Of a stretch of 64,000 bases of DNA, positions 1 through 64,000 are shown in pieces. This stretch comes from a virus: positions 1,001 through 65,000 of IMG/VR virus record IMGVR_UViG_3300009703_000016, one strand, 5' to 3'. The stretch's first letter is position 1; the number at the start of each line of letters is the position of its first letter. The notes under the pieces were generated by a model, which was not told where the DNA came from, made no database searches, and worked only from the letters and a program-made list of their open reading frames with translations. Made by a program: the position numbers and the translations under genes.

Positions 1-2121
1 GTGAGCATTAGTAAGTGTCCCACTTGGAACTGAATTGATAGTATCGATATCAAATAGACCCTTTGAGGCATCTGGAATATCAATCAAGATCTCAATAGTG
101 TTACTAAAGATCGTAGTATTTGTACGTGTATTTAAGGTCTTAGCTCTCATTCTGACCTTTGTAGGTCCAACAATTAAATAAGATTTTTGAATAGAACTGG
201 CTGTAACATCAGGCAGTATACTGTCAAAAGTAACACCAGTACCACTATCAGTTATTGTAATAGAGGTAGGCTGTACAGGAACGATTGCAGGCACATCTCC
301 TGTGTGAGGATTGACCGCTAGTGGATCAATCTCAGACACAACAGTTTTCTTACCTGTGCGGAGATCCTCTTCTCCATACACGAGAGGGACAGCTAAGCTG
401 TGAACCTCGCGGTGCCATACTTCCCATTTGATTTGCTCTTCTACAGCTGAACCTAACCATGCAAAGTTTCCTGTTGGATCTAGGTCAAAATCAATTGAGG
501 GACCGTTAAAGTCTTCTTCTGTTAGGAATGTCTCATAGTAATTCTTTAGACCTGACTTCGGTATCCCAAGAATAAGATCCTCTCTAGCCACCTGGAATAA
601 GAAAAGAGTATCGCTAGCTGAGGAAGCCTGGAAGTCTGTCAAGAATAAGTCAGTTCCAGAAGCGGTGGAGGATACATCATCTGTTACCGCTCCTAACTGT
701 TCAATAGTACGAGGTGGATTGTAGAGAGTTCGGGCCTGCCCCCTGCCATTTGTAATAGCACTTGTGGACTGAGAAGAACCAAAGCTTCCTATCTCTACAT
801 CTAGTATTTCAAAGGTAACCTCTTGACCTTCAACTACTTCGTTATCTTTAGTAAGCGCTGTAGCTTGTATGGTTGCAAAGTTATTCCCTAGGAATAGTGG
901 ACCAAAGAAGTTTGTAGATATCTCAGGTAACAAAGCAGTAAGCTGAAGCTGACTAACATCTAGCACTCTATTACGGAGAAAGACAAAGCCGTCCCCAGTG
1001 AATCTCCTTACAGGGTTTAAGTCTGCATTTGAGTCCTGTACGTAGTCTCTAGAGTCTGTTGGTTCATACTCTAGTCCAATAGTTTTATGGTACCCAGCAC
1101 GTAAGTTAGATCCATATGGGGGTACACCACCTGATACTGTTGTGCCAAATGTAGCTAAGCCTAAGTCCCAGTCAATCTTTACTTGGTCTACTCCTGATAA
1201 AGTAAAGTCACTGACCACAGTGTAGATACGATGATCGCCACCCAGGAAGTCACTATACAATGTGAACGGGGCAGTTCTGTCTATAGGTGAATATGTAAAG
1301 TTGAACTGTTGATTATTAGTTCCGTCTGATACTCCAAGTGTATCTAGCTCATCAAGTTGTATACTGTCCAGTCCAGATGTGTTGACATAAAAATCACCTA
1401 TCTGATTTGAGACCTGTTGATTAAAGACAGCAGTCGGTGGGCTCGTTGTTGTATCTAAGTACCACTCCTCATCAGCAGTATTTACATTTTGCCAGAATAT
1501 AGAGCTACCATCCTGGGCATTTTGTTGACCAGAGGGCGTGAACTTTCCTGTGAACTCAACCATTTTCCTAACGTCTCTATCTGGCAAGTAGACACCATCA
1601 GTTCTGTTCCACTCATAGCCACGAGCTATTATTGGTGTACCTGTTTTTGGTACATAAGAAAGCTGTAGCAGGTTACCACCAGATGCCGTTATGCCAGTTG
1701 GCGGAGCAAGACCTGAGACTTGCACGACATCAATAACGCCATCGTCAGAATAAAGATAGAACTCTTCGTCTTCAGAATAGTAAAAGCCATGAAGAACTCT
1801 TGGTCTCCAGACGCTATCTGGTCCATCCTCTACTGACTGAATAGCTGTTACCAGTAGGTCGTTTCTATCTCCGATACCCGTAACCATATTGTCCTCTACA
1901 CCAGCCATCGATGGGTCCCAAAGGACAGGAACGAAATGGGCCTCATTGTCGTCTAGCTGACCACCCCATCTCCTATCATCAAAGGAGAAACCATCTATAG
2001 TTTTTCCGGTGGTAGGAAAGGGACTCTCATCAAAGGAAGAGGATAGCCCAACACTTGGGCCTTCAGCTCTTCGTTGATAAATAGCTATTTGTGTATCAAA
2101 AAGTTTTGTAAAAGCAGGCAT
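1..2121 (-). CDS. Large baseplate/tail-associated virion protein, 3'-truncated by the window edge (not in the ORF track)
   Basis: ATG at 2121, 2 nt after the TAA of the 2124-3056 gene. My manual translation stays open to base 1 (707 codons: MPAFTKLFDTQIAIY...). Contains an Ig/Big-1-like segment FATIQATALTKDNEVVEGQEVTFEI...AITNGRGQARTLYNPP. Confidence 0.7.
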   Translation of the reverse strand, partial: MPAFTKLFDTQIAIYQRRAEGPSVGLSSSFDESPFPTTGKTIDGFSFDDRRWGGQLDDNEAHFVPVLWDPSMAGVEDNMVTGIGDRNDLLVTAIQSVEDGPDSVWRPRVLHGFYYSEDEEFYLYSDDGVIDVVQVSGLAPPTGITASGGNLLQLSYVPKTGTPIIARGYEWNRTDGVYLPDRDVRKMVEFTGKFTPSGQQNAQDGSSIFWQNVNTADEEWYLDTTTSPPTAVFNQQVSNQIGDFYVNTSGLDSIQLDELDTLGVSDGTNNQQFNFTYSPIDRTAPFTLYSDFLGGDHRIYTVVSDFTLSGVDQVKIDWDLGLATFGTTVSGGVPPYGSNLRAGYHKTIGLEYEPTDSRDYVQDSNADLNPVRRFTGDGFVFLRNRVLDVSQLQLTALLPEISTNFFGPLFLGNNFATIQATALTKDNEVVEGQEVTFEILDVEIGSFGSSQSTSAITNGRGQARTLYNPPRTIEQLGAVTDDVSSTASGTDLFLTDFQASSASDTLFLFQVAREDLILGIPKSGLKNYYETFLTEEDFNGPSIDFDLDPTGNFAWLGSAVEEQIKWEVWHREVHSLAVPLVYGEEDLRTGKKTVVSEIDPLAVNPHTGDVPAIVPVQPTSITITDSGTGVTFDSILPDVTASSIQKSYLIVGPTKVRMRAKTLNTRTNTTIFSNTIEILIDIPDASKGLFDIDTINSVPSGTLTNAH

Positions 2122-2123
2122 TC

Positions 2124-3056
2124 TTATACACCAAAATACATAGGATAGACGGACATTAGTTCATTAATTATAAGAGCGCCTAGGTCTGTAGGAATACCAG
2201 AGGTCTGGCTTCCATCATAATTAACAGTTTGTGAGAAAAGTAATTCTTTAAAGATCTCTGATTGAAGGTCTCTGATTATAACAGGAGATGCTACTGGACT
2301 AAAAGAGGTTTCATGGAAATTATATCTAGCGCGAACACCTTCTGGTGGGACAGAAAAGGTTTTTATAACACCATTTACATAATCAACAAAGTAGCATCCT
2401 TGTGCAGTAACTTCGACTTCTGTATTTACCTCTTTATTGAAAGCTAATCTGTCTGTAAAAACCAGAGAGTTCTTCTCTATATTCTGATTAGGAAGAACCT
2501 GAATATTTGAATCTCTCAATAAGAAGTTGTTAACAATCTTAGAACTACTCTGGTTAATAATAGTATCAGATCTAGTAAAGGGTTCCTGACCTGATGCTAA
2601 TGTTAGATTAAAGTATGCCGACTCAGTATTAATCTTATTTACCAGATCACCCAGCCAGTAACCTTCTACTCCTGGAGTGGATCTGTTTATCTCCATCTCA
2701 AGTGTACTGGTTGCTTTGTTAGAATAAATGAAGACCTTATTCTCTATGAATTCAATAACAGGTTGAATATTTGTAGGAGTTGCAGAGTCAAGCTCAATAG
2801 TTATCGGCTTGGAATATTCTAATCCCAACTCTCTTGTCATAGCATTCAGTAGTCCTATATAAGTTGAACTTGCACGACGTGCGAAGACATCAAGCAGGCG
2901 CTTCTTGTAGGCATCATTCCTCTCTAGTGGTAGACGAGGCAGATTAAGAGCTACACCGTGACTGTCAAGTTCGTTGAAAACAGAAGATGCTACAGGTGTA
3001 CCCTTGATAGCTATTCCGCTTACTTCAAACTCATGTCCGATTAAAGATTCAGTCAT
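2124..3056 (-). CDS. Baseplate wedge/tail structural protein
   Basis: 310 aa. N-terminal ELDSHGVALNLPRLPLERNDAYKKRLL resembles the LDxxGxxxxxxRxxxExxxxYRxRI motif of baseplate wedge proteins. Lies downstream of baseplate J. Confidence 0.55.
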   Translation of the reverse strand: MTESLIGHEFEVSGIAIKGTPVASSVFNELDSHGVALNLPRLPLERNDAYKKRLLDVFARRASSTYIGLLNAMTRELGLEYSKPITIELDSATPTNIQPVIEFIENKVFIYSNKATSTLEMEINRSTPGVEGYWLGDLVNKINTESAYFNLTLASGQEPFTRSDTIINQSSSKIVNNFLLRDSNIQVLPNQNIEKNSLVFTDRLAFNKEVNTEVEVTAQGCYFVDYVNGVIKTFSVPPEGVRARYNFHETSFSPVASPVIIRDLQSEIFKELLFSQTVNYDGSQTSGIPTDLGALIINELMSVYPMYFGV

Positions 3057-4669
3057 TTAATAATCTTTACCTCACTATAGTTCTCATGAAAGATTATCTC
3101 TTTCGTATCGTAATCAATCAGCATTGTGTCATAGTGGGGTTCTAAGTGATGAACGCCACTATCTACATCTCTTACTAAGATGTGCTGTTGGTGATCGATA
3201 TCAACACCCGCAACTGTTGTACCTATAATATTAAACAAGTTGAACTCTGCAAGAGCTGTCTTGGAACTAACACGAACTATACGCTTATCTATCTCTGTGA
3301 GGTTTCCATTGAAGACGACTTCAAGAGTAAATATATGATCGCCTAATTCTGTTAATGTGAAATCAGTTGGAGATCTCAGTGATCTTGTTTCTATTATGTT
3401 GTTGACCCAGTAGTCTGTTGAAGTAGAAACTAAGGTTCCATCCTCCAGAACACCCATGGATACGCCATCAGGAAACTTAACCGTTAGGCGATGTTTTATA
3501 ACAGTACGAACTGGACGAACAAATCTCAGGTCTACCTCTACTTCCTCATCTCTTGTTATGTAGTCTCTCTGTGTCACTATTTGAACAAGAGGACTATTTG
3601 TTTTACCCACAAGTTCAGATTGAGATGGCTGGTCAAATTCAAGATCATACAATAGCAGACCAGACTCAGTGACAACCCATGCTCTTTGCATGAAAGGGAT
3701 AGGAGCAATATCAAGTGGGGTAATAACATTGTTACCACTGTCTAGTAGCTCCCACTCTCTATATGCCTCTCTGTCTGTTCTGTTTCTTAGTACATCAATA
3801 GCATGAGATGCTGCATAAGTTTCGCACTCTAGGAGCACAACATCTGATTGCCAACAAGATGTTCCAATTTTCCAGAAGGTAGAAAGATTGTCTCTACTAT
3901 GTTTGAATTGAGATATGTCTCCAAACGAATCCTTGTAGTCAACTTGGTTGAAGCCGTGTGACCATATTCTTACCTCTCCCGAAGCTGGGAAGTCAAGGGC
4001 CTGGACCTGATCAATTTCTTTCCAACCTTTCAGTGTTCTCTTTTTATCGTTATAGATAAAAGGAATCTCTTCTGCTTCTTCTGTATCTTTCCATGTTGTT
4101 CCTGAGATTCTAATCTTAGCCTGAAGGAAACCATCTTGCAGGTCTGGTCTTTCCTCCAGGAGAGAAACTCCTGATACCTCAACATATAAAGTGTTAGATA
4201 AGAATGGATTGTTTATGCCACTAAACGTGTACTCTTCACTATTGCTGTCTAACAATACGTGGTCGGTTCCAGAGTAAGTGGTCAGCAGGTTTAACCTGTC
4301 AGGTATCGCATCATACCAAAACTCTTTGATCGTTCCTGTTTCTGCTTCGTCTACTAGGTACCAAGTATTACCCACTAGTCCTGAGACAGTAGGGGCAAGT
4401 GACAGGGGCTGTAACTGGGTTGCGTTGTCTACGGAGAACTCAAATGTTTCAGGCAATTGAAACCTGTAAACAAGATCTATCTCTTGAGTATTAACAGTTG
4501 TCAGGGACGTGTTTGAGAAACCACGAAATAATTCTGTCTCTATAGTCTCAAGGTTACGACCGATTACATTCAGAAGACCTTGGCCTACTGACTGCTCATC
4601 TGTTCTAATCTTGCTCCAGTCAGGAAAACTGTTTGCAAGTTCTTGTGTAACCTTATACTTTTTTGCCAT
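3053..4669 (-). CDS. Baseplate wedge protein (gpI-like position)
   Basis: 538 aa, translationally coupled to baseplate J. N-terminus LANSFPDWSKIRTDEQSVGQGLLN. Assignment rests mainly on synteny. Confidence 0.45.
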   Translation of the reverse strand: MAKKYKVTQELANSFPDWSKIRTDEQSVGQGLLNVIGRNLETIETELFRGFSNTSLTTVNTQEIDLVYRFQLPETFEFSVDNATQLQPLSLAPTVSGLVGNTWYLVDEAETGTIKEFWYDAIPDRLNLLTTYSGTDHVLLDSNSEEYTFSGINNPFLSNTLYVEVSGVSLLEERPDLQDGFLQAKIRISGTTWKDTEEAEEIPFIYNDKKRTLKGWKEIDQVQALDFPASGEVRIWSHGFNQVDYKDSFGDISQFKHSRDNLSTFWKIGTSCWQSDVVLLECETYAASHAIDVLRNRTDREAYREWELLDSGNNVITPLDIAPIPFMQRAWVVTESGLLLYDLEFDQPSQSELVGKTNSPLVQIVTQRDYITRDEEVEVDLRFVRPVRTVIKHRLTVKFPDGVSMGVLEDGTLVSTSTDYWVNNIIETRSLRSPTDFTLTELGDHIFTLEVVFNGNLTEIDKRIVRVSSKTALAEFNLFNIIGTTVAGVDIDHQQHILVRDVDSGVHHLEPHYDTMLIDYDTKEIIFHENYSEVKIIK

Positions 4670-5883
4670 TAGTTCTTATCTAAAACTACAATGGGTATCT
4701 GAACTGATGGTTCAATAATAACTCTCTCCTCTGCGCTTGGTTGATAGTCGTTCAGAAGAGTTTGTTTAATACGATTGTCTTTTAGCTTTGTCTCCTTATA
4801 GATAGAGATATCATCGAATGCCTGTTGTGCTGTGCCGATGTTTAGTATTTGACTGCTTACTGCCATGACTCTTTCGATCGCTTCATTAACAAAAAAGCCC
4901 TCTCCAATGTCAAGGTTGTTTACATAATCTTGCAGGGCAGTTTGGATGTCAATCCTGACCTGGTCACGTACATCCTGTGTAGTATCTGTACGCCATGTTA
5001 CTGACACTTGAAAGGTTAGCCCACTTAAATCTGGAGCTTTTGCAAGCCCACTTATACCCTGAGCCTGAACTCTTTCTATAGCTTCTTGACATGCATTGAT
5101 TAACGGTTGTGGAGTGTTTGGGATAACAGCTTGAACTAGGATATCAAAACTTCCTATGCCACGAGCATAGGGTCTCGCAATTATATCAGATACCCCAGGG
5201 ACAGCGAAGACCGCAAGTCTTACTGACACTTCGTTAGCTTTTTCTGCTGCAGTAACCTGATTAGATAATCGGAATCTATAGTTAGTATCGTTCTCAATAG
5301 AAGAACCATTATCTATTAGCCCAGGATTATTAACTAATAGACCAGCAGCTGCTGTGTAGTTTGTGAAATCATGAAAGGTAAGTGTGTTTGTTCCTACGTT
5401 AGATGTGGACCCATCAGCTGTGGCTTCTACTGAAATCCATTGCTCCGCAGATAATCTGTTCAGGAACGTGCCTACGCTCACCCTGTATACAGTTCCAGAG
5501 TTGTTTATTCCAGTTGACACAAATGTTCCAGAAGGGATAAAGATATCTGTATTACTGTTGATATCTCCAAATGTTCCTGTTTCTACATAGAATCTAATTA
5601 GTTGGTCGGCCGCTGAAGCCCCTGCTCTGACTGCTGGAGCACGAGGAACTCCTAGCATATCTCCAAAATAGTCAAGAAATTGTCCTTCTGCAAAAGGTAA
5701 GAAGCCTCTAAGGAGATTTATATCAAACTCCTGATAGGCCTTATTTAGTTTTCTATTTACTACACGTAAGAGATTACGTGCCTTTCCACCCGGAGAGGTT
5801 CGTGTGATATTGGTTTCATTGATCAGCTCGTTTAGGGTTTCACCCTGTAAACGTTCAAATGATTTTTCAAATAAAAGTGGGAT
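4669..5883 (-). CDS. Baseplate J-like protein (about 404 aa, probable ATC start)
   Basis: J-like motifs: FLDYFGDMLGVPR, GGSSIENDTNYRFRL-type IDNGSSIENDTNYRFRL, AVPGVSD, RGIGSFDILV. The frame stays open 75 codons upstream of the track start (5658). AGGAGG lies 8 nt before an ATC at 5883. Confidence 0.8.
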   Translation of the reverse strand: MPLLFEKSFERLQGETLNELINETNITRTSPGGKARNLLRVVNRKLNKAYQEFDINLLRGFLPFAEGQFLDYFGDMLGVPRAPAVRAGASAADQLIRFYVETGTFGDINSNTDIFIPSGTFVSTGINNSGTVYRVSVGTFLNRLSAEQWISVEATADGSTSNVGTNTLTFHDFTNYTAAAGLLVNNPGLIDNGSSIENDTNYRFRLSNQVTAAEKANEVSVRLAVFAVPGVSDIIARPYARGIGSFDILVQAVIPNTPQPLINACQEAIERVQAQGISGLAKAPDLSGLTFQVSVTWRTDTTQDVRDQVRIDIQTALQDYVNNLDIGEGFFVNEAIERVMAVSSQILNIGTAQQAFDDISIYKETKLKDNRIKQTLLNDYQPSAEERVIIEPSVQIPIVVLDKN

Positions 5884-5895
5884 ACCAATCTCCTC

Positions 5896-6372
5896 CTATC
5901 GAGTTCCACGTTCGTCAAATCTACTACGATTATCCAGGTCTACATAGACACCCTTCTCTAAGTAATCATACAGGAATGTGGCACTAATTACAGTGCCAGA
6001 CTGTATTCTATTTTCTGCAGTAGCTAATACAGCTAAGCTTAATGAAATTAGCACCTTATAAATACTCACAGGTGTGACTCTGATTTCTACATCTGAAACA
6101 GAGACTAGCTGAGAAAGAGAGCTTTCTAATCTAATCTTAATATTCTCTGCTGTTTCTCTAGAGTTAGACTCTCCAACGAAGTCATCTAAATCTGCACCTA
6201 CTGTAATATCTTCTTTCCAGTCACCAAGACTAGATTTTACAATAGTAAACATTTCATTACGAATAGAGAGTAGTAGATCTTCTGAGGTGTCTTTTATGTC
6301 ACCCTGATTATCTAGTAGTAAGTCCCCATCCCAAGAGAAATCCAAATCCACTGAATCATAATTTCCTGCCAC
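5896..6372 (-). CDS. Baseplate wedge/sheath initiator, gp25-like
   Basis: 158 aa. DLDFSWDGDLLLDNQGDIK and LGDWKEDITVGADLDDFVGE pattern. Canonical position between spike and J. GTG start with GGAGTGA SD. Confidence 0.65.
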   Translation of the reverse strand: MAGNYDSVDLDFSWDGDLLLDNQGDIKDTSEDLLLSIRNEMFTIVKSSLGDWKEDITVGADLDDFVGESNSRETAENIKIRLESSLSQLVSVSDVEIRVTPVSIYKVLISLSLAVLATAENRIQSGTVISATFLYDYLEKGVYVDLDNRSRFDERGTR

Positions 6373-6378
6373 TTATAA

Positions 6379-6720
6379 TCACTCCAAGGATAGATCTACT
6401 GGAAGTAGAAGTGCTGCAAAGAACCCAACGTCTTGTGCAAGATCAAAGGCTACGTGGATAGGAGGTATGGATATCTTACCAGGAAGGGGCGTGACCTCAG
6501 TTGAAGGTAGGCTCTGTACAGGCTCAGGTAGGGAAACATAAGCACCGCCAGTTCTAATAGACTCAGAACCAGCGACTATAGATGTAGGACCATAGATGAC
6601 ATTGCCACCAGACCCTGTCTTAATAAAATTCTTCTTAGACCCAACCATCTGTACGCTTTCAGCCGCTACCGTCATTTGAGCTGTGCTTTCTGTAGTTAGC
6701 TTCCATATTTTAATAGTCAT
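6379..6720 (-). CDS. Putative spike tip/central spike C-terminal protein
   Basis: 113 aa, beta-strand and Pro-rich, between the spike-like and gp25-like genes. Synteny only. Confidence 0.35.
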   Translation of the reverse strand: MTIKIWKLTTESTAQMTVAAESVQMVGSKKNFIKTGSGGNVIYGPTSIVAGSESIRTGGAYVSLPEPVQSLPSTEVTPLPGKISIPPIHVAFDLAQDVGFFAALLLPVDLSLE

Positions 6721-6731
6721 TCCTATTCCTC

Positions 6732-7178
6732 CTATGATAATAAACCAAATGGTTCAAACGGTAACGATGATTGTGTATCCACATTACGATCTGGTATTTG
6801 ATCTCCGTTCTTCAGTGTCTCATCTTCTGTTGCTTCTGCCAAGACCTTTGCATATGCTTTACTTGATTCTCCTATTCCTCTCCATGTTATCTCTATTATC
6901 ATTCCTGCTTGAAGACCACCAAATCTCATTAGTAAGTCCAAAGGGGAATCTATGATAATAATCTCCCGGCCGTCACCCCAGAGTCTTCTTCCTTGTCCTA
7001 GCTTACTGACCCAGGCAGTACATGAGAGTGTACCCGTTTCTCTTGGATCTATCTTGTGTATAGTTCCTATTGCTTTTTTAGTACTACGGTTAGAGTCTTC
7101 ATCTAGCTTTCTTCTAGATGCCTCTCTCTCATGTTGAACTTTAGTAGTGAAACTAGATTGCCCTTTTGTACCTTTCAT
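6732..7178 (-). CDS. Putative central spike N-terminal (OB-fold-like) protein
   Basis: 148 aa directly downstream of the hub, with a beta-rich pattern (AIGTIHKID, AGMIIEITWRG). Synteny. Confidence 0.35.
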   Translation of the reverse strand: MKGTKGQSSFTTKVQHEREASRRKLDEDSNRSTKKAIGTIHKIDPRETGTLSCTAWVSKLGQGRRLWGDGREIIIIDSPLDLLMRFGGLQAGMIIEITWRGIGESSKAYAKVLAEATEDETLKNGDQIPDRNVDTQSSLPFEPFGLLS

Positions 7179-10100
7179 TATTGGTCACTCCTTATCTTAA
7201 ACTGACGTACGTTCTCTCCATTAAGTCTGCCTCTTGTTTCATGTAAGAGACCCTTGTCCCACTGTAGGGTTAGGGAGTCAACGCCCTCCATTAGACCAGT
7301 CATAGCATCTTTAGCTTCTCGTAGGAAACCCTTGGTGCTAAAGAAGTTCTTTCTCAAATGAATAGGACCGAACCCTGCTACCAGAGGCTTGCCCTGTTTA
7401 AACATAGGAACTACATGGATCGGATCGTCGAACTGAGTTCTAAATAGCATCCTCTTACCACCAAAGAAGTTTATTAAGTTTCCAGCAGCAGCAGCAAGTT
7501 GATAACTACCTGGCGTTGTTTGTGCACCATCAAGTGGGGTTCTACCAGGTGTAATTATTTTGTGATCAATCCCAGCAGTCTTACGTAGAAATACCTCTGC
7601 CATGAGAGCCATTGCTTGGTTTTGAGTTAGTCCGGTTCCTTCTGATGCGTATGCAACACAGTCTGGTGTTAGAACTGTAATGAACCCTGTCTCATGTGAG
7701 AAGTGATGACTAACACGACGTACCTGGAAAGGTCCAACCATATCAGTATAAGCATCATTTACATAACATATGTCATAGGGTTTTATGTCTGGATTCCCCA
7801 GAATAATAAGTTCCCCGCCATACGTCTGCCATACACCCTTCTGGAGTAGAGACACACAATAGTTCTTAGCCATTGCTTCCCCTAGACAATTAGGAAAGAT
7901 AACAAAGTTCTCTCTGATAAACTCATCGGGAATTGCTGGATCCAATTTCATAGTGATAGTTTCTGGATCATCTATCTCTATAGACAGGTCATCTCTAACT
8001 AGTTCAGATATTTGATTAGCCAATCCTGCTGTTGCATAGTTGGCAGCTTTGTCAAATATAGAAATGTCCTCATACTGAACAGTAACCGCATTGAAAGTGT
8101 TAGATGCTTTTGCTTTTAGATTATTAGCTACGATATGCATGTCACTAGTTAACAAATGATATTTTCTGAATGGCTGAATAGCTCCAGACTCTATAGCATC
8201 TTTAGCTAGCTCTGCATCAATGAAGGCATCAACAAGTGCACTAACTCGACCTTCTACCTTGAACTCTTGTTCCGAACTTCCACCTGTTAAGATATTAGTG
8301 TGAGAGGGGTTGCTAAAGGATTGCTTAAGACGAGAGAGTAACTCCTGTCTATTATCTAGCGTTACAGCAGAGTTGCTTAACAGTTCTTGAGCTGCCCCGA
8401 GAACTTTTCCACCTGTTCTGAACGTAGACAACAAGCTTTTCTTTTGTTCTTCTCTGTTTTGTTTGACAGTTGCAGACCTGCGATTCTCAGTAAGTGATGG
8501 ATCTCTACTATGGTAAAGCTGGTCTGGTAATCCAAAGAACATTGTCATACGTTTTTTAGAACCATTAGACTCAGAGTAGGGAACTGGAGATGCAATGTAT
8601 TCAGGGTGGCGTAATTCCATTTCTTTGAATACATCCCAAATTGTAGATTGATACATACGGTATGTAATCCTGTCGAATACAAATCCCGGATCAATAGCAT
8701 TCATTGCTTCGCCACTTGGTGCAAAGATATTATCTGATTGTGGACGTGGGTTCCATTGGAACCTGTTAGACAGTATGCCTCTGTTTTCATTGTTGATCTT
8801 ATTACCACGTTCCCATAGCCCAAAGCTTACGCACTCAGGAGATGCAATAAGGTTCTCAAGAAGAGGCCCAGTGTTGGCATCATTAAACAAGAAGCTGTTA
8901 AAGGAAACTGATTTATCTAAGCCCTTGATATCCTGAACAAGTTCAGTTGCAAGAGACTGGATCTCTACCTGAACGATATCTCCTGTCTCATCCCATTGAA
9001 CACCGACAATTCTACCTACGATTACATCAGTTAAATTATCTGGAGAATCACTGTATCCTAATCTAACTTCTACCTTGATACCTTCTCTTAGCATTAGCGA
9101 AGTTATCTGAGTTTCTTTTACAGTACCCCTTACGTTTGAATTAGTATTCTTAGTAGATAACTCGCCTCTTTTTAAAGCCTCATTCTCATAAAGTGTTCCT
9201 TGAAAATGTTTATTCGATAGCACTCCAGAGATATTAGTTAGGACTAGCTTACAATAATCAGCAGCCACCTCTCTGTCTCTGACGATGTCGCAAGAAACTA
9301 TAGACTGGTAGTTAAAGAACGCATCAAAAACCAAAACCTCTCTAGGGGAATCCTCTTCAATAAAAGCAAGATAGATACCAGGATAGGCTCTATTCATTCT
9401 GTATCCAGCATTCTTGTTCCAACTTCTAGACATAGATTTCATACTTTCTTCTAGAATAGTATTGCCTCTATCAGTAGGTGCTATGCCAGCAACATTAGTA
9501 ATTTCATGGCTAGTATCACCCCAAGAGATCAGGGAGACATCATAGATAGGATCATTTTCTCTGCTTTTTATTGGACCACGTGGTAACCAAGAACCAAATG
9601 GCCAAATGATATCGCCACTAGATGCGCCACGTCTAACCTCAAAATGTAGGTGTGGTGCCTTCGTTCCTGTGTTACCTACGAAACCTATCAGTTGTCCCTT
9701 CTTGACAATATCACCCTTGGCGTAGTCATCTGTGAAAGCTGCAAGGTGGTAGTATTTATGATGATAAATCTCACCGCCACTGACGGTCTTTATAACAACT
9801 TGATTACCAGTACCAAACCCAGTTCCACCCCATGTTCTTTTAGCGATAACTTCACCTTCAGCAGCAGCAAAGACAGGCTTACCGTTAACTGTACCCTTTG
9901 GTCTAAGAACGATATCTGTTCCCTTGTGATACTTACTACCATTTTTTACATTGCGTTCGCCAGGAGTGGAACTAATAAATACATTCCCCTCTATAGGCAT
10001 AATCCAAGCATCGCTAGAAAGAGACTCTTTAGCGTTAGCAGAGATAATTGTATTGGGTACGTGTACAACATAGTTCTTAGCATCTGCAAATTTAGACATT

Positions 10101-13100
10101 GAATTCTGAGACTCAGGAACTCCTGCGCTTACAGGTATAGTATTCAAGGACTTCTGCCCTCTAAGTTCTTTTGTCTTACCAGAGTTAACACGAGTTACAG
10201 TTGCATTATTCACAGACCCAGTTGACTTAGGTGGCTTATTCATCTGTGACAAACCTGGTGAGTTAAACAGATCAGTAAGCCGAGAGCTTACGTTTTGTTT
10301 GTCTGAGGAATCTTCTAGGAACTTTCCGAAAGAGGATCCTACTTCTTTCAGATATGTTTCTTGAAACCAGTTCTTGTTGTGGTCAATTACATCATCTATA
10401 TATTGACTACTGTAATCTCGAATCTGAACTACCTGCTCTTCTGGTACAAAAGAGTTAAGTGAAAGATCAGCAGTTTCATTTATAAAATAGAAGTCAGGCT
10501 CAAGACGAAGACCCTGTGGGTATCCCTGTCCAAGGGAATCCTGTACAACATTTTGGACCTCTTGCATCGGCATGTCTTTATAGATATGACCATGGTGACT
10601 AGTTTCCATTTCGTCTAGGAGCTTCTTAGCCTCAGCAAACATATCAAACTCAATGATGTCTGTTTGCATTACTAGATCTGCAAGGTCACGTGCTCGTGGT
10701 ATCCACAAGCTAAAAGGTCCAGTTCCTCTTCTGAATATATCTGTAAGATCTCCGACTCTTTCTCCAGAGTCTAAAGCCTCTTCCAGGTCACGCAATTCAT
10801 TATCAAGATCTTCTATGTACTCATCAACAAAATCCTGTTGCTCATCACCTACAGACTGAGTAGCTAAATAACTAAGTAATCTACCCAATGGATGTCGAGC
10901 AATAATAGGAGTGGCACTTAAATCTTTAAACCCACCTAGCCAATCTTCTTCTCCAGCTGCTATAACTTTGTTTCTAAAGTCATCTTCTAGTCCTGCTTCT
11001 TTTAGAACCTTATCAAGGTTAACGAATTCTCCCTGTGCGTTTTGAACCCTAAGCGTACTAGCCCCTTCAGCAGATTGTCCACCTTGAGCGATAGCAGCTT
11101 TGTATTCTCTGATCCCATCGGCAGCTGCTTGAATTTTCTTATATCTATCTTCAGTTGTTTCTATGTTTTGTTCTAGCTTAGCGCGAATAACCTTACGTGC
11201 CTCACTTAGCCCACTCGTAAAGATGGCACTCTCTGTATCTACAGGATCAAGCAATCGCGCAGACAGAGATGCATTACCCAATGCTCCAGAACCTGCCCCT
11301 CCCCAGTTCCACATAACATTTGATAGACCTTCTACAGCAAGCACATCTTCATCACTCAGAGATGTGAGAACTAGTAAATTTCTAAAACCTTTAGAAATTT
11401 TATTAGGAGAATCCTTACGCTTAGCAAGTTGATCTCTTGAGACGTTTGCTACTGGTAATCCTTGTCCAAACTCAACAGCTCCTTGCTGTGCGTTTGCACC
11501 AGCACTGTTTGCAGTGATTTGATTATAAACAGGAATACCAATATTAAACCCTCTTCCGATAGTGGTACCAGAAGCAAAGTTCAACATGCTTTCTATCTCA
11601 GGTCTTAAGAATCCAGAAATTGTATCTTCTAGAAATTCTTTAGCACCTGGTTCTTGTGCCCCTTTTCCTGTAGGGATAAGATTTGCTCTTTCATGAACTG
11701 CGATGTTTCTCCAAATAGCATCCCATATAGCAATACGAACCTGCCCAAAACTAGTAGGCACAGCACGGAAAGCTTCCTCGTCTTCTGGGCGCACCCCTCT
11801 TTCAACGACATCTAAGCTGACAGAATATAGTCCAGGGTGATCAGGAACAGTATTCTCTACACTGTTTTCAATCAGAACTTCATTGATAGACATAAACTCA
11901 AATAGCTCATTCTTAACTTCTATATTTGTATAAGATTGTGGAATAAACTTTCCTAATTGAACATTGTTGTTGTGAATGTTTAAGAAGGTCACATATTCCT
12001 GAAGAGAGACATCGTCTAGAACCTTTAAGTTTAGGCTGAAACGTTTATCAGATGATCCAAGATACTGTGCTGTAGGATACTGATGACCAGTCATGGGCAA
12101 CATAGCTAGCATGTTACTGTGAGATGCAGCTATCTGTTCTATTATTAGCCCATCGTTTTCTGTTCCAAACTCTAGATCTACGCGACGGAAGTAAAGCTTA
12201 GAGGGCTTATCCTTTCCTATACTGTTTGATCCACCAAGTAAGTCAGCCGGAAATTCAAACCAAACATCTTTATTGCGAAAAATCTGAGATGAAACATCTA
12301 GTAGTTGCTTGTTCTGAGCAATAAGCTTATTAATATCTTTGTTCTCTCCAGTGGTTGTAACTTGTGCATTTTCTAAGATAGTTGCTGCTGACGATGCTTC
12401 TGCTAGTGCTCTAGAGATACCCCCAGCGTTAGTCACTGTTGGGTCTCCAGATCCTAGTCTGAAAACAATATCGCTTAGCCCGTCCAGGTTAAACCCACTC
12501 AAGTCTGCAGTATCAGTCTCTTCTGTATTAGCTCTAACGGCATCAGTCGTTCTAACAAAGTCATCTAGTAGATTACGAAAGCTATCGAATGCCTGTTTGT
12601 TAACATCTAGAGAGATATTATTTTCTTCAGCAAACTTCTCATCACCAGTGATTAAAAATTCAAACTGACTAAGTCTTAGTTTTGAATCATTAAAGGTCAT
12701 CTTAGAATGCTTACTTAACTGTGGTAAGTAGAACATCTGAAACGCAGCACCAGGTTGCTTATGTGGTAAGGAGATAAAAGGTAGATTCTTGAAGTGAAAG
12801 TTTTTCACATATGGCTTGTAGTTAAACCACGTAAAATTAAACCTAGCATTCAGTAAGCCTGGCTGACCAGGGACTGTGGTAACAGTTAGATTCTGTAGAG
12901 CCAGGGCCATGTTCTGACCACTATCATCCTTGCCTAATATAGAATTACGTAGGTGTTCATTCTCTACATAGCAGAAGGGAGTTAAAGAAAACTGTGCCAC
13001 TAGTCTGCGCAGCTTGTCATTTACACTTTGATTATCAGCAAAAAATACATCCAGAGAGACTGTTAGTCCAGCTTTACCAGACCTCATCTTCATAGAAGAG

Positions 13101-13219
13101 GGCGTACGGAGACCTTTCACTTCTCTAAGAGAGTTAACTTTATTAATAGAGATCTGCGAAGGTGGTATATCTAATACCACATCGTTAATTGTGAATGTGC
13201 TATCGTGTGAATCTGGCAC
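7178..13219 (-). CDS. Giant baseplate hub protein with an internal M23 peptidoglycan endopeptidase
   Basis: 2013 aa. M23 zinc motifs YHKGTD (HxxxD), YYHL and PHLHFEVR (HxH) at about 9630-9960. The C-terminal part resembles a gp27/hub (IKVEVRLGY, FQVRRVSHHF). The N-terminal part has tube/Dit-like beta segments. Confidence 0.75.
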   Translation of the reverse strand: MPDSHDSTFTINDVVLDIPPSQISINKVNSLREVKGLRTPSSMKMRSGKAGLTVSLDVFFADNQSVNDKLRRLVAQFSLTPFCYVENEHLRNSILGKDDSGQNMALALQNLTVTTVPGQPGLLNARFNFTWFNYKPYVKNFHFKNLPFISLPHKQPGAAFQMFYLPQLSKHSKMTFNDSKLRLSQFEFLITGDEKFAEENNISLDVNKQAFDSFRNLLDDFVRTTDAVRANTEETDTADLSGFNLDGLSDIVFRLGSGDPTVTNAGGISRALAEASSAATILENAQVTTTGENKDINKLIAQNKQLLDVSSQIFRNKDVWFEFPADLLGGSNSIGKDKPSKLYFRRVDLEFGTENDGLIIEQIAASHSNMLAMLPMTGHQYPTAQYLGSSDKRFSLNLKVLDDVSLQEYVTFLNIHNNNVQLGKFIPQSYTNIEVKNELFEFMSINEVLIENSVENTVPDHPGLYSVSLDVVERGVRPEDEEAFRAVPTSFGQVRIAIWDAIWRNIAVHERANLIPTGKGAQEPGAKEFLEDTISGFLRPEIESMLNFASGTTIGRGFNIGIPVYNQITANSAGANAQQGAVEFGQGLPVANVSRDQLAKRKDSPNKISKGFRNLLVLTSLSDEDVLAVEGLSNVMWNWGGAGSGALGNASLSARLLDPVDTESAIFTSGLSEARKVIRAKLEQNIETTEDRYKKIQAAADGIREYKAAIAQGGQSAEGASTLRVQNAQGEFVNLDKVLKEAGLEDDFRNKVIAAGEEDWLGGFKDLSATPIIARHPLGRLLSYLATQSVGDEQQDFVDEYIEDLDNELRDLEEALDSGERVGDLTDIFRRGTGPFSLWIPRARDLADLVMQTDIIEFDMFAEAKKLLDEMETSHHGHIYKDMPMQEVQNVVQDSLGQGYPQGLRLEPDFYFINETADLSLNSFVPEEQVVQIRDYSSQYIDDVIDHNKNWFQETYLKEVGSSFGKFLEDSSDKQNVSSRLTDLFNSPGLSQMNKPPKSTGSVNNATVTRVNSGKTKELRGQKSLNTIPVSAGVPESQNSMSKFADAKNYVVHVPNTIISANAKESLSSDAWIMPIEGNVFISSTPGERNVKNGSKYHKGTDIVLRPKGTVNGKPVFAAAEGEVIAKRTWGGTGFGTGNQVVIKTVSGGEIYHHKYYHLAAFTDDYAKGDIVKKGQLIGFVGNTGTKAPHLHFEVRRGASSGDIIWPFGSWLPRGPIKSRENDPIYDVSLISWGDTSHEITNVAGIAPTDRGNTILEESMKSMSRSWNKNAGYRMNRAYPGIYLAFIEEDSPREVLVFDAFFNYQSIVSCDIVRDREVAADYCKLVLTNISGVLSNKHFQGTLYENEALKRGELSTKNTNSNVRGTVKETQITSLMLREGIKVEVRLGYSDSPDNLTDVIVGRIVGVQWDETGDIVQVEIQSLATELVQDIKGLDKSVSFNSFLFNDANTGPLLENLIASPECVSFGLWERGNKINNENRGILSNRFQWNPRPQSDNIFAPSGEAMNAIDPGFVFDRITYRMYQSTIWDVFKEMELRHPEYIASPVPYSESNGSKKRMTMFFGLPDQLYHSRDPSLTENRRSATVKQNREEQKKSLLSTFRTGGKVLGAAQELLSNSAVTLDNRQELLSRLKQSFSNPSHTNILTGGSSEQEFKVEGRVSALVDAFIDAELAKDAIESGAIQPFRKYHLLTSDMHIVANNLKAKASNTFNAVTVQYEDISIFDKAANYATAGLANQISELVRDDLSIEIDDPETITMKLDPAIPDEFIRENFVIFPNCLGEAMAKNYCVSLLQKGVWQTYGGELIILGNPDIKPYDICYVNDAYTDMVGPFQVRRVSHHFSHETGFITVLTPDCVAYASEGTGLTQNQAMALMAEVFLRKTAGIDHKIITPGRTPLDGAQTTPGSYQLAAAAGNLINFFGGKRMLFRTQFDDPIHVVPMFKQGKPLVAGFGPIHLRKNFFSTKGFLREAKDAMTGLMEGVDSLTLQWDKGLLHETRGRLNGENVRQFKIRSDQ

Positions 13220-13238
13220 TAATCTGCCTCCTGTATGG

Positions 13239-16200
13239 TTAATCTATCATATCTGAAAGTGTATGCTGAGACAAAGAACGTCTACTGTCACGAATATTTA
13301 AGTCTAAACCACCTGGAAACCTAGAATTCAATCTTGAAGAAAGCTCTCTTCTCTGAGTTGCGTTTAGGTTTTGAGCATTTATACGCATACGCATGTCTCT
13401 TGACCTGTCAGACTGTGCCTCGTCTAGTACTATCTGACGATTAGAACGCATTCCAGAAGCAGAGGGATTGCCCAGTGCTTGCTGATCCAACTCAGGGATA
13501 GAAACATTATCTCTATTGCTACGACCTATTACTGCCTGATGTTCTGGCATTGAACCTACACGATCTACAGGGGCAGCAAGTTCTCCTGGTGAACCAGATA
13601 GCGCAAATGAAGCAAACCCTGCTGCTGCTAGCCCAGCCATAATAGGCTTAGCAAGAGGTTTAATGCGAGCTGTTACCTGTGCAGATGCTTTATTTATACT
13701 AGAAAGAGTTCGCTTTTGATATTCAGAAAAGGCTGATCGAACCTTATCTCCTGTCGCACTTGTTGCGCGTAGCATGTCAGGGAAGTTTCTACGGCTTGCC
13801 GTGGTTGACCTACCTGGTTTCATATACCTCTGTGCTTGCGCCAGTGTTATACCATCCATCTTACTAGTCTTAAAACCTTTAACAGCTTCAGCTATTGCTA
13901 CTGCAGTATTCTTTAAATCAAAACCCTTGATTGATTTGATTTGTTGACCGTGCATTTCAAATGGGCTGTCCAAGTCAAAACCAGACCCAAGGATTCCATC
14001 CCTGATAGTCTTATTCCGAGCACCCTTAGTCATATCTTGAACGGTATCTACAAGAAGATCGCTATCTCCTTGTACACCGGCCATGATAGATTTCATCTGA
14101 TCACCAAAAACACCAGAGGTTATCTGGCTTTCAGATAAGTGTTTTGCAGAAATAGGTTGTTGCTCCAACCATTCTAGTAGTCCGAGTGCTCTACTCTGTG
14201 CAATTGAGTTCATATCAGAGGCACCAACAGCAGCCCGAGCCTGGGCTAGGCTATTCGATACTTGTCCAACATACTCGTCTACTATACCAAGCTTGGTTCC
14301 TGCAGCTGCAATTTGCTGGCGACGACTTAGGACACCCAGCGCGTCCCCACCCTTCTCACCCTTCAGTAGCTGTGTTCTAATACTGTGCTGAGAATATGCT
14401 TCAAGTTGAGCATTAGCTCCTGCAAGCTGACTTCTAACCTTTTGCTCCATATCCTTATTGACTGCAACAGCCATGATAATATCTGCATCTTTGTCAGCAC
14501 CCATACCAGTTGCTATACCTTGCATGATTGGCTGAGGTTCTGCTACTCCAGGAAGATTTACCTTTAGAGTTTTCTCTGGCATATATATAACAGGTTCTGT
14601 TTCCTTAGACATTATCATCTGTACAGGTTGCATAGAGTGAGCACCAATGAAAGGGTGACGTGCAACAGCTGCCCCAACAGGCTTACCAGCTCTAAATCTT
14701 TCTAGCATTCCTTCGACATCTTGACCGTGAGCAGCCAACTCTTCAATCATCTCCACACCATATTTTTCTGGAACACCCATGACTGCAGATTCTTGTAGTC
14801 CCATAGACTTCAAAGAGTCATAGAAAGCTCCCTCACCTGACACTGCTGTTAGGAATCTAGAACCAAATACCTGTCCACGAGCTAATGCTCCCTGACCCTT
14901 GCCCGCAGGTGCATAAGCTTGAACAAGCTCTGGAAAGAATTTGCTCTCAAATTGAGCCATTTTTTCTGCAGGGCCAAGTGTTCGACTAGTTATAGTTCTT
15001 TCAATATCCCTAAACGTTTTCTGAAGAGGAGCAGTGGTAACCATATCCTCTCCAACTTTATAAGGTGCTAGTGCTGGTATATCTTTGTAACCTGGCATAT
15101 AAATAGATGGCATATCTGGTATGTGAGTTTCGATATACCCACCTGTTCTTCTTAGCTCTTGAAGCTCAGGCTTATCTAGCATAGATATGTTTTGACCTGT
15201 AGGAACGTTAGCGCCCTCTACCATCGATTCAAATGTTTTACGAAGTTCATTGTGGATAGCAAGTCTGTCAGGATCGGCAGCCATAACACGACCAACAAGC
15301 TCTGACCCCATTTCATTACCGAAGGCTCCACCTTGAGACTCTAGTAGATTTAGAATTCTAGGCTCTATAGTCCCAAGCTTACCTGCGCCAGTAAACTCTT
15401 TTGTTCCACCAAATTTTAAACGGGTAACACCCTCGACATTACCTGCATCTCCAAAGATTCTACTGAAGTCTTCAGAGCCTTCAGTGATCCCTATCAGACC
15501 AGCCATAGCTCTAAGCTCTTTGTTCATCTGTTCTGGAGATCCTGCAAGGTTTATCTCTGACATAAAACGAGAAGAGTTTCTTAACATAGTTTGTGCATCT
15601 GGAGAATTTAGAGACTTTGCATGTAACATTATTCCAGAGAACTGTTGCATAGCACGAAGAGCTGGGTCTTTTGCAGCTTTGATATCGCTAAAGCGTCCTA
15701 GAGCACCATAGGTTTCTAATTCATGAGGAGCCATTCCTAATGCCTGAGCAAGAGGTCTTGAATTAAAAGAACCAAACTTAGCCATGCCCTTAAGTCCACC
15801 AAAGACTTTTTCATACTTACCCATCTGAATAGTTTCTTCTAAGACTAGGTTGTACCCTGCAGTTCCAGTTCCCTTGATTGGAACCTCGGAGAAGCCTTTA
15901 ATCCTTGTTCCTTTTCGTGCGGTCAATAGCTCTCCAGAAACTGATCTTCCAAGTAGTACATCATCAGCAGTAGCTGAAGCACTAGCTAATAAGACATCAA
16001 TATTACCCTTACGCAAGCCTCGTAGTTGAGCACCTACTTGTGTATTTAACTCGTGTACTGCAACTCTACGAGTACGTGTTACTTCGAATTGGTTTTTAAA
16101 TTTTTCATTCACCAAAAGCTCACCATCGCCCACGGGGAAACCAAGACTCTCCAACTCTGCAAGCTGGGAGTCTGATAGGTAAAGAGTCTTTAGTCTAGCA

Positions 16201-17489
16201 CCTGAAGGCCCCTTAAACTGCTTTATAGCAGCAGGGCTATCTAGAAATTGAAAGTCTCGGAAGTCACCATTACGAATTGCGCTCTGTGCTTCCGCAGTGG
16301 GATTCAGTTGTCGTATAGATTGCCATGGCTTACGTGAGTAATCTAATAGGTTTGTAAACCCTGCATAAATCTGCGACGGAGCTAACATTTGAAAACGTCC
16401 AGCCTTACTAGTTGGAGTCAGTTTATCCCCATGTTTCTCCAAAACCTTCTGTGCAATATCTCCAGTTACCCTCTTCCCTGCTTCATTTACGATCGTTAAT
16501 CTCTGAGACTTAGCAATAGTTTCTAGTGAAAAACTTTCATCACCTAGGGATGGTTCCATGAAATCCATGAACTTACCCAGTTCTTTTGAACGTTCAGCAA
16601 GAGCTGCTTCTACAGAAACTCCACTACTCATTGCCTCTCTAGCTGTCTTTACTAACTCTGCAGATGAGAACTCTGTGAAAGTCATAGACTTTCCAAGGTT
16701 TCCACTTTCATCTACCAGAGAGAATAAGCCAGGAGCATATATGTTATGTAGTCCCTGACCAGTACGAATTAATCCCTTTTGAAGACCTTGAGGTCCAAAC
16801 GACTGGGGCAATGTGAATAGGTCATCCCCAGCACTAAAGATAAATTCTCCAGCGCCTTCTACTCCTCGAAATCTAGCAGTGACATTGTCTCCAAGAACCC
16901 CAGTAAGCTCACTAGCAACCCCAGTTACAAACTTATTAGAAAACCCTCGACCTTCATTTCTTAAATGCTCAGGTATAGAAAGTGTTCTTGTTAGATCCTG
17001 TAGTGTATCGAACTGTCCTGTTCTAGAAAGAGATTCTACATTAGATGCGAACCTTCTAAAGACATCTTGCATGTATACATTATTAGACTCCTGCAGTCTG
17101 CCTCTGATATCCTGAAGAGGTGCACTTCCACCTATGTTAAATCCTGTAGACATTCTAGAAGGAAGAACAGATTTTTTGGCTGCCTCCCACTCTCTAGATA
17201 TTGCCTTGTTCATTCCCGGAATAGAGGGGAAAGCTTGTAGTGCATTTTCTATTTTGTCTAACCTAGCTAGGGCAGCTTTCTTTTTAAGATTGCCAGATAT
17301 TAAATCTCTAGATGAGGTAACGTCTCTGATTGCACGTTGGGCTGCTGATTGTTTAGGTGTAATAGTTGGTGATATAGCAGGATGGTTAGCTTGGTTAAAA
17401 GCAGAAGAGAATCCGGCCACATGTGCTGCTCCACCAAAAGCAACCGTTGAGGCTGCCCATGATACCCAACCATTATTATCATCTTTCAT
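13239..17489 (-). CDS. Candidate single-chain two-barrel (beta/beta-prime-like) virion RNA polymerase
   Basis: Collinear motifs: GDGELLVNE, DDVLLGR, IQMGKYEKVFGGLKG, GKLGTIEPRILNLLESQG, GKGQGALARGQVFGSR, MGVPEKYGVEM, VARHP, GADKDAD (D999/D1001/D1003), EQQPISAKH. Confidence 0.75.
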   Translation of the reverse strand: MKDDNNGWVSWAASTVAFGGAAHVAGFSSAFNQANHPAISPTITPKQSAAQRAIRDVTSSRDLISGNLKKKAALARLDKIENALQAFPSIPGMNKAISREWEAAKKSVLPSRMSTGFNIGGSAPLQDIRGRLQESNNVYMQDVFRRFASNVESLSRTGQFDTLQDLTRTLSIPEHLRNEGRGFSNKFVTGVASELTGVLGDNVTARFRGVEGAGEFIFSAGDDLFTLPQSFGPQGLQKGLIRTGQGLHNIYAPGLFSLVDESGNLGKSMTFTEFSSAELVKTAREAMSSGVSVEAALAERSKELGKFMDFMEPSLGDESFSLETIAKSQRLTIVNEAGKRVTGDIAQKVLEKHGDKLTPTSKAGRFQMLAPSQIYAGFTNLLDYSRKPWQSIRQLNPTAEAQSAIRNGDFRDFQFLDSPAAIKQFKGPSGARLKTLYLSDSQLAELESLGFPVGDGELLVNEKFKNQFEVTRTRRVAVHELNTQVGAQLRGLRKGNIDVLLASASATADDVLLGRSVSGELLTARKGTRIKGFSEVPIKGTGTAGYNLVLEETIQMGKYEKVFGGLKGMAKFGSFNSRPLAQALGMAPHELETYGALGRFSDIKAAKDPALRAMQQFSGIMLHAKSLNSPDAQTMLRNSSRFMSEINLAGSPEQMNKELRAMAGLIGITEGSEDFSRIFGDAGNVEGVTRLKFGGTKEFTGAGKLGTIEPRILNLLESQGGAFGNEMGSELVGRVMAADPDRLAIHNELRKTFESMVEGANVPTGQNISMLDKPELQELRRTGGYIETHIPDMPSIYMPGYKDIPALAPYKVGEDMVTTAPLQKTFRDIERTITSRTLGPAEKMAQFESKFFPELVQAYAPAGKGQGALARGQVFGSRFLTAVSGEGAFYDSLKSMGLQESAVMGVPEKYGVEMIEELAAHGQDVEGMLERFRAGKPVGAAVARHPFIGAHSMQPVQMIMSKETEPVIYMPEKTLKVNLPGVAEPQPIMQGIATGMGADKDADIIMAVAVNKDMEQKVRSQLAGANAQLEAYSQHSIRTQLLKGEKGGDALGVLSRRQQIAAAGTKLGIVDEYVGQVSNSLAQARAAVGASDMNSIAQSRALGLLEWLEQQPISAKHLSESQITSGVFGDQMKSIMAGVQGDSDLLVDTVQDMTKGARNKTIRDGILGSGFDLDSPFEMHGQQIKSIKGFDLKNTAVAIAEAVKGFKTSKMDGITLAQAQRYMKPGRSTTASRRNFPDMLRATSATGDKVRSAFSEYQKRTLSSINKASAQVTARIKPLAKPIMAGLAAAGFASFALSGSPGELAAPVDRVGSMPEHQAVIGRSNRDNVSIPELDQQALGNPSASGMRSNRQIVLDEAQSDRSRDMRMRINAQNLNATQRRELSSRLNSRFPGGLDLNIRDSRRSLSQHTLSDMID

Positions 17490-20400
17490 TATGCTTCCAT
17501 CTCCTGAAGTACTTGTCTAACTTCATCTCTTCTATTCTCTGTTACCTCTAGAGTAATCTTATATGTATTATCATCGTTATCTGATTCTAATCCATAAACA
17601 TGGACCTGTCCTAGTATACCAAGATCTGCAAGTATTTGCTCAATCTCTGCCTGTACCTCAGAAGCTGATCGGGCATCCTGAGGAGTTTCCACTTCGACCA
17701 ACTCTTTAGTTGCATCATCTAGGAAATCACGATGTGCTGCTGCTCTGGCATCAGATTCCCACAGATCAAAGTCATGAATATCCAATCCAGCATTCTGAAC
17801 CACCTTCAACTTGATATCATCTAGATCCACAGCTGGATGCCAACCGACCCAGTCAGGACCTGGAAGGCCAACTTCTTTGGATACCTCAGACATTAATATT
17901 GTATCTCTAAACCAATCTGCATAAGTTTGATCTCTAGTAGCCTCTGCCTGGAAACGCTGCTGTAGATCAGGTGTCATTGGAAAACCCTCAGCCTCTTGTC
18001 TTTCGTATAGGGACGTTAATTCTTTTTGTGCCTGTGCCTGAAGATCATCAGGTATTAAACCCTGATCCATTTGTGTTTGTAACTCATCTGCATATAGCAT
18101 TTCCCACTGAGAGCGATAGATACGTTTCTCATTTTCTGGGATTAACTCCATGATCCTCTCTCTATCTTTTACATTCTTAGCTTTAGAGAATGCATTGAAG
18201 TAATCACGTGATGCACGAGGCATTGCTTTGTATATAGAGCCTAGGTTTCTAGAATATGGATTAACACCTATAAGGGTTTGACTAGCCATCTTTCTGTAAA
18301 TAGTAGAGGCGCTATCTAGACCCTCGTCTTCAGCCTGTTCAGCTAATCTTGTCTGTTTAGTGTATTCAAGAATGTCAAAGTAAGACTTCAGTTGTCGCTC
18401 TTGTTCTACTACATCAGGTATACTACCTGCGCCTACAAAATCAGCAGACTCTCTCATGAAGGGTAGAATGAAATTCTTTATAGGGTTATCCCATAGAGAG
18501 ATTTCAGATCCATATACCTGAGTTCTTTTATACTCCTCAATAGCAGACTGAAGATGCATGAACTTAGAAGCTGGAGCAAGAGGGGTTAAGGCTTCAAGTG
18601 GATTTTGTGCACCCTTGATCAGACCCTCCCAGTATCCCGTGATCGCTGAACTAGCAAGACTTTTCGAAGGCTGACGACTACTAATATTTTCATTGATAGT
18701 AGCTAGTAGATCTTGAGACTGAATAGCTCCTGAAGCACCAGGAAGTGTAATATCTTGATCGCCAGTTAAGACCTTATAGTCATAAAAACTTTTGTTCTTA
18801 TTCTTAACTTGCGCCATCTGCTCTTTAGCAGTGTTGTAGATTTGCACCTCTCTATCTGTCAATTCTCCTCTTCTAATAGAGGCGCTAACAGCTCGACCCA
18901 GGTTTGCAGTTCGACTAGTGTAGGGGGCGATGTCGGATAGTATTTTATATTTGAATACATCTGAATAGTCTTCGGGATCAACACCTTCAAGCTCAGCGAA
19001 TCTTGCTGCAAAGCCTGCGCCTGGGAGACGAAGTTCTCCCTCTTTTACCTTAGTAAATGGATCGCCGTGTTGGAAGTCAGGAGATCTTTCTCCTGCACCA
19101 GGTAACCAGTCAGGCATAGCATTGCGAATAGGATTGTATTCTGCAATCTGACGACGACGATGTGGATATAAACGACGGAAGAATTCTGTTGTTCCCAGTC
19201 CACCACCAATTTGTAAGTCCCAGTATTCACGTTCAGCACCATACATGCGGCGGGCTGACTGTAGTCTTTCTTCTTGGTCAAACCATTCATCATTACCAGT
19301 AATAGCTTTCTTAATAGAAGATAAACTAAAGCCAACTAGACCAGTTAGCTCTGTTAGTCTATAGGACTGTTCTCCAAGAACTTGCTTAAAGCTACCTGGT
19401 AATACAGGAGTTCCAAGAGGGGTATCTCCCCTGTCGGGACGCACTCCTGAACCAATTCTTTCCTGTAGGCGTAAGACAGTAGATGTGTCCTCTTCGAACT
19501 TGTTACTTCCTAGCCACTCTTTTGTATGCATAAGCTTTGTTGGCTTAACTAGTTGACCCAGGGTCGCAGCCATCATGGGTCCAATGATTGGTATGTCCTC
19601 AAAAGCTGCGCCTGTCACAGGATATGGTCTATCGTAGTAATGTTCTCGTTCGATATCATATGTAAAGTTTTCTAGCATCCACTGCTTAGCAGGCGAACGT
19701 TCCTCTGTTCCCATAGATTTCTCATAGGAATTCTGCAGCATTCTAGGATACCAATGTGGACGGAAGTACTGAATACGTGTTCCTTCGTATGGTGTTCTTC
19801 CAAACTCCCAGAACCTACCCTTCCTAACTGCTACCTCTTGTTCTCCAGAATATATTCTAGATAGCTCATCTTCAGTCTCTCCTGGAATAAGTGCACCAGG
19901 TAAGAATGGTAAAGCTAAAGCTGCACCAGCAACTGCACCCATAAAGCCAAATTGCTTAGCCTTGCCAAACGCACCGAGATAAGGAATCTTTTTCTGAAAC
20001 CTTCCACCTGTTAACTTATCAAAAGTCTTTGAAGCAAAAGCTTTAGACTCTTCACGAACAAGTGGGTCTGCTCTTGATAGGGCCTGAGAAAATGTTATAC
20101 CAGGAGACTCTTTCATTATCCTACGAGTCTGACTAAAGCGATCACCTATAGTAGATATGTAAGAACCTGTTAGTCCAGATAGAGCGCCAACAAGAGGCAG
20201 AGCTGCTAGCTTAGTTAATGAAGTAGAACCAGGAGCAAGCTCCTCTTGAGCTTGTTGATAAGATCTTAATCCAGGTACTGCATCGGCAATCCCAGCAGCT
20301 AATAGATTTGCTTTAATACCAGCAGTTGCTACGCCAGCAGTTATTCCCTCTCCAAGAATTGTTTCATCAAGAAGAGAAGATTCTCTAGTTGCCCAGTCAG

Positions 20401-21310
20401 CTGTTTGATAGCCTAAGAATGCGGCCGTTCCGATACCGCCCCACTTTCCTGCCATTCGTCCTAGTGTAGGAAGTGCTGTGCCAGCTTTAACACTAAAGAT
20501 ATCTTTACCACGAGACAGAGTGGCTAGTGGTTCTAACTCAAAAGGTGTAGCAGCTAACCTGTTTGCTCTTTGAATCCACTCTGCCAATACGGTACGTGAT
20601 TGAGGAACGATTCCACCACGAACAAAGTGGAAGGACTCTTCTTGTATACTCCCAACTGTATTTCTAAAATGTATAGACTGCTGAAGCTTAGCACTATCTC
20701 TGACGTTAGGCAGGTCTGAGTAACCGGCAACCCTAGCTGCAGAAGCAGCAAGGTGTGGGTCACCACTACTAGTCATCACGTTTATGTTGTCTAGTATTAA
20801 TTTGTCACCAGCAAAAAGCTGATTATTTCTGAATGTTAATCCAGTACGAGAGGGTTCCCAGGCATTTAGTAGGCCCGATCTACCTCCACCAATATTCTGA
20901 CTACGAATATTATTTTGTAATTCAGAGTACCAAGCAGTCCTTTCTAGGTTCCTTATTTGTTCTGCAGAAATGAATCTACTAGCTGTATTAGTACTAGTGA
21001 ACTGAGATAGGAAATCTCCAGCGCCAAATGTTCTAAGTACCTGGCCTGGAGAAAAATCTTCAGCTGCTCTTATTCCAGAATAGACATAGTCGAGAGGGTT
21101 GTACCCAAACCTACGGGCGCCATAGAATCCAGCTGCAACTGCTGCTGATGCACCTGCAAACCCTAAGAGACTAGATCCCTGCTCTCCATACGGATTAACT
21201 TGACGCTGTGTACCACCTGCAAAATAGGTTGGTAGACGCCTCATTTGACCAGGAGCGAATTGTTCTAGATCATCTTTAGATATATTTCCTGTAAAGGGGA
21301 AACTCGCCAA
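17489..21310 (-). CDS. Tape measure-like/ejected protein
   Basis: 1273 aa directly after the tail chaperones. Gly/Ala-rich amphipathic and hydrophobic helices. Its stop overlaps the next ATG (TAATG). Confidence 0.6.
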   Translation of the reverse strand: MASFPFTGNISKDDLEQFAPGQMRRLPTYFAGGTQRQVNPYGEQGSSLLGFAGASAAVAAGFYGARRFGYNPLDYVYSGIRAAEDFSPGQVLRTFGAGDFLSQFTSTNTASRFISAEQIRNLERTAWYSELQNNIRSQNIGGGRSGLLNAWEPSRTGLTFRNNQLFAGDKLILDNINVMTSSGDPHLAASAARVAGYSDLPNVRDSAKLQQSIHFRNTVGSIQEESFHFVRGGIVPQSRTVLAEWIQRANRLAATPFELEPLATLSRGKDIFSVKAGTALPTLGRMAGKWGGIGTAAFLGYQTADWATRESSLLDETILGEGITAGVATAGIKANLLAAGIADAVPGLRSYQQAQEELAPGSTSLTKLAALPLVGALSGLTGSYISTIGDRFSQTRRIMKESPGITFSQALSRADPLVREESKAFASKTFDKLTGGRFQKKIPYLGAFGKAKQFGFMGAVAGAALALPFLPGALIPGETEDELSRIYSGEQEVAVRKGRFWEFGRTPYEGTRIQYFRPHWYPRMLQNSYEKSMGTEERSPAKQWMLENFTYDIEREHYYDRPYPVTGAAFEDIPIIGPMMAATLGQLVKPTKLMHTKEWLGSNKFEEDTSTVLRLQERIGSGVRPDRGDTPLGTPVLPGSFKQVLGEQSYRLTELTGLVGFSLSSIKKAITGNDEWFDQEERLQSARRMYGAEREYWDLQIGGGLGTTEFFRRLYPHRRRQIAEYNPIRNAMPDWLPGAGERSPDFQHGDPFTKVKEGELRLPGAGFAARFAELEGVDPEDYSDVFKYKILSDIAPYTSRTANLGRAVSASIRRGELTDREVQIYNTAKEQMAQVKNKNKSFYDYKVLTGDQDITLPGASGAIQSQDLLATINENISSRQPSKSLASSAITGYWEGLIKGAQNPLEALTPLAPASKFMHLQSAIEEYKRTQVYGSEISLWDNPIKNFILPFMRESADFVGAGSIPDVVEQERQLKSYFDILEYTKQTRLAEQAEDEGLDSASTIYRKMASQTLIGVNPYSRNLGSIYKAMPRASRDYFNAFSKAKNVKDRERIMELIPENEKRIYRSQWEMLYADELQTQMDQGLIPDDLQAQAQKELTSLYERQEAEGFPMTPDLQQRFQAEATRDQTYADWFRDTILMSEVSKEVGLPGPDWVGWHPAVDLDDIKLKVVQNAGLDIHDFDLWESDARAAAHRDFLDDATKELVEVETPQDARSASEVQAEIEQILADLGILGQVHVYGLESDNDDNTYKITLEVTENRRDEVRQVLQEMEA

Positions 21311-21316
21311 GTACTA

Positions 21317-22291
21317 TCACTCCTTAGATCTTTTAGCCTTTGGCTTTGCCCCCTCTCCTTGTTCCCAGGCAATCAGAGGCTTTGATGGTTCGTGTTTGAT
21401 TTTACCATCTAATATGTTTTTAGTGTACTCCTTGTTCTTGGCTCGAACCTCTTCTGGAGTTGCACCTCTGGTTGAACGAACAGTTTCTGGCGTAATCTCT
21501 TCTCCTGCCTTTAGCTTTGACATAAGCTCAGGATAGATATGCTCCAAACCTTCTAGGGCATCTTGTCTCCACTTGTCGCCATTCATTTTCATATAAACCT
21601 CAAGGTCTATACCTGTCATACCGTCAGGGACATGGAACATTTGACCATCTGCCCCATCAGAAACCACAAGGTCTTTGTTCCTCTTAGGCTGCTGTCTTGG
21701 AATTGGTGGGTGATATGGATCTAAGACAGGAGCTTTTTCTTCAGGGTTTAGGTCCTTAAACTGCTGTTGTTGACTAGCTGGGGAGTCTTCGCCCTCTAGT
21801 AATACTGGCTGGATGGGTTCCTGCAGGAGACCCGTTGCTATAAGCCTACGCTCTGCCATCATAAGAATTTTTAAGAATTCAAGATAGGGCAAGTCATAGA
21901 GCTTGTCAGCTGTGTATCCAGGAAACGTCTGCAGTATGATTGCAACACTATCATTAAGAAAGTCCCCAACCATATAGCGAGCGTTGTTCAGATCATTAGC
22001 AATCTGCTCTGGACCACTTGGTCCTGAGTACTCCATAATCTGAGATACAACAGTGGTTACTATACCAGCATCTAGAGAATTTATATTTAGTTTAACACCA
22101 GAACTTATTACGCATTTTTTAAATATTTCATCTTCAATGATTGCAGAAGGTATCCTTCCTGCTCTAAGCTCCAGGTCATACTTAACAAAGTCTCCTAGAC
22201 TAAGAGTTTCCCAGGCGATGTCTAAGCCACTAGGTAACCTAGAAACATGACACTCGCCATGGAGAATCCTTGAGTGAAATATTGTAGACAC
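21317..22291 (-). CDS. Tail assembly chaperone-like protein (long form)
   Basis: The N-terminal ~100 aa parallel the 129-aa chaperone (DEIFKKCVI...LDAGIVTTVVSQIMEYSG vs EQTVRTCLL...KAGTIPSLIEMIMQNSN). Followed by YTADKLYDLPYLEF, typical of GT-type extensions. Confidence 0.55.
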   Translation of the reverse strand: MSTIFHSRILHGECHVSRLPSGLDIAWETLSLGDFVKYDLELRAGRIPSAIIEDEIFKKCVISSGVKLNINSLDAGIVTTVVSQIMEYSGPSGPEQIANDLNNARYMVGDFLNDSVAIILQTFPGYTADKLYDLPYLEFLKILMMAERRLIATGLLQEPIQPVLLEGEDSPASQQQQFKDLNPEEKAPVLDPYHPPIPRQQPKRNKDLVVSDGADGQMFHVPDGMTGIDLEVYMKMNGDKWRQDALEGLEHIYPELMSKLKAGEEITPETVRSTRGATPEEVRAKNKEYTKNILDGKIKHEPSKPLIAWEQGEGAKPKAKRSKE

Positions 22292-22294
22292 GCT

Positions 22295-22684
22295 TTAAAG
22301 CTTAGCTACTAACTGCGCTGCAATCTGAGGTGATACAAAGTTTGAATTTTGCATAATCATTTCAATCAGAGACGGGATGGTTCCTGCCTTTGCCTCAAGA
22401 TCTTCAATAGACTTCCACAACAAACAAGTTCGTACAGTTTGTTCTTCGTGCTGTGCAGCATCTATTTGACCAGCCATAGCTTGCTCCTGAAGCGCTCTAT
22501 ACTCTAAGCGAGTAAGACTGCGAAATAGGAAGATCTCCTCTTCATCAAAAGCAGCAATATAGATGTCTCCATAAGTAGCCTTGAATGCTGTAATCTGTTC
22601 TTCTGTTGGTGCATTATCACGTTTGCCTAAAACTTCTTGAAGTTTCTCTGCCAACGTTTGTTCTGTTTTGTTTTCCTCACTCAT
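22295..22684 (-). CDS. Tail assembly chaperone
   Basis: 129 aa acidic protein (TEEQITAFKATYGDIY...FLFRSLTRLEYRAL) between the tube genes and the tape measure. Confidence 0.65.
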   Translation of the reverse strand: MSEENKTEQTLAEKLQEVLGKRDNAPTEEQITAFKATYGDIYIAAFDEEEIFLFRSLTRLEYRALQEQAMAGQIDAAQHEEQTVRTCLLWKSIEDLEAKAGTIPSLIEMIMQNSNFVSPQIAAQLVAKL

Positions 22685-22693
22685 GTAAGCTCC

Positions 22694-23287
22694 TTATAAA
22701 TCATGATACTCTTGTATCTGTTTGATCTTCTCAAAAAAAATCCTTTTTGAATAGTCTCGTTTCATATAATTGCAGATTGTGCAACATGGTACACAATTAT
22801 CCTTAAAATAGCCAAGGGCGTTATTAATCCTGTCGATTCCATTGTATTTTTTGTTTAAGTTAAGATCCCCACAATAAAAACAAGGCTGAGTAATTAAAGC
22901 TTCAAATTCTATAAAGGATAGACCCCATTCTCGGTCTTTCTTTTTGGCATTTCTTTTGTAGGTAGAGAAGCGACCCCTGACTGACTTATCATAGTTTCTA
23001 CTATATTCATTCCGTTCTTCTCTGTGACTTGAATTATATTCTTTTGCCCTTTTCTGTTCTGATATTTTATTGCGAAAATAGAAAGCTCGTTTACGTTCTT
23101 TTATTAACTCTTTGTGATTATTTTTGTATTTTCTATCCGCTTTCCTTATTTTATCACGATTCACTGTGGCATAATCTTTCTTGCAGTTTTTGCAATAAGC
23201 TCCTAATCCATCTTTAGACTTCTGTTGTTTGTGGAACTCAGAAAGCGCTAAAGACTCTTGGCACCTAGAGCAAATTTTTTCCTTCAT
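22694..23287 (-). mobile_element. Free-standing HNH-type homing endonuclease gene
   Basis: N-terminal zinc motif CSRC...CKNC, a basic helix, then PCFYCG...GIDRINN...YFKDNCVPCCTICNYMK. Visibly more AT-rich than its neighbours and inserted in the tail operon. Confidence 0.85.
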
Positions 23288-23293
23288 ATTTCT

Positions 23294-23321
23294 AGTATAA
23301 TGTAAGTTAGTTTTATAGCAA
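23294..23321 (-). promoter_or_regulatory. Sigma70-like promoter giving a probably leaderless HNH mRNA
   Basis: TTGCTA-N16-TATACT on the minus strand, with the ATG 6 nt downstream of the -10 box and no SD. Confidence 0.5.
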
Positions 23322-23324
23322 CCG

Positions 23325-24122
23325 TCACGACCATTGACGGGCGATAAACTGGTAACCTTCTTTTACTGGTTTACCATCATTCATAATTGTCTTAGCTTGA
23401 CCGACTATCCGAACACCGTCAATACGACGTGCGGTATGGTTGATACGATCATTACTGTTAAAATCTCCGTAAGTAACATAAATAGTAAATCCATCAAAAG
23501 CGTTGTCATCTACTCTCCTGGGTTCCTTGTCCAGTTTTTGTCTTCCCCAGACTCTATTCTCGAATGCTTCGAATAGATTCTCTGCAGAATTAAGTGCACC
23601 ATCGGGATTATTAAAGCCAGATATGTCAGCGTGTAGACTTGTTAGCTTCTGGTAGTAATCCATAAGCTCTTCTCTCGTTGCGCCATCTCGTCTAGCTAAC
23701 TCAGATTCAGCTGATAGGACTCTTTCTATATTAGCCATCTCAACTCCACCAAGCTCCTTTCCCCTAGTTGCTCCTCTTATGTCAGGACGACCTAGTTGTT
23801 TACTAGATACGAAGGGTGACACAAGTGGAGTTCCCTTTTGAGATTCTAGACGACGAAGTCTGTTAAGTACAGTATATAAATAACCAGACTCTTTAAAGTT
23901 AATCTGAAAACTACCCTGTACTAATACAGTACCCTGAGCTGTTGCATCAAAGAGTTGAGAAGCATAGCCATATATAGGACGTTTGTTTTGATTAAGAACG
24001 ACTTGTAGTTCACAGCATTCATCAATAACCACATCTCCTATATAGAGATTCACCTGACTAGAGGCAAAGTATTCCTGATCATAAACAGTTGTTCTAGTTT
24101 GTGTACGTGGATTAGGTGGCAT
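23325..24122 (-). CDS. Tail tube-like initiator protein (tube paralog 3)
   Basis: YFASSQVNLYIGDVVIDECCELQ...KRPIYGY...VQGSFQINF aligns by eye with the tube protein N-terminus. Confidence 0.65.
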   Translation of the reverse strand: MPPNPRTQTRTTVYDQEYFASSQVNLYIGDVVIDECCELQVVLNQNKRPIYGYASQLFDATAQGTVLVQGSFQINFKESGYLYTVLNRLRRLESQKGTPLVSPFVSSKQLGRPDIRGATRGKELGGVEMANIERVLSAESELARRDGATREELMDYYQKLTSLHADISGFNNPDGALNSAENLFEAFENRVWGRQKLDKEPRRVDDNAFDGFTIYVTYGDFNSNDRINHTARRIDGVRIVGQAKTIMNDGKPVKEGYQFIARQWS

Positions 24123-24125
24123 TTT

Positions 24126-24425
24126 TTAGAAAATCAAACTCCTCATCTTAACCTGAGTGCAAATATCATCTACCGAGAATTCAAATCCAAGAGACTGTAG
24201 GTTTAAATCTTTTAAGTCAATTCTTGTTTCATCTTCCATCAAGAGATATCCTTCGAAATAATCTGTTGCCGTGCCTACGCATTTAACCACAAGCTTTTTG
24301 ACCTTACTGTTTGATAGTGCTGGGTGCGTATTTAGTTCAAGCTCTATCTCGGGAATGTCCAACGTAGAGTCTACAAACTTTATTGGATCAGGACTTGAAA
24401 ATTTATATAGTGGTTTTTTACTCAT
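24126..24425 (-). CDS. Hypothetical protein
   Basis: 99-aa ORF that tiles exactly between two tube paralogs, with a GGGAGA SD-like sequence. No recognised motif. Confidence 0.6.
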   Translation of the reverse strand: MSKKPLYKFSSPDPIKFVDSTLDIPEIELELNTHPALSNSKVKKLVVKCVGTATDYFEGYLLMEDETRIDLKDLNLQSLGFEFSVDDICTQVKMRSLIF

Positions 24426-24436
24426 GTTAGATCTCC

Positions 24437-25633
24437 CTAGAAATATGGATTATAGCGATTCTTAAATCTAGTCTCTGATGCATCTTCATCATTCTCTACT
24501 TCACCATAGTCACTACCAATAAGGTCTGATGCCTTGAGTGGCTTATCAGGTCTACGACCCTGAGCAAGAGCTTGGTTGTATGCTAGCAGTACTTCACTGT
24601 AACGTCGACCATCTTCTGTGGTTACTGGAGTCATAGGGTCTACATCTCTAGCAATATACTGGACAGTATTCTCTAATAGAATATCTTCTATGGACATAGT
24701 TTGACCTTCAGATACAAACTCTACTCCATAGATTGTCATCCTTGATAGGGATCCGTATTCGTTTGCAAACTGTATAGTGATATCAATAGGTGGTAGTTGA
24801 TCTAAGATCGCTGCCTTAAACTTGTTATCACCATCAAAGTCTGAGGGGTCGTAGTCCAGAAGAGAGAATAGGACATTCTTATCAAAGACAGTAAAGATCA
24901 TACTTCCAGCTATAGTGCGCTGGCCCCTGACCCAACCCTGAGGATTGGACTTACCGAAGGATCTAACAGGCCCCTTCTCTCTGTATGTTGAGAGTGATAT
25001 TGTTTGAAGCTCCGCAAGTACCTTAGTTTGAAAGAACTGTCCCGACTCCTTTTTGGAATCAAGGGCGTCTTTCTGTTGCTTCCATCCATCTATTAATAGT
25101 TGTAGGTCTGATTTGATAGCATCTATCTCTCCAGCAAAAGCAGTTGGATTCTCTTGGACTGCGAAATACCTGCCAAGAAGTGTTTTACCAATAAACTGAT
25201 TATAATTTATATTCACAGGCAGTGAACTTTCTATGCCAATAATATTATTAATAGGCTGTCTCCAGATGTTATTAAACTGAAGTTCATACTGAGTACGAGC
25301 AATTTGTCCACTAACGAGCTGATCTTGTAACGGTCTGATTAATCTAGTATTAGCCTTCAGGTTAGAGAGTATTGAGTTAACCTGTTCATATGAACCTATA
25401 GCTGCCTCAAGCTGTTTGATTATACTTATTGGTCCTTCATGATACTTGTGAACCAATACTTTTATATCAGCTCCAGAGTATGAAGATCCATTGAAAAACA
25501 ACCTCTTAGACGGGCTTTCAATAGCAGTAGAATTCCCATTTCTATCAAGAGGGTTGGGACCATGAACATCAGATAGTTTAGTAGGATCTGTTATTTCAGA
25601 GTTTGTTGTTGCTTGTTTTTTAGGTATTGCCAT
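24437..25633 (-). CDS. Tail tube-like protein with a helical insertion (tube paralog 2)
   Basis: YSGADIKV...LAELQTISLSTYREKGPVRSFGKSNPQGWVRGQRTIAGSMIFTVFD parallels the major tube. Start taken at MAIPKK (25633) because the track start (25648) falls in the terminator tail. Confidence 0.75.
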   Translation of the reverse strand: MAIPKKQATTNSEITDPTKLSDVHGPNPLDRNGNSTAIESPSKRLFFNGSSYSGADIKVLVHKYHEGPISIIKQLEAAIGSYEQVNSILSNLKANTRLIRPLQDQLVSGQIARTQYELQFNNIWRQPINNIIGIESSLPVNINYNQFIGKTLLGRYFAVQENPTAFAGEIDAIKSDLQLLIDGWKQQKDALDSKKESGQFFQTKVLAELQTISLSTYREKGPVRSFGKSNPQGWVRGQRTIAGSMIFTVFDKNVLFSLLDYDPSDFDGDNKFKAAILDQLPPIDITIQFANEYGSLSRMTIYGVEFVSEGQTMSIEDILLENTVQYIARDVDPMTPVTTEDGRRYSEVLLAYNQALAQGRRPDKPLKASDLIGSDYGEVENDEDASETRFKNRYNPYF

Positions 25634-25646
25634 ATACACACTATAC

Positions 25647-25686
25647 AAAAGAAGAAAGCCCAGGTCGAATTTTCGATCTGGGCTTT
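25647..25686 (-). terminator. Rho-independent terminator after the major tail tube gene
   Basis: Minus strand AAAGCCCAGATCGA-AAAT-TCGACCTGGGCTTT followed by CTTCTTTT. Confidence 0.8.
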
Positions 25687-25708
25687 ACTTCTCACTTGTT
25701 TGTGAATT

Positions 25709-26395
25709 TTAACTTTCAGCAGCAGCAACTTCAATAGGGGTACCAATGGCATCGATATTGGGGTTGGTGAGGTTTTGCCAGTTAATTACTTGACGGGCAA
25801 CAAAGGTCATCTGCTGTTCGGATACGATGTCATCAATAGACACACCGTAACCCTCGTTGAGGATCTCCAATTGGAAGATTCTCATAACAGCAAGAGCACC
25901 ATACTCATTAGCTGCGGCTAGCGTAACATCAAATGGAGGAATTTGATCAGCATACCACGGAGCAGTAATTGCTTGATCACCACCTACGTTTTGAATATTA
26001 GATTCTGTACGTAGGGCAGCTAGAGACTCACGACTCTGAGCAATACCTTCATTAATATTAGGCGTCTGGTTTGCACCAGGGAAAGCCTTTAGCTCCTCTT
26101 TATCAGCAGAGAAGTTTAATTTGTTAGCATCCGAAGTTGCAAACGCACCAAACGTACCGATAAGAGCACCACGATCAAAGACAATAAAGATAAGAGTACC
26201 GGCAATACCCCTCTTTCCGCGAGCGAAAGCTCTTGGATCTGCCTTTCCCATAGTATAGATAGGAGCCTTTTCACGAGTGATTGAGTAACTGATAGCTTGA
26301 AGCTCACCAATTACAACATTATTAAAGACAGCTTTAATATCAATTCCTGAGAATGAATTATAGGACTGTCCGATAGCTGCAGTAGCATTAGGCAT
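25709..26395 (-). CDS. Major tail tube protein
   Basis: 228 aa directly after the sheath and followed by a terminator. SFSGIDIKAVF...GELQAISYSITREKAPIYTMG...RGKRGIAGTLIF. Confidence 0.85.
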   Translation of the reverse strand: MPNATAAIGQSYNSFSGIDIKAVFNNVVIGELQAISYSITREKAPIYTMGKADPRAFARGKRGIAGTLIFIVFDRGALIGTFGAFATSDANKLNFSADKEELKAFPGANQTPNINEGIAQSRESLAALRTESNIQNVGGDQAITAPWYADQIPPFDVTLAAANEYGALAVMRIFQLEILNEGYGVSIDDIVSEQQMTFVARQVINWQNLTNPNIDAIGTPIEVAAAES

Positions 26396-26413
26396 ATTTT
26401 ATCACTCCTCCTA

Positions 26414-28348
26414 TTAGGTAGCGGCCAAAGCAAGTGTTACGTTGATTTGTCGCAATTCGAAAGCTGGGACGATAACTAGGTTAACATCAGCTTTACCTTC
26501 GATTCGTTGTAATGACGTTGAAGTCACGCCTAGCTCAAATCTGTTCAAGACTCCAGCTTCTGCCAAGTCGCCGAGAGCTTGACTGATTGCTGTTTCAAGA
26601 GCTGATAGCTGAGCAGAGGTGACACCTTCACCGAGGAACGGTTCACCAACTAGTCTTACAGTATCCAAGACAGCTTTTACGATTGCCATAGTACTACGGC
26701 GTGTGTAATCACTATCAGGACGAGCTGCGGTAGGTGCATCTGCCACAACGACACCCTTTGGTTTTTCTAAGAAGTGGACGTATCGCTTTCCAGCAAGTGA
26801 GTCAGTCTTAGAGTTAGCCAAACGGAATGGTAATTGTACGTTTGCAACAACCTTGTTAGTAGCAGCAGAAGCTGGAGCTAACCTGGTTAATAGACCTGCA
26901 TAAGATGCAGCTCCAGAAGCAGAGTACTGTTGTGAACGTGCTGGGTTACTAACTAATGGATATGCAGAGACAACATCAAGATATTTCCCGATATCAACTA
27001 CAGAGCTATTAGTATCTAGTAATTCTGCACCATTAAGTAGTCCATTGTCAGTAGCGATGAAGCCACCATTAACAGAGCCATTTCTGTAAGCTGGTAGCGT
27101 AGCCTCAGCAATTCTACCTGCTAAGAACTTATTACCTAACAAGCCTTTACCGTTAACAGTAATACTGGTTGTTCCAGCTGCACTTATTGTAGTAGTAGGA
27201 CTTGATCCAACCCAGAGGGCAACGTCTTTCGGAGAGAAAGAGTTTGGAGGTAATACACCAATTGATCCATGCATCTCAGTGTTTAGGTGAGACTGTTGGA
27301 AACAGAAATATGCTAGTTGATGTGCAAAGTTTACTTCACTGAAGCTACCAAGAACAAGATCAGCAGCGGAACCTGCAACAGCAGCAGCAATTGAAATGTC
27401 GCCAGCGTCGATGGCAGTTTGGGCTGAGCCACTAATGCCTTCAACAGTTGGAGTAATTTCAGCAACGCCGTCTTCATCCATGTCCCACCAGTAGTAATGA
27501 CGACCTTCGAATTCTTCCTGACGGAACATTCCAAGCATGTCATCTAGACCACCAAGTGTGATATCAGAATGTGCAGTGATACTAGCCATTAAGCCAGAAA
27601 CAGTTGCACTGTCTGTATCTCTGATGTTTTTATCATCCAAGAATACATTCATAGGAAGAACAACATCTAAATCAGCATCTTCAAGTAAGCGATAAGCATC
27701 TTGAAGGGCTTCATAGGTTTGCATCCTATTTAATGTTAGACCATCATCACCAGCGGTGATTGTTGTTGCAAGGTCACCATTAGGGGTTGCAGAAAGAGGG
27801 ACCTGGTCAAGCTGAACAGCACTATCTTCTGGATTACCAGAGGCAAGTCCAACATCGTCACCAGAGCCTAGAGCTGCACTAATAGTTACGATAACCTCTC
27901 CTAGATCAACACGAGTAGATGGATCTCCAACTGCTCCGCTGTCATAAACAAGAAGATCGTCAGCAACACGAAAAACCCTTGCTCTAGATGTGGAAGTTAA
28001 GTAATGAACTTTAAATAAAGCTCCAGCAGTATCGTCTTTAGCGATAGTTTCAATAACAAGAGCACTTGAAGCTAAGCCTGTTAACTTAGCAGCAGTAGCA
28101 CCTATTCTAAATAGTCGTAGGTTGGATGCACCAGTAGAGTTAGCTTCATACATACCACGAACAAGTGTGCCAGTGGTACCATATGTGGAAGCAGCATCAG
28201 AAACCCTTACAACTGTAAAAAGCTCCTCTGCATCACCCTGGGCAGATGTTCCAAGAACAACTACGATAGGGGCATCGTTTGTATTAGGGATGGTTAGGTT
28301 TCCATCGAGTTTGGTATCGAAGATACCAGGTAAGTTCTCAAAGGGCAT
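26414..28348 (-). CDS. Tail sheath protein
   Basis: 644 aa. N-terminal MPFENLPG...VVVLGTSAQG. C-terminal sheath signature GVVVADAPT...DYTRRSTMAIV...EPFLGEG...DVNLVIVPAFELRQINVTL. Confidence 0.9.
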   Translation of the reverse strand: MPFENLPGIFDTKLDGNLTIPNTNDAPIVVVLGTSAQGDAEELFTVVRVSDAASTYGTTGTLVRGMYEANSTGASNLRLFRIGATAAKLTGLASSALVIETIAKDDTAGALFKVHYLTSTSRARVFRVADDLLVYDSGAVGDPSTRVDLGEVIVTISAALGSGDDVGLASGNPEDSAVQLDQVPLSATPNGDLATTITAGDDGLTLNRMQTYEALQDAYRLLEDADLDVVLPMNVFLDDKNIRDTDSATVSGLMASITAHSDITLGGLDDMLGMFRQEEFEGRHYYWWDMDEDGVAEITPTVEGISGSAQTAIDAGDISIAAAVAGSAADLVLGSFSEVNFAHQLAYFCFQQSHLNTEMHGSIGVLPPNSFSPKDVALWVGSSPTTTISAAGTTSITVNGKGLLGNKFLAGRIAEATLPAYRNGSVNGGFIATDNGLLNGAELLDTNSSVVDIGKYLDVVSAYPLVSNPARSQQYSASGAASYAGLLTRLAPASAATNKVVANVQLPFRLANSKTDSLAGKRYVHFLEKPKGVVVADAPTAARPDSDYTRRSTMAIVKAVLDTVRLVGEPFLGEGVTSAQLSALETAISQALGDLAEAGVLNRFELGVTSTSLQRIEGKADVNLVIVPAFELRQINVTLALAAT

Positions 28349-28366
28349 TTAACTTCTCCTCCTTAT

Positions 28367-29089
28367 TTATTCTTCTGAGCCTGAGCGGCCGACAGAGAGA
28401 TCAAGATAAATATGTTCTAATTGCTTCTCATCTACTGTAGTTATTTTTTCAGTACGAACAAAGTATACAAGTCTTTGACCATATACCCTCTGTCCATCAT
28501 TATCCTGAAACACATCTTCTTGCGAATAATATAAGACTCTATTCACACCTGACACTCTGAAAAACCAGATATACTTTTCCATGAACTCTTCAAACCAAAA
28601 GGCACGCTCGATTGCTTCCTTATTAGTCTGAGCCCATGCTGTAAACCCGATCAGATTGTCAAACCATTTCCCCAGTATTGCCGTAGTGTAGCCAGGATCT
28701 GTTTTAGATAGCCTTTTCTCTCGCAGGATTGGACGCCAATTTTTTGTATTGCCTTCCATCGGTGACCCTTCTGCGAAAGAACCTGGTACCCTTTTATCTA
28801 GGGATATAGTTATACGCTCCGTTTCTTGTTCTCTATTGGGTCTTTCCCACGATAGCTCAAGTTTTCTATTGATCGGAGGCTGCTGTCTTCTTTGATAATC
28901 TTCCATTGCTTTACTTACAAGTTCTAAAAATTGAAAATAGTTCTTAGACTGACCATGTGTTCTCGATCGGCCTACTGGATCTTGTGCGTTATCCACAATA
29001 GATTCCATGATTTGGTTGACATTGGTTCTAATACCAGGCTCTTGTTCTAGAAGAGCAGGCGGTGTATCAAATCTAGTATCGTTACTCAT
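28367..29089 (-). CDS. Tail terminator/neck protein
   Basis: 240 aa immediately upstream of the sheath. WFDNLIGFTAWAQTNKEAIERAFWFEEFM. Confidence 0.6.
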   Translation of the reverse strand: MSNDTRFDTPPALLEQEPGIRTNVNQIMESIVDNAQDPVGRSRTHGQSKNYFQFLELVSKAMEDYQRRQQPPINRKLELSWERPNREQETERITISLDKRVPGSFAEGSPMEGNTKNWRPILREKRLSKTDPGYTTAILGKWFDNLIGFTAWAQTNKEAIERAFWFEEFMEKYIWFFRVSGVNRVLYYSQEDVFQDNDGQRVYGQRLVYFVRTEKITTVDEKQLEHIYLDLSVGRSGSEE

Positions 29090-29098
29090 CGTTTATCC

Positions 29099-29668
29099 TC
29101 AGAGCCACTTGTTATTATCTTTATAACCGTTTGCTTTCCAGAACTCTAAACGTCCATTATCTAGACGTAATTCTAATAAAGCAGCAATAACATATAGTTC
29201 TTTACGCTGCTTTGGTAATACCATTTTACCTTCTTTGTTAAGTACCAATGTTACCAGTTTATCATCCTTGGTCAAGTCGTAGTCAGACTCTATCCAGAAG
29301 GCTCTTAGTGGGGTATTCATGATACCTGGAACCCTAAGAGATTCACGATCTGATCTTTGAGATTCAGTGTTTACCTCAGCATGGTAGAATCTAATATCGA
29401 CTTCGTCCCAGAGGAAAGCTTCTCCGAGGCAACTATTACACCTTCGTTCTCTGTCAGGCTCTGCAGTTACAGGACTCACACATGAACACAGAATCTTTTG
29501 GCCTTCGGCATCTCTTCGAAATCTACGAAGAAATCCTGGCTGGAACTTTGAGATTTCAGGACACGAGCCCTCTGCAGTATTGTTAAACTCACTGCGAAGA
29601 TCAATTTCAGTTACGCCACTCTTACTACAGTCTCCGTAAAAATCGTCTACTCTTCTAGGCATTACCAA
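29099..29668 (-). CDS. Head closure/neck protein with a Cys cluster
   Basis: 189 aa with CSC...CNSCLGEAFLW and a C-terminal LRLDNGRLEFW. Neck-gene position. Confidence 0.55.
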   Translation of the reverse strand: MVMPRRVDDFYGDCSKSGVTEIDLRSEFNNTAEGSCPEISKFQPGFLRRFRRDAEGQKILCSCVSPVTAEPDRERRCNSCLGEAFLWDEVDIRFYHAEVNTESQRSDRESLRVPGIMNTPLRAFWIESDYDLTKDDKLVTLVLNKEGKMVLPKQRKELYVIAALLELRLDNGRLEFWKANGYKDNNKWL

Positions 29669-30690
29669 TCACCCCATTGTTTCCCTCTACGGGAACCATG
29701 AAGTCTTCCTCTTAAACTCTTACTTAAGCGACTATTTTGATAAGTTGTTTTTGATCTACGTGAACCAGTGGGAATGCGCTTGGCGTTACCTATTGGAATA
29801 TCTCCATCAATTACAGGCTCCCAGTCTCTTCCTACTGTTGGCCTATCAGGGTCAAGTTCTCCCTTGATAACTCCACGTGGATTACGAACAGCTCTTGTTC
29901 CACCGCCTGACTCAACTTGTGATTGCCATCTCTTGCAACTGTCCATTAGCTGGCCGATCAACTCACCAAGAAGAGAGATATCATATTCAACTGAAAAGTC
30001 TGCTAGCCTCTTGTTCTTGAGTGTACCACCAGCAGCAGCTACGTTCATAGCTACAGAAAGAGCAGCTTTACATGCTGTGTATTCACGACGGGCATGGTTA
30101 TAAAGTTTTGCATTAATAGCTGGTTTCATGAAAGTTATACAGTCAGCTTCTATGGAAGCTTCCAGTAGTGCATTACATAGTGTGTAATCAGATACGCCTT
30201 GTAACAGCCCACCTGCTTCAAGTCTAGCTTTTCTACTATCTGCATATAGTGGGTTGTATGCTGTTGTGAAAAAGAAAGAGTGTTCTTCTTCAAGAGGAAC
30301 GCCAGCAAGGCTTTGTATCCCAGAAGAGAGCGTTACTTCAATAAGGTTGTTTTCACATGGGCCGAGTGTTGGATAATCTACAATCATCCCAGAATCTAGA
30401 ACTGAATGAGAAAAGTTAACAGTTGTTAAGGTTCCCAGAACCAGTCCACGCCAGTGGTCAATCCAGGTGCCACCTGGGAACTGTGTAGTATATTCAAGTT
30501 GATATATACCATTCCCTAGGTAATCTGGTATTAAACCACTTACAGTAGGAAGGTCAGGACCAGGAGTTAACCCCGGTTCATACAATAAGACTTCAACACC
30601 AGATGCTTGAATAGGATTGCCAGCACTATCATTAAATTGTGCTCTTAATACTCCTGCCGTAGTTACTCTAATCGGTTGTCGTGTTGCCAC
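29662..30690 (-). CDS. Head-tail adaptor with an N-terminal Ig-like domain
   Basis: N-terminal YLGNGIYQLEY...GTWIDHW. Adaptor-like region FTTAYNPLYA...KNKRLADFSVEY. Confidence 0.6.
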   Translation of the reverse strand: MATRQPIRVTTAGVLRAQFNDSAGNPIQASGVEVLLYEPGLTPGPDLPTVSGLIPDYLGNGIYQLEYTTQFPGGTWIDHWRGLVLGTLTTVNFSHSVLDSGMIVDYPTLGPCENNLIEVTLSSGIQSLAGVPLEEEHSFFFTTAYNPLYADSRKARLEAGGLLQGVSDYTLCNALLEASIEADCITFMKPAINAKLYNHARREYTACKAALSVAMNVAAAGGTLKNKRLADFSVEYDISLLGELIGQLMDSCKRWQSQVESGGGTRAVRNPRGVIKGELDPDRPTVGRDWEPVIDGDIPIGNAKRIPTGSRRSKTTYQNSRLSKSLRGRLHGSRRGKQWGDW

Positions 30691-30724
30691 TCATATCACT
30701 TCCTGTTTGTACTATATCAGAAAA

Positions 30725-33616
30725 TTATTTTAGTCCTATCCATTTTGCGAATGTCAAGAGTTTAGACCCGACTCTCTCTCCAAAAGTGTCAGATGTGGTG
30801 TAGCTAGCAATCGGCTCATTCCAGACGTGTTGTGTTATGTGGGGTGCACTAATATGAGATCTATGATCTATTACGAAACCAGGTCCTGAATTGTCAGTTA
30901 GTTTTAAGATACCATCAAGGGCTACAGTACCATTAGTGCAAGACGAATCGAATGTTACTTTCCCCCCGAGGTTACCAATAGTAGAATCATTACCGCCATT
31001 TATATTAATAAAATTGAGTCCACCTGCATAGTTACGAAAAGCAATAGGGCTTGTTGTTCCATTGTAATCTATAGTAGCTGGATTGGGGCCTGGTATACCG
31101 CTTAGGCAATCAATAAAGTGAATATTCTGAGGGGTCAACAATCCCGAGGCCATAGTCTGTGTACCAGCTCTAAGTATACACCTATCGAAAAGAGACGGAA
31201 AAGTCTCAGAACCTATATTAGTTATGCTCTGTAGACCAACTCCTGTACAGAAAACAGGACCCCCTAATTCTCCAGTTAGAATCATGTCGTCAAATGTTGT
31301 TCTATCTGTTGAGCAGCCCGCTCCTAGTACCATGACAGATGTCAGTGGATTCTCTCCTCTGAACTTTAAGTTATCAAGATTATCTGTTGGGGAACAAACT
31401 ATGGTTCCCCTAACAATAAAACTGTCTAGACCACGTTGGAAACCAATAGCCTTGGCATCTGCAAGATTATTAACTGGAGCAGAGTGAGTTCCAAGAGGAA
31501 ACTCAATACCAGAAGAACCTGCTAATGGATCTATAAAAATATTACCGTCAAAGGCTGAAAGCTGGAGTTCATCTGGGTAAATAAGAGATTCTGTATTTAC
31601 AGTAGTAAGCGGTCCAGAGTTATTAACTAACTTGCTTAACCCTCTAATTGTAAATACTCCACTAGTTACGGTATTGTCAAAGACAACTTGACCAGAGTTC
31701 ATATCGACTGAGACACTGTGATCTCTTCCGTTATTAGAGAACGTTAATCCACCGTTATAATTACGAATAACCATATCACTACCGAGACCGGCAAAATCAA
31801 TCGTGGCTGTATTATCGCCTCCAGCAACAGTAGAATAACAGTTGAACAAATGAAGATCTGCAGAACAATCGACTAGTAATGTATTATCTAGTCCACAGTT
31901 TTCAAATGTTGTGACCTCACCATTCACACCTATATTGCTCAACTCGCCAATAACTGAGTCTCTTATGTAAAGAGTTCCATCAACAACACCAGAGATTGTA
32001 CAATCTCCAAAGGTCGTATTCTGTGTACTGACGCCAGAGGTCAGAAAGAAGTGACTGCGATTTCTATCCTCTCCTAATATTGTTAATTCGTCAGCCACAC
32101 GAGTGGCTCCCATCGTCATACTGCCAATAACATAGATCTCATGAAGACCACGATTATTAGCAATAGCAACAGCATCACCAAAGTTATTAACAGGAGCAGA
32201 TCTAAGCCCTACTGGATATTCAGTCCCGGAGAATGAACTTGTAATGTCTAAAGTAACCTGACGATTAAAGGCACCAAGTTGGACCTGGTCGGGAAAGATA
32301 ACCTCGGAAACATCTACAATAGCAGTATCTGGAGTATTATCTAGAACCTCCATAATACCAGTCAGTCTCAAGAGACCACTTGTAACTGTACTATCAAGAC
32401 GAATGCGACCGCCGCTAACCATGTTAAATTCTACATTTTCGCCACCAGTTTTATTAACTAGCTCTATGTCTCCATAGTAATTACGTACAGCAAGGGCCTT
32501 ACCGCTACCATTAAAATCAATAGTTGGAGGCGGAGCATCTTCTACGAGACCGTCATTACAGTCATATAAAGATGTAAGTCCAGTTCCGGCAAGAGTTATA
32601 GTTCCTCCTAGGATACAACTATGAATATTAGCTTCAACAAATTGAATATCGACGAGGTGACAATCTCTGAAATCCGCTTGTGTATCAAAGATACCAGTGA
32701 CAGTGGCTTCTCTAATCTCGACATTTACTGTTGATGCTGGGTCTAAAACAGTTAATAAGGTTCTAGATGCATTATCTCCAACTATTACGAAATCGGAGAT
32801 ATCATCGCCAAGACCAATAGTAGCATTACCCACAATACGTATCGTATTAAAACCTCGTGAAAGAGCAACTGTTCTTGCATCGGCAAAATTATTTGAGGGT
32901 TGTTGTTGTGTTCCTGTAGGATATTCTGTTCCTGTAATACCCTTTGTTGTATCTACTGTTACAGCACCATTAAATGTACTATGCTCAAGTTGTAATTGGC
33001 TTTGTATGGTTGCTGTTGTCGCCGCAGCTCGAACAGCTTGAGTTCCAGCAGTGGGAAAAATTGCGTCAATCGTAGTTTCAAACTCATCTACAGCAACAAG
33101 ATTACCACCTGCAACTTCTACCTGGGTTACATTTAGGACTTTATAGATATCTCCAATTTCAAATTGATTATCCGTACCTCCGCCTAGAAAGTCTGTAGTT
33201 ATTTGAGTTTCTGAATCAACAGTAAGTGCTGTAGCAATAGAGCCATCTGTTAGGTTCATTACCCAGGCTCCAGGTACGACCCCTGAGCTAACGAACTGAG
33301 CGCTTGCATCTTGCAGTACAGCACCTGTTGTGTCTAGAGAAGAAGACAACCCGCTGGTTGTCCAAGTCTTACGAGATTGGAAACCAATATGGGCATTCTG
33401 TAATGTTGTTGTCACTCCAACAAACGTTCCGCCACCAAGGTTTTCCTTACCAGCAGAATCTACGATTGTAGGATAGATCAAATTGGCAGGTTCCTGCTCA
33501 ATATCACGAAGTGTATCGTGTAGATCTTGAATTGTTATTTCAGTAGAGGGGTCAGCAACAAGAATCAATCTTGGGTCGAGATTCCAAAGTACTAAAACAT
33601 CATCTCTACTAGCCAT
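30725..33616 (-). CDS. Head/neck fibre with three ~238-aa beta-helix-like repeats
   Basis: Repeats begin QLEHSTFNGAVTVD..GTEYPTGT..PSNNFADA, QVQLGAFNRQVTLD..GTEYPVGL..PVNNFGDA and ELQLSAFDGNIFID..GIEFPLGT..PVNNLADA. Confidence 0.65.
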   Translation of the reverse strand: MASRDDVLVLWNLDPRLILVADPSTEITIQDLHDTLRDIEQEPANLIYPTIVDSAGKENLGGGTFVGVTTTLQNAHIGFQSRKTWTTSGLSSSLDTTGAVLQDASAQFVSSGVVPGAWVMNLTDGSIATALTVDSETQITTDFLGGGTDNQFEIGDIYKVLNVTQVEVAGGNLVAVDEFETTIDAIFPTAGTQAVRAAATTATIQSQLQLEHSTFNGAVTVDTTKGITGTEYPTGTQQQPSNNFADARTVALSRGFNTIRIVGNATIGLGDDISDFVIVGDNASRTLLTVLDPASTVNVEIREATVTGIFDTQADFRDCHLVDIQFVEANIHSCILGGTITLAGTGLTSLYDCNDGLVEDAPPPTIDFNGSGKALAVRNYYGDIELVNKTGGENVEFNMVSGGRIRLDSTVTSGLLRLTGIMEVLDNTPDTAIVDVSEVIFPDQVQLGAFNRQVTLDITSSFSGTEYPVGLRSAPVNNFGDAVAIANNRGLHEIYVIGSMTMGATRVADELTILGEDRNRSHFFLTSGVSTQNTTFGDCTISGVVDGTLYIRDSVIGELSNIGVNGEVTTFENCGLDNTLLVDCSADLHLFNCYSTVAGGDNTATIDFAGLGSDMVIRNYNGGLTFSNNGRDHSVSVDMNSGQVVFDNTVTSGVFTIRGLSKLVNNSGPLTTVNTESLIYPDELQLSAFDGNIFIDPLAGSSGIEFPLGTHSAPVNNLADAKAIGFQRGLDSFIVRGTIVCSPTDNLDNLKFRGENPLTSVMVLGAGCSTDRTTFDDMILTGELGGPVFCTGVGLQSITNIGSETFPSLFDRCILRAGTQTMASGLLTPQNIHFIDCLSGIPGPNPATIDYNGTTSPIAFRNYAGGLNFININGGNDSTIGNLGGKVTFDSSCTNGTVALDGILKLTDNSGPGFVIDHRSHISAPHITQHVWNEPIASYTTSDTFGERVGSKLLTFAKWIGLK

Positions 33617-33620
33617 TTAC

Positions 33621-34016
33621 TCATCCCTTTTTTGACCTGTCACTCAACTCTTTTTGTAGACGAATAGTATCCTGTTGACATCTTTGGATTTTATCCTGAG
33701 CCACCTGGATAATATCTTCCCAGTCTGTAATTCTGTCATTACTAACCTTAACCTCTTCTTTGAGTGAATCAAGGTCGTACTGCATCATCGGTTCCATCCT
33801 TGAAACCTTAACAGGCATATTTGATCGAAAAGATTCTACTTGTGTAATTAGTAACTCTAGCTCGGTAATCTTTCTTCTCTCAACCCTAATCTGTTCTTGA
33901 TAAGTACGAATATCATTTTGACCATCAATAGACCCCTGTAGGGATTCTCCAAGTTGAACGGCCAGCTCTTCCACAGAAAACTGTGGAAGAGCTGTAACCT
34001 CAAATCTAATTCCCAT
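33621..34016 (-). CDS. Hypothetical coiled-coil protein
   Basis: 131 aa, charged heptad pattern, tiles between the two fibre genes. Confidence 0.6.
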   Translation of the reverse strand: MGIRFEVTALPQFSVEELAVQLGESLQGSIDGQNDIRTYQEQIRVERRKITELELLITQVESFRSNMPVKVSRMEPMMQYDLDSLKEEVKVSNDRITDWEDIIQVAQDKIQRCQQDTIRLQKELSDRSKKG

Positions 34017-34025
34017 TTTAACTCC

Positions 34026-36647
34026 TTAGCCGGCGATTGAATCTGTAGTACGAATAGCTGTAACTGTTAAGTCAGAATCGGCAACTGTAATGTTCTTCTG
34101 AACGTATGGAAGAATACGAGTACCACCCACATCTGGATCAGAGAAACGAGCGCGAGCTATACAATTTGTATCTCCAACATATTTAATGTTTTTGGAGATT
34201 GTAGTCCCTGTTGCGACATCGTCAATGAATGGGAAGTAGATAGTATCTGCATCCACTAAAGCGACTACAGGAGCATTCATTTCCCAGGTATCAGCAGTAC
34301 CGGCACTATGCCAGTTCCCGCCACCACTCAAAACACTTGTTTCAATTGAATCATTATTAATCTTTCTTAGAACAATAGCATGTTCAGACAGTGTTGTGTT
34401 AGTAATATGCATTCCGATTCTAGGCTGACCTGCAGCACCAAAGTTTGTAAACGCACCTATATCTGTTAGAACAGTAGCGCTTTCGGAACCAGTAGTTGTA
34501 CCAGTTGACCAGGCACCCTGATCCAAAGTAACTGTAGTTGCAGCAACTGCACTATAAGCAAAACGATACTCCTCTCCAGTTGTCGAAGATGTATCTACAA
34601 CACGAACCCAACCAGTAGTAGGAACGTCAAGAGCGACTGTCGAATCAAGTGGAATAGTGGCAGCACCGATACTAGCGCCTGCAACACCAACACCATTTTG
34701 GTTCTTAGTAACATCTGCCCCACCGGCTGTATCCACTTCAAGTAAAGCAGCACGATCGTTAGCTACTAGTCCAGCAAAAGTAATTGTACGAACAGTAGGA
34801 GGAATAATCTGAGCACCTGTGAGATCAATAGTCTCCCAGTTGTTAGCATCAGCCGTTGGGACATTAATAAGAACAACGCCCTGAGCAACGAACCAACGAC
34901 CACCAGCAAACGTTCCGAATGGAGCAGCTGTATTGTCAACCACACTTACGACACCAGTTACTGGTTCATTAATAGTAATATTGTTTAAAGCTAATGCATT
35001 AATTTCTGCAATAACGTCATTGTCTGCAAAAGTTCCAGTCACAGCTGTAAGAACACAGACACCTGTTGTTCCAGCAGTGATGGATGTTACAGTTCCGTAG
35101 GCACCAGATCCATTAGTTACCAGGTTACCTTCAGTTGGTTGTGTACCCTGACCGCCATCATAGTTAAAGATGATATCACCAACACCGCGATAGAATTCGC
35201 CGGCTTCATTCTTGGATGCATGTGCAGAAGGAAGTAGTGTATCTTGTGTATCTGCAACCGTACCGTCTTGGTTACCCCGAGCGGTTAGGAACATTACACG
35301 CTTATATACACTAGCTAGTGTATTATTTGCACAGTCAATGGTGCAAGCATACTCTTCATTAGTAGAGTCTTCGTTCACATCTACCTGGGCATCAGCAAAG
35401 GTGATTGTAACAGCACCAGCACCTGGATTAGCAAGAGCTGGGCCAGTTGCAGTTGGCGTTCCATTAACTTCAAAGTCATTAGTTGAAGAACCTCGCGTAA
35501 CAAGGTTATCATTATTACTTAGCTGAATAAGAGTTCTATCTGTAGTAGCAAGTGGTTCTGTGTCTCCAAGTAGGAAAAATCCAATAGTACCAGTTGCTGC
35601 ATTACCATTACTAACTGATGTAATCACAGCGCGCAAACGACCACTTGGACTTGTTAATCCATTTTCAATAATATCTCCAATAGCCATATCTGTTCCAGCA
35701 CGGCCATCAAAAGCTACTGTGTAGGGACCATCTTGAGCATTCAAATCTGAAGCACCAGAAGAGAAGGGAACAACGAAGTTACCAACACCACCGGTCAATT
35801 CGAAGTGAGAGAACACTTTCGAAAACTGACGAGCAAAAACAGCAAGTCTCTGACCATCAATAGCGTTACCCGCTTCTTGAGTTTTAACAAGGATATCGAA
35901 GTGTCCTAGTCCACCCAAGAGGTTAGGAGAACTGGTAAAATCAACGTCAGCATCCCACCACTCATCAAGTTTTTCAATTCTACGCTCAAAACGAGAATCC
36001 GCATCGGGGTCATGGAAGGCAGCGCCGCCCATGTAATCATCGTCCTGACCAACATAAATATCCGTATTAGCCTGTAGAGAACCAACTGAGAAGAGGTTCG
36101 ACCAGACAGATTCACCTGTTTCAATACCGTTGTTAGTTTCCAGAGTGAAGTCTGGATTTATACCAGTTGCATCGTCATCTACAACCTCAGAGGCTGAGAA
36201 TTGAGTTACGGATGTATTCCTAACCCATACGATTTGTCTGACAGTATCTACTGCAAGTATAACGCCTGTTGCACCAGAAGAAACTCCTGTTACAGCTTTT
36301 CCGATATCAGTAGCATCTGGTGCAGCAGTTGCTGACGCCCATCTAAGTCCAGTGATGCCAGTAGCCCCAGACTTAGTCCAGCTAGAAGTTTGAATGGATC
36401 CACCATACAAGGCCTTCATTGTCTCATCGTCAATAAACCACTGATTAATCAGTGTATACTGAGTAGGAGTCTGAGCAGACATAGGGATTTCATATTGCAA
36501 AAATCCTGGCTCATCAAATGTATCCTGAAGATATGAATACAACTGATTAACAGTATAAATACTAGGTGGTCTGTCGTTTACGAATGCAGTATCGTAGGTA
36601 ATTTTTTTATCGACAACGTCGATTGTAATATCATCTTGAATAGCCAA
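34026..36647 (-). CDS. Large virion fibre/appendage protein
   Basis: 873 aa, Thr/Gly/Asp-rich beta protein. Shares N-terminal (TVNQLYSYLQDTFDEP vs TIQDLHDTLRDIEQEP) and internal modules with the 963-aa protein. TTG start after GGAAGTGAT. Confidence 0.65.
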   Translation of the reverse strand: MAIQDDITIDVVDKKITYDTAFVNDRPPSIYTVNQLYSYLQDTFDEPGFLQYEIPMSAQTPTQYTLINQWFIDDETMKALYGGSIQTSSWTKSGATGITGLRWASATAAPDATDIGKAVTGVSSGATGVILAVDTVRQIVWVRNTSVTQFSASEVVDDDATGINPDFTLETNNGIETGESVWSNLFSVGSLQANTDIYVGQDDDYMGGAAFHDPDADSRFERRIEKLDEWWDADVDFTSSPNLLGGLGHFDILVKTQEAGNAIDGQRLAVFARQFSKVFSHFELTGGVGNFVVPFSSGASDLNAQDGPYTVAFDGRAGTDMAIGDIIENGLTSPSGRLRAVITSVSNGNAATGTIGFFLLGDTEPLATTDRTLIQLSNNDNLVTRGSSTNDFEVNGTPTATGPALANPGAGAVTITFADAQVDVNEDSTNEEYACTIDCANNTLASVYKRVMFLTARGNQDGTVADTQDTLLPSAHASKNEAGEFYRGVGDIIFNYDGGQGTQPTEGNLVTNGSGAYGTVTSITAGTTGVCVLTAVTGTFADNDVIAEINALALNNITINEPVTGVVSVVDNTAAPFGTFAGGRWFVAQGVVLINVPTADANNWETIDLTGAQIIPPTVRTITFAGLVANDRAALLEVDTAGGADVTKNQNGVGVAGASIGAATIPLDSTVALDVPTTGWVRVVDTSSTTGEEYRFAYSAVAATTVTLDQGAWSTGTTTGSESATVLTDIGAFTNFGAAGQPRIGMHITNTTLSEHAIVLRKINNDSIETSVLSGGGNWHSAGTADTWEMNAPVVALVDADTIYFPFIDDVATGTTISKNIKYVGDTNCIARARFSDPDVGGTRILPYVQKNITVADSDLTVTAIRTTDSIAG

Positions 36648-36728
36648 TGAAGATCACTTCCTGAGAGAATAATAAGGCATGTTGCCGATACAAATATCAT
36701 ACTAAAAAAATGTCAATACTCAAATTTA

Positions 36729-38837
36729 CTAAGAATTATTTACATCTTCTATCCACACAACTGTAGTCGTCAATCCTGTACCAGTAGCAATAGTTCCTTG
36801 ATTATTAAACGGCAGATATTTAACAGTATTGTTAAGGGTTATTGTCTCCCCTTTTGGCTGAACACCACCACCAGTAGTAACCCTTGCTCTAATATAATAA
36901 AATGGCCCCTGGGTATTAAATGAAGTCGTCGCCCAGTCACTAGGCGCTGTAAAAGACACAGTATTCCACCCAGATGTCTGGAACGAGTTTGTATTATCAA
37001 CTACAGTAAGGGCCGACCAAGCAGCTCCGATCCAGTACTCCCACGCCAATACATAAGTCGTTCCTACAGTTGTTATGTCTAAAAGGACCTCTGAAAAAGC
37101 TGCTAATCCGCCAATATAAAACGCATCATTCAGTGCCGGTACGGCTGGTAGTAAATTAACATCATTCGCAGTGCCAGTACCTGTGCCTGTAGTAAAGTTT
37201 CTTGCCGCATTAGTATAATCAGTATCCACCCCTCCTTCGTCATGTTGAATTGCAGCATTAACAATGCCTGCATTGCGTGACTTCACGTCTACGTTCTGAG
37301 GCGTAGTCCCTCCAAATGAACCAGTAATTTTACCAGTGCTGTCAGCATATCCGGCTAACAACTCAACACCATTTTCGGCCCCACCATTACCAATCATAAC
37401 TCCGTAAGAGCCCTCTGTAAGATTATTTATCTCTAAAGAGACAGACACATTTACTACAGTAGAGCTACTAGTCCCATTTCTATAAGTCGGAGAAGTTCCT
37501 CCCCCAGCAATATTTATAGTTACTAAACCACCTGAGTTATTATAAATGGCAGCACTCGTAGACCCAGTTATTCCATATCCTGTAAAAGTATTACCTGTAA
37601 ATGTATAGGTACCAATTGCTGTTATTTCTATAGCATGCCCAGTGCCACCGGTGTTGTCAAAAACGTGATCCTCTACCTTGGTTAAATCATTAGTGGTTAT
37701 AAAGGCTACCGAAACTGCCGTCGCATGCAAGTTTGTGCTTCCGCCCAATATTTTATCACTAGCTACACTTAAAGCTACTGCTGTAGAATTCTCAAAGACA
37801 CAGTCTGTAACAGTTATACCATTAGGCTGTATATCAGCACACTGCACAAACTTACAGGTACTCACAGTTGATTGAGCACCAAACTTGACCAAGCTGCCAA
37901 AAATAAATGTATTAGCTACAAAACGACCTGTATCGCCAGTAGCTAGGGCCGACATGTCAAAATCAAAGGGAAGAGCTGTGCTAGCGCCTTGCCAAACTAC
38001 ATTTTCCAAATCTATATTAGATACCCCGGTCGTACCATCATTACCTATTACCTTATAAAAAGTACTTGCTACTGGCAAGTCACGGAAAATAACAGTTTTT
38101 GTATTATCTTGAAGATAAATAGTGCTAGCGGCATTTCCAAACTGCATTGCTCCTGCAACAGAAAACGCCGTACCGCCACCCAGGTCAATAAATGTGCCAT
38201 AAGCGCTGGTATCTGCAGATGCTAAATTAGCAAGTGTGAGTCGATCTCCCGAAGTTCCGCCAGTATACCTTAATCCAAAATCATTATTTGCATCACTACG
38301 TCTTACTGCGTCAAAATACTGATTTTGAAGGAATGCTTCTCCTTTAGAGGCGGTAACATTATAAGCGCTTCCTACACGAGTAAATCCAGTGTGCCCTGGC
38401 TCAGTACCGTAATTAAGATCAGATGCTGGACCGGTACTGTCTATGTTTAAAACATAGTAATACCAGCCTCCAGAATAACTTTCATCTGCGCCTGTTGCAT
38501 ACCACAAGCCCCTATTGGTATTATCCCCTAAATACAAAGATACTCCACCATCAGCCTTATTATGCACAGGATAAAGAGCACGTAACCAAATTCCCAAATG
38601 CCTATTTGCTCCACTAAAAGAAGTCACTTGTACATACATTGCAGAAAAGTCGCTGGTAGCAGGATTTGTTGAGCCTACTGCTCCAGAGTACCCACAGGCA
38701 TAGCATCCGGCTCCTTCTATATTAAGGTCAGCATCATTATTGGTTGTATTAGAATTACCTGTAGCCTCTAATACAGGATTACCTGTATTGGCAAGATCAA
38801 TGGTGACCATTAATGCTGCAATGGTAGCTACAGCCAT
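36729..38837 (-). CDS. Virion fibre/receptor-binding-like protein (probably a foreign cassette)
   Basis: 702 aa, Thr/Gly/Asn-rich with beta-helix-like FTGNTFTGYG and a lectin-like C-terminal part (WEYWIGAAW, FYYIRARV). Codon style differs from its neighbours. Confidence 0.65.
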   Translation of the reverse strand: MAVATIAALMVTIDLANTGNPVLEATGNSNTTNNDADLNIEGAGCYACGYSGAVGSTNPATSDFSAMYVQVTSFSGANRHLGIWLRALYPVHNKADGGVSLYLGDNTNRGLWYATGADESYSGGWYYYVLNIDSTGPASDLNYGTEPGHTGFTRVGSAYNVTASKGEAFLQNQYFDAVRRSDANNDFGLRYTGGTSGDRLTLANLASADTSAYGTFIDLGGGTAFSVAGAMQFGNAASTIYLQDNTKTVIFRDLPVASTFYKVIGNDGTTGVSNIDLENVVWQGASTALPFDFDMSALATGDTGRFVANTFIFGSLVKFGAQSTVSTCKFVQCADIQPNGITVTDCVFENSTAVALSVASDKILGGSTNLHATAVSVAFITTNDLTKVEDHVFDNTGGTGHAIEITAIGTYTFTGNTFTGYGITGSTSAAIYNNSGGLVTINIAGGGTSPTYRNGTSSSTVVNVSVSLEINNLTEGSYGVMIGNGGAENGVELLAGYADSTGKITGSFGGTTPQNVDVKSRNAGIVNAAIQHDEGGVDTDYTNAARNFTTGTGTGTANDVNLLPAVPALNDAFYIGGLAAFSEVLLDITTVGTTYVLAWEYWIGAAWSALTVVDNTNSFQTSGWNTVSFTAPSDWATTSFNTQGPFYYIRARVTTGGGVQPKGETITLNNTVKYLPFNNQGTIATGTGLTTTVVWIEDVNNS

Positions 38838-38868
38838 TTTTTTACCCCCTTATATCAACGCAAATAAT

Positions 38869-39084
38869 TTATGAATAAGCCAAGCTCAGTCGGCTATCCC
38901 AAATATTATCAAATAAAGCATCTCCGTCAGCCCAAGTTATTGATATATCCTCCAAAGGGCCCGTCTTTATAAAAACAATTCTCTGTATTCTCCAAGAAGG
39001 AGCTGAGCTCGCCGTACCAGGCAAAGACTCTCCTATATACAGAGGAGAGCCGCCTGGAGTTTCATCTATTTCTTTATTATACAT
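38869..39084 (-). CDS. 71-aa paralog of the C-terminal domain of the 39367-40047 protein
   Basis: YIGESLPGTASSAPSWRIQRI...FDNIWDSRLSLAY vs YVGEATPGTATSAASWRIYRL...FDQVWDDRLSLTY. Confidence 0.75.
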   Translation of the reverse strand: MYNKEIDETPGGSPLYIGESLPGTASSAPSWRIQRIVFIKTGPLEDISITWADGDALFDNIWDSRLSLAYS

Positions 39085-39250
39085 ATAATTCTACACTCGT
39101 AAATTCACCAGCACCACCAGTAGGGTTGGATGCATTAGAGGAAGTCAACTCATTCCATGATGGTCCTGAAGTAATAATAATCCCTAACAAATCATTGATT
39201 TGAAAATCAGGATCTGTACCATTATTTCCGGTGCGCACAAATAAAGACAC
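39077..39250 (-). pseudogene. 57-aa truncated paralog of the N-terminus of the 39367-40047 protein (not in the track)
   Basis: GGAGG SD then GTG. MSLFVRTGNNGTDPDFQINDLLG...GEF vs MATRLYVRTGNTGTDPSVDVDDLG...GQF. Confidence 0.65.
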
Positions 39251-39366
39251 CTATATCCTCCAAGCTATTTCAAGGCCAACGACGGGGCTCTCAGTAGGTG
39301 ATCCCAAAGACCAGTGATCAGGTGGCTCTCTGGGTAATAAAAAGCGAGTTTAAGATCAGACATTTT

Positions 39367-40047
39367 TCACGCTGGTAGATTGTAGGTTAGAGAAAGTCTA
39401 TCGTCCCAAACCTGATCAAAAGAAGTACTACTATTGGCATATAACTTGATCAATTCCTCATCGCCACCGCCACTTTCATCTAAACGATAGATTCTCCATG
39501 AAGCTGCTGAGGTTGCAGTTCCAGGGGTGGCCTCCCCTACGTAGGTTAACTTGCCAGGATTAACCTCATCTAATAATAATACTAATGGCGTCGTTCCCAT
39601 CTCTACTGCCTCCCAAGAAGTTCCATTTCCAATATACAACTGATTAGTTGTTGTGTCATAGAAGAACTCCCCTAATCTGGTTTCAGCAGGAAGACTACTG
39701 GCCTGTGGAGAGGTTAAGCGTCCGTCTGTTAAATCCCAATCATCACCAATAAGATCTTGGAGAATCATGTAGTCAGCTATATAAGCGTCTGCTCTTTCTC
39801 CTAGGATTCCTGTCTTGGACCACTCAAGTCCAGAAGTGGTGATAGCGTCGTATAGATCTTGTGAGTCTCTTAATCTCCTAGCATTGAACTGACCATCATC
39901 AGCAGGGCTATTAATGGCTTGATCTGGATCAGAAGCAGATATTAGTAGCCAACCAGATGCAGTGGGAACTGTAAGCCCAAGATCATCTACATCAACAGAT
40001 GGGTCTGTTCCAGTGTTTCCTGTTCTTACATATAGTCTAGTTGCCAT
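39367..40047 (-). CDS. Virion structural protein
   Basis: 226 aa with GEFFYDTTTNQLYIGNGTSW (fibre-associated motif). Located in the head-accessory cluster. Confidence 0.6.
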   Translation of the reverse strand: MATRLYVRTGNTGTDPSVDVDDLGLTVPTASGWLLISASDPDQAINSPADDGQFNARRLRDSQDLYDAITTSGLEWSKTGILGERADAYIADYMILQDLIGDDWDLTDGRLTSPQASSLPAETRLGEFFYDTTTNQLYIGNGTSWEAVEMGTTPLVLLLDEVNPGKLTYVGEATPGTATSAASWRIYRLDESGGGDEELIKLYANSSTSFDQVWDDRLSLTYNLPA

Positions 40048-40048
40048 A

Positions 40049-40543
40049 TCAGGTAACTCTCCATGCTACTTCGATCCAGGTGTGAGGATCATTAGCTGTG
40101 CCTTCAATATAAAACTGTAGCAAATCACCCTGACTAAAGTCTATGTTAGTAGATACATCCTGGTTTCCCAATCCTGCTGTTACAGCTAGAGATGTAAGAT
40201 TTGTTACAGATCCATTCTTTCTAACCCTGAGTGTGAAAGTATTGGTTTTGCTATTCTCAACGGAGACCATGGTTATAGTTCCCTTTCGAGCCATTCTTAT
40301 TCCTGTCTTTTGAAGATTAACCCCATCTTCTGTGAATAAAAGAACGTTCTTAGCTTTTCCCCTTTTACCACCTGCAAAAGTATTTCTCGCTATTGTTAAG
40401 GTCTTGTTGCCCCGTGTTGGGTCTATGTACACGGGATAACCATTTGTTATTATCAGGTCACCAGTAGTGCTGTTACCATCAACGCCGATAATCTCGTGCA
40501 TTAAGATATGGTCAGATATTGCCTTACTGTTTATCTTAGACAT
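40049..40543 (-). CDS. Putative virion structural protein
   Basis: 164 aa with a beta-sandwich-like C-terminus (FTLRVRKNG...FSQGDLLQFYI). Coupled to its neighbours. Confidence 0.5.
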   Translation of the reverse strand: MSKINSKAISDHILMHEIIGVDGNSTTGDLIITNGYPVYIDPTRGNKTLTIARNTFAGGKRGKAKNVLLFTEDGVNLQKTGIRMARKGTITMVSVENSKTNTFTLRVRKNGSVTNLTSLAVTAGLGNQDVSTNIDFSQGDLLQFYIEGTANDPHTWIEVAWRVT

Positions 40544-40929
40544 TAAAGAGTGGCCCCTATGGTAGGGAACTCACTTAGGCCAACGATTAAATCATTTTCT
40601 AAATTCTCATCATCACGACCATCATATGTAACTGATAATATATCATTACTAGATCCGTTCATTACGAAGTCGTCATAACCTCCAAGCATCAGAACAGAAT
40701 CAACAACTCTACTTCCACCCATATCGAGATTGAACCTCTGGAAGCTTACTGATAAGTGTAGTCCGCGTTTTCTTCGTTCAGCTAAAGATCCATATTCACC
40801 TGGAATACTAGTAGGATTAGCTTCTCGTTTTTCATTTACACTAATGCAGTGAACACCAATGACCTTGCCATTAGAGTTCTTATAGATACGAGTTATTGTA
40901 TCCAGTAGTGAAGTTCCTACTTGTCCCAT
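40543..40929 (-). CDS. Hypothetical protein
   Basis: 128-aa ORF with start and stop overlapping both neighbours. Confidence 0.55.
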   Translation of the reverse strand: MGQVGTSLLDTITRIYKNSNGKVIGVHCISVNEKREANPTSIPGEYGSLAERRKRGLHLSVSFQRFNLDMGGSRVVDSVLMLGGYDDFVMNGSSNDILSVTYDGRDDENLENDLIVGLSEFPTIGATL

Positions 40930-42032
40930 TAGACATCAATCCAAAGTTTGTTTCCGCTTACTGTTAGTATTTTAGCTATAGGCCCATCTACAGATGTGAT
41001 CGATAGGTTTGGGTGATCGATAACTGGTTCTGCTGTTACCTGCACTGTTAGATCTGAAATAGTAGCAGGATCGATATTGTCGTTGAATTCAACACATATC
41101 CTATCGTAGGCTTCTGGTTTGAGATTAACAGCTAAGTCTGCAGGGGTATTGCTTAAGACTTTAAAATCTATAGTTGGCAATAGGGCAGCGGGAATAGGTA
41201 TTCCAGTAGGGGATGTTGCGGTCTCACCTGCTACTGGGACGATTGTTCCTCCACCTGTTGTGAAGCTAAATGTTTGGTGACCTTCAAAGAATTCAGGATC
41301 TTTTAATACAAAGGTCCACTCGTCTCCAGTCTGATAAGTTCCTTCTTCAAATCGAATATTCGTACCTTTAATAAAGTTAAGTGTATTGATATGCGTAAAG
41401 GCTGGACCGTGAAGATCCATAGGTACACTATCTAACCACCACTCAGTTTGAGCTTCTGCTAGAATGCCAGATGTGGTTACTCGAATATTTACCGTATCTG
41501 TAGTTAATCCACCAGTGTAAGTTCCATCTACGACAGGTACACCTGTTGAGGTATTACCTCCTGCAACTACAACATCAAAGACAGATCGGTTTTTCGCACC
41601 AAAGTCATCACCATCTGTTAGGTCTTCATCACCAACAATATGAACAATATACTCAGTATCTGGAGCAAAGGGTTTATCAGGTAAGAAGGTTACTCTAGTC
41701 TTATAGAGTGTTCCTAAACCAGTAGTATCTGTTGTGCTGACTGGTAATCCAGTAGAGGGATCAAGTCTCTCAAAAGTATACGTACCAGGAACAATGCCCT
41801 TGTACCCTGGACTTTCTAGGATTGAGGTTTCTGCGCCTTGTTGAAGAACGTCTGGTATATATGAATTGTAAATTATCTCATCTGTATCTGGACCTTCTAC
41901 TATAATAGTATTTGCTAAGCACTCTTCGTCCATAGCCCTGTTGAAAGTAATACGAATACTATCAGTTAAGATAGTGCCCACAGTGTTATCTGCAGGAAAT
42001 ACACTTTCTACAATGTCAGAGATTAAAGTCAT
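40929..42032 (-). CDS. Ig-like (SbsA/Big_5-type) repeat virion protein
   Basis: Two units: ESVFPADN...IRITFNRAMD and SNTPADLA...ICVEFNDNIDPATI. Confidence 0.65.
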   Translation of the reverse strand: MTLISDIVESVFPADNTVGTILTDSIRITFNRAMDEECLANTIIVEGPDTDEIIYNSYIPDVLQQGAETSILESPGYKGIVPGTYTFERLDPSTGLPVSTTDTTGLGTLYKTRVTFLPDKPFAPDTEYIVHIVGDEDLTDGDDFGAKNRSVFDVVVAGGNTSTGVPVVDGTYTGGLTTDTVNIRVTTSGILAEAQTEWWLDSVPMDLHGPAFTHINTLNFIKGTNIRFEEGTYQTGDEWTFVLKDPEFFEGHQTFSFTTGGGTIVPVAGETATSPTGIPIPAALLPTIDFKVLSNTPADLAVNLKPEAYDRICVEFNDNIDPATISDLTVQVTAEPVIDHPNLSITSVDGPIAKILTVSGNKLWIDV

Positions 42033-42046
42033 TCAGGAATCAGCTC

Positions 42047-42667
42047 CTATTCATCTGTTACTTCCAGGTCAGTAAAGTCATCTTCTGTTGCGGGTCTTAC
42101 AACAACCTTTCGTTCATCTTGATCTGTTACTTCAGATACAAAATCACTATTGATTGCACCTACACGTACAGGGTTAAGTTTATCACCAACATCCTCAGTG
42201 CCAATCTTTTGGGTTACAAGACTCTGTAGATGATCAAGCCTGTCGTTCACAACCTTTAGTAAACTGCTTCTAGGTTTCTTTTTCAACTGCTCTTGAACCT
42301 TAACAGCTCTAAGTAGTTGAAAGTTATTACTACCTTTTAAGTCTTTTTTGAGACTTGCCATCGGTAGCTTTAGTAGATTTTTAATCTTTTCCTCTTCTGC
42401 ATCTTTATTAGGATGAACAAGTGGTTTCTGATCTTGAACTGCTGGTTTAGAAACTTGAATTACTGCACCTTTAGTTTCTTTATTCACGTTATCTACTTTA
42501 ACTTTTTTAAGAAAATGTGCATTATTGATCCAGCCCTTTTCCTCTTCTGACAAGGTCGCAGGGTCAAAGGATATGGGTCCTCTATCTTCTATACTTAAGT
42601 GGATCTTCCCAGGCACTATGAATAGGGGTGCTTCATCTAATTCAATCGTTGGCATATTGTCAGTCAT
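42047..42667 (-). CDS. Hypothetical head-associated protein
   Basis: Start taken at MTDNMP because of an AGGAG SD; the track start overlaps the terminator. The LRAVKVQEQLKKKPRSSLLKVV motif is typical of post-capsid genes. Confidence 0.55.
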   Translation of the reverse strand: MTDNMPTIELDEAPLFIVPGKIHLSIEDRGPISFDPATLSEEEKGWINNAHFLKKVKVDNVNKETKGAVIQVSKPAVQDQKPLVHPNKDAEEEKIKNLLKLPMASLKKDLKGSNNFQLLRAVKVQEQLKKKPRSSLLKVVNDRLDHLQSLVTQKIGTEDVGDKLNPVRVGAINSDFVSEVTDQDERKVVVRPATEDDFTDLEVTDE

Positions 42668-42677
42668 TATTACTCCT

Positions 42678-42716
42678 ATAAAAAACAAACGCGAGGGCGG
42701 TTAAGCCACTCGCGTT
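42678..42716 (-). terminator. Rho-independent terminator after the major capsid gene
   Basis: Minus strand AACGCGAG-TGGC-TTAACC-GCC-CTCGCGTT followed by TGTTTTTT. Confidence 0.8.
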
Positions 42717-42747
42717 CATTATACCTAATTGTTAGTAAGCTGTCAGC

Positions 42748-44001
42748 TTAAAGAACACTATCAGTTGGGCCGATTGGTCCTAGGCTTGAGCTAGCTACAT
42801 TAAGTGTTGCTTGAGCTGGGAGAACAACTTCGTTTGGAACGACGTGTACGTTCTTCATAGTTGCAACAGCTTGTCCTTCGTGAAGGATAGCGATTGCATA
42901 ACGCTCGCGCAATTTGATTTTCTTAATTTCAACTTTTGGATCGTTGAATTCTTCGGTAGTAATATCCTCATCTACGATAAGGGCGCCAAGTTCAGAACTA
43001 TCAAACATGTAAATGTCAGTTAGTCTAGTACGTGGATCGAAAGGTACGAATGGGGATACTACAATCCTGAAGTTCATACCTAAGTAACTAGGTAGTGCTG
43101 GAGCGCTGTTCATTGTCTGAGAGAACTCAGTCAAGCTACTTGGAGTAGCAACGCCTGTGCCATCGCCAGGGGCGATAACGTTTTGACCAGCACCGCTTCC
43201 AAGTCCGCCCTGTGAGGCTTGTGGATTAAACTGCTGATTAACCTGACCAGTATGATTAGCGAAGAAAGTTCCGCCGCCACTCATAAGAGCGAACATACGT
43301 AAGGTTGGATCCTTGACAAACATGATCCAGGTTAGTGGATGCATAAGCAAGGTATTTGGCATAAAGCCCTGTGTCATAACCTGACCGAAGCAATCGAAAA
43401 CGTCATCCATGGTTACAGAACCATTTGGAGCGCCATCTAGGCCTCGTCCAGTAGTAACACCCTTCACAGATTGTGCTGGAGTTACGTTATCAAAGACAGT
43501 AACACCCACAGAACGGATCATATTAAAGATCTTTTGTTCTTTGTGGCGTGCTAGTGCCCTACCGGCTGCACGGAGATGCATACCAATTACATCGAATTGG
43601 CTGTAACGAACCATCTCATCAGTAACTTTAACGGCTACACCGCTTTTACCGATTGTGGCTGTTACGCTGCTTCCGCCCATTGCGAGTCTCTGTTCTGGGT
43701 ACTCTTGCCCTTCTCCGATATCAGCTGCGACCAAGGCACCAACGGCTGGGAAGGTGATGGTTTGACCATAGCTATATTGAATTCGCTGAAGTAAAGAAGT
43801 TCCCACAAGAAGAGGCTCTTGTGCTTCACGCACTACATTGCTCATTACTTTTGGTAAAAGCATAGGTGCGTCTGGAACAGATAGTGCGTCACTAAGACGT
43901 ACCAATCCGCCAGAGATAGAATCACGACCCGTACGCCACACATATTCCATCTGGGCTGCGTCGTTAATCTTAAGCTCATCTATTGACATAAAATCATTCA
44001 T
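42748..44001 (-). CDS. Major capsid protein (HK97 fold)
   Basis: 417 aa. VREAQEPLL...AADIGEGQEYPE...KSGVAVKVTDEMVRYSQFDVIGMHLRAAGRALARHKEQKIF. GGGGAGG SD; followed by a terminator. Confidence 0.9.
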   Translation of the reverse strand: MNDFMSIDELKINDAAQMEYVWRTGRDSISGGLVRLSDALSVPDAPMLLPKVMSNVVREAQEPLLVGTSLLQRIQYSYGQTITFPAVGALVAADIGEGQEYPEQRLAMGGSSVTATIGKSGVAVKVTDEMVRYSQFDVIGMHLRAAGRALARHKEQKIFNMIRSVGVTVFDNVTPAQSVKGVTTGRGLDGAPNGSVTMDDVFDCFGQVMTQGFMPNTLLMHPLTWIMFVKDPTLRMFALMSGGGTFFANHTGQVNQQFNPQASQGGLGSGAGQNVIAPGDGTGVATPSSLTEFSQTMNSAPALPSYLGMNFRIVVSPFVPFDPRTRLTDIYMFDSSELGALIVDEDITTEEFNDPKVEIKKIKLRERYAIAILHEGQAVATMKNVHVVPNEVVLPAQATLNVASSSLGPIGPTDSVL

Positions 44002-44017
44002 TCTCTGTTACCTCCCC

Positions 44018-45277
44018 TTAGAACCTAGTTAGGTTGATACGTACTACAGTGTCTGCAGCGCCAGCATAGTGGACATTACCACGTGCTCCACCAGTAGCTG
44101 TACCAGGCATCTCGTCAAGTTGACCAAGATAAGCAGGTTTACCACCAGTAGCATCAGTGCTAATTGCAGGATTGTACGCAGTACGTACTCTTTCAAGTAA
44201 GTCTTTAGGACCGACATCGCGATCTAAGACCTGTCCAACGATAAGACCCATAGCACGAGCGACATTAGCGGATTCGTCTCCACCAGAAGTGTCGCCTATG
44301 TATAGGTTAGCGGCGGATGCCAAGCGGAGGTTAGAGTCTGCATCAAAAGTGAGCAAGTCTCCGCACTTGAGGTCGCCAACAGCACTTGCAAATGTCGAAA
44401 CAGTTGAAGGCGCAGCAGCGTAATGGCTATAAGTTAGTGTGATACCAGTTGGTTGAGAGGTTGCATATACAGTAATGTCACCATTAACAGTATCTACATG
44501 CCAATCACCACTAGCTACAACTTCTGCTTCAGTGGCTTTCTGATTAACAAACAATGTAGCCGAAGCTCCACCTGCAAATGCCATTGCAGTACGTTTGGTA
44601 CTAGTAGCTAATGGAATATTAGCAACTGGATCAGATTTAGAAACATTAGCAACTGGAACACCAAATGAAAGTGCTTCAGCCGTAGTCGTAGCAGGAACAA
44701 GTGGTAGTTCTAATACGTAGTCACACAGGATGGCTACCTGATGCTGCATATTATAGTTGTGATTTTTGTATAGAGCTGGGTTAGAACCATCTCCACCTGC
44801 CCATTGAAGATACGCATAAGGAGCGACTCCAACTGGCTGAGAGATGCTGATTGCAACACCGGAAACACCAAGGAACCCAGCAGCGTCAATTTCTGCTGCA
44901 GTATATCCACGAGTAGATCCAGCGTCAGTAAGTTCTGCTGTAGTAACAGCAGCACCTGTTGCAACGTTGATCGTTCCAGCGGTTACGTCCCGAGTGGTAT
45001 AGGTAACAACGTCACCCGATCCAGCTAGTTCAGCTGGAATTTTTAAACCCGCAGGAACAAGATCACCGTTAGGGTCACAAGCTACAACTTTACCTGGCAT
45101 AATCACGAAATAATTTTCATAATGCTTATCAGCGAACTGGACAGGCAGCCATTCAGCTGGTCTGTATTCAATCGCTGGGCGAACACCTTCAGAGTGTTCA
45201 ACATTAGGAAGAATATTCCCTACGTGATCCCAAGTCTTGTGATTAGCCTCATATTGGCCAAAAGCGTTAAAAGACAT
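44018..45277 (-). CDS. Capsid decoration/cement protein
   Basis: 419 aa Ala/Gly/Thr-rich protein between protease and MCP. VIMPGKVVACDPNG...LKCGDLLTFDADSN. Confidence 0.6.
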   Translation of the reverse strand: MSFNAFGQYEANHKTWDHVGNILPNVEHSEGVRPAIEYRPAEWLPVQFADKHYENYFVIMPGKVVACDPNGDLVPAGLKIPAELAGSGDVVTYTTRDVTAGTINVATGAAVTTAELTDAGSTRGYTAAEIDAAGFLGVSGVAISISQPVGVAPYAYLQWAGGDGSNPALYKNHNYNMQHQVAILCDYVLELPLVPATTTAEALSFGVPVANVSKSDPVANIPLATSTKRTAMAFAGGASATLFVNQKATEAEVVASGDWHVDTVNGDITVYATSQPTGITLTYSHYAAAPSTVSTFASAVGDLKCGDLLTFDADSNLRLASAANLYIGDTSGGDESANVARAMGLIVGQVLDRDVGPKDLLERVRTAYNPAISTDATGGKPAYLGQLDEMPGTATGGARGNVHYAGAADTVVRINLTRF

Positions 45278-45294
45278 ATTCTTTCTTCCTCCTC

Positions 45295-47607
45295 TTAGTT
45301 ATCAAGATCTGGCTTTGGTTGAGCGAAACCCCTTGCAACTGCATCTTTATAAAAAGATTTAGCTTTTATTGGGTTCTGCTCCTGAACTAGAATACGGCGA
45401 TATTCATTGTCTGCCCAGTCTTGCGATCGGAAAGTAGGCTTTGTGTCTACCTGATCTTTAGTTTCCTCAGTAACGGAAGGCGTTGTTACCTCAGTTGGAT
45501 TGTCTACGGTTTCTTTAGGTGTTCTAGAGAGTCCGTCATTGACTTTATCAGCAATGCGAACCATGTCAACCTTCCCTGAAATTGTTTCTAGTGAATTGTC
45601 AAGTACCTCATCGCTGATTTTTGAAAAATTATCCTTAAGATCGTCGGTAAGCGTACCTTCTAATGTGTGTAAGTTCTCAAGTCTTGCAATCTTCTGACTA
45701 CGTAAGCTGTGATTAGCATTTACGAGTTGGTCAGTTAAGACTTCAATGTCTGAGTATGTTGCACGCAACTCTTGGCGAAGAGCAGTTAATTGGTCATTCT
45801 TGTTTCCAAGCTTGTCTTCAAGCCTAGTTGACTCTGCAACTTGAGCATCGAATTCATCCTGAACAACAACTAATCCAGTAAGAGCTAAGGCCTTGCGTAG
45901 ACCATCTTCACCAATGCGTTCTGCAAGTGAGATAATCATCTGCTTTAACTGGTTAATCTCTTTATCCTTAAGAGCGGGTGCTTCGTCCATGGACTCTTCA
46001 TCCCAGGGGTTTCCATACAGTCCAAGATCAAGAGTATTAAGAACTGAGCGTACAAGGTCTGCTGTCAGGCGAGAATCCTCTACTTCTTCAGGTGTTTCCT
46101 TGGCAGAGTCTTCAACTTTCGAGTCGGACTCTACACAATCACACCCCATTGCTTTCGCTTTTCTGGAGACAGAAGTATACACACTGCTTTTCTTAGCCGA
46201 TTCAACTGTTGAGCTGTCCATTAGTTTCAAAACTGCATTAACATGAGCACAGTCTACAACAGGCAGGGACATGTCTGGTCCGCAGAACGAACTCTTTGGC
46301 AACTTCTCACGGTCCTCAACCGAGAGCTTGTCTTCAAGCAACTCATTAAAAGCATCGTTAAGCAAGAGGCTTTCTTCGTCTGTTAAGTTAAAGTCATAGG
46401 ATTGACCGTCTTGAACGCTAAAGATCTTATCCAGAATAGGGAGGACATCACCTTTAGATTCATTGTCATCCTGAATGACTTCTTTGTTTGTTTCTGAGCT
46501 ATCTTCGGAGTCTGCAACTGTTTCAGCTGTGTCTTTAACCTCAGCTTCTACCTTAGCGTTTTCCTCTGCTTTTACAGTGGGCTCATCTCCACTCTCTTCA
46601 GAAGTTTTAACTTCATCTTTGACTTTGTCATCATCGGCCTTGGTATCAATATCCATTGCAGAATCCTCCTTGTGAAAGTAATCAGCGACAGGATACAAGA
46701 ACATGCTTGCTTTTTTATCCTTTACGCTATCCAAAATACCATTTGATTCGATAGATAGAACACCTGAATGTCGATCAGCTGGAGTATTAACAAATGAATA
46801 TTCGTCATAATCCAAGCTACCGGCAATAACAAAACACTTCTTGTCTTCATATACCTTTCCAGGTCTATGACCACAGTGTTCCTCATCTAACCAATTAGTA
46901 CTACAAATGGAACATACGGCTTTGTCAGATATAGCTCCAACAGAACCGGTTAAGAATCTACCATCTAAAACTTTTTGGATGGCATCTGGGTCAGTAATAT
47001 CGGCTGTTAGTTCAATGAAACCAACGCCACGATAATGCTTATCACCTAAGACACTATCTATTAGCTTAACCATTTGTAATTTTTCAATAAAAGATTTATC
47101 ACTACCGCAGAAGTCTTTCCAAAAGTCAGAGTCAGCACGGCCAATATCCTTCTTTCTGGAATCTCGCAGTACGTGATTTTTGAACCTATCCACTACTTGA
47201 CCAACAGTCTCTACATATCTTGATTGGACTACGCGACCAACTGGATCTTTATGATCTTCGTGGTGTACCTGGATTGGTTTTGGATATAGTTCAGTAAATG
47301 TTTTTGCGCCATCTCGCATCTTATCTGGTAAGTAGAATCCGTTATTTCTAGTTACGAGACCTGCATGAGTGGCAGCTAGTCTAATAACTAGGCCATTACC
47401 ATTTACTTGAGTAGGTTGAACAGTCTCTGTTCCTGGCTGGGTACCTAATCCAGAAGGATGGGGTTCGCCAGTTTGGGGCTTAAAGGCGCCCATATAATCA
47501 TCTTGTACTTTTTCAAAAGACTGCTGGTTGTAATCTAGAACTTTAAAATCTACTTGATCGCTAAATTCCCAACCTCTATCAGTTTTTCGTCCATTATCAA
47601 TGCTCAT
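45295..47607 (-). CDS. Prohead protease fused to scaffolding domain
   Basis: HHEDHKDPVGRV, FLTGSVG, CSIC...HCGHRPG, YDEYSFVNTPAD. The C-terminal half is acidic and coiled-coil. Confidence 0.8.
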   Translation of the reverse strand: MSIDNGRKTDRGWEFSDQVDFKVLDYNQQSFEKVQDDYMGAFKPQTGEPHPSGLGTQPGTETVQPTQVNGNGLVIRLAATHAGLVTRNNGFYLPDKMRDGAKTFTELYPKPIQVHHEDHKDPVGRVVQSRYVETVGQVVDRFKNHVLRDSRKKDIGRADSDFWKDFCGSDKSFIEKLQMVKLIDSVLGDKHYRGVGFIELTADITDPDAIQKVLDGRFLTGSVGAISDKAVCSICSTNWLDEEHCGHRPGKVYEDKKCFVIAGSLDYDEYSFVNTPADRHSGVLSIESNGILDSVKDKKASMFLYPVADYFHKEDSAMDIDTKADDDKVKDEVKTSEESGDEPTVKAEENAKVEAEVKDTAETVADSEDSSETNKEVIQDDNESKGDVLPILDKIFSVQDGQSYDFNLTDEESLLLNDAFNELLEDKLSVEDREKLPKSSFCGPDMSLPVVDCAHVNAVLKLMDSSTVESAKKSSVYTSVSRKAKAMGCDCVESDSKVEDSAKETPEEVEDSRLTADLVRSVLNTLDLGLYGNPWDEESMDEAPALKDKEINQLKQMIISLAERIGEDGLRKALALTGLVVVQDEFDAQVAESTRLEDKLGNKNDQLTALRQELRATYSDIEVLTDQLVNANHSLRSQKIARLENLHTLEGTLTDDLKDNFSKISDEVLDNSLETISGKVDMVRIADKVNDGLSRTPKETVDNPTEVTTPSVTEETKDQVDTKPTFRSQDWADNEYRRILVQEQNPIKAKSFYKDAVARGFAQPKPDLDN

Positions 47608-47615
47608 ATATAAGT

Positions 47616-50600
47616 CTACTCCTTATTAAAAACTTCGATCTCTGCTCTTGCACTTGCATGTAGCGGAGGGATTTCCTCTAGGTCGAAGCTAGATTGAATG
47701 GAGTGAGAATCTGCAGAGGCATTTTTACACTTATCACAAGAGTCCTCTGGGGCAGCAATTCTCCATTCACTAAACTTCAAGTCTCTAGCTGCTTCAAGAA
47801 AACCAAGGTTATGTGCTTTCCTAATCTCTACATCTTCCATGAATTTGTTTCTAAACCTAAATGAATCAAAGACAGCTTTAACTCTGTGGATTCTATCACC
47901 CTTTGACAGATCCGCAATACTCTGCCTATCTACAGCATTGATTGTATCTCTGATCAGTCGTTCTATGTAGAAATCTATACGTTGTTGGATCTTGGAACGA
48001 GAGCGAATAGACGCATCAATTTGTTGATTACTATCACTATTCAGTTCTTTATAACCCCTCATGAAAGCTGCACTTGCTCGGCTATTGAGATCCTTAGACA
48101 TAGAATCTTGAGTTGAAATAGCAAGCTGTCTAAACAGGAAGAAGTCAAAACCATTCTTATTAACCATCTCTACAAGGTCACTCTCTAAGTCATTATACTT
48201 TGGGGTTAAGAAGTCTGTTGTCTTTGCCTGTGGCTTATTAGCAGCTGCAGTTTTTGCTCTTCTTTCTTCTGCTTGTAACTGCTCCTCTCCAGCTTCAACT
48301 CTTTGAGTTTCTGTTACAGAGGTAGACCTTGAAGCAGCAGCAGCCTTCGCAGCTGGAGTGAAGGGTTCATCAACAGCCTGGATTAAAGCTTTGGGCTCAT
48401 CTATTAGCTTCCAGAATGTAGAATGCCACTCTGGGAACTGTTCTGCTAGATCCTCTATCTCTTGGGCCTCTAGAGAAGTTGGGATATCAAATGGCTGTCT
48501 TCCCATTCCAATTCTTGCTTCATGAATGGTAATAGCATTTTTTGCAAATAGATCTGCATGGTGATTTTCTTTTTTAATCTGATGATCTAAATCGATCTCT
48601 TTAAACTTAAGGAACACTTTGTGTTCTTGGTTTAGTACATCAGAACCGAAGTTAGATTCTAGTAAAAGCTCACTAACTAGAAAATCATTAACCTGACACT
48701 CTAGAGTTCTTTGAATGTCTTTTACAGAGTCAACAAGATTCTGTGACATATTATCAGAAGTAGCACGGTTTGCAGTATTACCCTGGATAGTAATAAGTTT
48801 ATTACGTCTAGTTACGAAAAGGTGATTGGGAACATTATAGCAATAAATAATCCCACTATAATCAACCTCACTAACATCTCTCTTGATGTTCAAAAATCTG
48901 TTTCGAGCTTTTCGTTCCCTCAGGTTAGCTCTTAGGTAAAAGAAGTGACCGATTTCAGGACTATGTTTTTCAGAAATATTACAGTTATATCCAGCAGATA
49001 TTAGAAGTCTCTGGATCAAGTCAACAACAAGCGGCTCGGTTACTCTCATATAGTATTCAAGTCCGCCACTTCTACTGTCTCTTTTTCTGAAGGCTACCTT
49101 CGTGAAGTTACAAGCGAACACCTTCCTAGCTGCTAGAGTAAAGTTCTCTGCCCAGCTAAAAGCCTCTACCGTGGTAAATTTCTTGAAGAATCCACCCAGA
49201 GTATTAGCATCAATTCTTATGCAGTTCTTATTTCCTACCTTCTGGGCTGTCCAAGGAATTTCCAAGTCAGATAAGACTTTGATTATATCCTCTTCCTGAC
49301 CAGTACCCCTTCTTCCTTTTAAGAACAAGAAGTCACCTGGCTCGTTCCACATAGGTTCATTGCCAGCTATATAGCCAGCAACAGCAGCAAGACTTATTTC
49401 GTCCTTGTGAGGTAATTTAACATTTGCCTTGTCTGCAAAAGAGGTTGTACTAAGTAGGTGACACTTGTACCCAGCTTTGCCAGCTAAGATATCCTTTGCA
49501 GACATCTTGGTCCACATACATTCATCGTTTGTACAAACCCACATGTCATGATTTGGAGTGACAAGAATGTCTACTCTTGAGTTTTTAAACTTGATCATCT
49601 TACCAACATAAGGATTTTCATACTTATAATTAGCAATGTGAAATTCAATCCTTTTACTTTCTGGATTATAAGTGGCAATCTTTTCTTTTGTATGATCGAT
49701 AGCCCAGTGGAATTTCCACCCAGATTCAGTTAGTGTTTGAGTACTAGAATCGTAACATTCACCTTCACCCATATCTACAGCTGAAATACCAAGACCAGAG
49801 AAGACTCTCTTCTTGAAATGTTCAAGATAACTCTCTGCACGTAGGGCTCTATTCTCTGTACCAATAAGTTCGATATTGTGTCTATGAGAAGTAACGATAC
49901 CGCCTTCTGAAGGCATGTATTGAATTTCACGTCTGGCGATTTCAATTTCTGTCTCACCCTGTTCTGTAATAGTTGCAGGTTGAGCATCGCTACCTATTTG
50001 GTAATGGAATAGTGGAAATAAGTGTTGATATATAAGAAGTTCTATATTCTCTTCAATCTTTCTAAGAGCACGAATATCATCTATGACTGGAACTAGAGTG
50101 GGCGTCCCAAACATGAGACCTTCTTTCTTGTTGAAGTAGAAATGTACAACATCTTCTGCTGCAAAGATCTTGAAGCTACCATCATGCATACGTTGTTTCC
50201 AACGGCGGACCTTACCAAACTTGTCAGCATCAACCAGCATTGTTTCTGGTGGAGCAATAAAGTATCCAGCGATTGGCTGTAATAGCTTCTCTTTTCCGGG
50301 AACCTGTCTAGGTTGTCCACCTGATGCAGACTCTTTCCTTACTTTTACAAGAAAAGCATTGGATTTTTTAATCAATCCAGAACCGATGGCTTTGACAAGT
50401 TCATCTGTGGGGATACTTGTAGCACGTGCTATTTGGTCAAGTCGTGATTTTATATATTGTATAGTACGAGGATTTGGGCCAACGAATTCATAACCTTCTT
50501 TAAATAGTAGGCCAATCTTCTTTAGGTAAGCCTGATGAACATAGGAGTCGGTATCCTCTACGCGGCCAACCTGGGAAAGATCATATTCAGACTGTATAAA

Positions 50601-50810
50601 GTCACCACGTCTACCCCTGTCTGTATTATAGCTAAGAACATTTGGCTTAACAGGTAAAATATTAGCTGGCTGCTTGTGTTCAGGAATAGAAAAGCCCTTA
50701 AGCTCAGGGCGAATAACTGGACCACGATCTTTGATTCCTACATTAATATTACTATCTGAAATAATAGGAAAATTTACCTTATCTCCAAGTTGAAAACCAA
50801 AAATATTCAT
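47616..50810 (-). CDS. Portal protein containing an intein
   Basis: Portal motifs VVHFYFNK...GTPTLVPVIDDIRALRKIEEN. Start taken at MNIFGF (AAGGG SD); the track start is 50837. C-terminal CDKC...IPPLH resembles a head-morphogenesis motif. Confidence 0.85.
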   Translation of the reverse strand: MNIFGFQLGDKVNFPIISDSNINVGIKDRGPVIRPELKGFSIPEHKQPANILPVKPNVLSYNTDRGRRGDFIQSEYDLSQVGRVEDTDSYVHQAYLKKIGLLFKEGYEFVGPNPRTIQYIKSRLDQIARATSIPTDELVKAIGSGLIKKSNAFLVKVRKESASGGQPRQVPGKEKLLQPIAGYFIAPPETMLVDADKFGKVRRWKQRMHDGSFKIFAAEDVVHFYFNKKEGLMFGTPTLVPVIDDIRALRKIEENIELLIYQHLFPLFHYQIGSDAQPATITEQGETEIEIARREIQYMPSEGGIVTSHRHNIELIGTENRALRAESYLEHFKKRVFSGLGISAVDMGEGECYDSSTQTLTESGWKFHWAIDHTKEKIATYNPESKRIEFHIANYKYENPYVGKMIKFKNSRVDILVTPNHDMWVCTNDECMWTKMSAKDILAGKAGYKCHLLSTTSFADKANVKLPHKDEISLAAVAGYIAGNEPMWNEPGDFLFLKGRRGTGQEEDIIKVLSDLEIPWTAQKVGNKNCIRIDANTLGGFFKKFTTVEAFSWAENFTLAARKVFACNFTKVAFRKRDSRSGGLEYYMRVTEPLVVDLIQRLLISAGYNCNISEKHSPEIGHFFYLRANLRERKARNRFLNIKRDVSEVDYSGIIYCYNVPNHLFVTRRNKLITIQGNTANRATSDNMSQNLVDSVKDIQRTLECQVNDFLVSELLLESNFGSDVLNQEHKVFLKFKEIDLDHQIKKENHHADLFAKNAITIHEARIGMGRQPFDIPTSLEAQEIEDLAEQFPEWHSTFWKLIDEPKALIQAVDEPFTPAAKAAAASRSTSVTETQRVEAGEEQLQAEERRAKTAAANKPQAKTTDFLTPKYNDLESDLVEMVNKNGFDFFLFRQLAISTQDSMSKDLNSRASAAFMRGYKELNSDSNQQIDASIRSRSKIQQRIDFYIERLIRDTINAVDRQSIADLSKGDRIHRVKAVFDSFRFRNKFMEDVEIRKAHNLGFLEAARDLKFSEWRIAAPEDSCDKCKNASADSHSIQSSFDLEEIPPLHASARAEIEVFNKE
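48777..49757 (-). mobile_element. Intein (327 aa) in the portal, with a degenerate LAGLIDADG region
   Basis: Starts GEGE|CYDSSTQTLTESGW, block B ILVTPNHDMW, ends CYNVPNHLFVTRRNKLITIQGN|T. Confidence 0.85.
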
Positions 50811-50817
50811 TCCCTTT

Positions 50818-52293
50818 TTAAACCTCTGTATTATCAAGTTCAGCCAAGAAGGCTGCTAGCTTATTGTCATCTGGGGTCTGTGCCTCAAAGAAACACTGTG
50901 GTATTACCCTTACTGGCGTATTAGCTTGAGTTATTATAGCATCAACTGCCTGATCTACCTCATTATTTCCAGTTGGATCAATTGTTATATTAGATTCTCC
51001 CAAAATATCGTTAACATTAGTATCAAGAACAAGCATGATATTATTTGTTGTCGTATCTACAGATATTAACACATTACTTTCTGGACCTAAGAATTCTTCA
51101 AAGAATTGGGTAAGAACAGAGTTTGCAGCCTCTGCATCTGGTATTTCACAATTCAACCCACCAGAAAGAGCCCGAACTGTAGCAATTAAAAATTGTATCA
51201 TCCTAACAATCAACAGCTTATCATATTGTTTTGTTAAGAATTCCAGTGTTTCCTGTTGACCCCCACCGACAAACTTATCCAGTTCAGATAGTAACTCAGC
51301 AAGAACACTTTCTACCTCCACTACACCACTTGTAACGATTCTTTTCAGATGAAAAACAGAAGAGCCTAGACTGTTCTGCATATTACTTATGTAGTCATCA
51401 TAGCTTAAACCTGCAGATCTAGCGCTTCGAAGTGCACCACTAACAGCTGGACTATTAAAATCTACACCTGTTAACTGCTCAGTGCCTGTTATGCCAGTGA
51501 TCTGTTCTAGTTCATTAGTTCTGCTTTCAATTGCTGAAATGTTCTGATTCTCTAAGAACCCACCGGTTTTTATTTTTTCTAGTGATGCGCTTAGTTGTCC
51601 TATTACACACTGTAGGGGGTCCGTAACAAGAACCTTGTATTGACCAAAAAGCTGTGTGATGTTTGTGAATATAGGTTCAAATATAGGCTGAATTAACAGC
51701 TTCATTATGTCAGTGCTCTCCAGTATCTCCTTGGATGTCTGCCTATATAACATTGCAGACATGAGGGATATCATTCTTTGTATATCAGGAATGCAAACAT
51801 CATTAAGAGCTTTTAGTAATAAACATGCATCTTGATATACGTCAGAGGCATTTAGCATATTCATAATAAAAGCTAACTGTTTTAGATAGTTCCCTAGTAG
51901 ATCTTCAAGTGTATTAAGAAGGGTATCGTTTAAGCTAAGCGCCAAGTCTGCCCTAAATTTTAATCGTAGAGAGCAAGGGACACATTTCTCTAGCCACTCT
52001 AATCCCAAGCCAGACATTTGATTTCCAGCTGCAAGAATTCCAGAAGCGTCGATGGGAAGTTCCACGCTAATACTGGATTCTGAAGCTGCATTTAACAACT
52101 GTTGTATTATATCAGGGATTGGTGGTGATATAGCATTGGTAAGGTTTGAGCTGGCACTATCGGCACCCACCTGCATCATTACAGTGCAGGACATTAGACC
52201 CCCAATAACATTATCCTCCGCAGGCGCAGAGAGCATCTTCTTCTGGAAAAGTTTAGCGACCTGCGAACAGTCTTGTAGTTTCGTAGCTTCCAT
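50818..52293 (-). CDS. Hypothetical helical, Cys-containing protein (probably virion)
   Basis: 491 aa between terminase and portal with scattered Cys pairs (KCVPCS). No family recognised. Confidence 0.6.
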   Translation of the reverse strand: MEATKLQDCSQVAKLFQKKMLSAPAEDNVIGGLMSCTVMMQVGADSASSNLTNAISPPIPDIIQQLLNAASESSISVELPIDASGILAAGNQMSGLGLEWLEKCVPCSLRLKFRADLALSLNDTLLNTLEDLLGNYLKQLAFIMNMLNASDVYQDACLLLKALNDVCIPDIQRMISLMSAMLYRQTSKEILESTDIMKLLIQPIFEPIFTNITQLFGQYKVLVTDPLQCVIGQLSASLEKIKTGGFLENQNISAIESRTNELEQITGITGTEQLTGVDFNSPAVSGALRSARSAGLSYDDYISNMQNSLGSSVFHLKRIVTSGVVEVESVLAELLSELDKFVGGGQQETLEFLTKQYDKLLIVRMIQFLIATVRALSGGLNCEIPDAEAANSVLTQFFEEFLGPESNVLISVDTTTNNIMLVLDTNVNDILGESNITIDPTGNNEVDQAVDAIITQANTPVRVIPQCFFEAQTPDDNKLAAFLAELDNTEV

Positions 52294-52297
52294 AATA

Positions 52298-52969
52298 TTA
52301 AACGGGATTTACAGGAATACCTGGACCCACAGGCGACCCTGGCGCTGGAGTTGTTACATTATGTATGTGACCAGCGATTTTTGAGTTCACATAAAGAGAT
52401 CTTAGTGGATGCAGCATTAAGAACATTAAAGGTATAGTTGCAATTAGATATGCAGGAATAGGTACAGGTGGAATAATAATAGACATCTGATTAAGCTCAG
52501 GTCGCCTATCTTCTCCTGCTCCCCCAAAGTTAGTTTCAGGACCAGGATTAACAGCAGGAATCTGATTTCTCTGCCCAGCATCTTTTCCGTGTGCTTTTAA
52601 ATCAGACATACACTTTCTATACATAGGAAATGTTATTTCTGTACAAACTTTAATACCAGAGAGATTGGGCAGTTCTTTTGCGCAATCTGGAAACAACCTG
52701 GCGGCTGCTTGTGCTGTTGCAAACTCTTCTGGATTATCGGGGTTTAGTGTTAAGACAACATCTTTTGCACGATCTGCAATTAGCTGTTCTGCGATCACGG
52801 CTGCTTTATTTAAATTTGTAAACCCATCAATGAGCTGTTGTATACGCTCAGGTGTTTCTATTGGAGGAGTAGATGGAGAAGGCTCTGGAATAGTATCTAC
52901 AGACCTTGGTCCAACGAACTGGATCAAGGGTCTCCTATTTAAAATAGATTTATTAAACGCATCTAGCAC
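52298..52969 (-). CDS. Hypothetical protein
   Basis: 223 aa with a Pro-rich hydrophobic C-terminus. GTG start. Confidence 0.55.
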   Translation of the reverse strand: MLDAFNKSILNRRPLIQFVGPRSVDTIPEPSPSTPPIETPERIQQLIDGFTNLNKAAVIAEQLIADRAKDVVLTLNPDNPEEFATAQAAARLFPDCAKELPNLSGIKVCTEITFPMYRKCMSDLKAHGKDAGQRNQIPAVNPGPETNFGGAGEDRRPELNQMSIIIPPVPIPAYLIATIPLMFLMLHPLRSLYVNSKIAGHIHNVTTPAPGSPVGPGIPVNPV

Positions 52970-52970
52970 T

Positions 52971-53417
52971 TTAGATTAGATTCTCCTGGCCATGTAGAAC
53001 AAACTGCACATCATCAAATGTTTGAACGTCTAGCCCTGCTGGGATTTCAATTCTTACCCAGAAGGGTAGAAAAGTAGATGTATCTGGAGATGATGGTGCA
53101 CCTATATCTGTGAAGTTAATAGTGTTGGCTGCTGCTGTATTATCCCAGTCAGCCTGAGTTGGTTGATTGTCGCCCTCAGATAGCTTCCACGTAAAACTAT
53201 CTACTGATCTATCAACAATATTATTACCGCTAGTATCCTGCACTGTCATGGTGATATTGTCGTAATAATAAAGAGCACTATTATTTCTGACATATAAACG
53301 AAACTGTTTATAGCCGCCTGATCTACCATCGAATGTTACAGCTAGTGGATTAATTAGATCGCCGTTCTGGGATAGTACAGAATCGTTACTTGCCAGTAGG
53401 TATATTGCTAATGCCAT
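52971..53417 (-). CDS. Putative virion beta-sandwich protein
   Basis: 148 aa (FRLYVRNNS...FLPFWVRIEIPAG), directly downstream of TerL. Confidence 0.5.
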   Translation of the reverse strand: MALAIYLLASNDSVLSQNGDLINPLAVTFDGRSGGYKQFRLYVRNNSALYYYDNITMTVQDTSGNNIVDRSVDSFTWKLSEGDNQPTQADWDNTAAANTINFTDIGAPSSPDTSTFLPFWVRIEIPAGLDVQTFDDVQFVLHGQENLI

Positions 53418-53427
53418 TTATATCACC

Positions 53428-56400
53428 TTAAATATTCTTGCGCTTGGGTGGACCACCACGTGCGCCTTTTCTAAAGTCGGAACCTCTCCCAGGGGAAACA
53501 TTTGACCTACCTGGAATATAAGACTCTTTCCGTTGTTTTTCAACTGGTTCTGTCCAAAGCGGTAAAGATTCTCTTGCTCTATATCCAAACTGAGTCTTAT
53601 TTGGATTTTCAAAGGCAGATCTGTCATTGTCTGGCTTAGCAGCCTGTGCCTGCTGTAGCTGAGTAGGTGCGCCGCTTCCCATGTTTGGATCAAAATTATT
53701 GTGTCTTATTGGAGAAAACAATATGCGATGATCTGATCCAGGCTTGCCAAACGAGGTTTTTTCAAGAGTGAAGGCAACAAGAGCTAGCATTAAGGCATCA
53801 AGATTGTGATCTCCCAAGCCCTCACTGTTTGTAGCATACACAAACTGTCCAGTTGGAGATACGTTCTTGACTATGTAACCCATCAACTCTGCTGCCATCT
53901 GAATGTCACTTTCGGGGAATAGAATATCTCCAGCTTCAAACCTTCTAACTGAATTTTCAACTAAGAAGCCCTTTGCTGGTTTATTAACCTTTTCTTTAGT
54001 AAAGGGATCGTGGGTCTCTACCTTGCTTCCGAAGTCATAAGCTTTAACAATAAAAGGAAGTCTTGAGTCAATATGCTTAGGTCCCTTCTCTGGATTAGAC
54101 ATTGAGTCATAACCAAACTTATGCAGTACTTCTACTTGCATTGCTCCATAGCCACGATCTACATAAATAGCGAATGGTCTCCACTTTCTATTAAACTCTG
54201 CGATACGATCGCATGCTGCAAGTTGTGTCCAGCCTGCTCTTTGAACAATGTCCTGATCTACAATGTAGAACTTACTAGTTGCTGGATTAAAACCAATCAC
54301 TCTGATGGTTGTACCAATAGCTGGAGAGTTCCAGTCTACACCTATACTATATAGCCAGCTTGGCTGTGGAGACATGTCTTCATATTCATAATCAACCTGT
54401 GCAGCCTCAACGTATTGAACCTGGAAGACACCCTCTTCTTGTTCACCAAAGTCAGCCAAGACTTCATGCTTATAGCCGATATCCGTATACTCATCTCTAA
54501 AGTATTGTTCCATCTCTGGATCCCAGTTAGGATTAACTGCTGATGAGTAATGAAACTCTCGCCACTTATCAGAACGACAGTTGTCATAGAACTTCTCACG
54601 TTTACCAGATGGAGTGGAACTCATCCAAACAAGAGCGTCTGGATGGTCAATGGTGATAGCCATAGCAGCTTCGACATCAGCTTTACTTAGATAATCTGCT
54701 TCATCAAACACAAGCATGTTAGCATCTTGACCACGAGCACTAGCTGCACCACTTCCTGACTTAGTTCCTGCAGTGAAACCCTTTATATAGGAACCATTGT
54801 GAAGCTCCATCGAATATTGAGGAGCTTTAACGTTTCGTCTAATAGAGTTAGAAAGTGCAGGTTTACTTTGTAGTAGTTCTTGTAAACGAGCAAAGATTAG
54901 ATCAATTTGTGATTGAAAAGGAGTGATGAGAACAACTTTAAAATTGTTATTAGTGAACATGTGAAACAGAATAGATATAACAAGACTCTCTGTCTTGCCT
55001 GCTCGACGCCCAATACGAAAGATTTTTCTTTCTGCTGTACAATTATGAACTATGACCCCATCACTAACAAAGTTGTGACGTGTATCTACCTCTATATCGT
55101 AGACAGGTTCTTGGCCAATCAACTCTATGCTTTTAATTTTAGTTCTAGTAGTAGTCTTTAGTTTTCCACGCTTTTTATTATGATTCCTTTTTTTAGTTTC
55201 TGACAAAGCTAATAAAGACTTCTGTTCCTTTCCATAGATAGGACCAGAAAAATTCAGAAAGGTTTCTATATCACTAATTCTATTAATAACTAGAGACCTA
55301 GATACGTCTCCATTCTTTTTCATATCGACATAGACCTTACTCGTTGCAATGCCAATCTTTTTTAACAACAGTCTATATAATCTCAAGAAGTCATCACTAC
55401 CGCTAGATAGTGACAATACTACCCTTAGGTGGCTTAGGTGGTTTTCTTTTTTAAGATAAACACAACCATCACCAGACCACGACCTGTTAATAAAATAAGA
55501 CAATGCTTCTTTTGAAAACTTAAATGCAAAATTAGTAATAGATAACTCTCTCGTATATTTATCCCTACAGCCGATATCTCTTAAAAACACCAGTAGCGGA
55601 TGTGATTTGCCAGATATGCTAATTGTCCAAAATTCTTTATGAGAAACCCCATCCTTGCTAATTTGAGCAGGCCTGTAGGATACTAGTGGACGATTTGTTT
55701 TAAAATGTTTTTGAACTAAATCAGCGAACTCTTCAACATATTCTCTTCTTGTATTTGAAAACTGAACAACATGCTTTTGACCAACAACGCTAGTATTAGA
55801 TACGTAACCATCTGTCACAATATAACCTAATAGCTTTGCAAGATTGATTGAATTTTCGTTTCCAAATATTCCAAAGCTATTTAATGTATATACACGATCA
55901 CCCACAGAGAGCCCCTTTTCTATAGAGGAGTAGACTCTTTTAAAGGACTTGTGACCAAATAATTGATTAGTTGCCCCAGCTTTAACCCATGAAAGAATAG
56001 GGTGATTGTCAGTTACTTTTAATATATCACCATTAGTGAGTTCTATTTTATAGATATTTTTGAGACCATTATCCCAGGTGTTTAATACTTTATAAGAGTT
56101 TTGAGTCTGTTTTCTATTTTCATTATAGGTAACAACCTTGTCTCCAACTTTTACATCCTTGATGTTTCTAACAGTTCCATCAGCTAGAAATATTTTAGAA
56201 TCCCCTTGTAAACAACGGAGCATTTCTGCCTGATAAGGACGATGGTAGTTAGAGGCTCTTCCTGGAAACCTCTCTACCAACCTGTCACGTTCTTCTGCAT
56301 TTTTTCTTATCCAGACACTGTGATCTGGATCAAGACAATGCCAATCTAAAACTTCTGCTGCCCAAGTTACAGGATCCAGAAGCAGGGCAATGTTGTCATG

Positions 56401-56559
56401 TGCTGGAATGAGTGATGCTGTTTCATCACCTACATAAGATTCAGGGATGCCTCCACATTGAATCTGGAAGGTTGAGCCCTTTTTTAGCTTATGCTTGCAG
56501 GTGTAATTCTTAACGCAACTACGACAAGTTTCACTTGTATTTAATAGATTGAGTGCCAA
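53428..56559 (-). CDS. terL: Terminase large subunit containing an intein
   Basis: RPYQAEML, Walker A GRRAGKT, Walker B MLVFDEADY, SSTPSG coupling motif, nuclease IGVDWN...YVDRGYG...DHNLDAL. TTG start. Confidence 0.93.
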   Translation of the reverse strand: MALNLLNTSETCRSCVKNYTCKHKLKKGSTFQIQCGGIPESYVGDETASLIPAHDNIALLLDPVTWAAEVLDWHCLDPDHSVWIRKNAEERDRLVERFPGRASNYHRPYQAEMLRCLQGDSKIFLADGTVRNIKDVKVGDKVVTYNENRKQTQNSYKVLNTWDNGLKNIYKIELTNGDILKVTDNHPILSWVKAGATNQLFGHKSFKRVYSSIEKGLSVGDRVYTLNSFGIFGNENSINLAKLLGYIVTDGYVSNTSVVGQKHVVQFSNTRREYVEEFADLVQKHFKTNRPLVSYRPAQISKDGVSHKEFWTISISGKSHPLLVFLRDIGCRDKYTRELSITNFAFKFSKEALSYFINRSWSGDGCVYLKKENHLSHLRVVLSLSSGSDDFLRLYRLLLKKIGIATSKVYVDMKKNGDVSRSLVINRISDIETFLNFSGPIYGKEQKSLLALSETKKRNHNKKRGKLKTTTRTKIKSIELIGQEPVYDIEVDTRHNFVSDGVIVHNCTAERKIFRIGRRAGKTESLVISILFHMFTNNNFKVVLITPFQSQIDLIFARLQELLQSKPALSNSIRRNVKAPQYSMELHNGSYIKGFTAGTKSGSGAASARGQDANMLVFDEADYLSKADVEAAMAITIDHPDALVWMSSTPSGKREKFYDNCRSDKWREFHYSSAVNPNWDPEMEQYFRDEYTDIGYKHEVLADFGEQEEGVFQVQYVEAAQVDYEYEDMSPQPSWLYSIGVDWNSPAIGTTIRVIGFNPATSKFYIVDQDIVQRAGWTQLAACDRIAEFNRKWRPFAIYVDRGYGAMQVEVLHKFGYDSMSNPEKGPKHIDSRLPFIVKAYDFGSKVETHDPFTKEKVNKPAKGFLVENSVRRFEAGDILFPESDIQMAAELMGYIVKNVSPTGQFVYATNSEGLGDHNLDALMLALVAFTLEKTSFGKPGSDHRILFSPIRHNNFDPNMGSGAPTQLQQAQAAKPDNDRSAFENPNKTQFGYRARESLPLWTEPVEKQRKESYIPGRSNVSPGRGSDFRKGARGGPPKRKNI
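55042..56214 (-). mobile_element. Intein (391 aa) with a LAGLIDADG homing endonuclease in TerL
   Basis: MLR|CLQGDSKIFLADG...KVTDNHPI...LLGYIVTDG...SWSGDGCV...VYDIEVDTRHNFVSDGVIVHN|C. Confidence 0.95.
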
Positions 56560-56562
56560 TGA

Positions 56563-57042
56563 TTAGATACCGCCGCCGAAGCTGCCAACTCCAAGGTTCC
56601 CTCTAAGGCTAGCGCCTAAGTTACCATATGATCTACGTGCTAAGCTCGCCATGTAATTGAAGTCTCTGCGGCCCTGAGCCCCCATGTTTCCCATACCACG
56701 CATTGCGCTAATCCCCAATCGTTGACCACCTGAGATATCCCCTGTTATCCCTTTCATACCACGTAGGTGTCCTGATCTATATCCACGTCTAGCACCGCGC
56801 ATGCCAGCTCTACCATAGCGACCCATAGCAGCGCCACCCATGGCTCCAGTAAGGGCTCCGCCCAAACGACTTTGTCCACGGTCACGACCTATAGTTCCAC
56901 CATAGATGCCGCCACCAGCTGCTCCAGCTAGAGTTGCCATATTAGCAGCACCGATTGCTTGAGACCCCCGACTAAAAGCACCTTTGGCAAAATATGCGCC
57001 ATCGCCAACCACACTACCTAAGAAAAAACCTGCCCCTGGCAT
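56563..57042 (-). CDS. Gly/Arg/Met-rich small protein, candidate internal or ejection protein
   Basis: 159 aa of low complexity (GAAMGRYGRAGMRGARRGYRSG). Confidence 0.55.
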   Translation of the reverse strand: MPGAGFFLGSVVGDGAYFAKGAFSRGSQAIGAANMATLAGAAGGGIYGGTIGRDRGQSRLGGALTGAMGGAAMGRYGRAGMRGARRGYRSGHLRGMKGITGDISGGQRLGISAMRGMGNMGAQGRRDFNYMASLARRSYGNLGASLRGNLGVGSFGGGI

Positions 57043-57055
57043 ATTAAAACAACTC

Positions 57056-57511
57056 CTATCTGTGAAGAATTCTAGCTTCGTTGCCTAGAGTTCTAGACAT
57101 TGCAGACCTATCTCTAGAAAGAGATCTTGCTGACTGCATCTTCATTTGATTTAGTGTACCATAACTATCCATAAATGGTCTATACATGTTAACTTGCCGA
57201 TTAGAAGTGTAAATCTCCTTACCCTTTTGGTATGCAAAATATCCACCAACGGCTGCAGCTCCAACAGCCCATCCATGAGGACCAGCGCTTATTGCCATAT
57301 CAAACAGTGCTGCTTCACCCAGACCCATTAACACACCAGCACCAGCACCGTAGTCTTGTCCATAGGAGTAATATCCCGTTCCAGCGCTAATACCATAACC
57401 TGCAACTGTTGCAGTTCCAATAGCTCCTGCTTTAGCAAAACCTGCTGCACTACGAACTTTTTGAGATCTACCGACAGCAGAAAGACCAGTTGATATAAAT
57501 CTACTTATCAT
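57056..57511 (-). CDS. Gly/Ala-rich amphipathic protein, candidate ejection protein
   Basis: 151 aa with GxxxG hydrophobic helices and a basic C-terminus. Confidence 0.55.
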   Translation of the reverse strand: MISRFISTGLSAVGRSQKVRSAAGFAKAGAIGTATVAGYGISAGTGYYSYGQDYGAGAGVLMGLGEAALFDMAISAGPHGWAVGAAAVGGYFAYQKGKEIYTSNRQVNMYRPFMDSYGTLNQMKMQSARSLSRDRSAMSRTLGNEARILHR

Positions 57512-58119
57512 CTTGTTCTACTCCCGTGAAGTCCAAAGACAAGACCCTGAGTGGACTGTTGAAACTCTGTAGACCGATAACTTGATCTTTTAAATTGTTG
57601 AGTATAGGATTTCATTTCACTTCGCATTGCACTTGCTCCCTGAGCTGCAGCCTGTAGCCCCCCAACTGGATCATCAGATAACATTCCATAGGCAAGGAGT
57701 CCCGCACCTGCGACTGCCCCTATCTGAGGAATAGATGCACCAAATGCTAATTTAGAAAATGCATTTGCAGCTTTATAAGACTTATTAGCAGCTGGACTTG
57801 TTGCAGCACGATATAAACCACTTACACCACTACCTGCTAAGCTTGCTGTCTTTAAGGCTGCCCCGCCAATCATCTTTCCCCTTCCAGCCCACACCTTTCT
57901 ACTTCTACTTCTCATTTTCTTCTCTAGAAAAGAATCGTGTGCGCCTACATCTGGGGTAAAGCTCATAGCTCTGGAGGTTGCACCTGTTAGGTTCTTTCCT
58001 GAACTCATATTTATATTACGATAGGGTTGAGGACTACCATAATATCCCTGTGCAAAGTCTTTTGATGAGTTTGGCAGGCCAATTGGAATATTATGATATG
58101 CATCTTGTAAAAAGCTCAT
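57508..58119 (-). CDS. Gly/Ala-rich basic protein, candidate ejection protein
   Basis: 203 aa with a hydrophobic segment IGAVAGAGLLAYGML. Coupled to its neighbours. Confidence 0.55.
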   Translation of the reverse strand: MSFLQDAYHNIPIGLPNSSKDFAQGYYGSPQPYRNINMSSGKNLTGATSRAMSFTPDVGAHDSFLEKKMRSRSRKVWAGRGKMIGGAALKTASLAGSGVSGLYRAATSPAANKSYKAANAFSKLAFGASIPQIGAVAGAGLLAYGMLSDDPVGGLQAAAQGASAMRSEMKSYTQQFKRSSYRSTEFQQSTQGLVFGLHGSRTR

Positions 58120-58128
58120 TATATGATT

Positions 58129-60600
58129 CTATCCTGATCTTGATCTTTTACCACCAGAAGAACCAGATCTTGATAACTCTTCAGATGCAGCTGCTTGTGC
58201 TTTTGCCCTACGAAGCTTACGTGCTGCAATTCTCGCTTGACGTGCAGGGTTTACTTTACCAGAAATAACACTTTTCTCAGCCAGTGCTCCTCGGTTAAGA
58301 TCTAGCGGCATATCTAGCTTGGCTGCGTGTCTTTGAAGCTCAGAGATGTCCATAGCTGTTTCTCTTACGTTGTATCCATGGGCGGCTACGGTCGACATAA
58401 CCTCTTCTTTAACAGAACTGCCTGGTACATGCTCAAAGCTTTTTATATTAAATTCAGTATTTACTTTACCAGCAAAGCCAAAGTCGATAACACCAACCTG
58501 GCCTTGTTTTGTTAACATGACGTTTTTAAAGTGGAGATCACCATGGACGTACCCTTTCTTGTGCATGTGTTCAACGTTCTGTTGTAATTTACTCATATGG
58601 GATGCCTTAAATAGACCCTGATCAAGAGCATCAGCAGCTGAATGCCCTTCAAAAAGCTCCATGTCTATAAAATGCTGCTTATCCTTACTGCCTGATGCAT
58701 AAACAGTGGGACCGAAGCTGTCTTCAAACTTTTGCATAGTTGAAACTTCTTCTGTTCCCATCTCTCCTCTTTTTCTAACGAAGGAAAATTCTTTACCTCT
58801 AAATTGACCTTTCATTAAATAGGCTTCACCAAAAGCACTTTCGTCACCAAGACGGGCTCCCTGCTTAGCTGTACTTAGTGCCTCCTGGAATCCCTTACTC
58901 TGTGTCATCTGTTTAAAGGTTTCCTTACCTTTAGTTAGAGCACGTAGAGCATCCCAACCAGAACCAAACCCTGTCATCTTCTTGCGAATATTTTGGGCTA
59001 TCCCCTTGTGGCCCATACCTTCAATAACATTAAAAGCATCATCAAATCCTTGTCGAGATTCAGCAACTCCAATAGCTGCTTGTCTTCCAAGCTTTCCGCC
59101 ACCTAGGCTAATAAAGGCACCTAGCTCATTTTGTTCTCCTGTTTTAATAAAATCGACAAGCTGTTTACGAAAATTAGATGATCCCGTTTTGACAAGCTTT
59201 TTTGTTAACTGTGGCTGCTGCGCAGCTGCTACAGCTACTTCTTTAATAGCACGTCTATTTTTTAGTCCTGCATAGATATACTTAGTGGCCGCAAAAGTAC
59301 CTGCAGCACCAGCTATAGCACCACCTGTCAAACCTCCGCTTGCTGCAGTCATTCCCAAGTGAATCATTTCTGCACTTGCTGCTGTTGTGGCACCTATAGC
59401 CAGTGGGGCACCTTTCATTGTATCTGCAGCAACTTGAGCTGTTAGATTATAAGTTTCATGAACACCACCCTTGATAGCAACTTTACCAGCTTGTAACATA
59501 CGGGCTGCAATTCTTATATAGCCACTACCAAACTCTGTCATCTGTTTACGAAGAACTTCAGCAAAACCACCATGTCTTAAACCTTCTACTGTATTGTATT
59601 CATCATCACTAGCAGAGAAGGCACTGGATAGACCATTTGCTGTAATTAAACCAGCTGCAAGGATGCCAGCACCAGCACCAAACCTTCTTAGAAGTTTAGG
59701 TATGTTCTGCCAGGCAACCCTAGCTCTTTCAGACTTACTGGGATAAAAGAACTCTCCTGCAGCTTTTTCTGCTTTAGAAGGTGCACTTTTATATCCTGCT
59801 ACTGTAGAGGCTAACCAGCCACGAGCAAACTCGGGAGTTTCAGCTACCCTCCTCATCTCTCCTGTACCAATGGCATCGTAGAGGCGTCGAGTCATTTTGA
59901 CATCAGCACTACTTTGGTGGGCTTGTGAGGTTAGCTTCGAGTCGGGCTCAAGTAGGGGAAATATCTGCTCCAGTCTCCAACCACGAGCTAGGTAGTCCTT
60001 CACAGCAGATGGACCTCTTCGCTCTACTTGATTACCGAAGGCCTCCATCTGACGAAGCATGTTGTATTCAACTGGTCTACTGGAGTGGGGCAGCTTCTCC
60101 CAGGCCGTCTGGGCCTGGCTCCAAGTTTTGCCACCCAGCTGCTCCCTGAACGTCCCCTGTTGAAGGTGAGCACCTATGGTCTCTCCCAGTATCTTCTTTG
60201 TTCTAAGACCAACGTCTATTTGTCTGTGACCCCTCAGGGCTGATGATAGTTCACCCTCAAGTCCATGCATTCTAGCTCTTTGTTGCATGAAGGGTATATC
60301 GAAGTTGGAACTATTAAATCCAACGACAGGGCTACCTGCTGGTGCTCCCTGTAGTCCTGTTATGAACTGTTTGATTACATCTCTTTCTGGAAAGGTTCTA
60401 GATGCTTGTGATACCTGAGGTATAATATTTTCTTGAGAAAACTTGCTTAACCAGCTTCCTGACTGGGGATGGGCAAATGCTTCCTGGACCAGGCTCCTGT
60501 TGGACGAATAGGACGCAGAGAGGATGGAAGAACCCCTCTTTCCAGAAGAATCTAGTCCACCAGTCTCTATGTCGAATATGAAGGGCTCAGGGAGCTTCAA
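58129..60600 (-). CDS. DEDDh 3'-5' exonuclease / protein kinase-like fusion protein
   Basis: Exonuclease motifs IFDIETGG, VGFNSSNFDIPF, AHQSSAD. Kinase motifs LGDESAFGEAY, FVRK, HGDLHFKN (58531-58545), IDFG (58477-58485). Confidence 0.85.
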   Translation of the reverse strand: MKLPEPFIFDIETGGLDSSGKRGSSILSASYSSNRSLVQEAFAHPQSGSWLSKFSQENIIPQVSQASRTFPERDVIKQFITGLQGAPAGSPVVGFNSSNFDIPFMQQRARMHGLEGELSSALRGHRQIDVGLRTKKILGETIGAHLQQGTFREQLGGKTWSQAQTAWEKLPHSSRPVEYNMLRQMEAFGNQVERRGPSAVKDYLARGWRLEQIFPLLEPDSKLTSQAHQSSADVKMTRRLYDAIGTGEMRRVAETPEFARGWLASTVAGYKSAPSKAEKAAGEFFYPSKSERARVAWQNIPKLLRRFGAGAGILAAGLITANGLSSAFSASDDEYNTVEGLRHGGFAEVLRKQMTEFGSGYIRIAARMLQAGKVAIKGGVHETYNLTAQVAADTMKGAPLAIGATTAASAEMIHLGMTAASGGLTGGAIAGAAGTFAATKYIYAGLKNRRAIKEVAVAAAQQPQLTKKLVKTGSSNFRKQLVDFIKTGEQNELGAFISLGGGKLGRQAAIGVAESRQGFDDAFNVIEGMGHKGIAQNIRKKMTGFGSGWDALRALTKGKETFKQMTQSKGFQEALSTAKQGARLGDESAFGEAYLMKGQFRGKEFSFVRKRGEMGTEEVSTMQKFEDSFGPTVYASGSKDKQHFIDMELFEGHSAADALDQGLFKASHMSKLQQNVEHMHKKGYVHGDLHFKNVMLTKQGQVGVIDFGFAGKVNTEFNIKSFEHVPGSSVKEEVMSTVAAHGYNVRETAMDISELQRHAAKLDMPLDLNRGALAEKSVISGKVNPARQARIAARKLRRAKAQAAASEELSRSGSSGGKRSRSG
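58954..59607 (-). repeat. Two copies of a ~30-aa linker motif within the exonuclease-kinase protein
   Basis: DDEYNTVEGLRHGGFAEVLRKQMTEFGSGY (about 59518-59607) and DDAFNVIEGMGHKGIAQNIRKKMTGFGSGW (about 58954-59046). Confidence 0.85.
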
Positions 60601-60602
60601 GT

Positions 60603-61436
60603 CTAATCACCAGACTTATTGTTACCTTCATCTATCGTCTGGTCAATAAGAGATTCTGGAGTTACGATCTCTGCATCTATTATTTGGGAATCTGCCTTTT
60701 TAACTTGAGATTGTAGATCTTTAAGTTGTTGTTTTACATTGGCCATGCTGGAACTGGCATCTTCATCTGTTTTCTGTTTTAGAGCGGCTTCTCTTCTGTA
60801 TTTCTCCTGTCTGTCTCCAACCATCAATTTAACTAGTTTACTTTTTCTGTTGGCTAGTTTTTGTTTTTGTTCAAAGATTGGTGAGACTTGGAGGTTTGTT
60901 ATTACATTGCCGTCTCTGTCTATGCCTACGGATTGATCTGTTACTAGAGTTGCATTCTCTGGTCTACGTAGGGTCATTGTTAGTCTCCACTGTAGAACTT
61001 CTATTTCTGCTAGTTCAGTACATATTCCTATTTCTGTGAAGGAGTTGGGATCTACGTCATACTCTACTACGTAGTTCATTACTGACTCTTTTAGCATAGT
61101 TGTTTCTAGGAGGCAGTCTTTGTCTAGAGGTGCTTTGTTCATTTGTTGTAGGGCACACTCTCTAGCAAAGGGGCATTGGCTGGCTGCACATCTCATGGGG
61201 GCAAAGGTTGCTGCTCCTGTTGCCATCTTCTTTAGGGTTTTTAGTAGGACCTTTTCTTGTTCTTTGTTTAGTTCTATGTCTGAATAGTCTTCTGCTCCAG
61301 CTTCTAGTGTTTGTTGGAGTGTTTTATGTGTTTTGTTTTCTATGTCTGTCCAAGCTGATTGGGTAACTATAGATAGACTTCTAGGTGGGGGTAGAAGTTC
61401 TTCTAGTCTTAAGCTGTCATCTTTTTCGTCTGTCAT
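60603..61436 (-). CDS. Putative terminase small subunit
   Basis: 277 aa with a Cys cluster (CAASQCPFAREC...KDC), helical core and charged tail, near the head of the packaging operon. Inferred from position. Confidence 0.4.
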   Translation of the reverse strand: MTDEKDDSLRLEELLPPPRSLSIVTQSAWTDIENKTHKTLQQTLEAGAEDYSDIELNKEQEKVLLKTLKKMATGAATFAPMRCAASQCPFARECALQQMNKAPLDKDCLLETTMLKESVMNYVVEYDVDPNSFTEIGICTELAEIEVLQWRLTMTLRRPENATLVTDQSVGIDRDGNVITNLQVSPIFEQKQKLANRKSKLVKLMVGDRQEKYRREAALKQKTDEDASSSMANVKQQLKDLQSQVKKADSQIIDAEIVTPESLIDQTIDEGNNKSGD

Positions 61437-61765
61437 TTGTTTTGATCCAGAAGAGGTGAGTTTGTGGGCCTTGTTGTGGTATTAAGCTCTTCTTTTTCCC
61501 TGTTGAATTTCTCTAGGAGAGATAGTATTTCTGCTGCTGAGTCTCTGTAGAATATTTTTTTAGATTTTATATAATACGGGCATTTGCTGCCAAATCTAGA
61601 GGACTTCTTGATCATGCTCATTGCTTCTAGTTGAGAGTTGTTTAATAGTTTTCTAATTTGTTCTAGTGTATCCCAACTGTCTGTTTTGTGCTTTTCTGCA
61701 TGGTCTTCTAGGATCTCTTCCCAGTCTTCATCAGAGAGATCATCTGGTTTTTGTAGGATGGTCAT
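61433..61765 (-). CDS. Hypothetical protein
   Basis: 110-aa ORF with overlaps at both ends. Confidence 0.6.
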   Translation of the reverse strand: MTILQKPDDLSDEDWEEILEDHAEKHKTDSWDTLEQIRKLLNNSQLEAMSMIKKSSRFGSKCPYYIKSKKIFYRDSAAEILSLLEKFNREKEELNTTTRPTNSPLLDQNK

Positions 61766-61935
61766 TTAGATCTTCTCCAGTCTTTGTCTCCTGCATCTTT
61801 GAAGACAGAGAAGGTTTCATATGTTCCATCAGAGTAGAAAATATGTTGTATGCCTTGGTAGGCTACTGGTTCAGACTGTCCCATCATGAGTAGGGGGTCG
61901 TAGTCTATATATTGGTGAGATATTGTTTTAGACAT
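61762..61935 (-). CDS. Small hypothetical protein (57 aa, below the track cutoff)
   Basis: MSKTISHQYIDYDPLLMMGQSEPVAYQGIQHIFYSDGTYETFSVFKDAGDKDWRRSK. Fills the gap exactly; its TGA overlaps the next ATG. Confidence 0.6.
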   Translation of the reverse strand: MSKTISHQYIDYDPLLMMGQSEPVAYQGIQHIFYSDGTYETFSVFKDAGDKDWRRSK

Positions 61936-61936
61936 G

Positions 61937-62434
61937 TTAGTAGTCTTCCTCGTTTAGGTCTTCTATTAGGTCTAAATAGCCTACACCTGAGAATAAGGTT
62001 CTTGTGGCCTTTTTAGTTTCTAAGTCTACATAGCGTGGGTCATTAGGTGAAAGAAAGTTCCCTGGCGTTGGTTCGTTGATGCCATGCCAAATCTCTCTGT
62101 CGTATTTTAGATCAGGGCCTGAGATGTGGATAAAGCCTGAAGGGTCTGGGTCTTCTAAGTGTATAGAAGGTGGACAAAGTCCAGAAGGAGTAGAGATAGG
62201 GTCGCTCATGTGGGTCTCCTTGGGTTTCAGTAGGAAACCTACGCCTCTCTTGCGACAGCCTCCCATGGTCTCAATACCTCTGCAGATATAGAGCTTGTCT
62301 TCAATTAGAACAGTGTCACCGGGTTTGATGTGTTGAGTCTGAGGTTGCTCACGGCCAACTGCTGTGTAGACATTTCCCCTGCCTGCTATGTTGTAGACGT
62401 TATCAGGGATAAAAGAAATAGGGTTCATTACCAA
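61937..62434 (-). CDS. Protein with an N-terminal EF-Tu domain II-like beta-barrel
   Basis: FIPDNVYNIAGRGNVYT...IKPGDTVLI...CRGIE...VGFLL vs EF-Tu FLLPIEDVFSISGRGTVVT...IKVGEEVEI...CTGVE...VGVLL. Confidence 0.6.
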   Translation of the reverse strand: MVMNPISFIPDNVYNIAGRGNVYTAVGREQPQTQHIKPGDTVLIEDKLYICRGIETMGGCRKRGVGFLLKPKETHMSDPISTPSGLCPPSIHLEDPDPSGFIHISGPDLKYDREIWHGINEPTPGNFLSPNDPRYVDLETKKATRTLFSGVGYLDLIEDLNEEDY

Positions 62435-62461
62435 GTCCTTGCTACATATAGGTAGGAGAAC

Positions 62462-62490
62462 AGTATAACTCCTAGGGAGTATAAAACCAA
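62462..62490 (-). promoter_or_regulatory. Sigma70-like promoter for the leftward operon, with a near-palindrome in the spacer
   Basis: TTGGTT-N17-TATACT on the minus strand. It overlaps the imperfect inverted repeat TATAACTCCTAGGGAGTATA. Confidence 0.4.
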
Positions 62491-62760
62491 CAATAGAATC
62501 ACCTTGATAAAAACCCTTAGGAGGACGTTTTCCGAATATTATATTATTTCAGATTTAGGCAAACCTCAAGTTGGGAAAATTTTTCCTTAGGTAGGTGTTT
62601 TCCTAATTATTTCAGTAAGGTACCTAGTGGTGTTTTAGGTAGTAAGAGACTCCTTACTCCTGATCGACCCCCAGGGTAACCCTTAAACACTTCATTCTGA
62701 ATGTGTTGTCTTGGGTACCTCTTCACACAATTTCGTGTGTACAACCAAAGGATAAGTAAG

Positions 62761-63021
62761 ATGTTTGATTCCATCAAAAATAAGATGAATGCTCTTCGTG
62801 TTGAGATGATTGCTGGTTATGAGAGTGGATACCAGAAGGGAAAAGAGAAAGAGGCCGCGATGTGGACAGCTACTGCTAAGAACTTGCGTTCTGCTGCTGA
62901 TAGGTGTGATGAGCGTGCTGTTGTGTGTCAAGCACAAGCATCTGTTACTGTGTGTGTGCCTAAGCCTGTTGCATTAGTGCCAGCTAAGATGTGTGTGCCT
63001 GTTGCTGTTGATATTGGCTGA
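62761..63021 (+). CDS. Hypothetical protein (86 aa), first rightward gene
   Basis: ATG at 62761 after AAGGATAAGTAAG. MFDSIKNKMNALRVEMIAGYESGYQKG... Confidence 0.55.
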   Translation: MFDSIKNKMNALRVEMIAGYESGYQKGKEKEAAMWTATAKNLRSAADRCDERAVVCQAQASVTVCVPKPVALVPAKMCVPVAVDIG

Positions 63022-63390
63022 TGTGTATGTGTGTATATGTACATGGTGTATGTATGCATGAGTTAGTGTGTATCCAGTAGGAGATAAGTATGAGTAGTAA
63101 GTATAGTGTTATCAGTGTTTTAGCACGCCTTGTGTCATGTACTGATGTACGTTGGCATGTGTATACTTCATGGTATGGGGTGATGCGTGTGTCTTTCACT
63201 GCAGGTGGCTTACCTGTCTGTGATGTCAGGTGCACCCGTCGTGGTATGGACAAGGCACTGGTGGCTATGTCCTGCTATAGGGATGCACTACCTGCCCCTA
63301 CTACCCAGGCCAATAATGATAATGAGTGTACTCCCCCTATGGGTATCATGCCTGTGGTGGTGGGTGAGCTGTTGATTGACTAGTGTACAT

Positions 63391-63411
63391 ACCCCTCCTA
63401 CGGGAGGGGGT
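63391..63411 (+). other. GC-rich hairpin with a C(UACG)G tetraloop
   Basis: ACCCCTCC-TACG-GGAGGGGGT. The loop is of the extra-stable cUNCGg class. Confidence 0.6.
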
Positions 63412-63467
63412 GTCTATATGGGGTGGTGCCCATATACTGATGATGCCAGCCTTGGCGAAACACAAAC

Positions 63468-63810
63468 AAAAGGAAAACAAGATGAACGACATTAAACGAA
63501 AAGAACTGTCTGCTGAGCTTCAGGACTGGTGTGAGGAAAGGGATCAGCTTGAGTACGACATCTCTGAGGATGAGAAAGTAAAGGTCGGGCTTGTCGATGC
63601 CCCTTTTGCTTTTAAACACCAACATGAGAGTTTTCTCAGTGATGCAGCTTGGAACAAGCGGCGTCTTGTTCTTGTTCAGAAAGAGATTTCTGCTATCACC
63701 TATGTTCTCAATCGAGGCTAGGTTGTCACCTACTATGCTTGAGCATTACGAGTGTTCAAGTATAGGATGGTGGCAATTAAGCCGCTGATACCGAAAAGGA
63801 AAACAAGATG
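63468..63810 (+). repeat. Identical 17-nt translation-initiation leader upstream of two consecutive genes
   Basis: AAAAGGAAAACAAGATG at 63468-63484 and 63794-63810. Confidence 0.85.
63482..63721 (+). CDS. Hypothetical protein (79 aa)
   Basis: Start at the ATG after the AAAAGGAAAACAAG leader. MNDIKRKELSAELQDW... Confidence 0.65.
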   Translation: MNDIKRKELSAELQDWCEERDQLEYDISEDEKVKVGLVDAPFAFKHQHESFLSDAAWNKRRLVLVQKEISAITYVLNRG

Positions 63811-64000
63811 TCTAAGATTAAACGAAATGCCCGCCGCTTGGTTGCTACCCTAATGATCAAGCGTAACAAGACCTCTGAAGCAGTTTATAGGAAAGTGGCG
63901 ATTAAGACAGGTTCGCGTACGTTGAATAAAATGGCCGATACAAAGGAATGGGCTAATGACAATTTGAGGCGATATGCTTCAGGTGGGCCTCTCGTGAGTG
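63808..64000 (+). CDS. Hypothetical basic protein, 3'-truncated by the window edge
   Basis: Same AAAAGGAAAACAAGATG leader. MSKIKRNARRLVATLMIKRNKTSEAVYRKVAIK... is open to the end of the window. Confidence 0.65.
   Translation, partial: MSKIKRNARRLVATLMIKRNKTSEAVYRKVAIKTGSRTLNKMADTKEWANDNLRRYASGGPLVS

What the first reader, a model, noticed from the sequence alone, without database searches (positions are those of the whole stretch)
58129..60600. Exonuclease plus protein kinase polyprotein in the DNA-packaging operon: a candidate injected effector
Seen: an N-terminal DEDDh exonuclease with all three motifs (DIE, FD, H..D) and a C-terminal kinase-like domain with a Gly-loop, a candidate catalytic Lys (FVRK), HGDLHxxN and DFG. 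The two are separated by Gly/Ala amphipathic helices. Known: phage Ser/Thr kinases (T7 gp0.7) modify host proteins but are early, non-structural genes. Inferred: the position between the putative TerS and TerL, next to ejection-like small proteins, suggests a late-made, capsid-packaged enzyme delivered at infection for host takeover or anti-defence. I do not recognise this domain combination.
Basis: partly seen in the sequence, partly recalled or inferred. Interest (0 to 1): 0.8.

Follow-up and report, generated by a model that had tools for sequence, protein, structure and literature searches.

The report
Modular exonuclease-kinase cargo protein of phage
An uncultured giant phage encodes, between its two DNA-packaging genes, one long protein that strings a DNA/RNA-trimming enzyme and a compact kinase together with a repeated 35-residue connector; hundreds of related phages carry differently assembled versions at the same spot, probably as enzymes loaded into the virus head and delivered to the host.

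Summary
Window 58129-60600 (- strand) is one 823-aa gene. It has an N-terminal DEDDh exonuclease (AF2 pLDDT 91; Z 17.4 to a TREX1 homolog). It has a C-terminal protein-kinase-like domain with a much reduced C-lobe (Pfam Pkinase above its cut-off; Z 15.5). All catalytic residues are present and are kept in about 95-100% of homologs.

Modules are joined by a conserved ~35-aa connector, (F/I)SGKDDxYNTIEGLxHGGxAxxxRKxxTDFGSGW. It occurs 1-7 times per protein and twice here. The 151 representatives show 115 different module orders: exonuclease, SNase, kinase and many unknown modules.

In all 22 independent loci the gene follows a homolog of 0305phi8-36 gp112 (probably the small terminase) and/or precedes TerL, as far as each contig reaches. 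In 0305phi8-36 that interval encodes three virion proteins shown by mass spectrometry.

The family is absent from 50,697 GenBank phage records and the connector from 185,579 prokaryote genomes.

Packaging, cleavage at the connector and injection are inferred, not shown. The closest concept is Iyer et al.'s injected "polyvalent proteins". I rate it a new variant of a known kind.

The parts
58129..60600 (-). Whole gene, 823 aa (P0001): exonuclease - connector - Gly/Ala-rich module - connector - kinase - basic tail
   Evidence: ORF list and translation. An identical protein lies on a 150-kb ENA contig. 267 cluster representatives match at E<=1e-10.
59701..60600 (-). DEDDh (DnaQ/RNase T/TREX-like) 3'-5' exonuclease domain with extra helices, aa 1-300
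   Evidence: D10, E12, D101, H228 and D233 are conserved. AF2 pLDDT is above 94 over residues 1-290. Z 17.4 to 9mrd and 16.1 to RNase T.
59617..59694 (-). Weakly hydrophobic Gly/Ala helix, aa 303-328
   Evidence: Kyte-Doolittle value ~1.3 over 19 aa. AF2 predicts a helix at 302-323. This is not a general feature of connectors.
59518..59619 (-). Connector (junction) motif, copy 1, aa 328-361: FSASDDEYNTVEGLRHGGFAEVLRKQMTEFGSGY
   Evidence: Junction HMM E 5e-22. Alignment A4. The N-terminal half is disordered in the AF2 model, pLDDT below 50.
59056..59517 (-). Middle module, aa 362-515: Gly/Ala-rich, no known family
   Evidence: Module cluster of 9 members. No Pfam hit. Composition G 14%, A 18%.
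58954..59055 (-). Connector (junction) motif, copy 2, aa 516-549: RQGFDDAFNVIEGMGHKGIAQNIRKKMTGFGSGW
   Evidence: Junction HMM E 1.3e-20. Alignment A4. Low to middling pLDDT in the AF2 model.
58282..58902 (-). Protein-kinase-like domain with a reduced C-lobe, aa 567-773 (K610, E618, D688, N693, D706)
   Evidence: Pfam Pkinase 41.6 bits against a cut-off of 31.7; APH 31.9 against 23.2. PDB phmmer hit to MST4 at 1.3e-8. VIA Z 15.5 to 6vvg over 183 aa. Catalytic columns are kept in 60-61 of 61 homologs.
58132..58290 (-). Basic C-terminal tail, aa 771-823, ending ...GGKRSRSG
   Evidence: Tail HMM E 4e-10. The pattern G[RK][RKGN][HSA] occurs in the last 35 aa of 88 of 151 homologs, against 0.019 expected per window. 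AF2 predicts a long helix.
60603..61436 (-). Upstream partner gene, 277 aa: homolog of 0305phi8-36 gp112, probably the small terminase
   Evidence: phmmer E 3.9e-11 to gp112; the family profile scores 2.6e-28. It lies directly upstream of the polyprotein in every locus that reaches that far. A weak Atlas lead points to Terminase_4.
56563..58119 (-). Three small Gly/Ala-rich proteins (203, 151 and 159 aa) between the polyprotein and TerL
   Evidence: ORFs. The w151 family profile hits 0305phi8-36 gp115 at E 1.1e-8. In 0305phi8-36 the flanking gp113, gp114 and gp116 are MS-detected virion proteins.
53428..56559 (-). Large terminase interrupted by an intein with a LAGLIDADG endonuclease
   Evidence: Pfam Intein_splicing, LAGLIDADG_3, Hint and Terminase_6N; PHROG 2 at E 1e-30.
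45295..47607 (-). Prohead protease/scaffold fusion (770 aa), the candidate enzyme for processing the connectors
   Evidence: phmmer E 2e-29 to 0305phi8-36 gp123, annotated protease/scaffold. It is present in 10 of 10 other records that carry a connector-bearing gene. H57 and S163 are invariant and there is a CxxC..CxH site.

Best explanation
The gene encodes a late-made, multi-enzyme cargo protein of an uncultured ~180-200 kb contractile-tailed phage related to Bacillus phage 0305phi8-36.

It belongs to a family built on one plan. A DEDDh exonuclease usually comes first and a compact kinase usually last. A variable set of modules lies between them (SNase, a second exonuclease type, Gly-rich segments, many unknown domains). 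Each module boundary is marked by a conserved, intrinsically disordered ~35-residue connector. The protein ends in a basic tail.

I propose the following sequence of events. The protein is loaded into the prohead. It is cut at the exposed connectors, most simply by the phage's gp123-like prohead protease, perhaps after the conserved Glu of NTIE|GL. The freed enzymes then leave the head with the DNA. In the host the nuclease would attack host nucleic acids and the kinase would phosphorylate host targets, for takeover or counter-defence.

Shown: domain identities, intact active sites, the connector, module shuffling and the fixed gene position. Inferred: packaging, cleavage, injection and targets.
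For: - Domains and active sites.
- Family size: 1452 representatives at E<=1e-3 and 267 at E<=1e-10.
- Connector: 400 copies in 151 of 151 homologs. Asp0, Asn4 and Gly8 are fixed in the 213 regex-selected seed copies. In the HMM-derived sample A4, Phe and Ser of FGSGW are invariant and Asp, Asn, Gly, His, Arg and Thr are at least 90%. It occurs only in this gene in the window and only in the one equivalent ORF in five other records of 86-155 kb.
- Shuffling: 115 architectures among 151 representatives. Tandem connectors lie 43-75 aa apart, and some single-module proteins begin with a connector, like an N-terminal propeptide.
- Position: in 22 independent loci, 18 of them fetched only by the connector's DNA pattern, the gene follows the gp112-like gene and/or precedes TerL, as far as each contig reaches.
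- Synteny with 0305phi8-36 is anchored on both sides: gp112 at 2.6e-28 and gp115 at 1.1e-8. gp113, gp114 and gp116 in that interval are annotated as MS-identified virion proteins.
- The N-terminal half of the connector is disordered in both AF2 models, so it would be accessible to a protease.
- A prohead protease co-occurs in 10 of 10 records.
- Precedents: T4 Alt and the internal proteins, and polyvalent proteins (PMC5512222); SPN3US head ejection proteins whose propeptides are removed after AXE (PMC10052503).
Against: - There are no proteomic, expression or cleavage data for any family member, and none is from a cultured phage.
- The terminase genes that flank it are themselves not virion components, so position alone does not prove packaging.
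- The only small neighbour with a detectable 0305phi8-36 homolog (gp115) was not among the MS-detected proteins.
- 0305phi8-36, ME3 and KLEB27-3 have no such gene.
- Active nucleases stored next to the packaged genome would need to be kept inert.
- A 35-residue conserved motif is far longer than a typical prohead-protease site.
- No connector-like sequence was found in other head genes.
- HGDLHxxN is also the signature of APH, Bud32 and RIO-type kinases, so the substrate need not be a protein.
Confidence: 0.5

Rival explanations
1. It is a cytoplasmic late enzyme and is not packaged. The protein stays in the infected cell. Its nucleases degrade host or unpackaged DNA/RNA, for nucleotide salvage or to clear branched DNA for the terminase. 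The kinase regulates late functions. The connectors are flexible tethers or docking sites for the packaging machinery.
For: The gene lies between the two terminase genes, which act in the cytoplasm. The recurrent annotated modules are nucleases: exonuclease, SNase and RNase T. This avoids storing active nucleases beside packaged DNA.
Against: Extreme cassette-like variation, with 115 architectures among 151 representatives, is typical of conflict effectors and not of a housekeeping packaging factor. Cultured relatives package DNA without it. The interval encodes virion proteins in 0305phi8-36. A conserved terminal tail and propeptide-like N-terminal connectors point to sorting into a particle.
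Confidence: 0.2
2. The connector is a self-processing element and not a protease site. The invariant Ser, the near-invariant His and Asp, or the Asn-Thr pair would cut the chain in cis (by a Ser/His/Asp-type or Asn-cyclisation chemistry). The modules would then separate without any other enzyme.
For: The motif has many conserved polar residues: D0, D1, N4, E7, H11, R19, T23 and S27. That is more than a simple cleavage site needs. P0001 has no peptidase module of its own. The connector occurs only in this gene.
Against: In both AF2 models the half of the connector from the DD pair to HGG has pLDDT below 50. No known autoproteolytic motif of this size or sequence was found in Pfam or in the literature.
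Confidence: 0.12
3. It is a structural or ejection-channel component with accessory enzymes. Together with the three small Gly/Ala-rich proteins, its Gly-zipper-like segments would insert into the host membrane during infection to help DNA entry. The enzyme domains would be secondary passengers.
For: Weakly hydrophobic Gly/Ala helices occur in P0001 (aa 303-328 and the middle module) and in w203 and w151. w159 shows a faint glycine-zipper Pfam hit.
Against: Hydrophobic stretches before connectors are not a family feature: 6.9% against 3.6% in controls. The Gly-rich middle module is found in only 9 module instances. The conserved parts of the family are the enzymes, the connector and the tail.
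Confidence: 0.08

Closest known systems
Polyvalent proteins of phages and conjugative elements (Iyer, Burroughs, Anand, de Souza, Aravind 2017, PMC5512222)
   Same: Several unrelated enzymatic domains sit in one phage polypeptide that is encoded among virion genes and predicted to be packaged and injected. They include nucleases and a clade of protein kinases that has lost the C-terminal subdomain. Module content varies like cassettes.
   Different: That paper proposes autoprocessing by built-in zincin-like peptidase or HINT domains. This family has none in P0001 and instead has a repeated 35-aa connector and a conserved tail, neither of which turned up in a literature string search. The paper's kinase clade has an insert between the catalytic His and Asp and comes from prophages of Verrucomicrobia and Bacteroidetes. 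Here H-G-D is contiguous, and the connector's DNA pattern is absent from 185,579 prokaryote genomes.
T4 internal proteins and Alt (capsid-targeting sequence, gp21 cleavage) and the phiKZ/SPN3US head ejection proteins (PMC10052503)
   Same: These are late proteins loaded into the prohead, trimmed by the prohead protease after a Glu, and ejected with the DNA to act on the host. Single-module family members that begin with a connector look like cargo with an N-terminal propeptide.
   Different: Those are separate genes with short or unconserved propeptides. Here several cargo modules sit in one reading frame, separated by one strongly conserved motif. The protease is of the gp123/HK97 gp4/P2 gpO type as annotated in the 0305phi8-36 record, and its specificity is unknown.
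Phage T7 gp0.7 Ser/Thr kinase
   Same: It is a phage-encoded kinase thought to act on host proteins at the start of infection.
   Different: T7 gp0.7 is an early, non-virion gene product. This kinase is encoded in the late packaging operon, is fused to nucleases and has a cut-down C-lobe. No sequence match to T7-type kinases was seen; the PHROG hit is phrog_2361.
MuF-fused toxins and phage P1 Dar proteins (cited in PMC5512222; PMC12810830)
   Same: Effector or anti-restriction proteins are encoded beside portal and terminase genes and carried in the head.
   Different: No MuF, portal-fusion or Dar-like domain was detected. The architecture and the connector are unrelated.

Membership tests
DEDDh (DnaQ-like) 3'-5' exonuclease superfamily | Exo I motif DxE | tested here: met
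   D10-I-E12. D and E are each present in 57 of 60 aligned homologs.
DEDDh (DnaQ-like) 3'-5' exonuclease superfamily | Exo II Asp and Exo III Hx4D | tested here: met
   N96..F100-D101, and H228 with D233; each is present in 59 of 60 homologs.
DEDDh (DnaQ-like) 3'-5' exonuclease superfamily | RNase H-like exonuclease fold | tested here: met
   The AF2 model has pLDDT 90.9. Z 17.4 to 9mrd (165 aa, 2.5 A), 16.1 to RNase T and 15.2 to the Pol III epsilon subunit.
DEDDh (DnaQ-like) 3'-5' exonuclease superfamily | Score above a curated Pfam family cut-off (e.g. PF00929 RNase_T) | tested here: not met
   Only sub-threshold hits: DNA_pol_B_exo2 22.4 against 24, and exo1 16 against 23. This is a divergent branch, not a member of a curated family.
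Protein-kinase-like (ePK/ELK) superfamily | Pfam Pkinase gathering score | tested here: met
   41.6 bits against 31.7. APH (31.9 against 23.2), PK_Tyr_Ser-Thr (28.8 against 23.1) and ABC1 (26.8 against 22.9) also score above their cut-offs.
Protein-kinase-like (ePK/ELK) superfamily | Beta-3 Lys, alpha-C Glu, catalytic HxD...N and DFG Asp | tested here: met
   K610, E618, H686/D688, N693 and D706. K610, E618, D688, N693 and D706 are kept in 60-61 of 61 homologs; the His column is H in 43 and N in 16.
Protein-kinase-like (ePK/ELK) superfamily | Gly-rich loop GxGxxG | tested here: inconclusive
   The family consensus is LGxGxFG. P0001 reads G585-DESA-F590-G591, with Ser588 where 56 of 61 homologs have Gly.
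Protein-kinase-like (ePK/ELK) superfamily | Full C-lobe (APE, alpha-F to alpha-I) of canonical Ser/Thr kinases | tested here: not met
   Only two short helices follow the DFG motif before the tail. About 183 of ~260 kinase residues align. No APE motif is seen in the sequence.
Polyvalent proteins (PMC5512222) | Two or more domains of disparate biochemistry in one polypeptide of a phage or plasmid | tested here: met
   Exonuclease plus kinase here. SNase and RNase T occur in relatives, and there is a possible ATP-grasp module, which is only a lead.
Polyvalent proteins (PMC5512222) | Encoded among virion or packaging genes | tested here: met
   The gene lies between the gp112-like gene and TerL in 22 of 22 independent loci, as far as each contig reaches.
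Polyvalent proteins (PMC5512222) | Delivered into the host with the DNA | not testable with these tools
   This needs virion proteomics or infection experiments.
Polyvalent-protein kinase clade (PMC5512222) | Insert between the catalytic His and Asp; found in prophages of Verrucomicrobia or Bacteroidetes | tested here: not met
   H686-G-D688 is contiguous. The connector's DNA pattern has no match in 185,579 prokaryote genomes. Loss of the C-lobe is shared. Common descent was not tested.
Prohead-protease-processed head cargo (T4 IP/Alt, SPN3US type) | The phage encodes a prohead protease | tested here: met
   w770 matches 0305phi8-36 gp123 at 2e-29. His and Ser are invariant. It is present in 10 of 10 related records.
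Prohead-protease-processed head cargo (T4 IP/Alt, SPN3US type) | Cleavage of the cargo at defined sites and presence in the mature head | not testable with these tools
   This needs mass spectrometry of virions or in vitro cleavage.
MuF-fused head toxins | MuF (Phage_Mu_F) domain | tested here: not met
   No such Pfam hit in P0001 at E<=0.1.

The most novel reading that the evidence does not exclude
The 35-residue connector is an autonomous 'plug-and-play' signal. It is a linear motif that both loads whatever module follows it into the prohead and specifies where the chain is cut, by the prohead protease or by itself. Phages could then swap enzyme cassettes at a fixed slot by recombination within the connector's DNA. 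This would be a new, transferable rule for packaging and releasing protein cargo in tailed-phage heads.
Probability: 0.25. Interest if true: 0.8.

Novelty: new variant of a known kind. Interest (0 to 1): 0.62.

Why it matters
If the family is packaged and injected, it is a widespread toolkit that uncultured giant phages use in the first seconds of infection. There are at least 267 clusters at the 50% identity level, and the commonest parts are a nuclease and a kinase.

The conserved connector would give a simple sequence rule for finding cargo boundaries and new effector domains; most modules have no known family. It could also serve as a handle for loading foreign proteins into phage heads.

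The finding extends the 'polyvalent protein' concept to a lineage of apparently non-lysogenic phages and to a new way of joining modules.

Tried and rejected
- Complex prediction of the prohead-protease domain (A5) with the connector (A4): no verdict, score 0.16 against a mark of 0.32. This is no evidence either way.
- Word-based homolog search with the connector region alone: only the protein itself and one relative.
I replaced it with a degenerate DNA pattern for the connector.
- The same pattern in genome contigs: 0 matches.
- tblastn of P0001 against 50,697 phage records: only two weak kinase-only hits.
- Sequencing-run search: two DNA holders from subsurface metagenomes, which are possibly the source. 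No RNA holder was listed.
- Idea that a hydrophobic helix always precedes the connector: rejected, 6.9% against 3.6% in controls.
- Idea that the connector is a general capsid-targeting tag on other genes: not supported. It occurs only in the one ORF in the window and in five other large records.
- Idea that w203 is the homolog of MS-detected gp114, and that its C-terminal STxGLVQGLHxGRH motif matches the polyprotein tail: not supported, E 0.19 and no hits.
- Pfam, NCBIfam and PHROG scans of the neighbours w277, w203, w151, w159, w148, w223 and w491: nothing.
- Literature string search for YNTIEGL, DFGSGW and NTIEGL: no relevant paper.
- The primary proteomics paper on 0305phi8-36 (PMC2171028) is not held. 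I relied on the GenBank feature notes instead.
- Most other family modules gave no Pfam hit.
Full report
**1. What is there**

The finding's coordinates are exact. Window 58129..60600 (- strand) is one open frame of 823 codons. It starts at TTG, 2 nt after the stop of the upstream gene, with a GGTGA box 6 nt upstream. Promoter-like and terminator-like sites in 52-64 kb are no more frequent than in shuffled sequence. The gene therefore sits in a tightly packed run of same-strand genes.

The window is part of a 65,976-bp IMG/VR virus record with an estimated completeness of 35%. The same protein lies on a 150-kb ENA contig. The DNA is held by two subsurface-metagenome runs.

**2. The two enzymes are real**

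*Kinase*
- Pfam Pkinase scores 41.6 bits, above its 31.7 cut-off, at residues 616-722. APH, ABC1, RIO1 and Kdo give weaker hits.
- PDB sequence search finds STE20-type kinases at 1e-8.
- An alignment of 61 homologous C-terminal modules (A1) keeps K610, E618, D688, N693 and D706 in 60-61 of 61 sequences.
- The AF2 model of 505-823 (pLDDT 84.3) aligns to protein kinases at Z 14-15.5 over ~183 residues. The best matches are baculovirus PK-1, Aurora A and PknB.
- After the DFG motif there are only two short helices before a long basic helix. The C-lobe is therefore strongly reduced.
- The catalytic loop HGDLHFKN also resembles the APH, Bud32 and RIO types. The substrate class is open.

*Exonuclease*
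- Pfam hits are all below their cut-offs, and PHROG 192 gives 1.7e-7.
- In an alignment of 60 N-terminal modules (A2) the DEDDh residues D10, E12, D101, H228 and D233 are kept in 57-59 of 60.
- The AF2 model has pLDDT 90.9. It matches a TREX1 homolog at Z 17.4, and RNase T, ExoI, the DinG exonuclease domain and Pol III epsilon at Z 15-16.

**3. A large family with a conserved connector**

An exhaustive phmmer search found 1452 cluster representatives at E<=1e-3, 267 at E<=1e-10 and 87 at E<=1e-30. Their lengths range from 261 to 2454 aa, with up to eight separately matched stretches.

In the best 151 a ~35-residue motif recurs. Its consensus is (F/I)SGKDDxYNTIEGLxHGGxAxxxRKxxTDFGSGW.
- A profile of the motif finds 400 copies in 151 of 151 proteins, 1-7 per protein.
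- In all six frames of the 64-kb window it finds only the two copies in this gene, at aa 328-361 and 516-549.
- In five other records of 86-155 kb it again occurs only in the one equivalent ORF.
- In both AF2 models the half from DD to HGG is disordered (pLDDT below 50), and the RKxxTxFGSGW half forms a short helix.
- The motif strings are not found in the paper library, and Pfam has no model for the motif.

**4. Modules are shuffled at the connectors**

Cutting the 151 proteins at the connectors gives 536 pieces. They cluster as follows:

| Module | Instances | Notes |
|---|---|---|
| Kinase | 120 | 85 are C-terminal |
| Exonuclease of this type | 80 | 77 are N-terminal |
| SNase (PF00565) | 43 | |
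| RNase_T-type exonuclease | 4 | |
| This gene's Gly/Ala-rich middle module | 9 | |
| Other recurrent clusters | more than 15 clusters | no Pfam hit |

There are 115 different module orders. 47 proteins have exonuclease plus kinase. Connectors can be tandem, 43-75 aa apart. Eight proteins begin with a connector or within one, for example a stand-alone 261-aa kinase that starts MFDDAYNIIEGL.

Most proteins end in a basic tail. G[RK][RKGN][HSA] occurs in the last 35 aa of 88 of 151, against 0.019 expected per window.

**5. The gene position is fixed**

I collected 22 independent loci. Four came from exact-protein look-ups and 18 IMG/VR loci were fetched only by a degenerate DNA pattern for the connector. 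In every one, the connector-bearing ORF lies directly downstream of a homolog of the window's 277-aa gene. It also lies 1.5-3.5 kb upstream of TerL, wherever the contig reaches that far. With module profiles, 14 of the 22 have a kinase and 14 an exonuclease-like module.

**6. Relation to cultured phages**

The capsid protein is 32-37% identical to those of the jumbo myoviruses Moorella MTATph1, Bacillus 0305phi8-36 and KLEB27-3, and Acinetobacter ME3.
- The 277-aa gene is a homolog of 0305phi8-36 gp112: 3.9e-11 pairwise and 2.6e-28 with a family profile that excludes it.
- The 151-aa gene family hits gp115 at 1.1e-8.
- Between gp112 and TerL, 0305phi8-36 encodes gp113-gp116.
- The gp112-like protein is probably the small terminase. 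There is a weak Atlas lead to Terminase_4, and an intein interrupts its ME3 homolog.
- None of these cultured phages has a connector-bearing gene.
- The connector's DNA pattern has no match in 185,579 prokaryote genomes. This suggests the family is not carried by prophages.

**7. Mechanism**

I commit to a packaged, processed and injected cargo, with about 50% confidence.

*Reasons for*
- The gene lies in an interval that makes virion proteins in a relative.
- Cassette-like diversity is typical of conflict effectors.
- The constant parts are what a sorting and processing system would need: an exposed linear connector before each module, sometimes at the very N-terminus like a propeptide, and a common tail.
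- A gp123-like prohead protease/scaffold (45295-47607; 2e-29 to gp123) is present in 10 of 10 related records. It has invariant His and Ser residues.
- The conserved T-I-E|G in the connector loosely recalls the x-x-Glu sites of T4, phiKZ and SPN3US proteases (PMC10052503). That resemblance is inference only.

*Reasons against*
- There is no experimental datum.
- The motif is longer than any known protease site.
- Nucleases would lie beside the packaged DNA.
- The one small neighbour with a 0305phi8-36 homolog corresponds to gp115, which was not detected by MS.

The rivals are given separately: a cytoplasmic late enzyme, a self-cleaving connector, and a membrane or ejection-channel role.

**8. 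Comparison with what is known**

The concept matches the 'polyvalent proteins' of Iyer et al. 2017 (PMC5512222). That paper describes injected multi-domain phage proteins and a kinase clade without the C-terminal subdomain. The differences are:
- the connector-and-tail architecture;
- no built-in peptidase in P0001;
- a contiguous HGD in the kinase;
- a different phage lineage, with no prophage copies.

I therefore rate it a new variant of a known kind, not categorically new.

Earlier notes of this scan on the same genome bear on this reading. The repeated linker (e1-5344493) and the three small Gly-rich proteins (e1-5344494) agree with it. A one-chain RNA polymerase among the tail genes (e1-5344491) would fit an injected takeover kit, but I did not test it.

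Noticed in passing
window 53428-56559 (-): The large terminase is interrupted by a full intein (Hint plus LAGLIDADG, aa ~111-509). Related loci have TerL genes with and without inteins, from 634 to 1268 aa.
   Followed up: partly
window 47616-50837 (-): The portal protein (1073 aa; PHROG 9232; homolog of 0305phi8-36 gp122) has a ~320-aa insertion between the parts that align to gp122. The insertion hits PHROGs of intein-bearing RNR and ThyA genes, so it is probably a second intein.
   Followed up: partly
window 7178-13219 (-): A 2013-aa protein has a central Peptidase_M23 domain (E 2.8e-18). It may be a tape-measure or tail-associated lysin.
   Followed up: no
window 45295-47607 (-): The prohead protease/scaffold fusion carries a conserved CxxC...CxH cluster inside the protease domain (alignment A5). 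This looks like a zinc site, and I do not know one from HK97 gp4 or P2 gpO.
   Followed up: no
L007 10529-16786: There is a tandem duplication of a three-gene block (92 aa, 142 aa and a TerL-like gene). It gives two intein-bearing TerL-like ORFs in a row. This could be an assembly artefact or a real duplication.
   Followed up: no
L038 (Acinetobacter phage ME3) 4078-5373: The ME3 homolog of gp112/w277, annotated as an RNA methyltransferase, contains an intein (Intein_splicing, E 3e-17). This suggests an essential protein such as the small terminase. A TnsA-like endonuclease gene follows it.
   Followed up: partly
P0039:333-725 (module cluster of 16): The largest unannotated module of the family gets consistent ESM-Atlas feature hits (0.90) to viral ATP-grasp, RimK and TTL-like clusters. 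It might be a protein-modifying ligase module. This is a lead only; Pfam gives no hit.
   Followed up: partly
loci L003-L026, first gene after the polyprotein; window 57508-58119 (-): The first small protein downstream of the polyprotein ends in a conserved C-terminal motif, STxGLVQG(L/M)HxGRH. The second ends in MRQRS...GNEAxxxH, which it shares with 0305phi8-36 gp115. Their functions are unknown.
   Followed up: partly
L019 3551-5329: In this record the gp112-like gene is 593 aa, about twice the usual length. It may be a fusion or hold an insertion.
   Followed up: no
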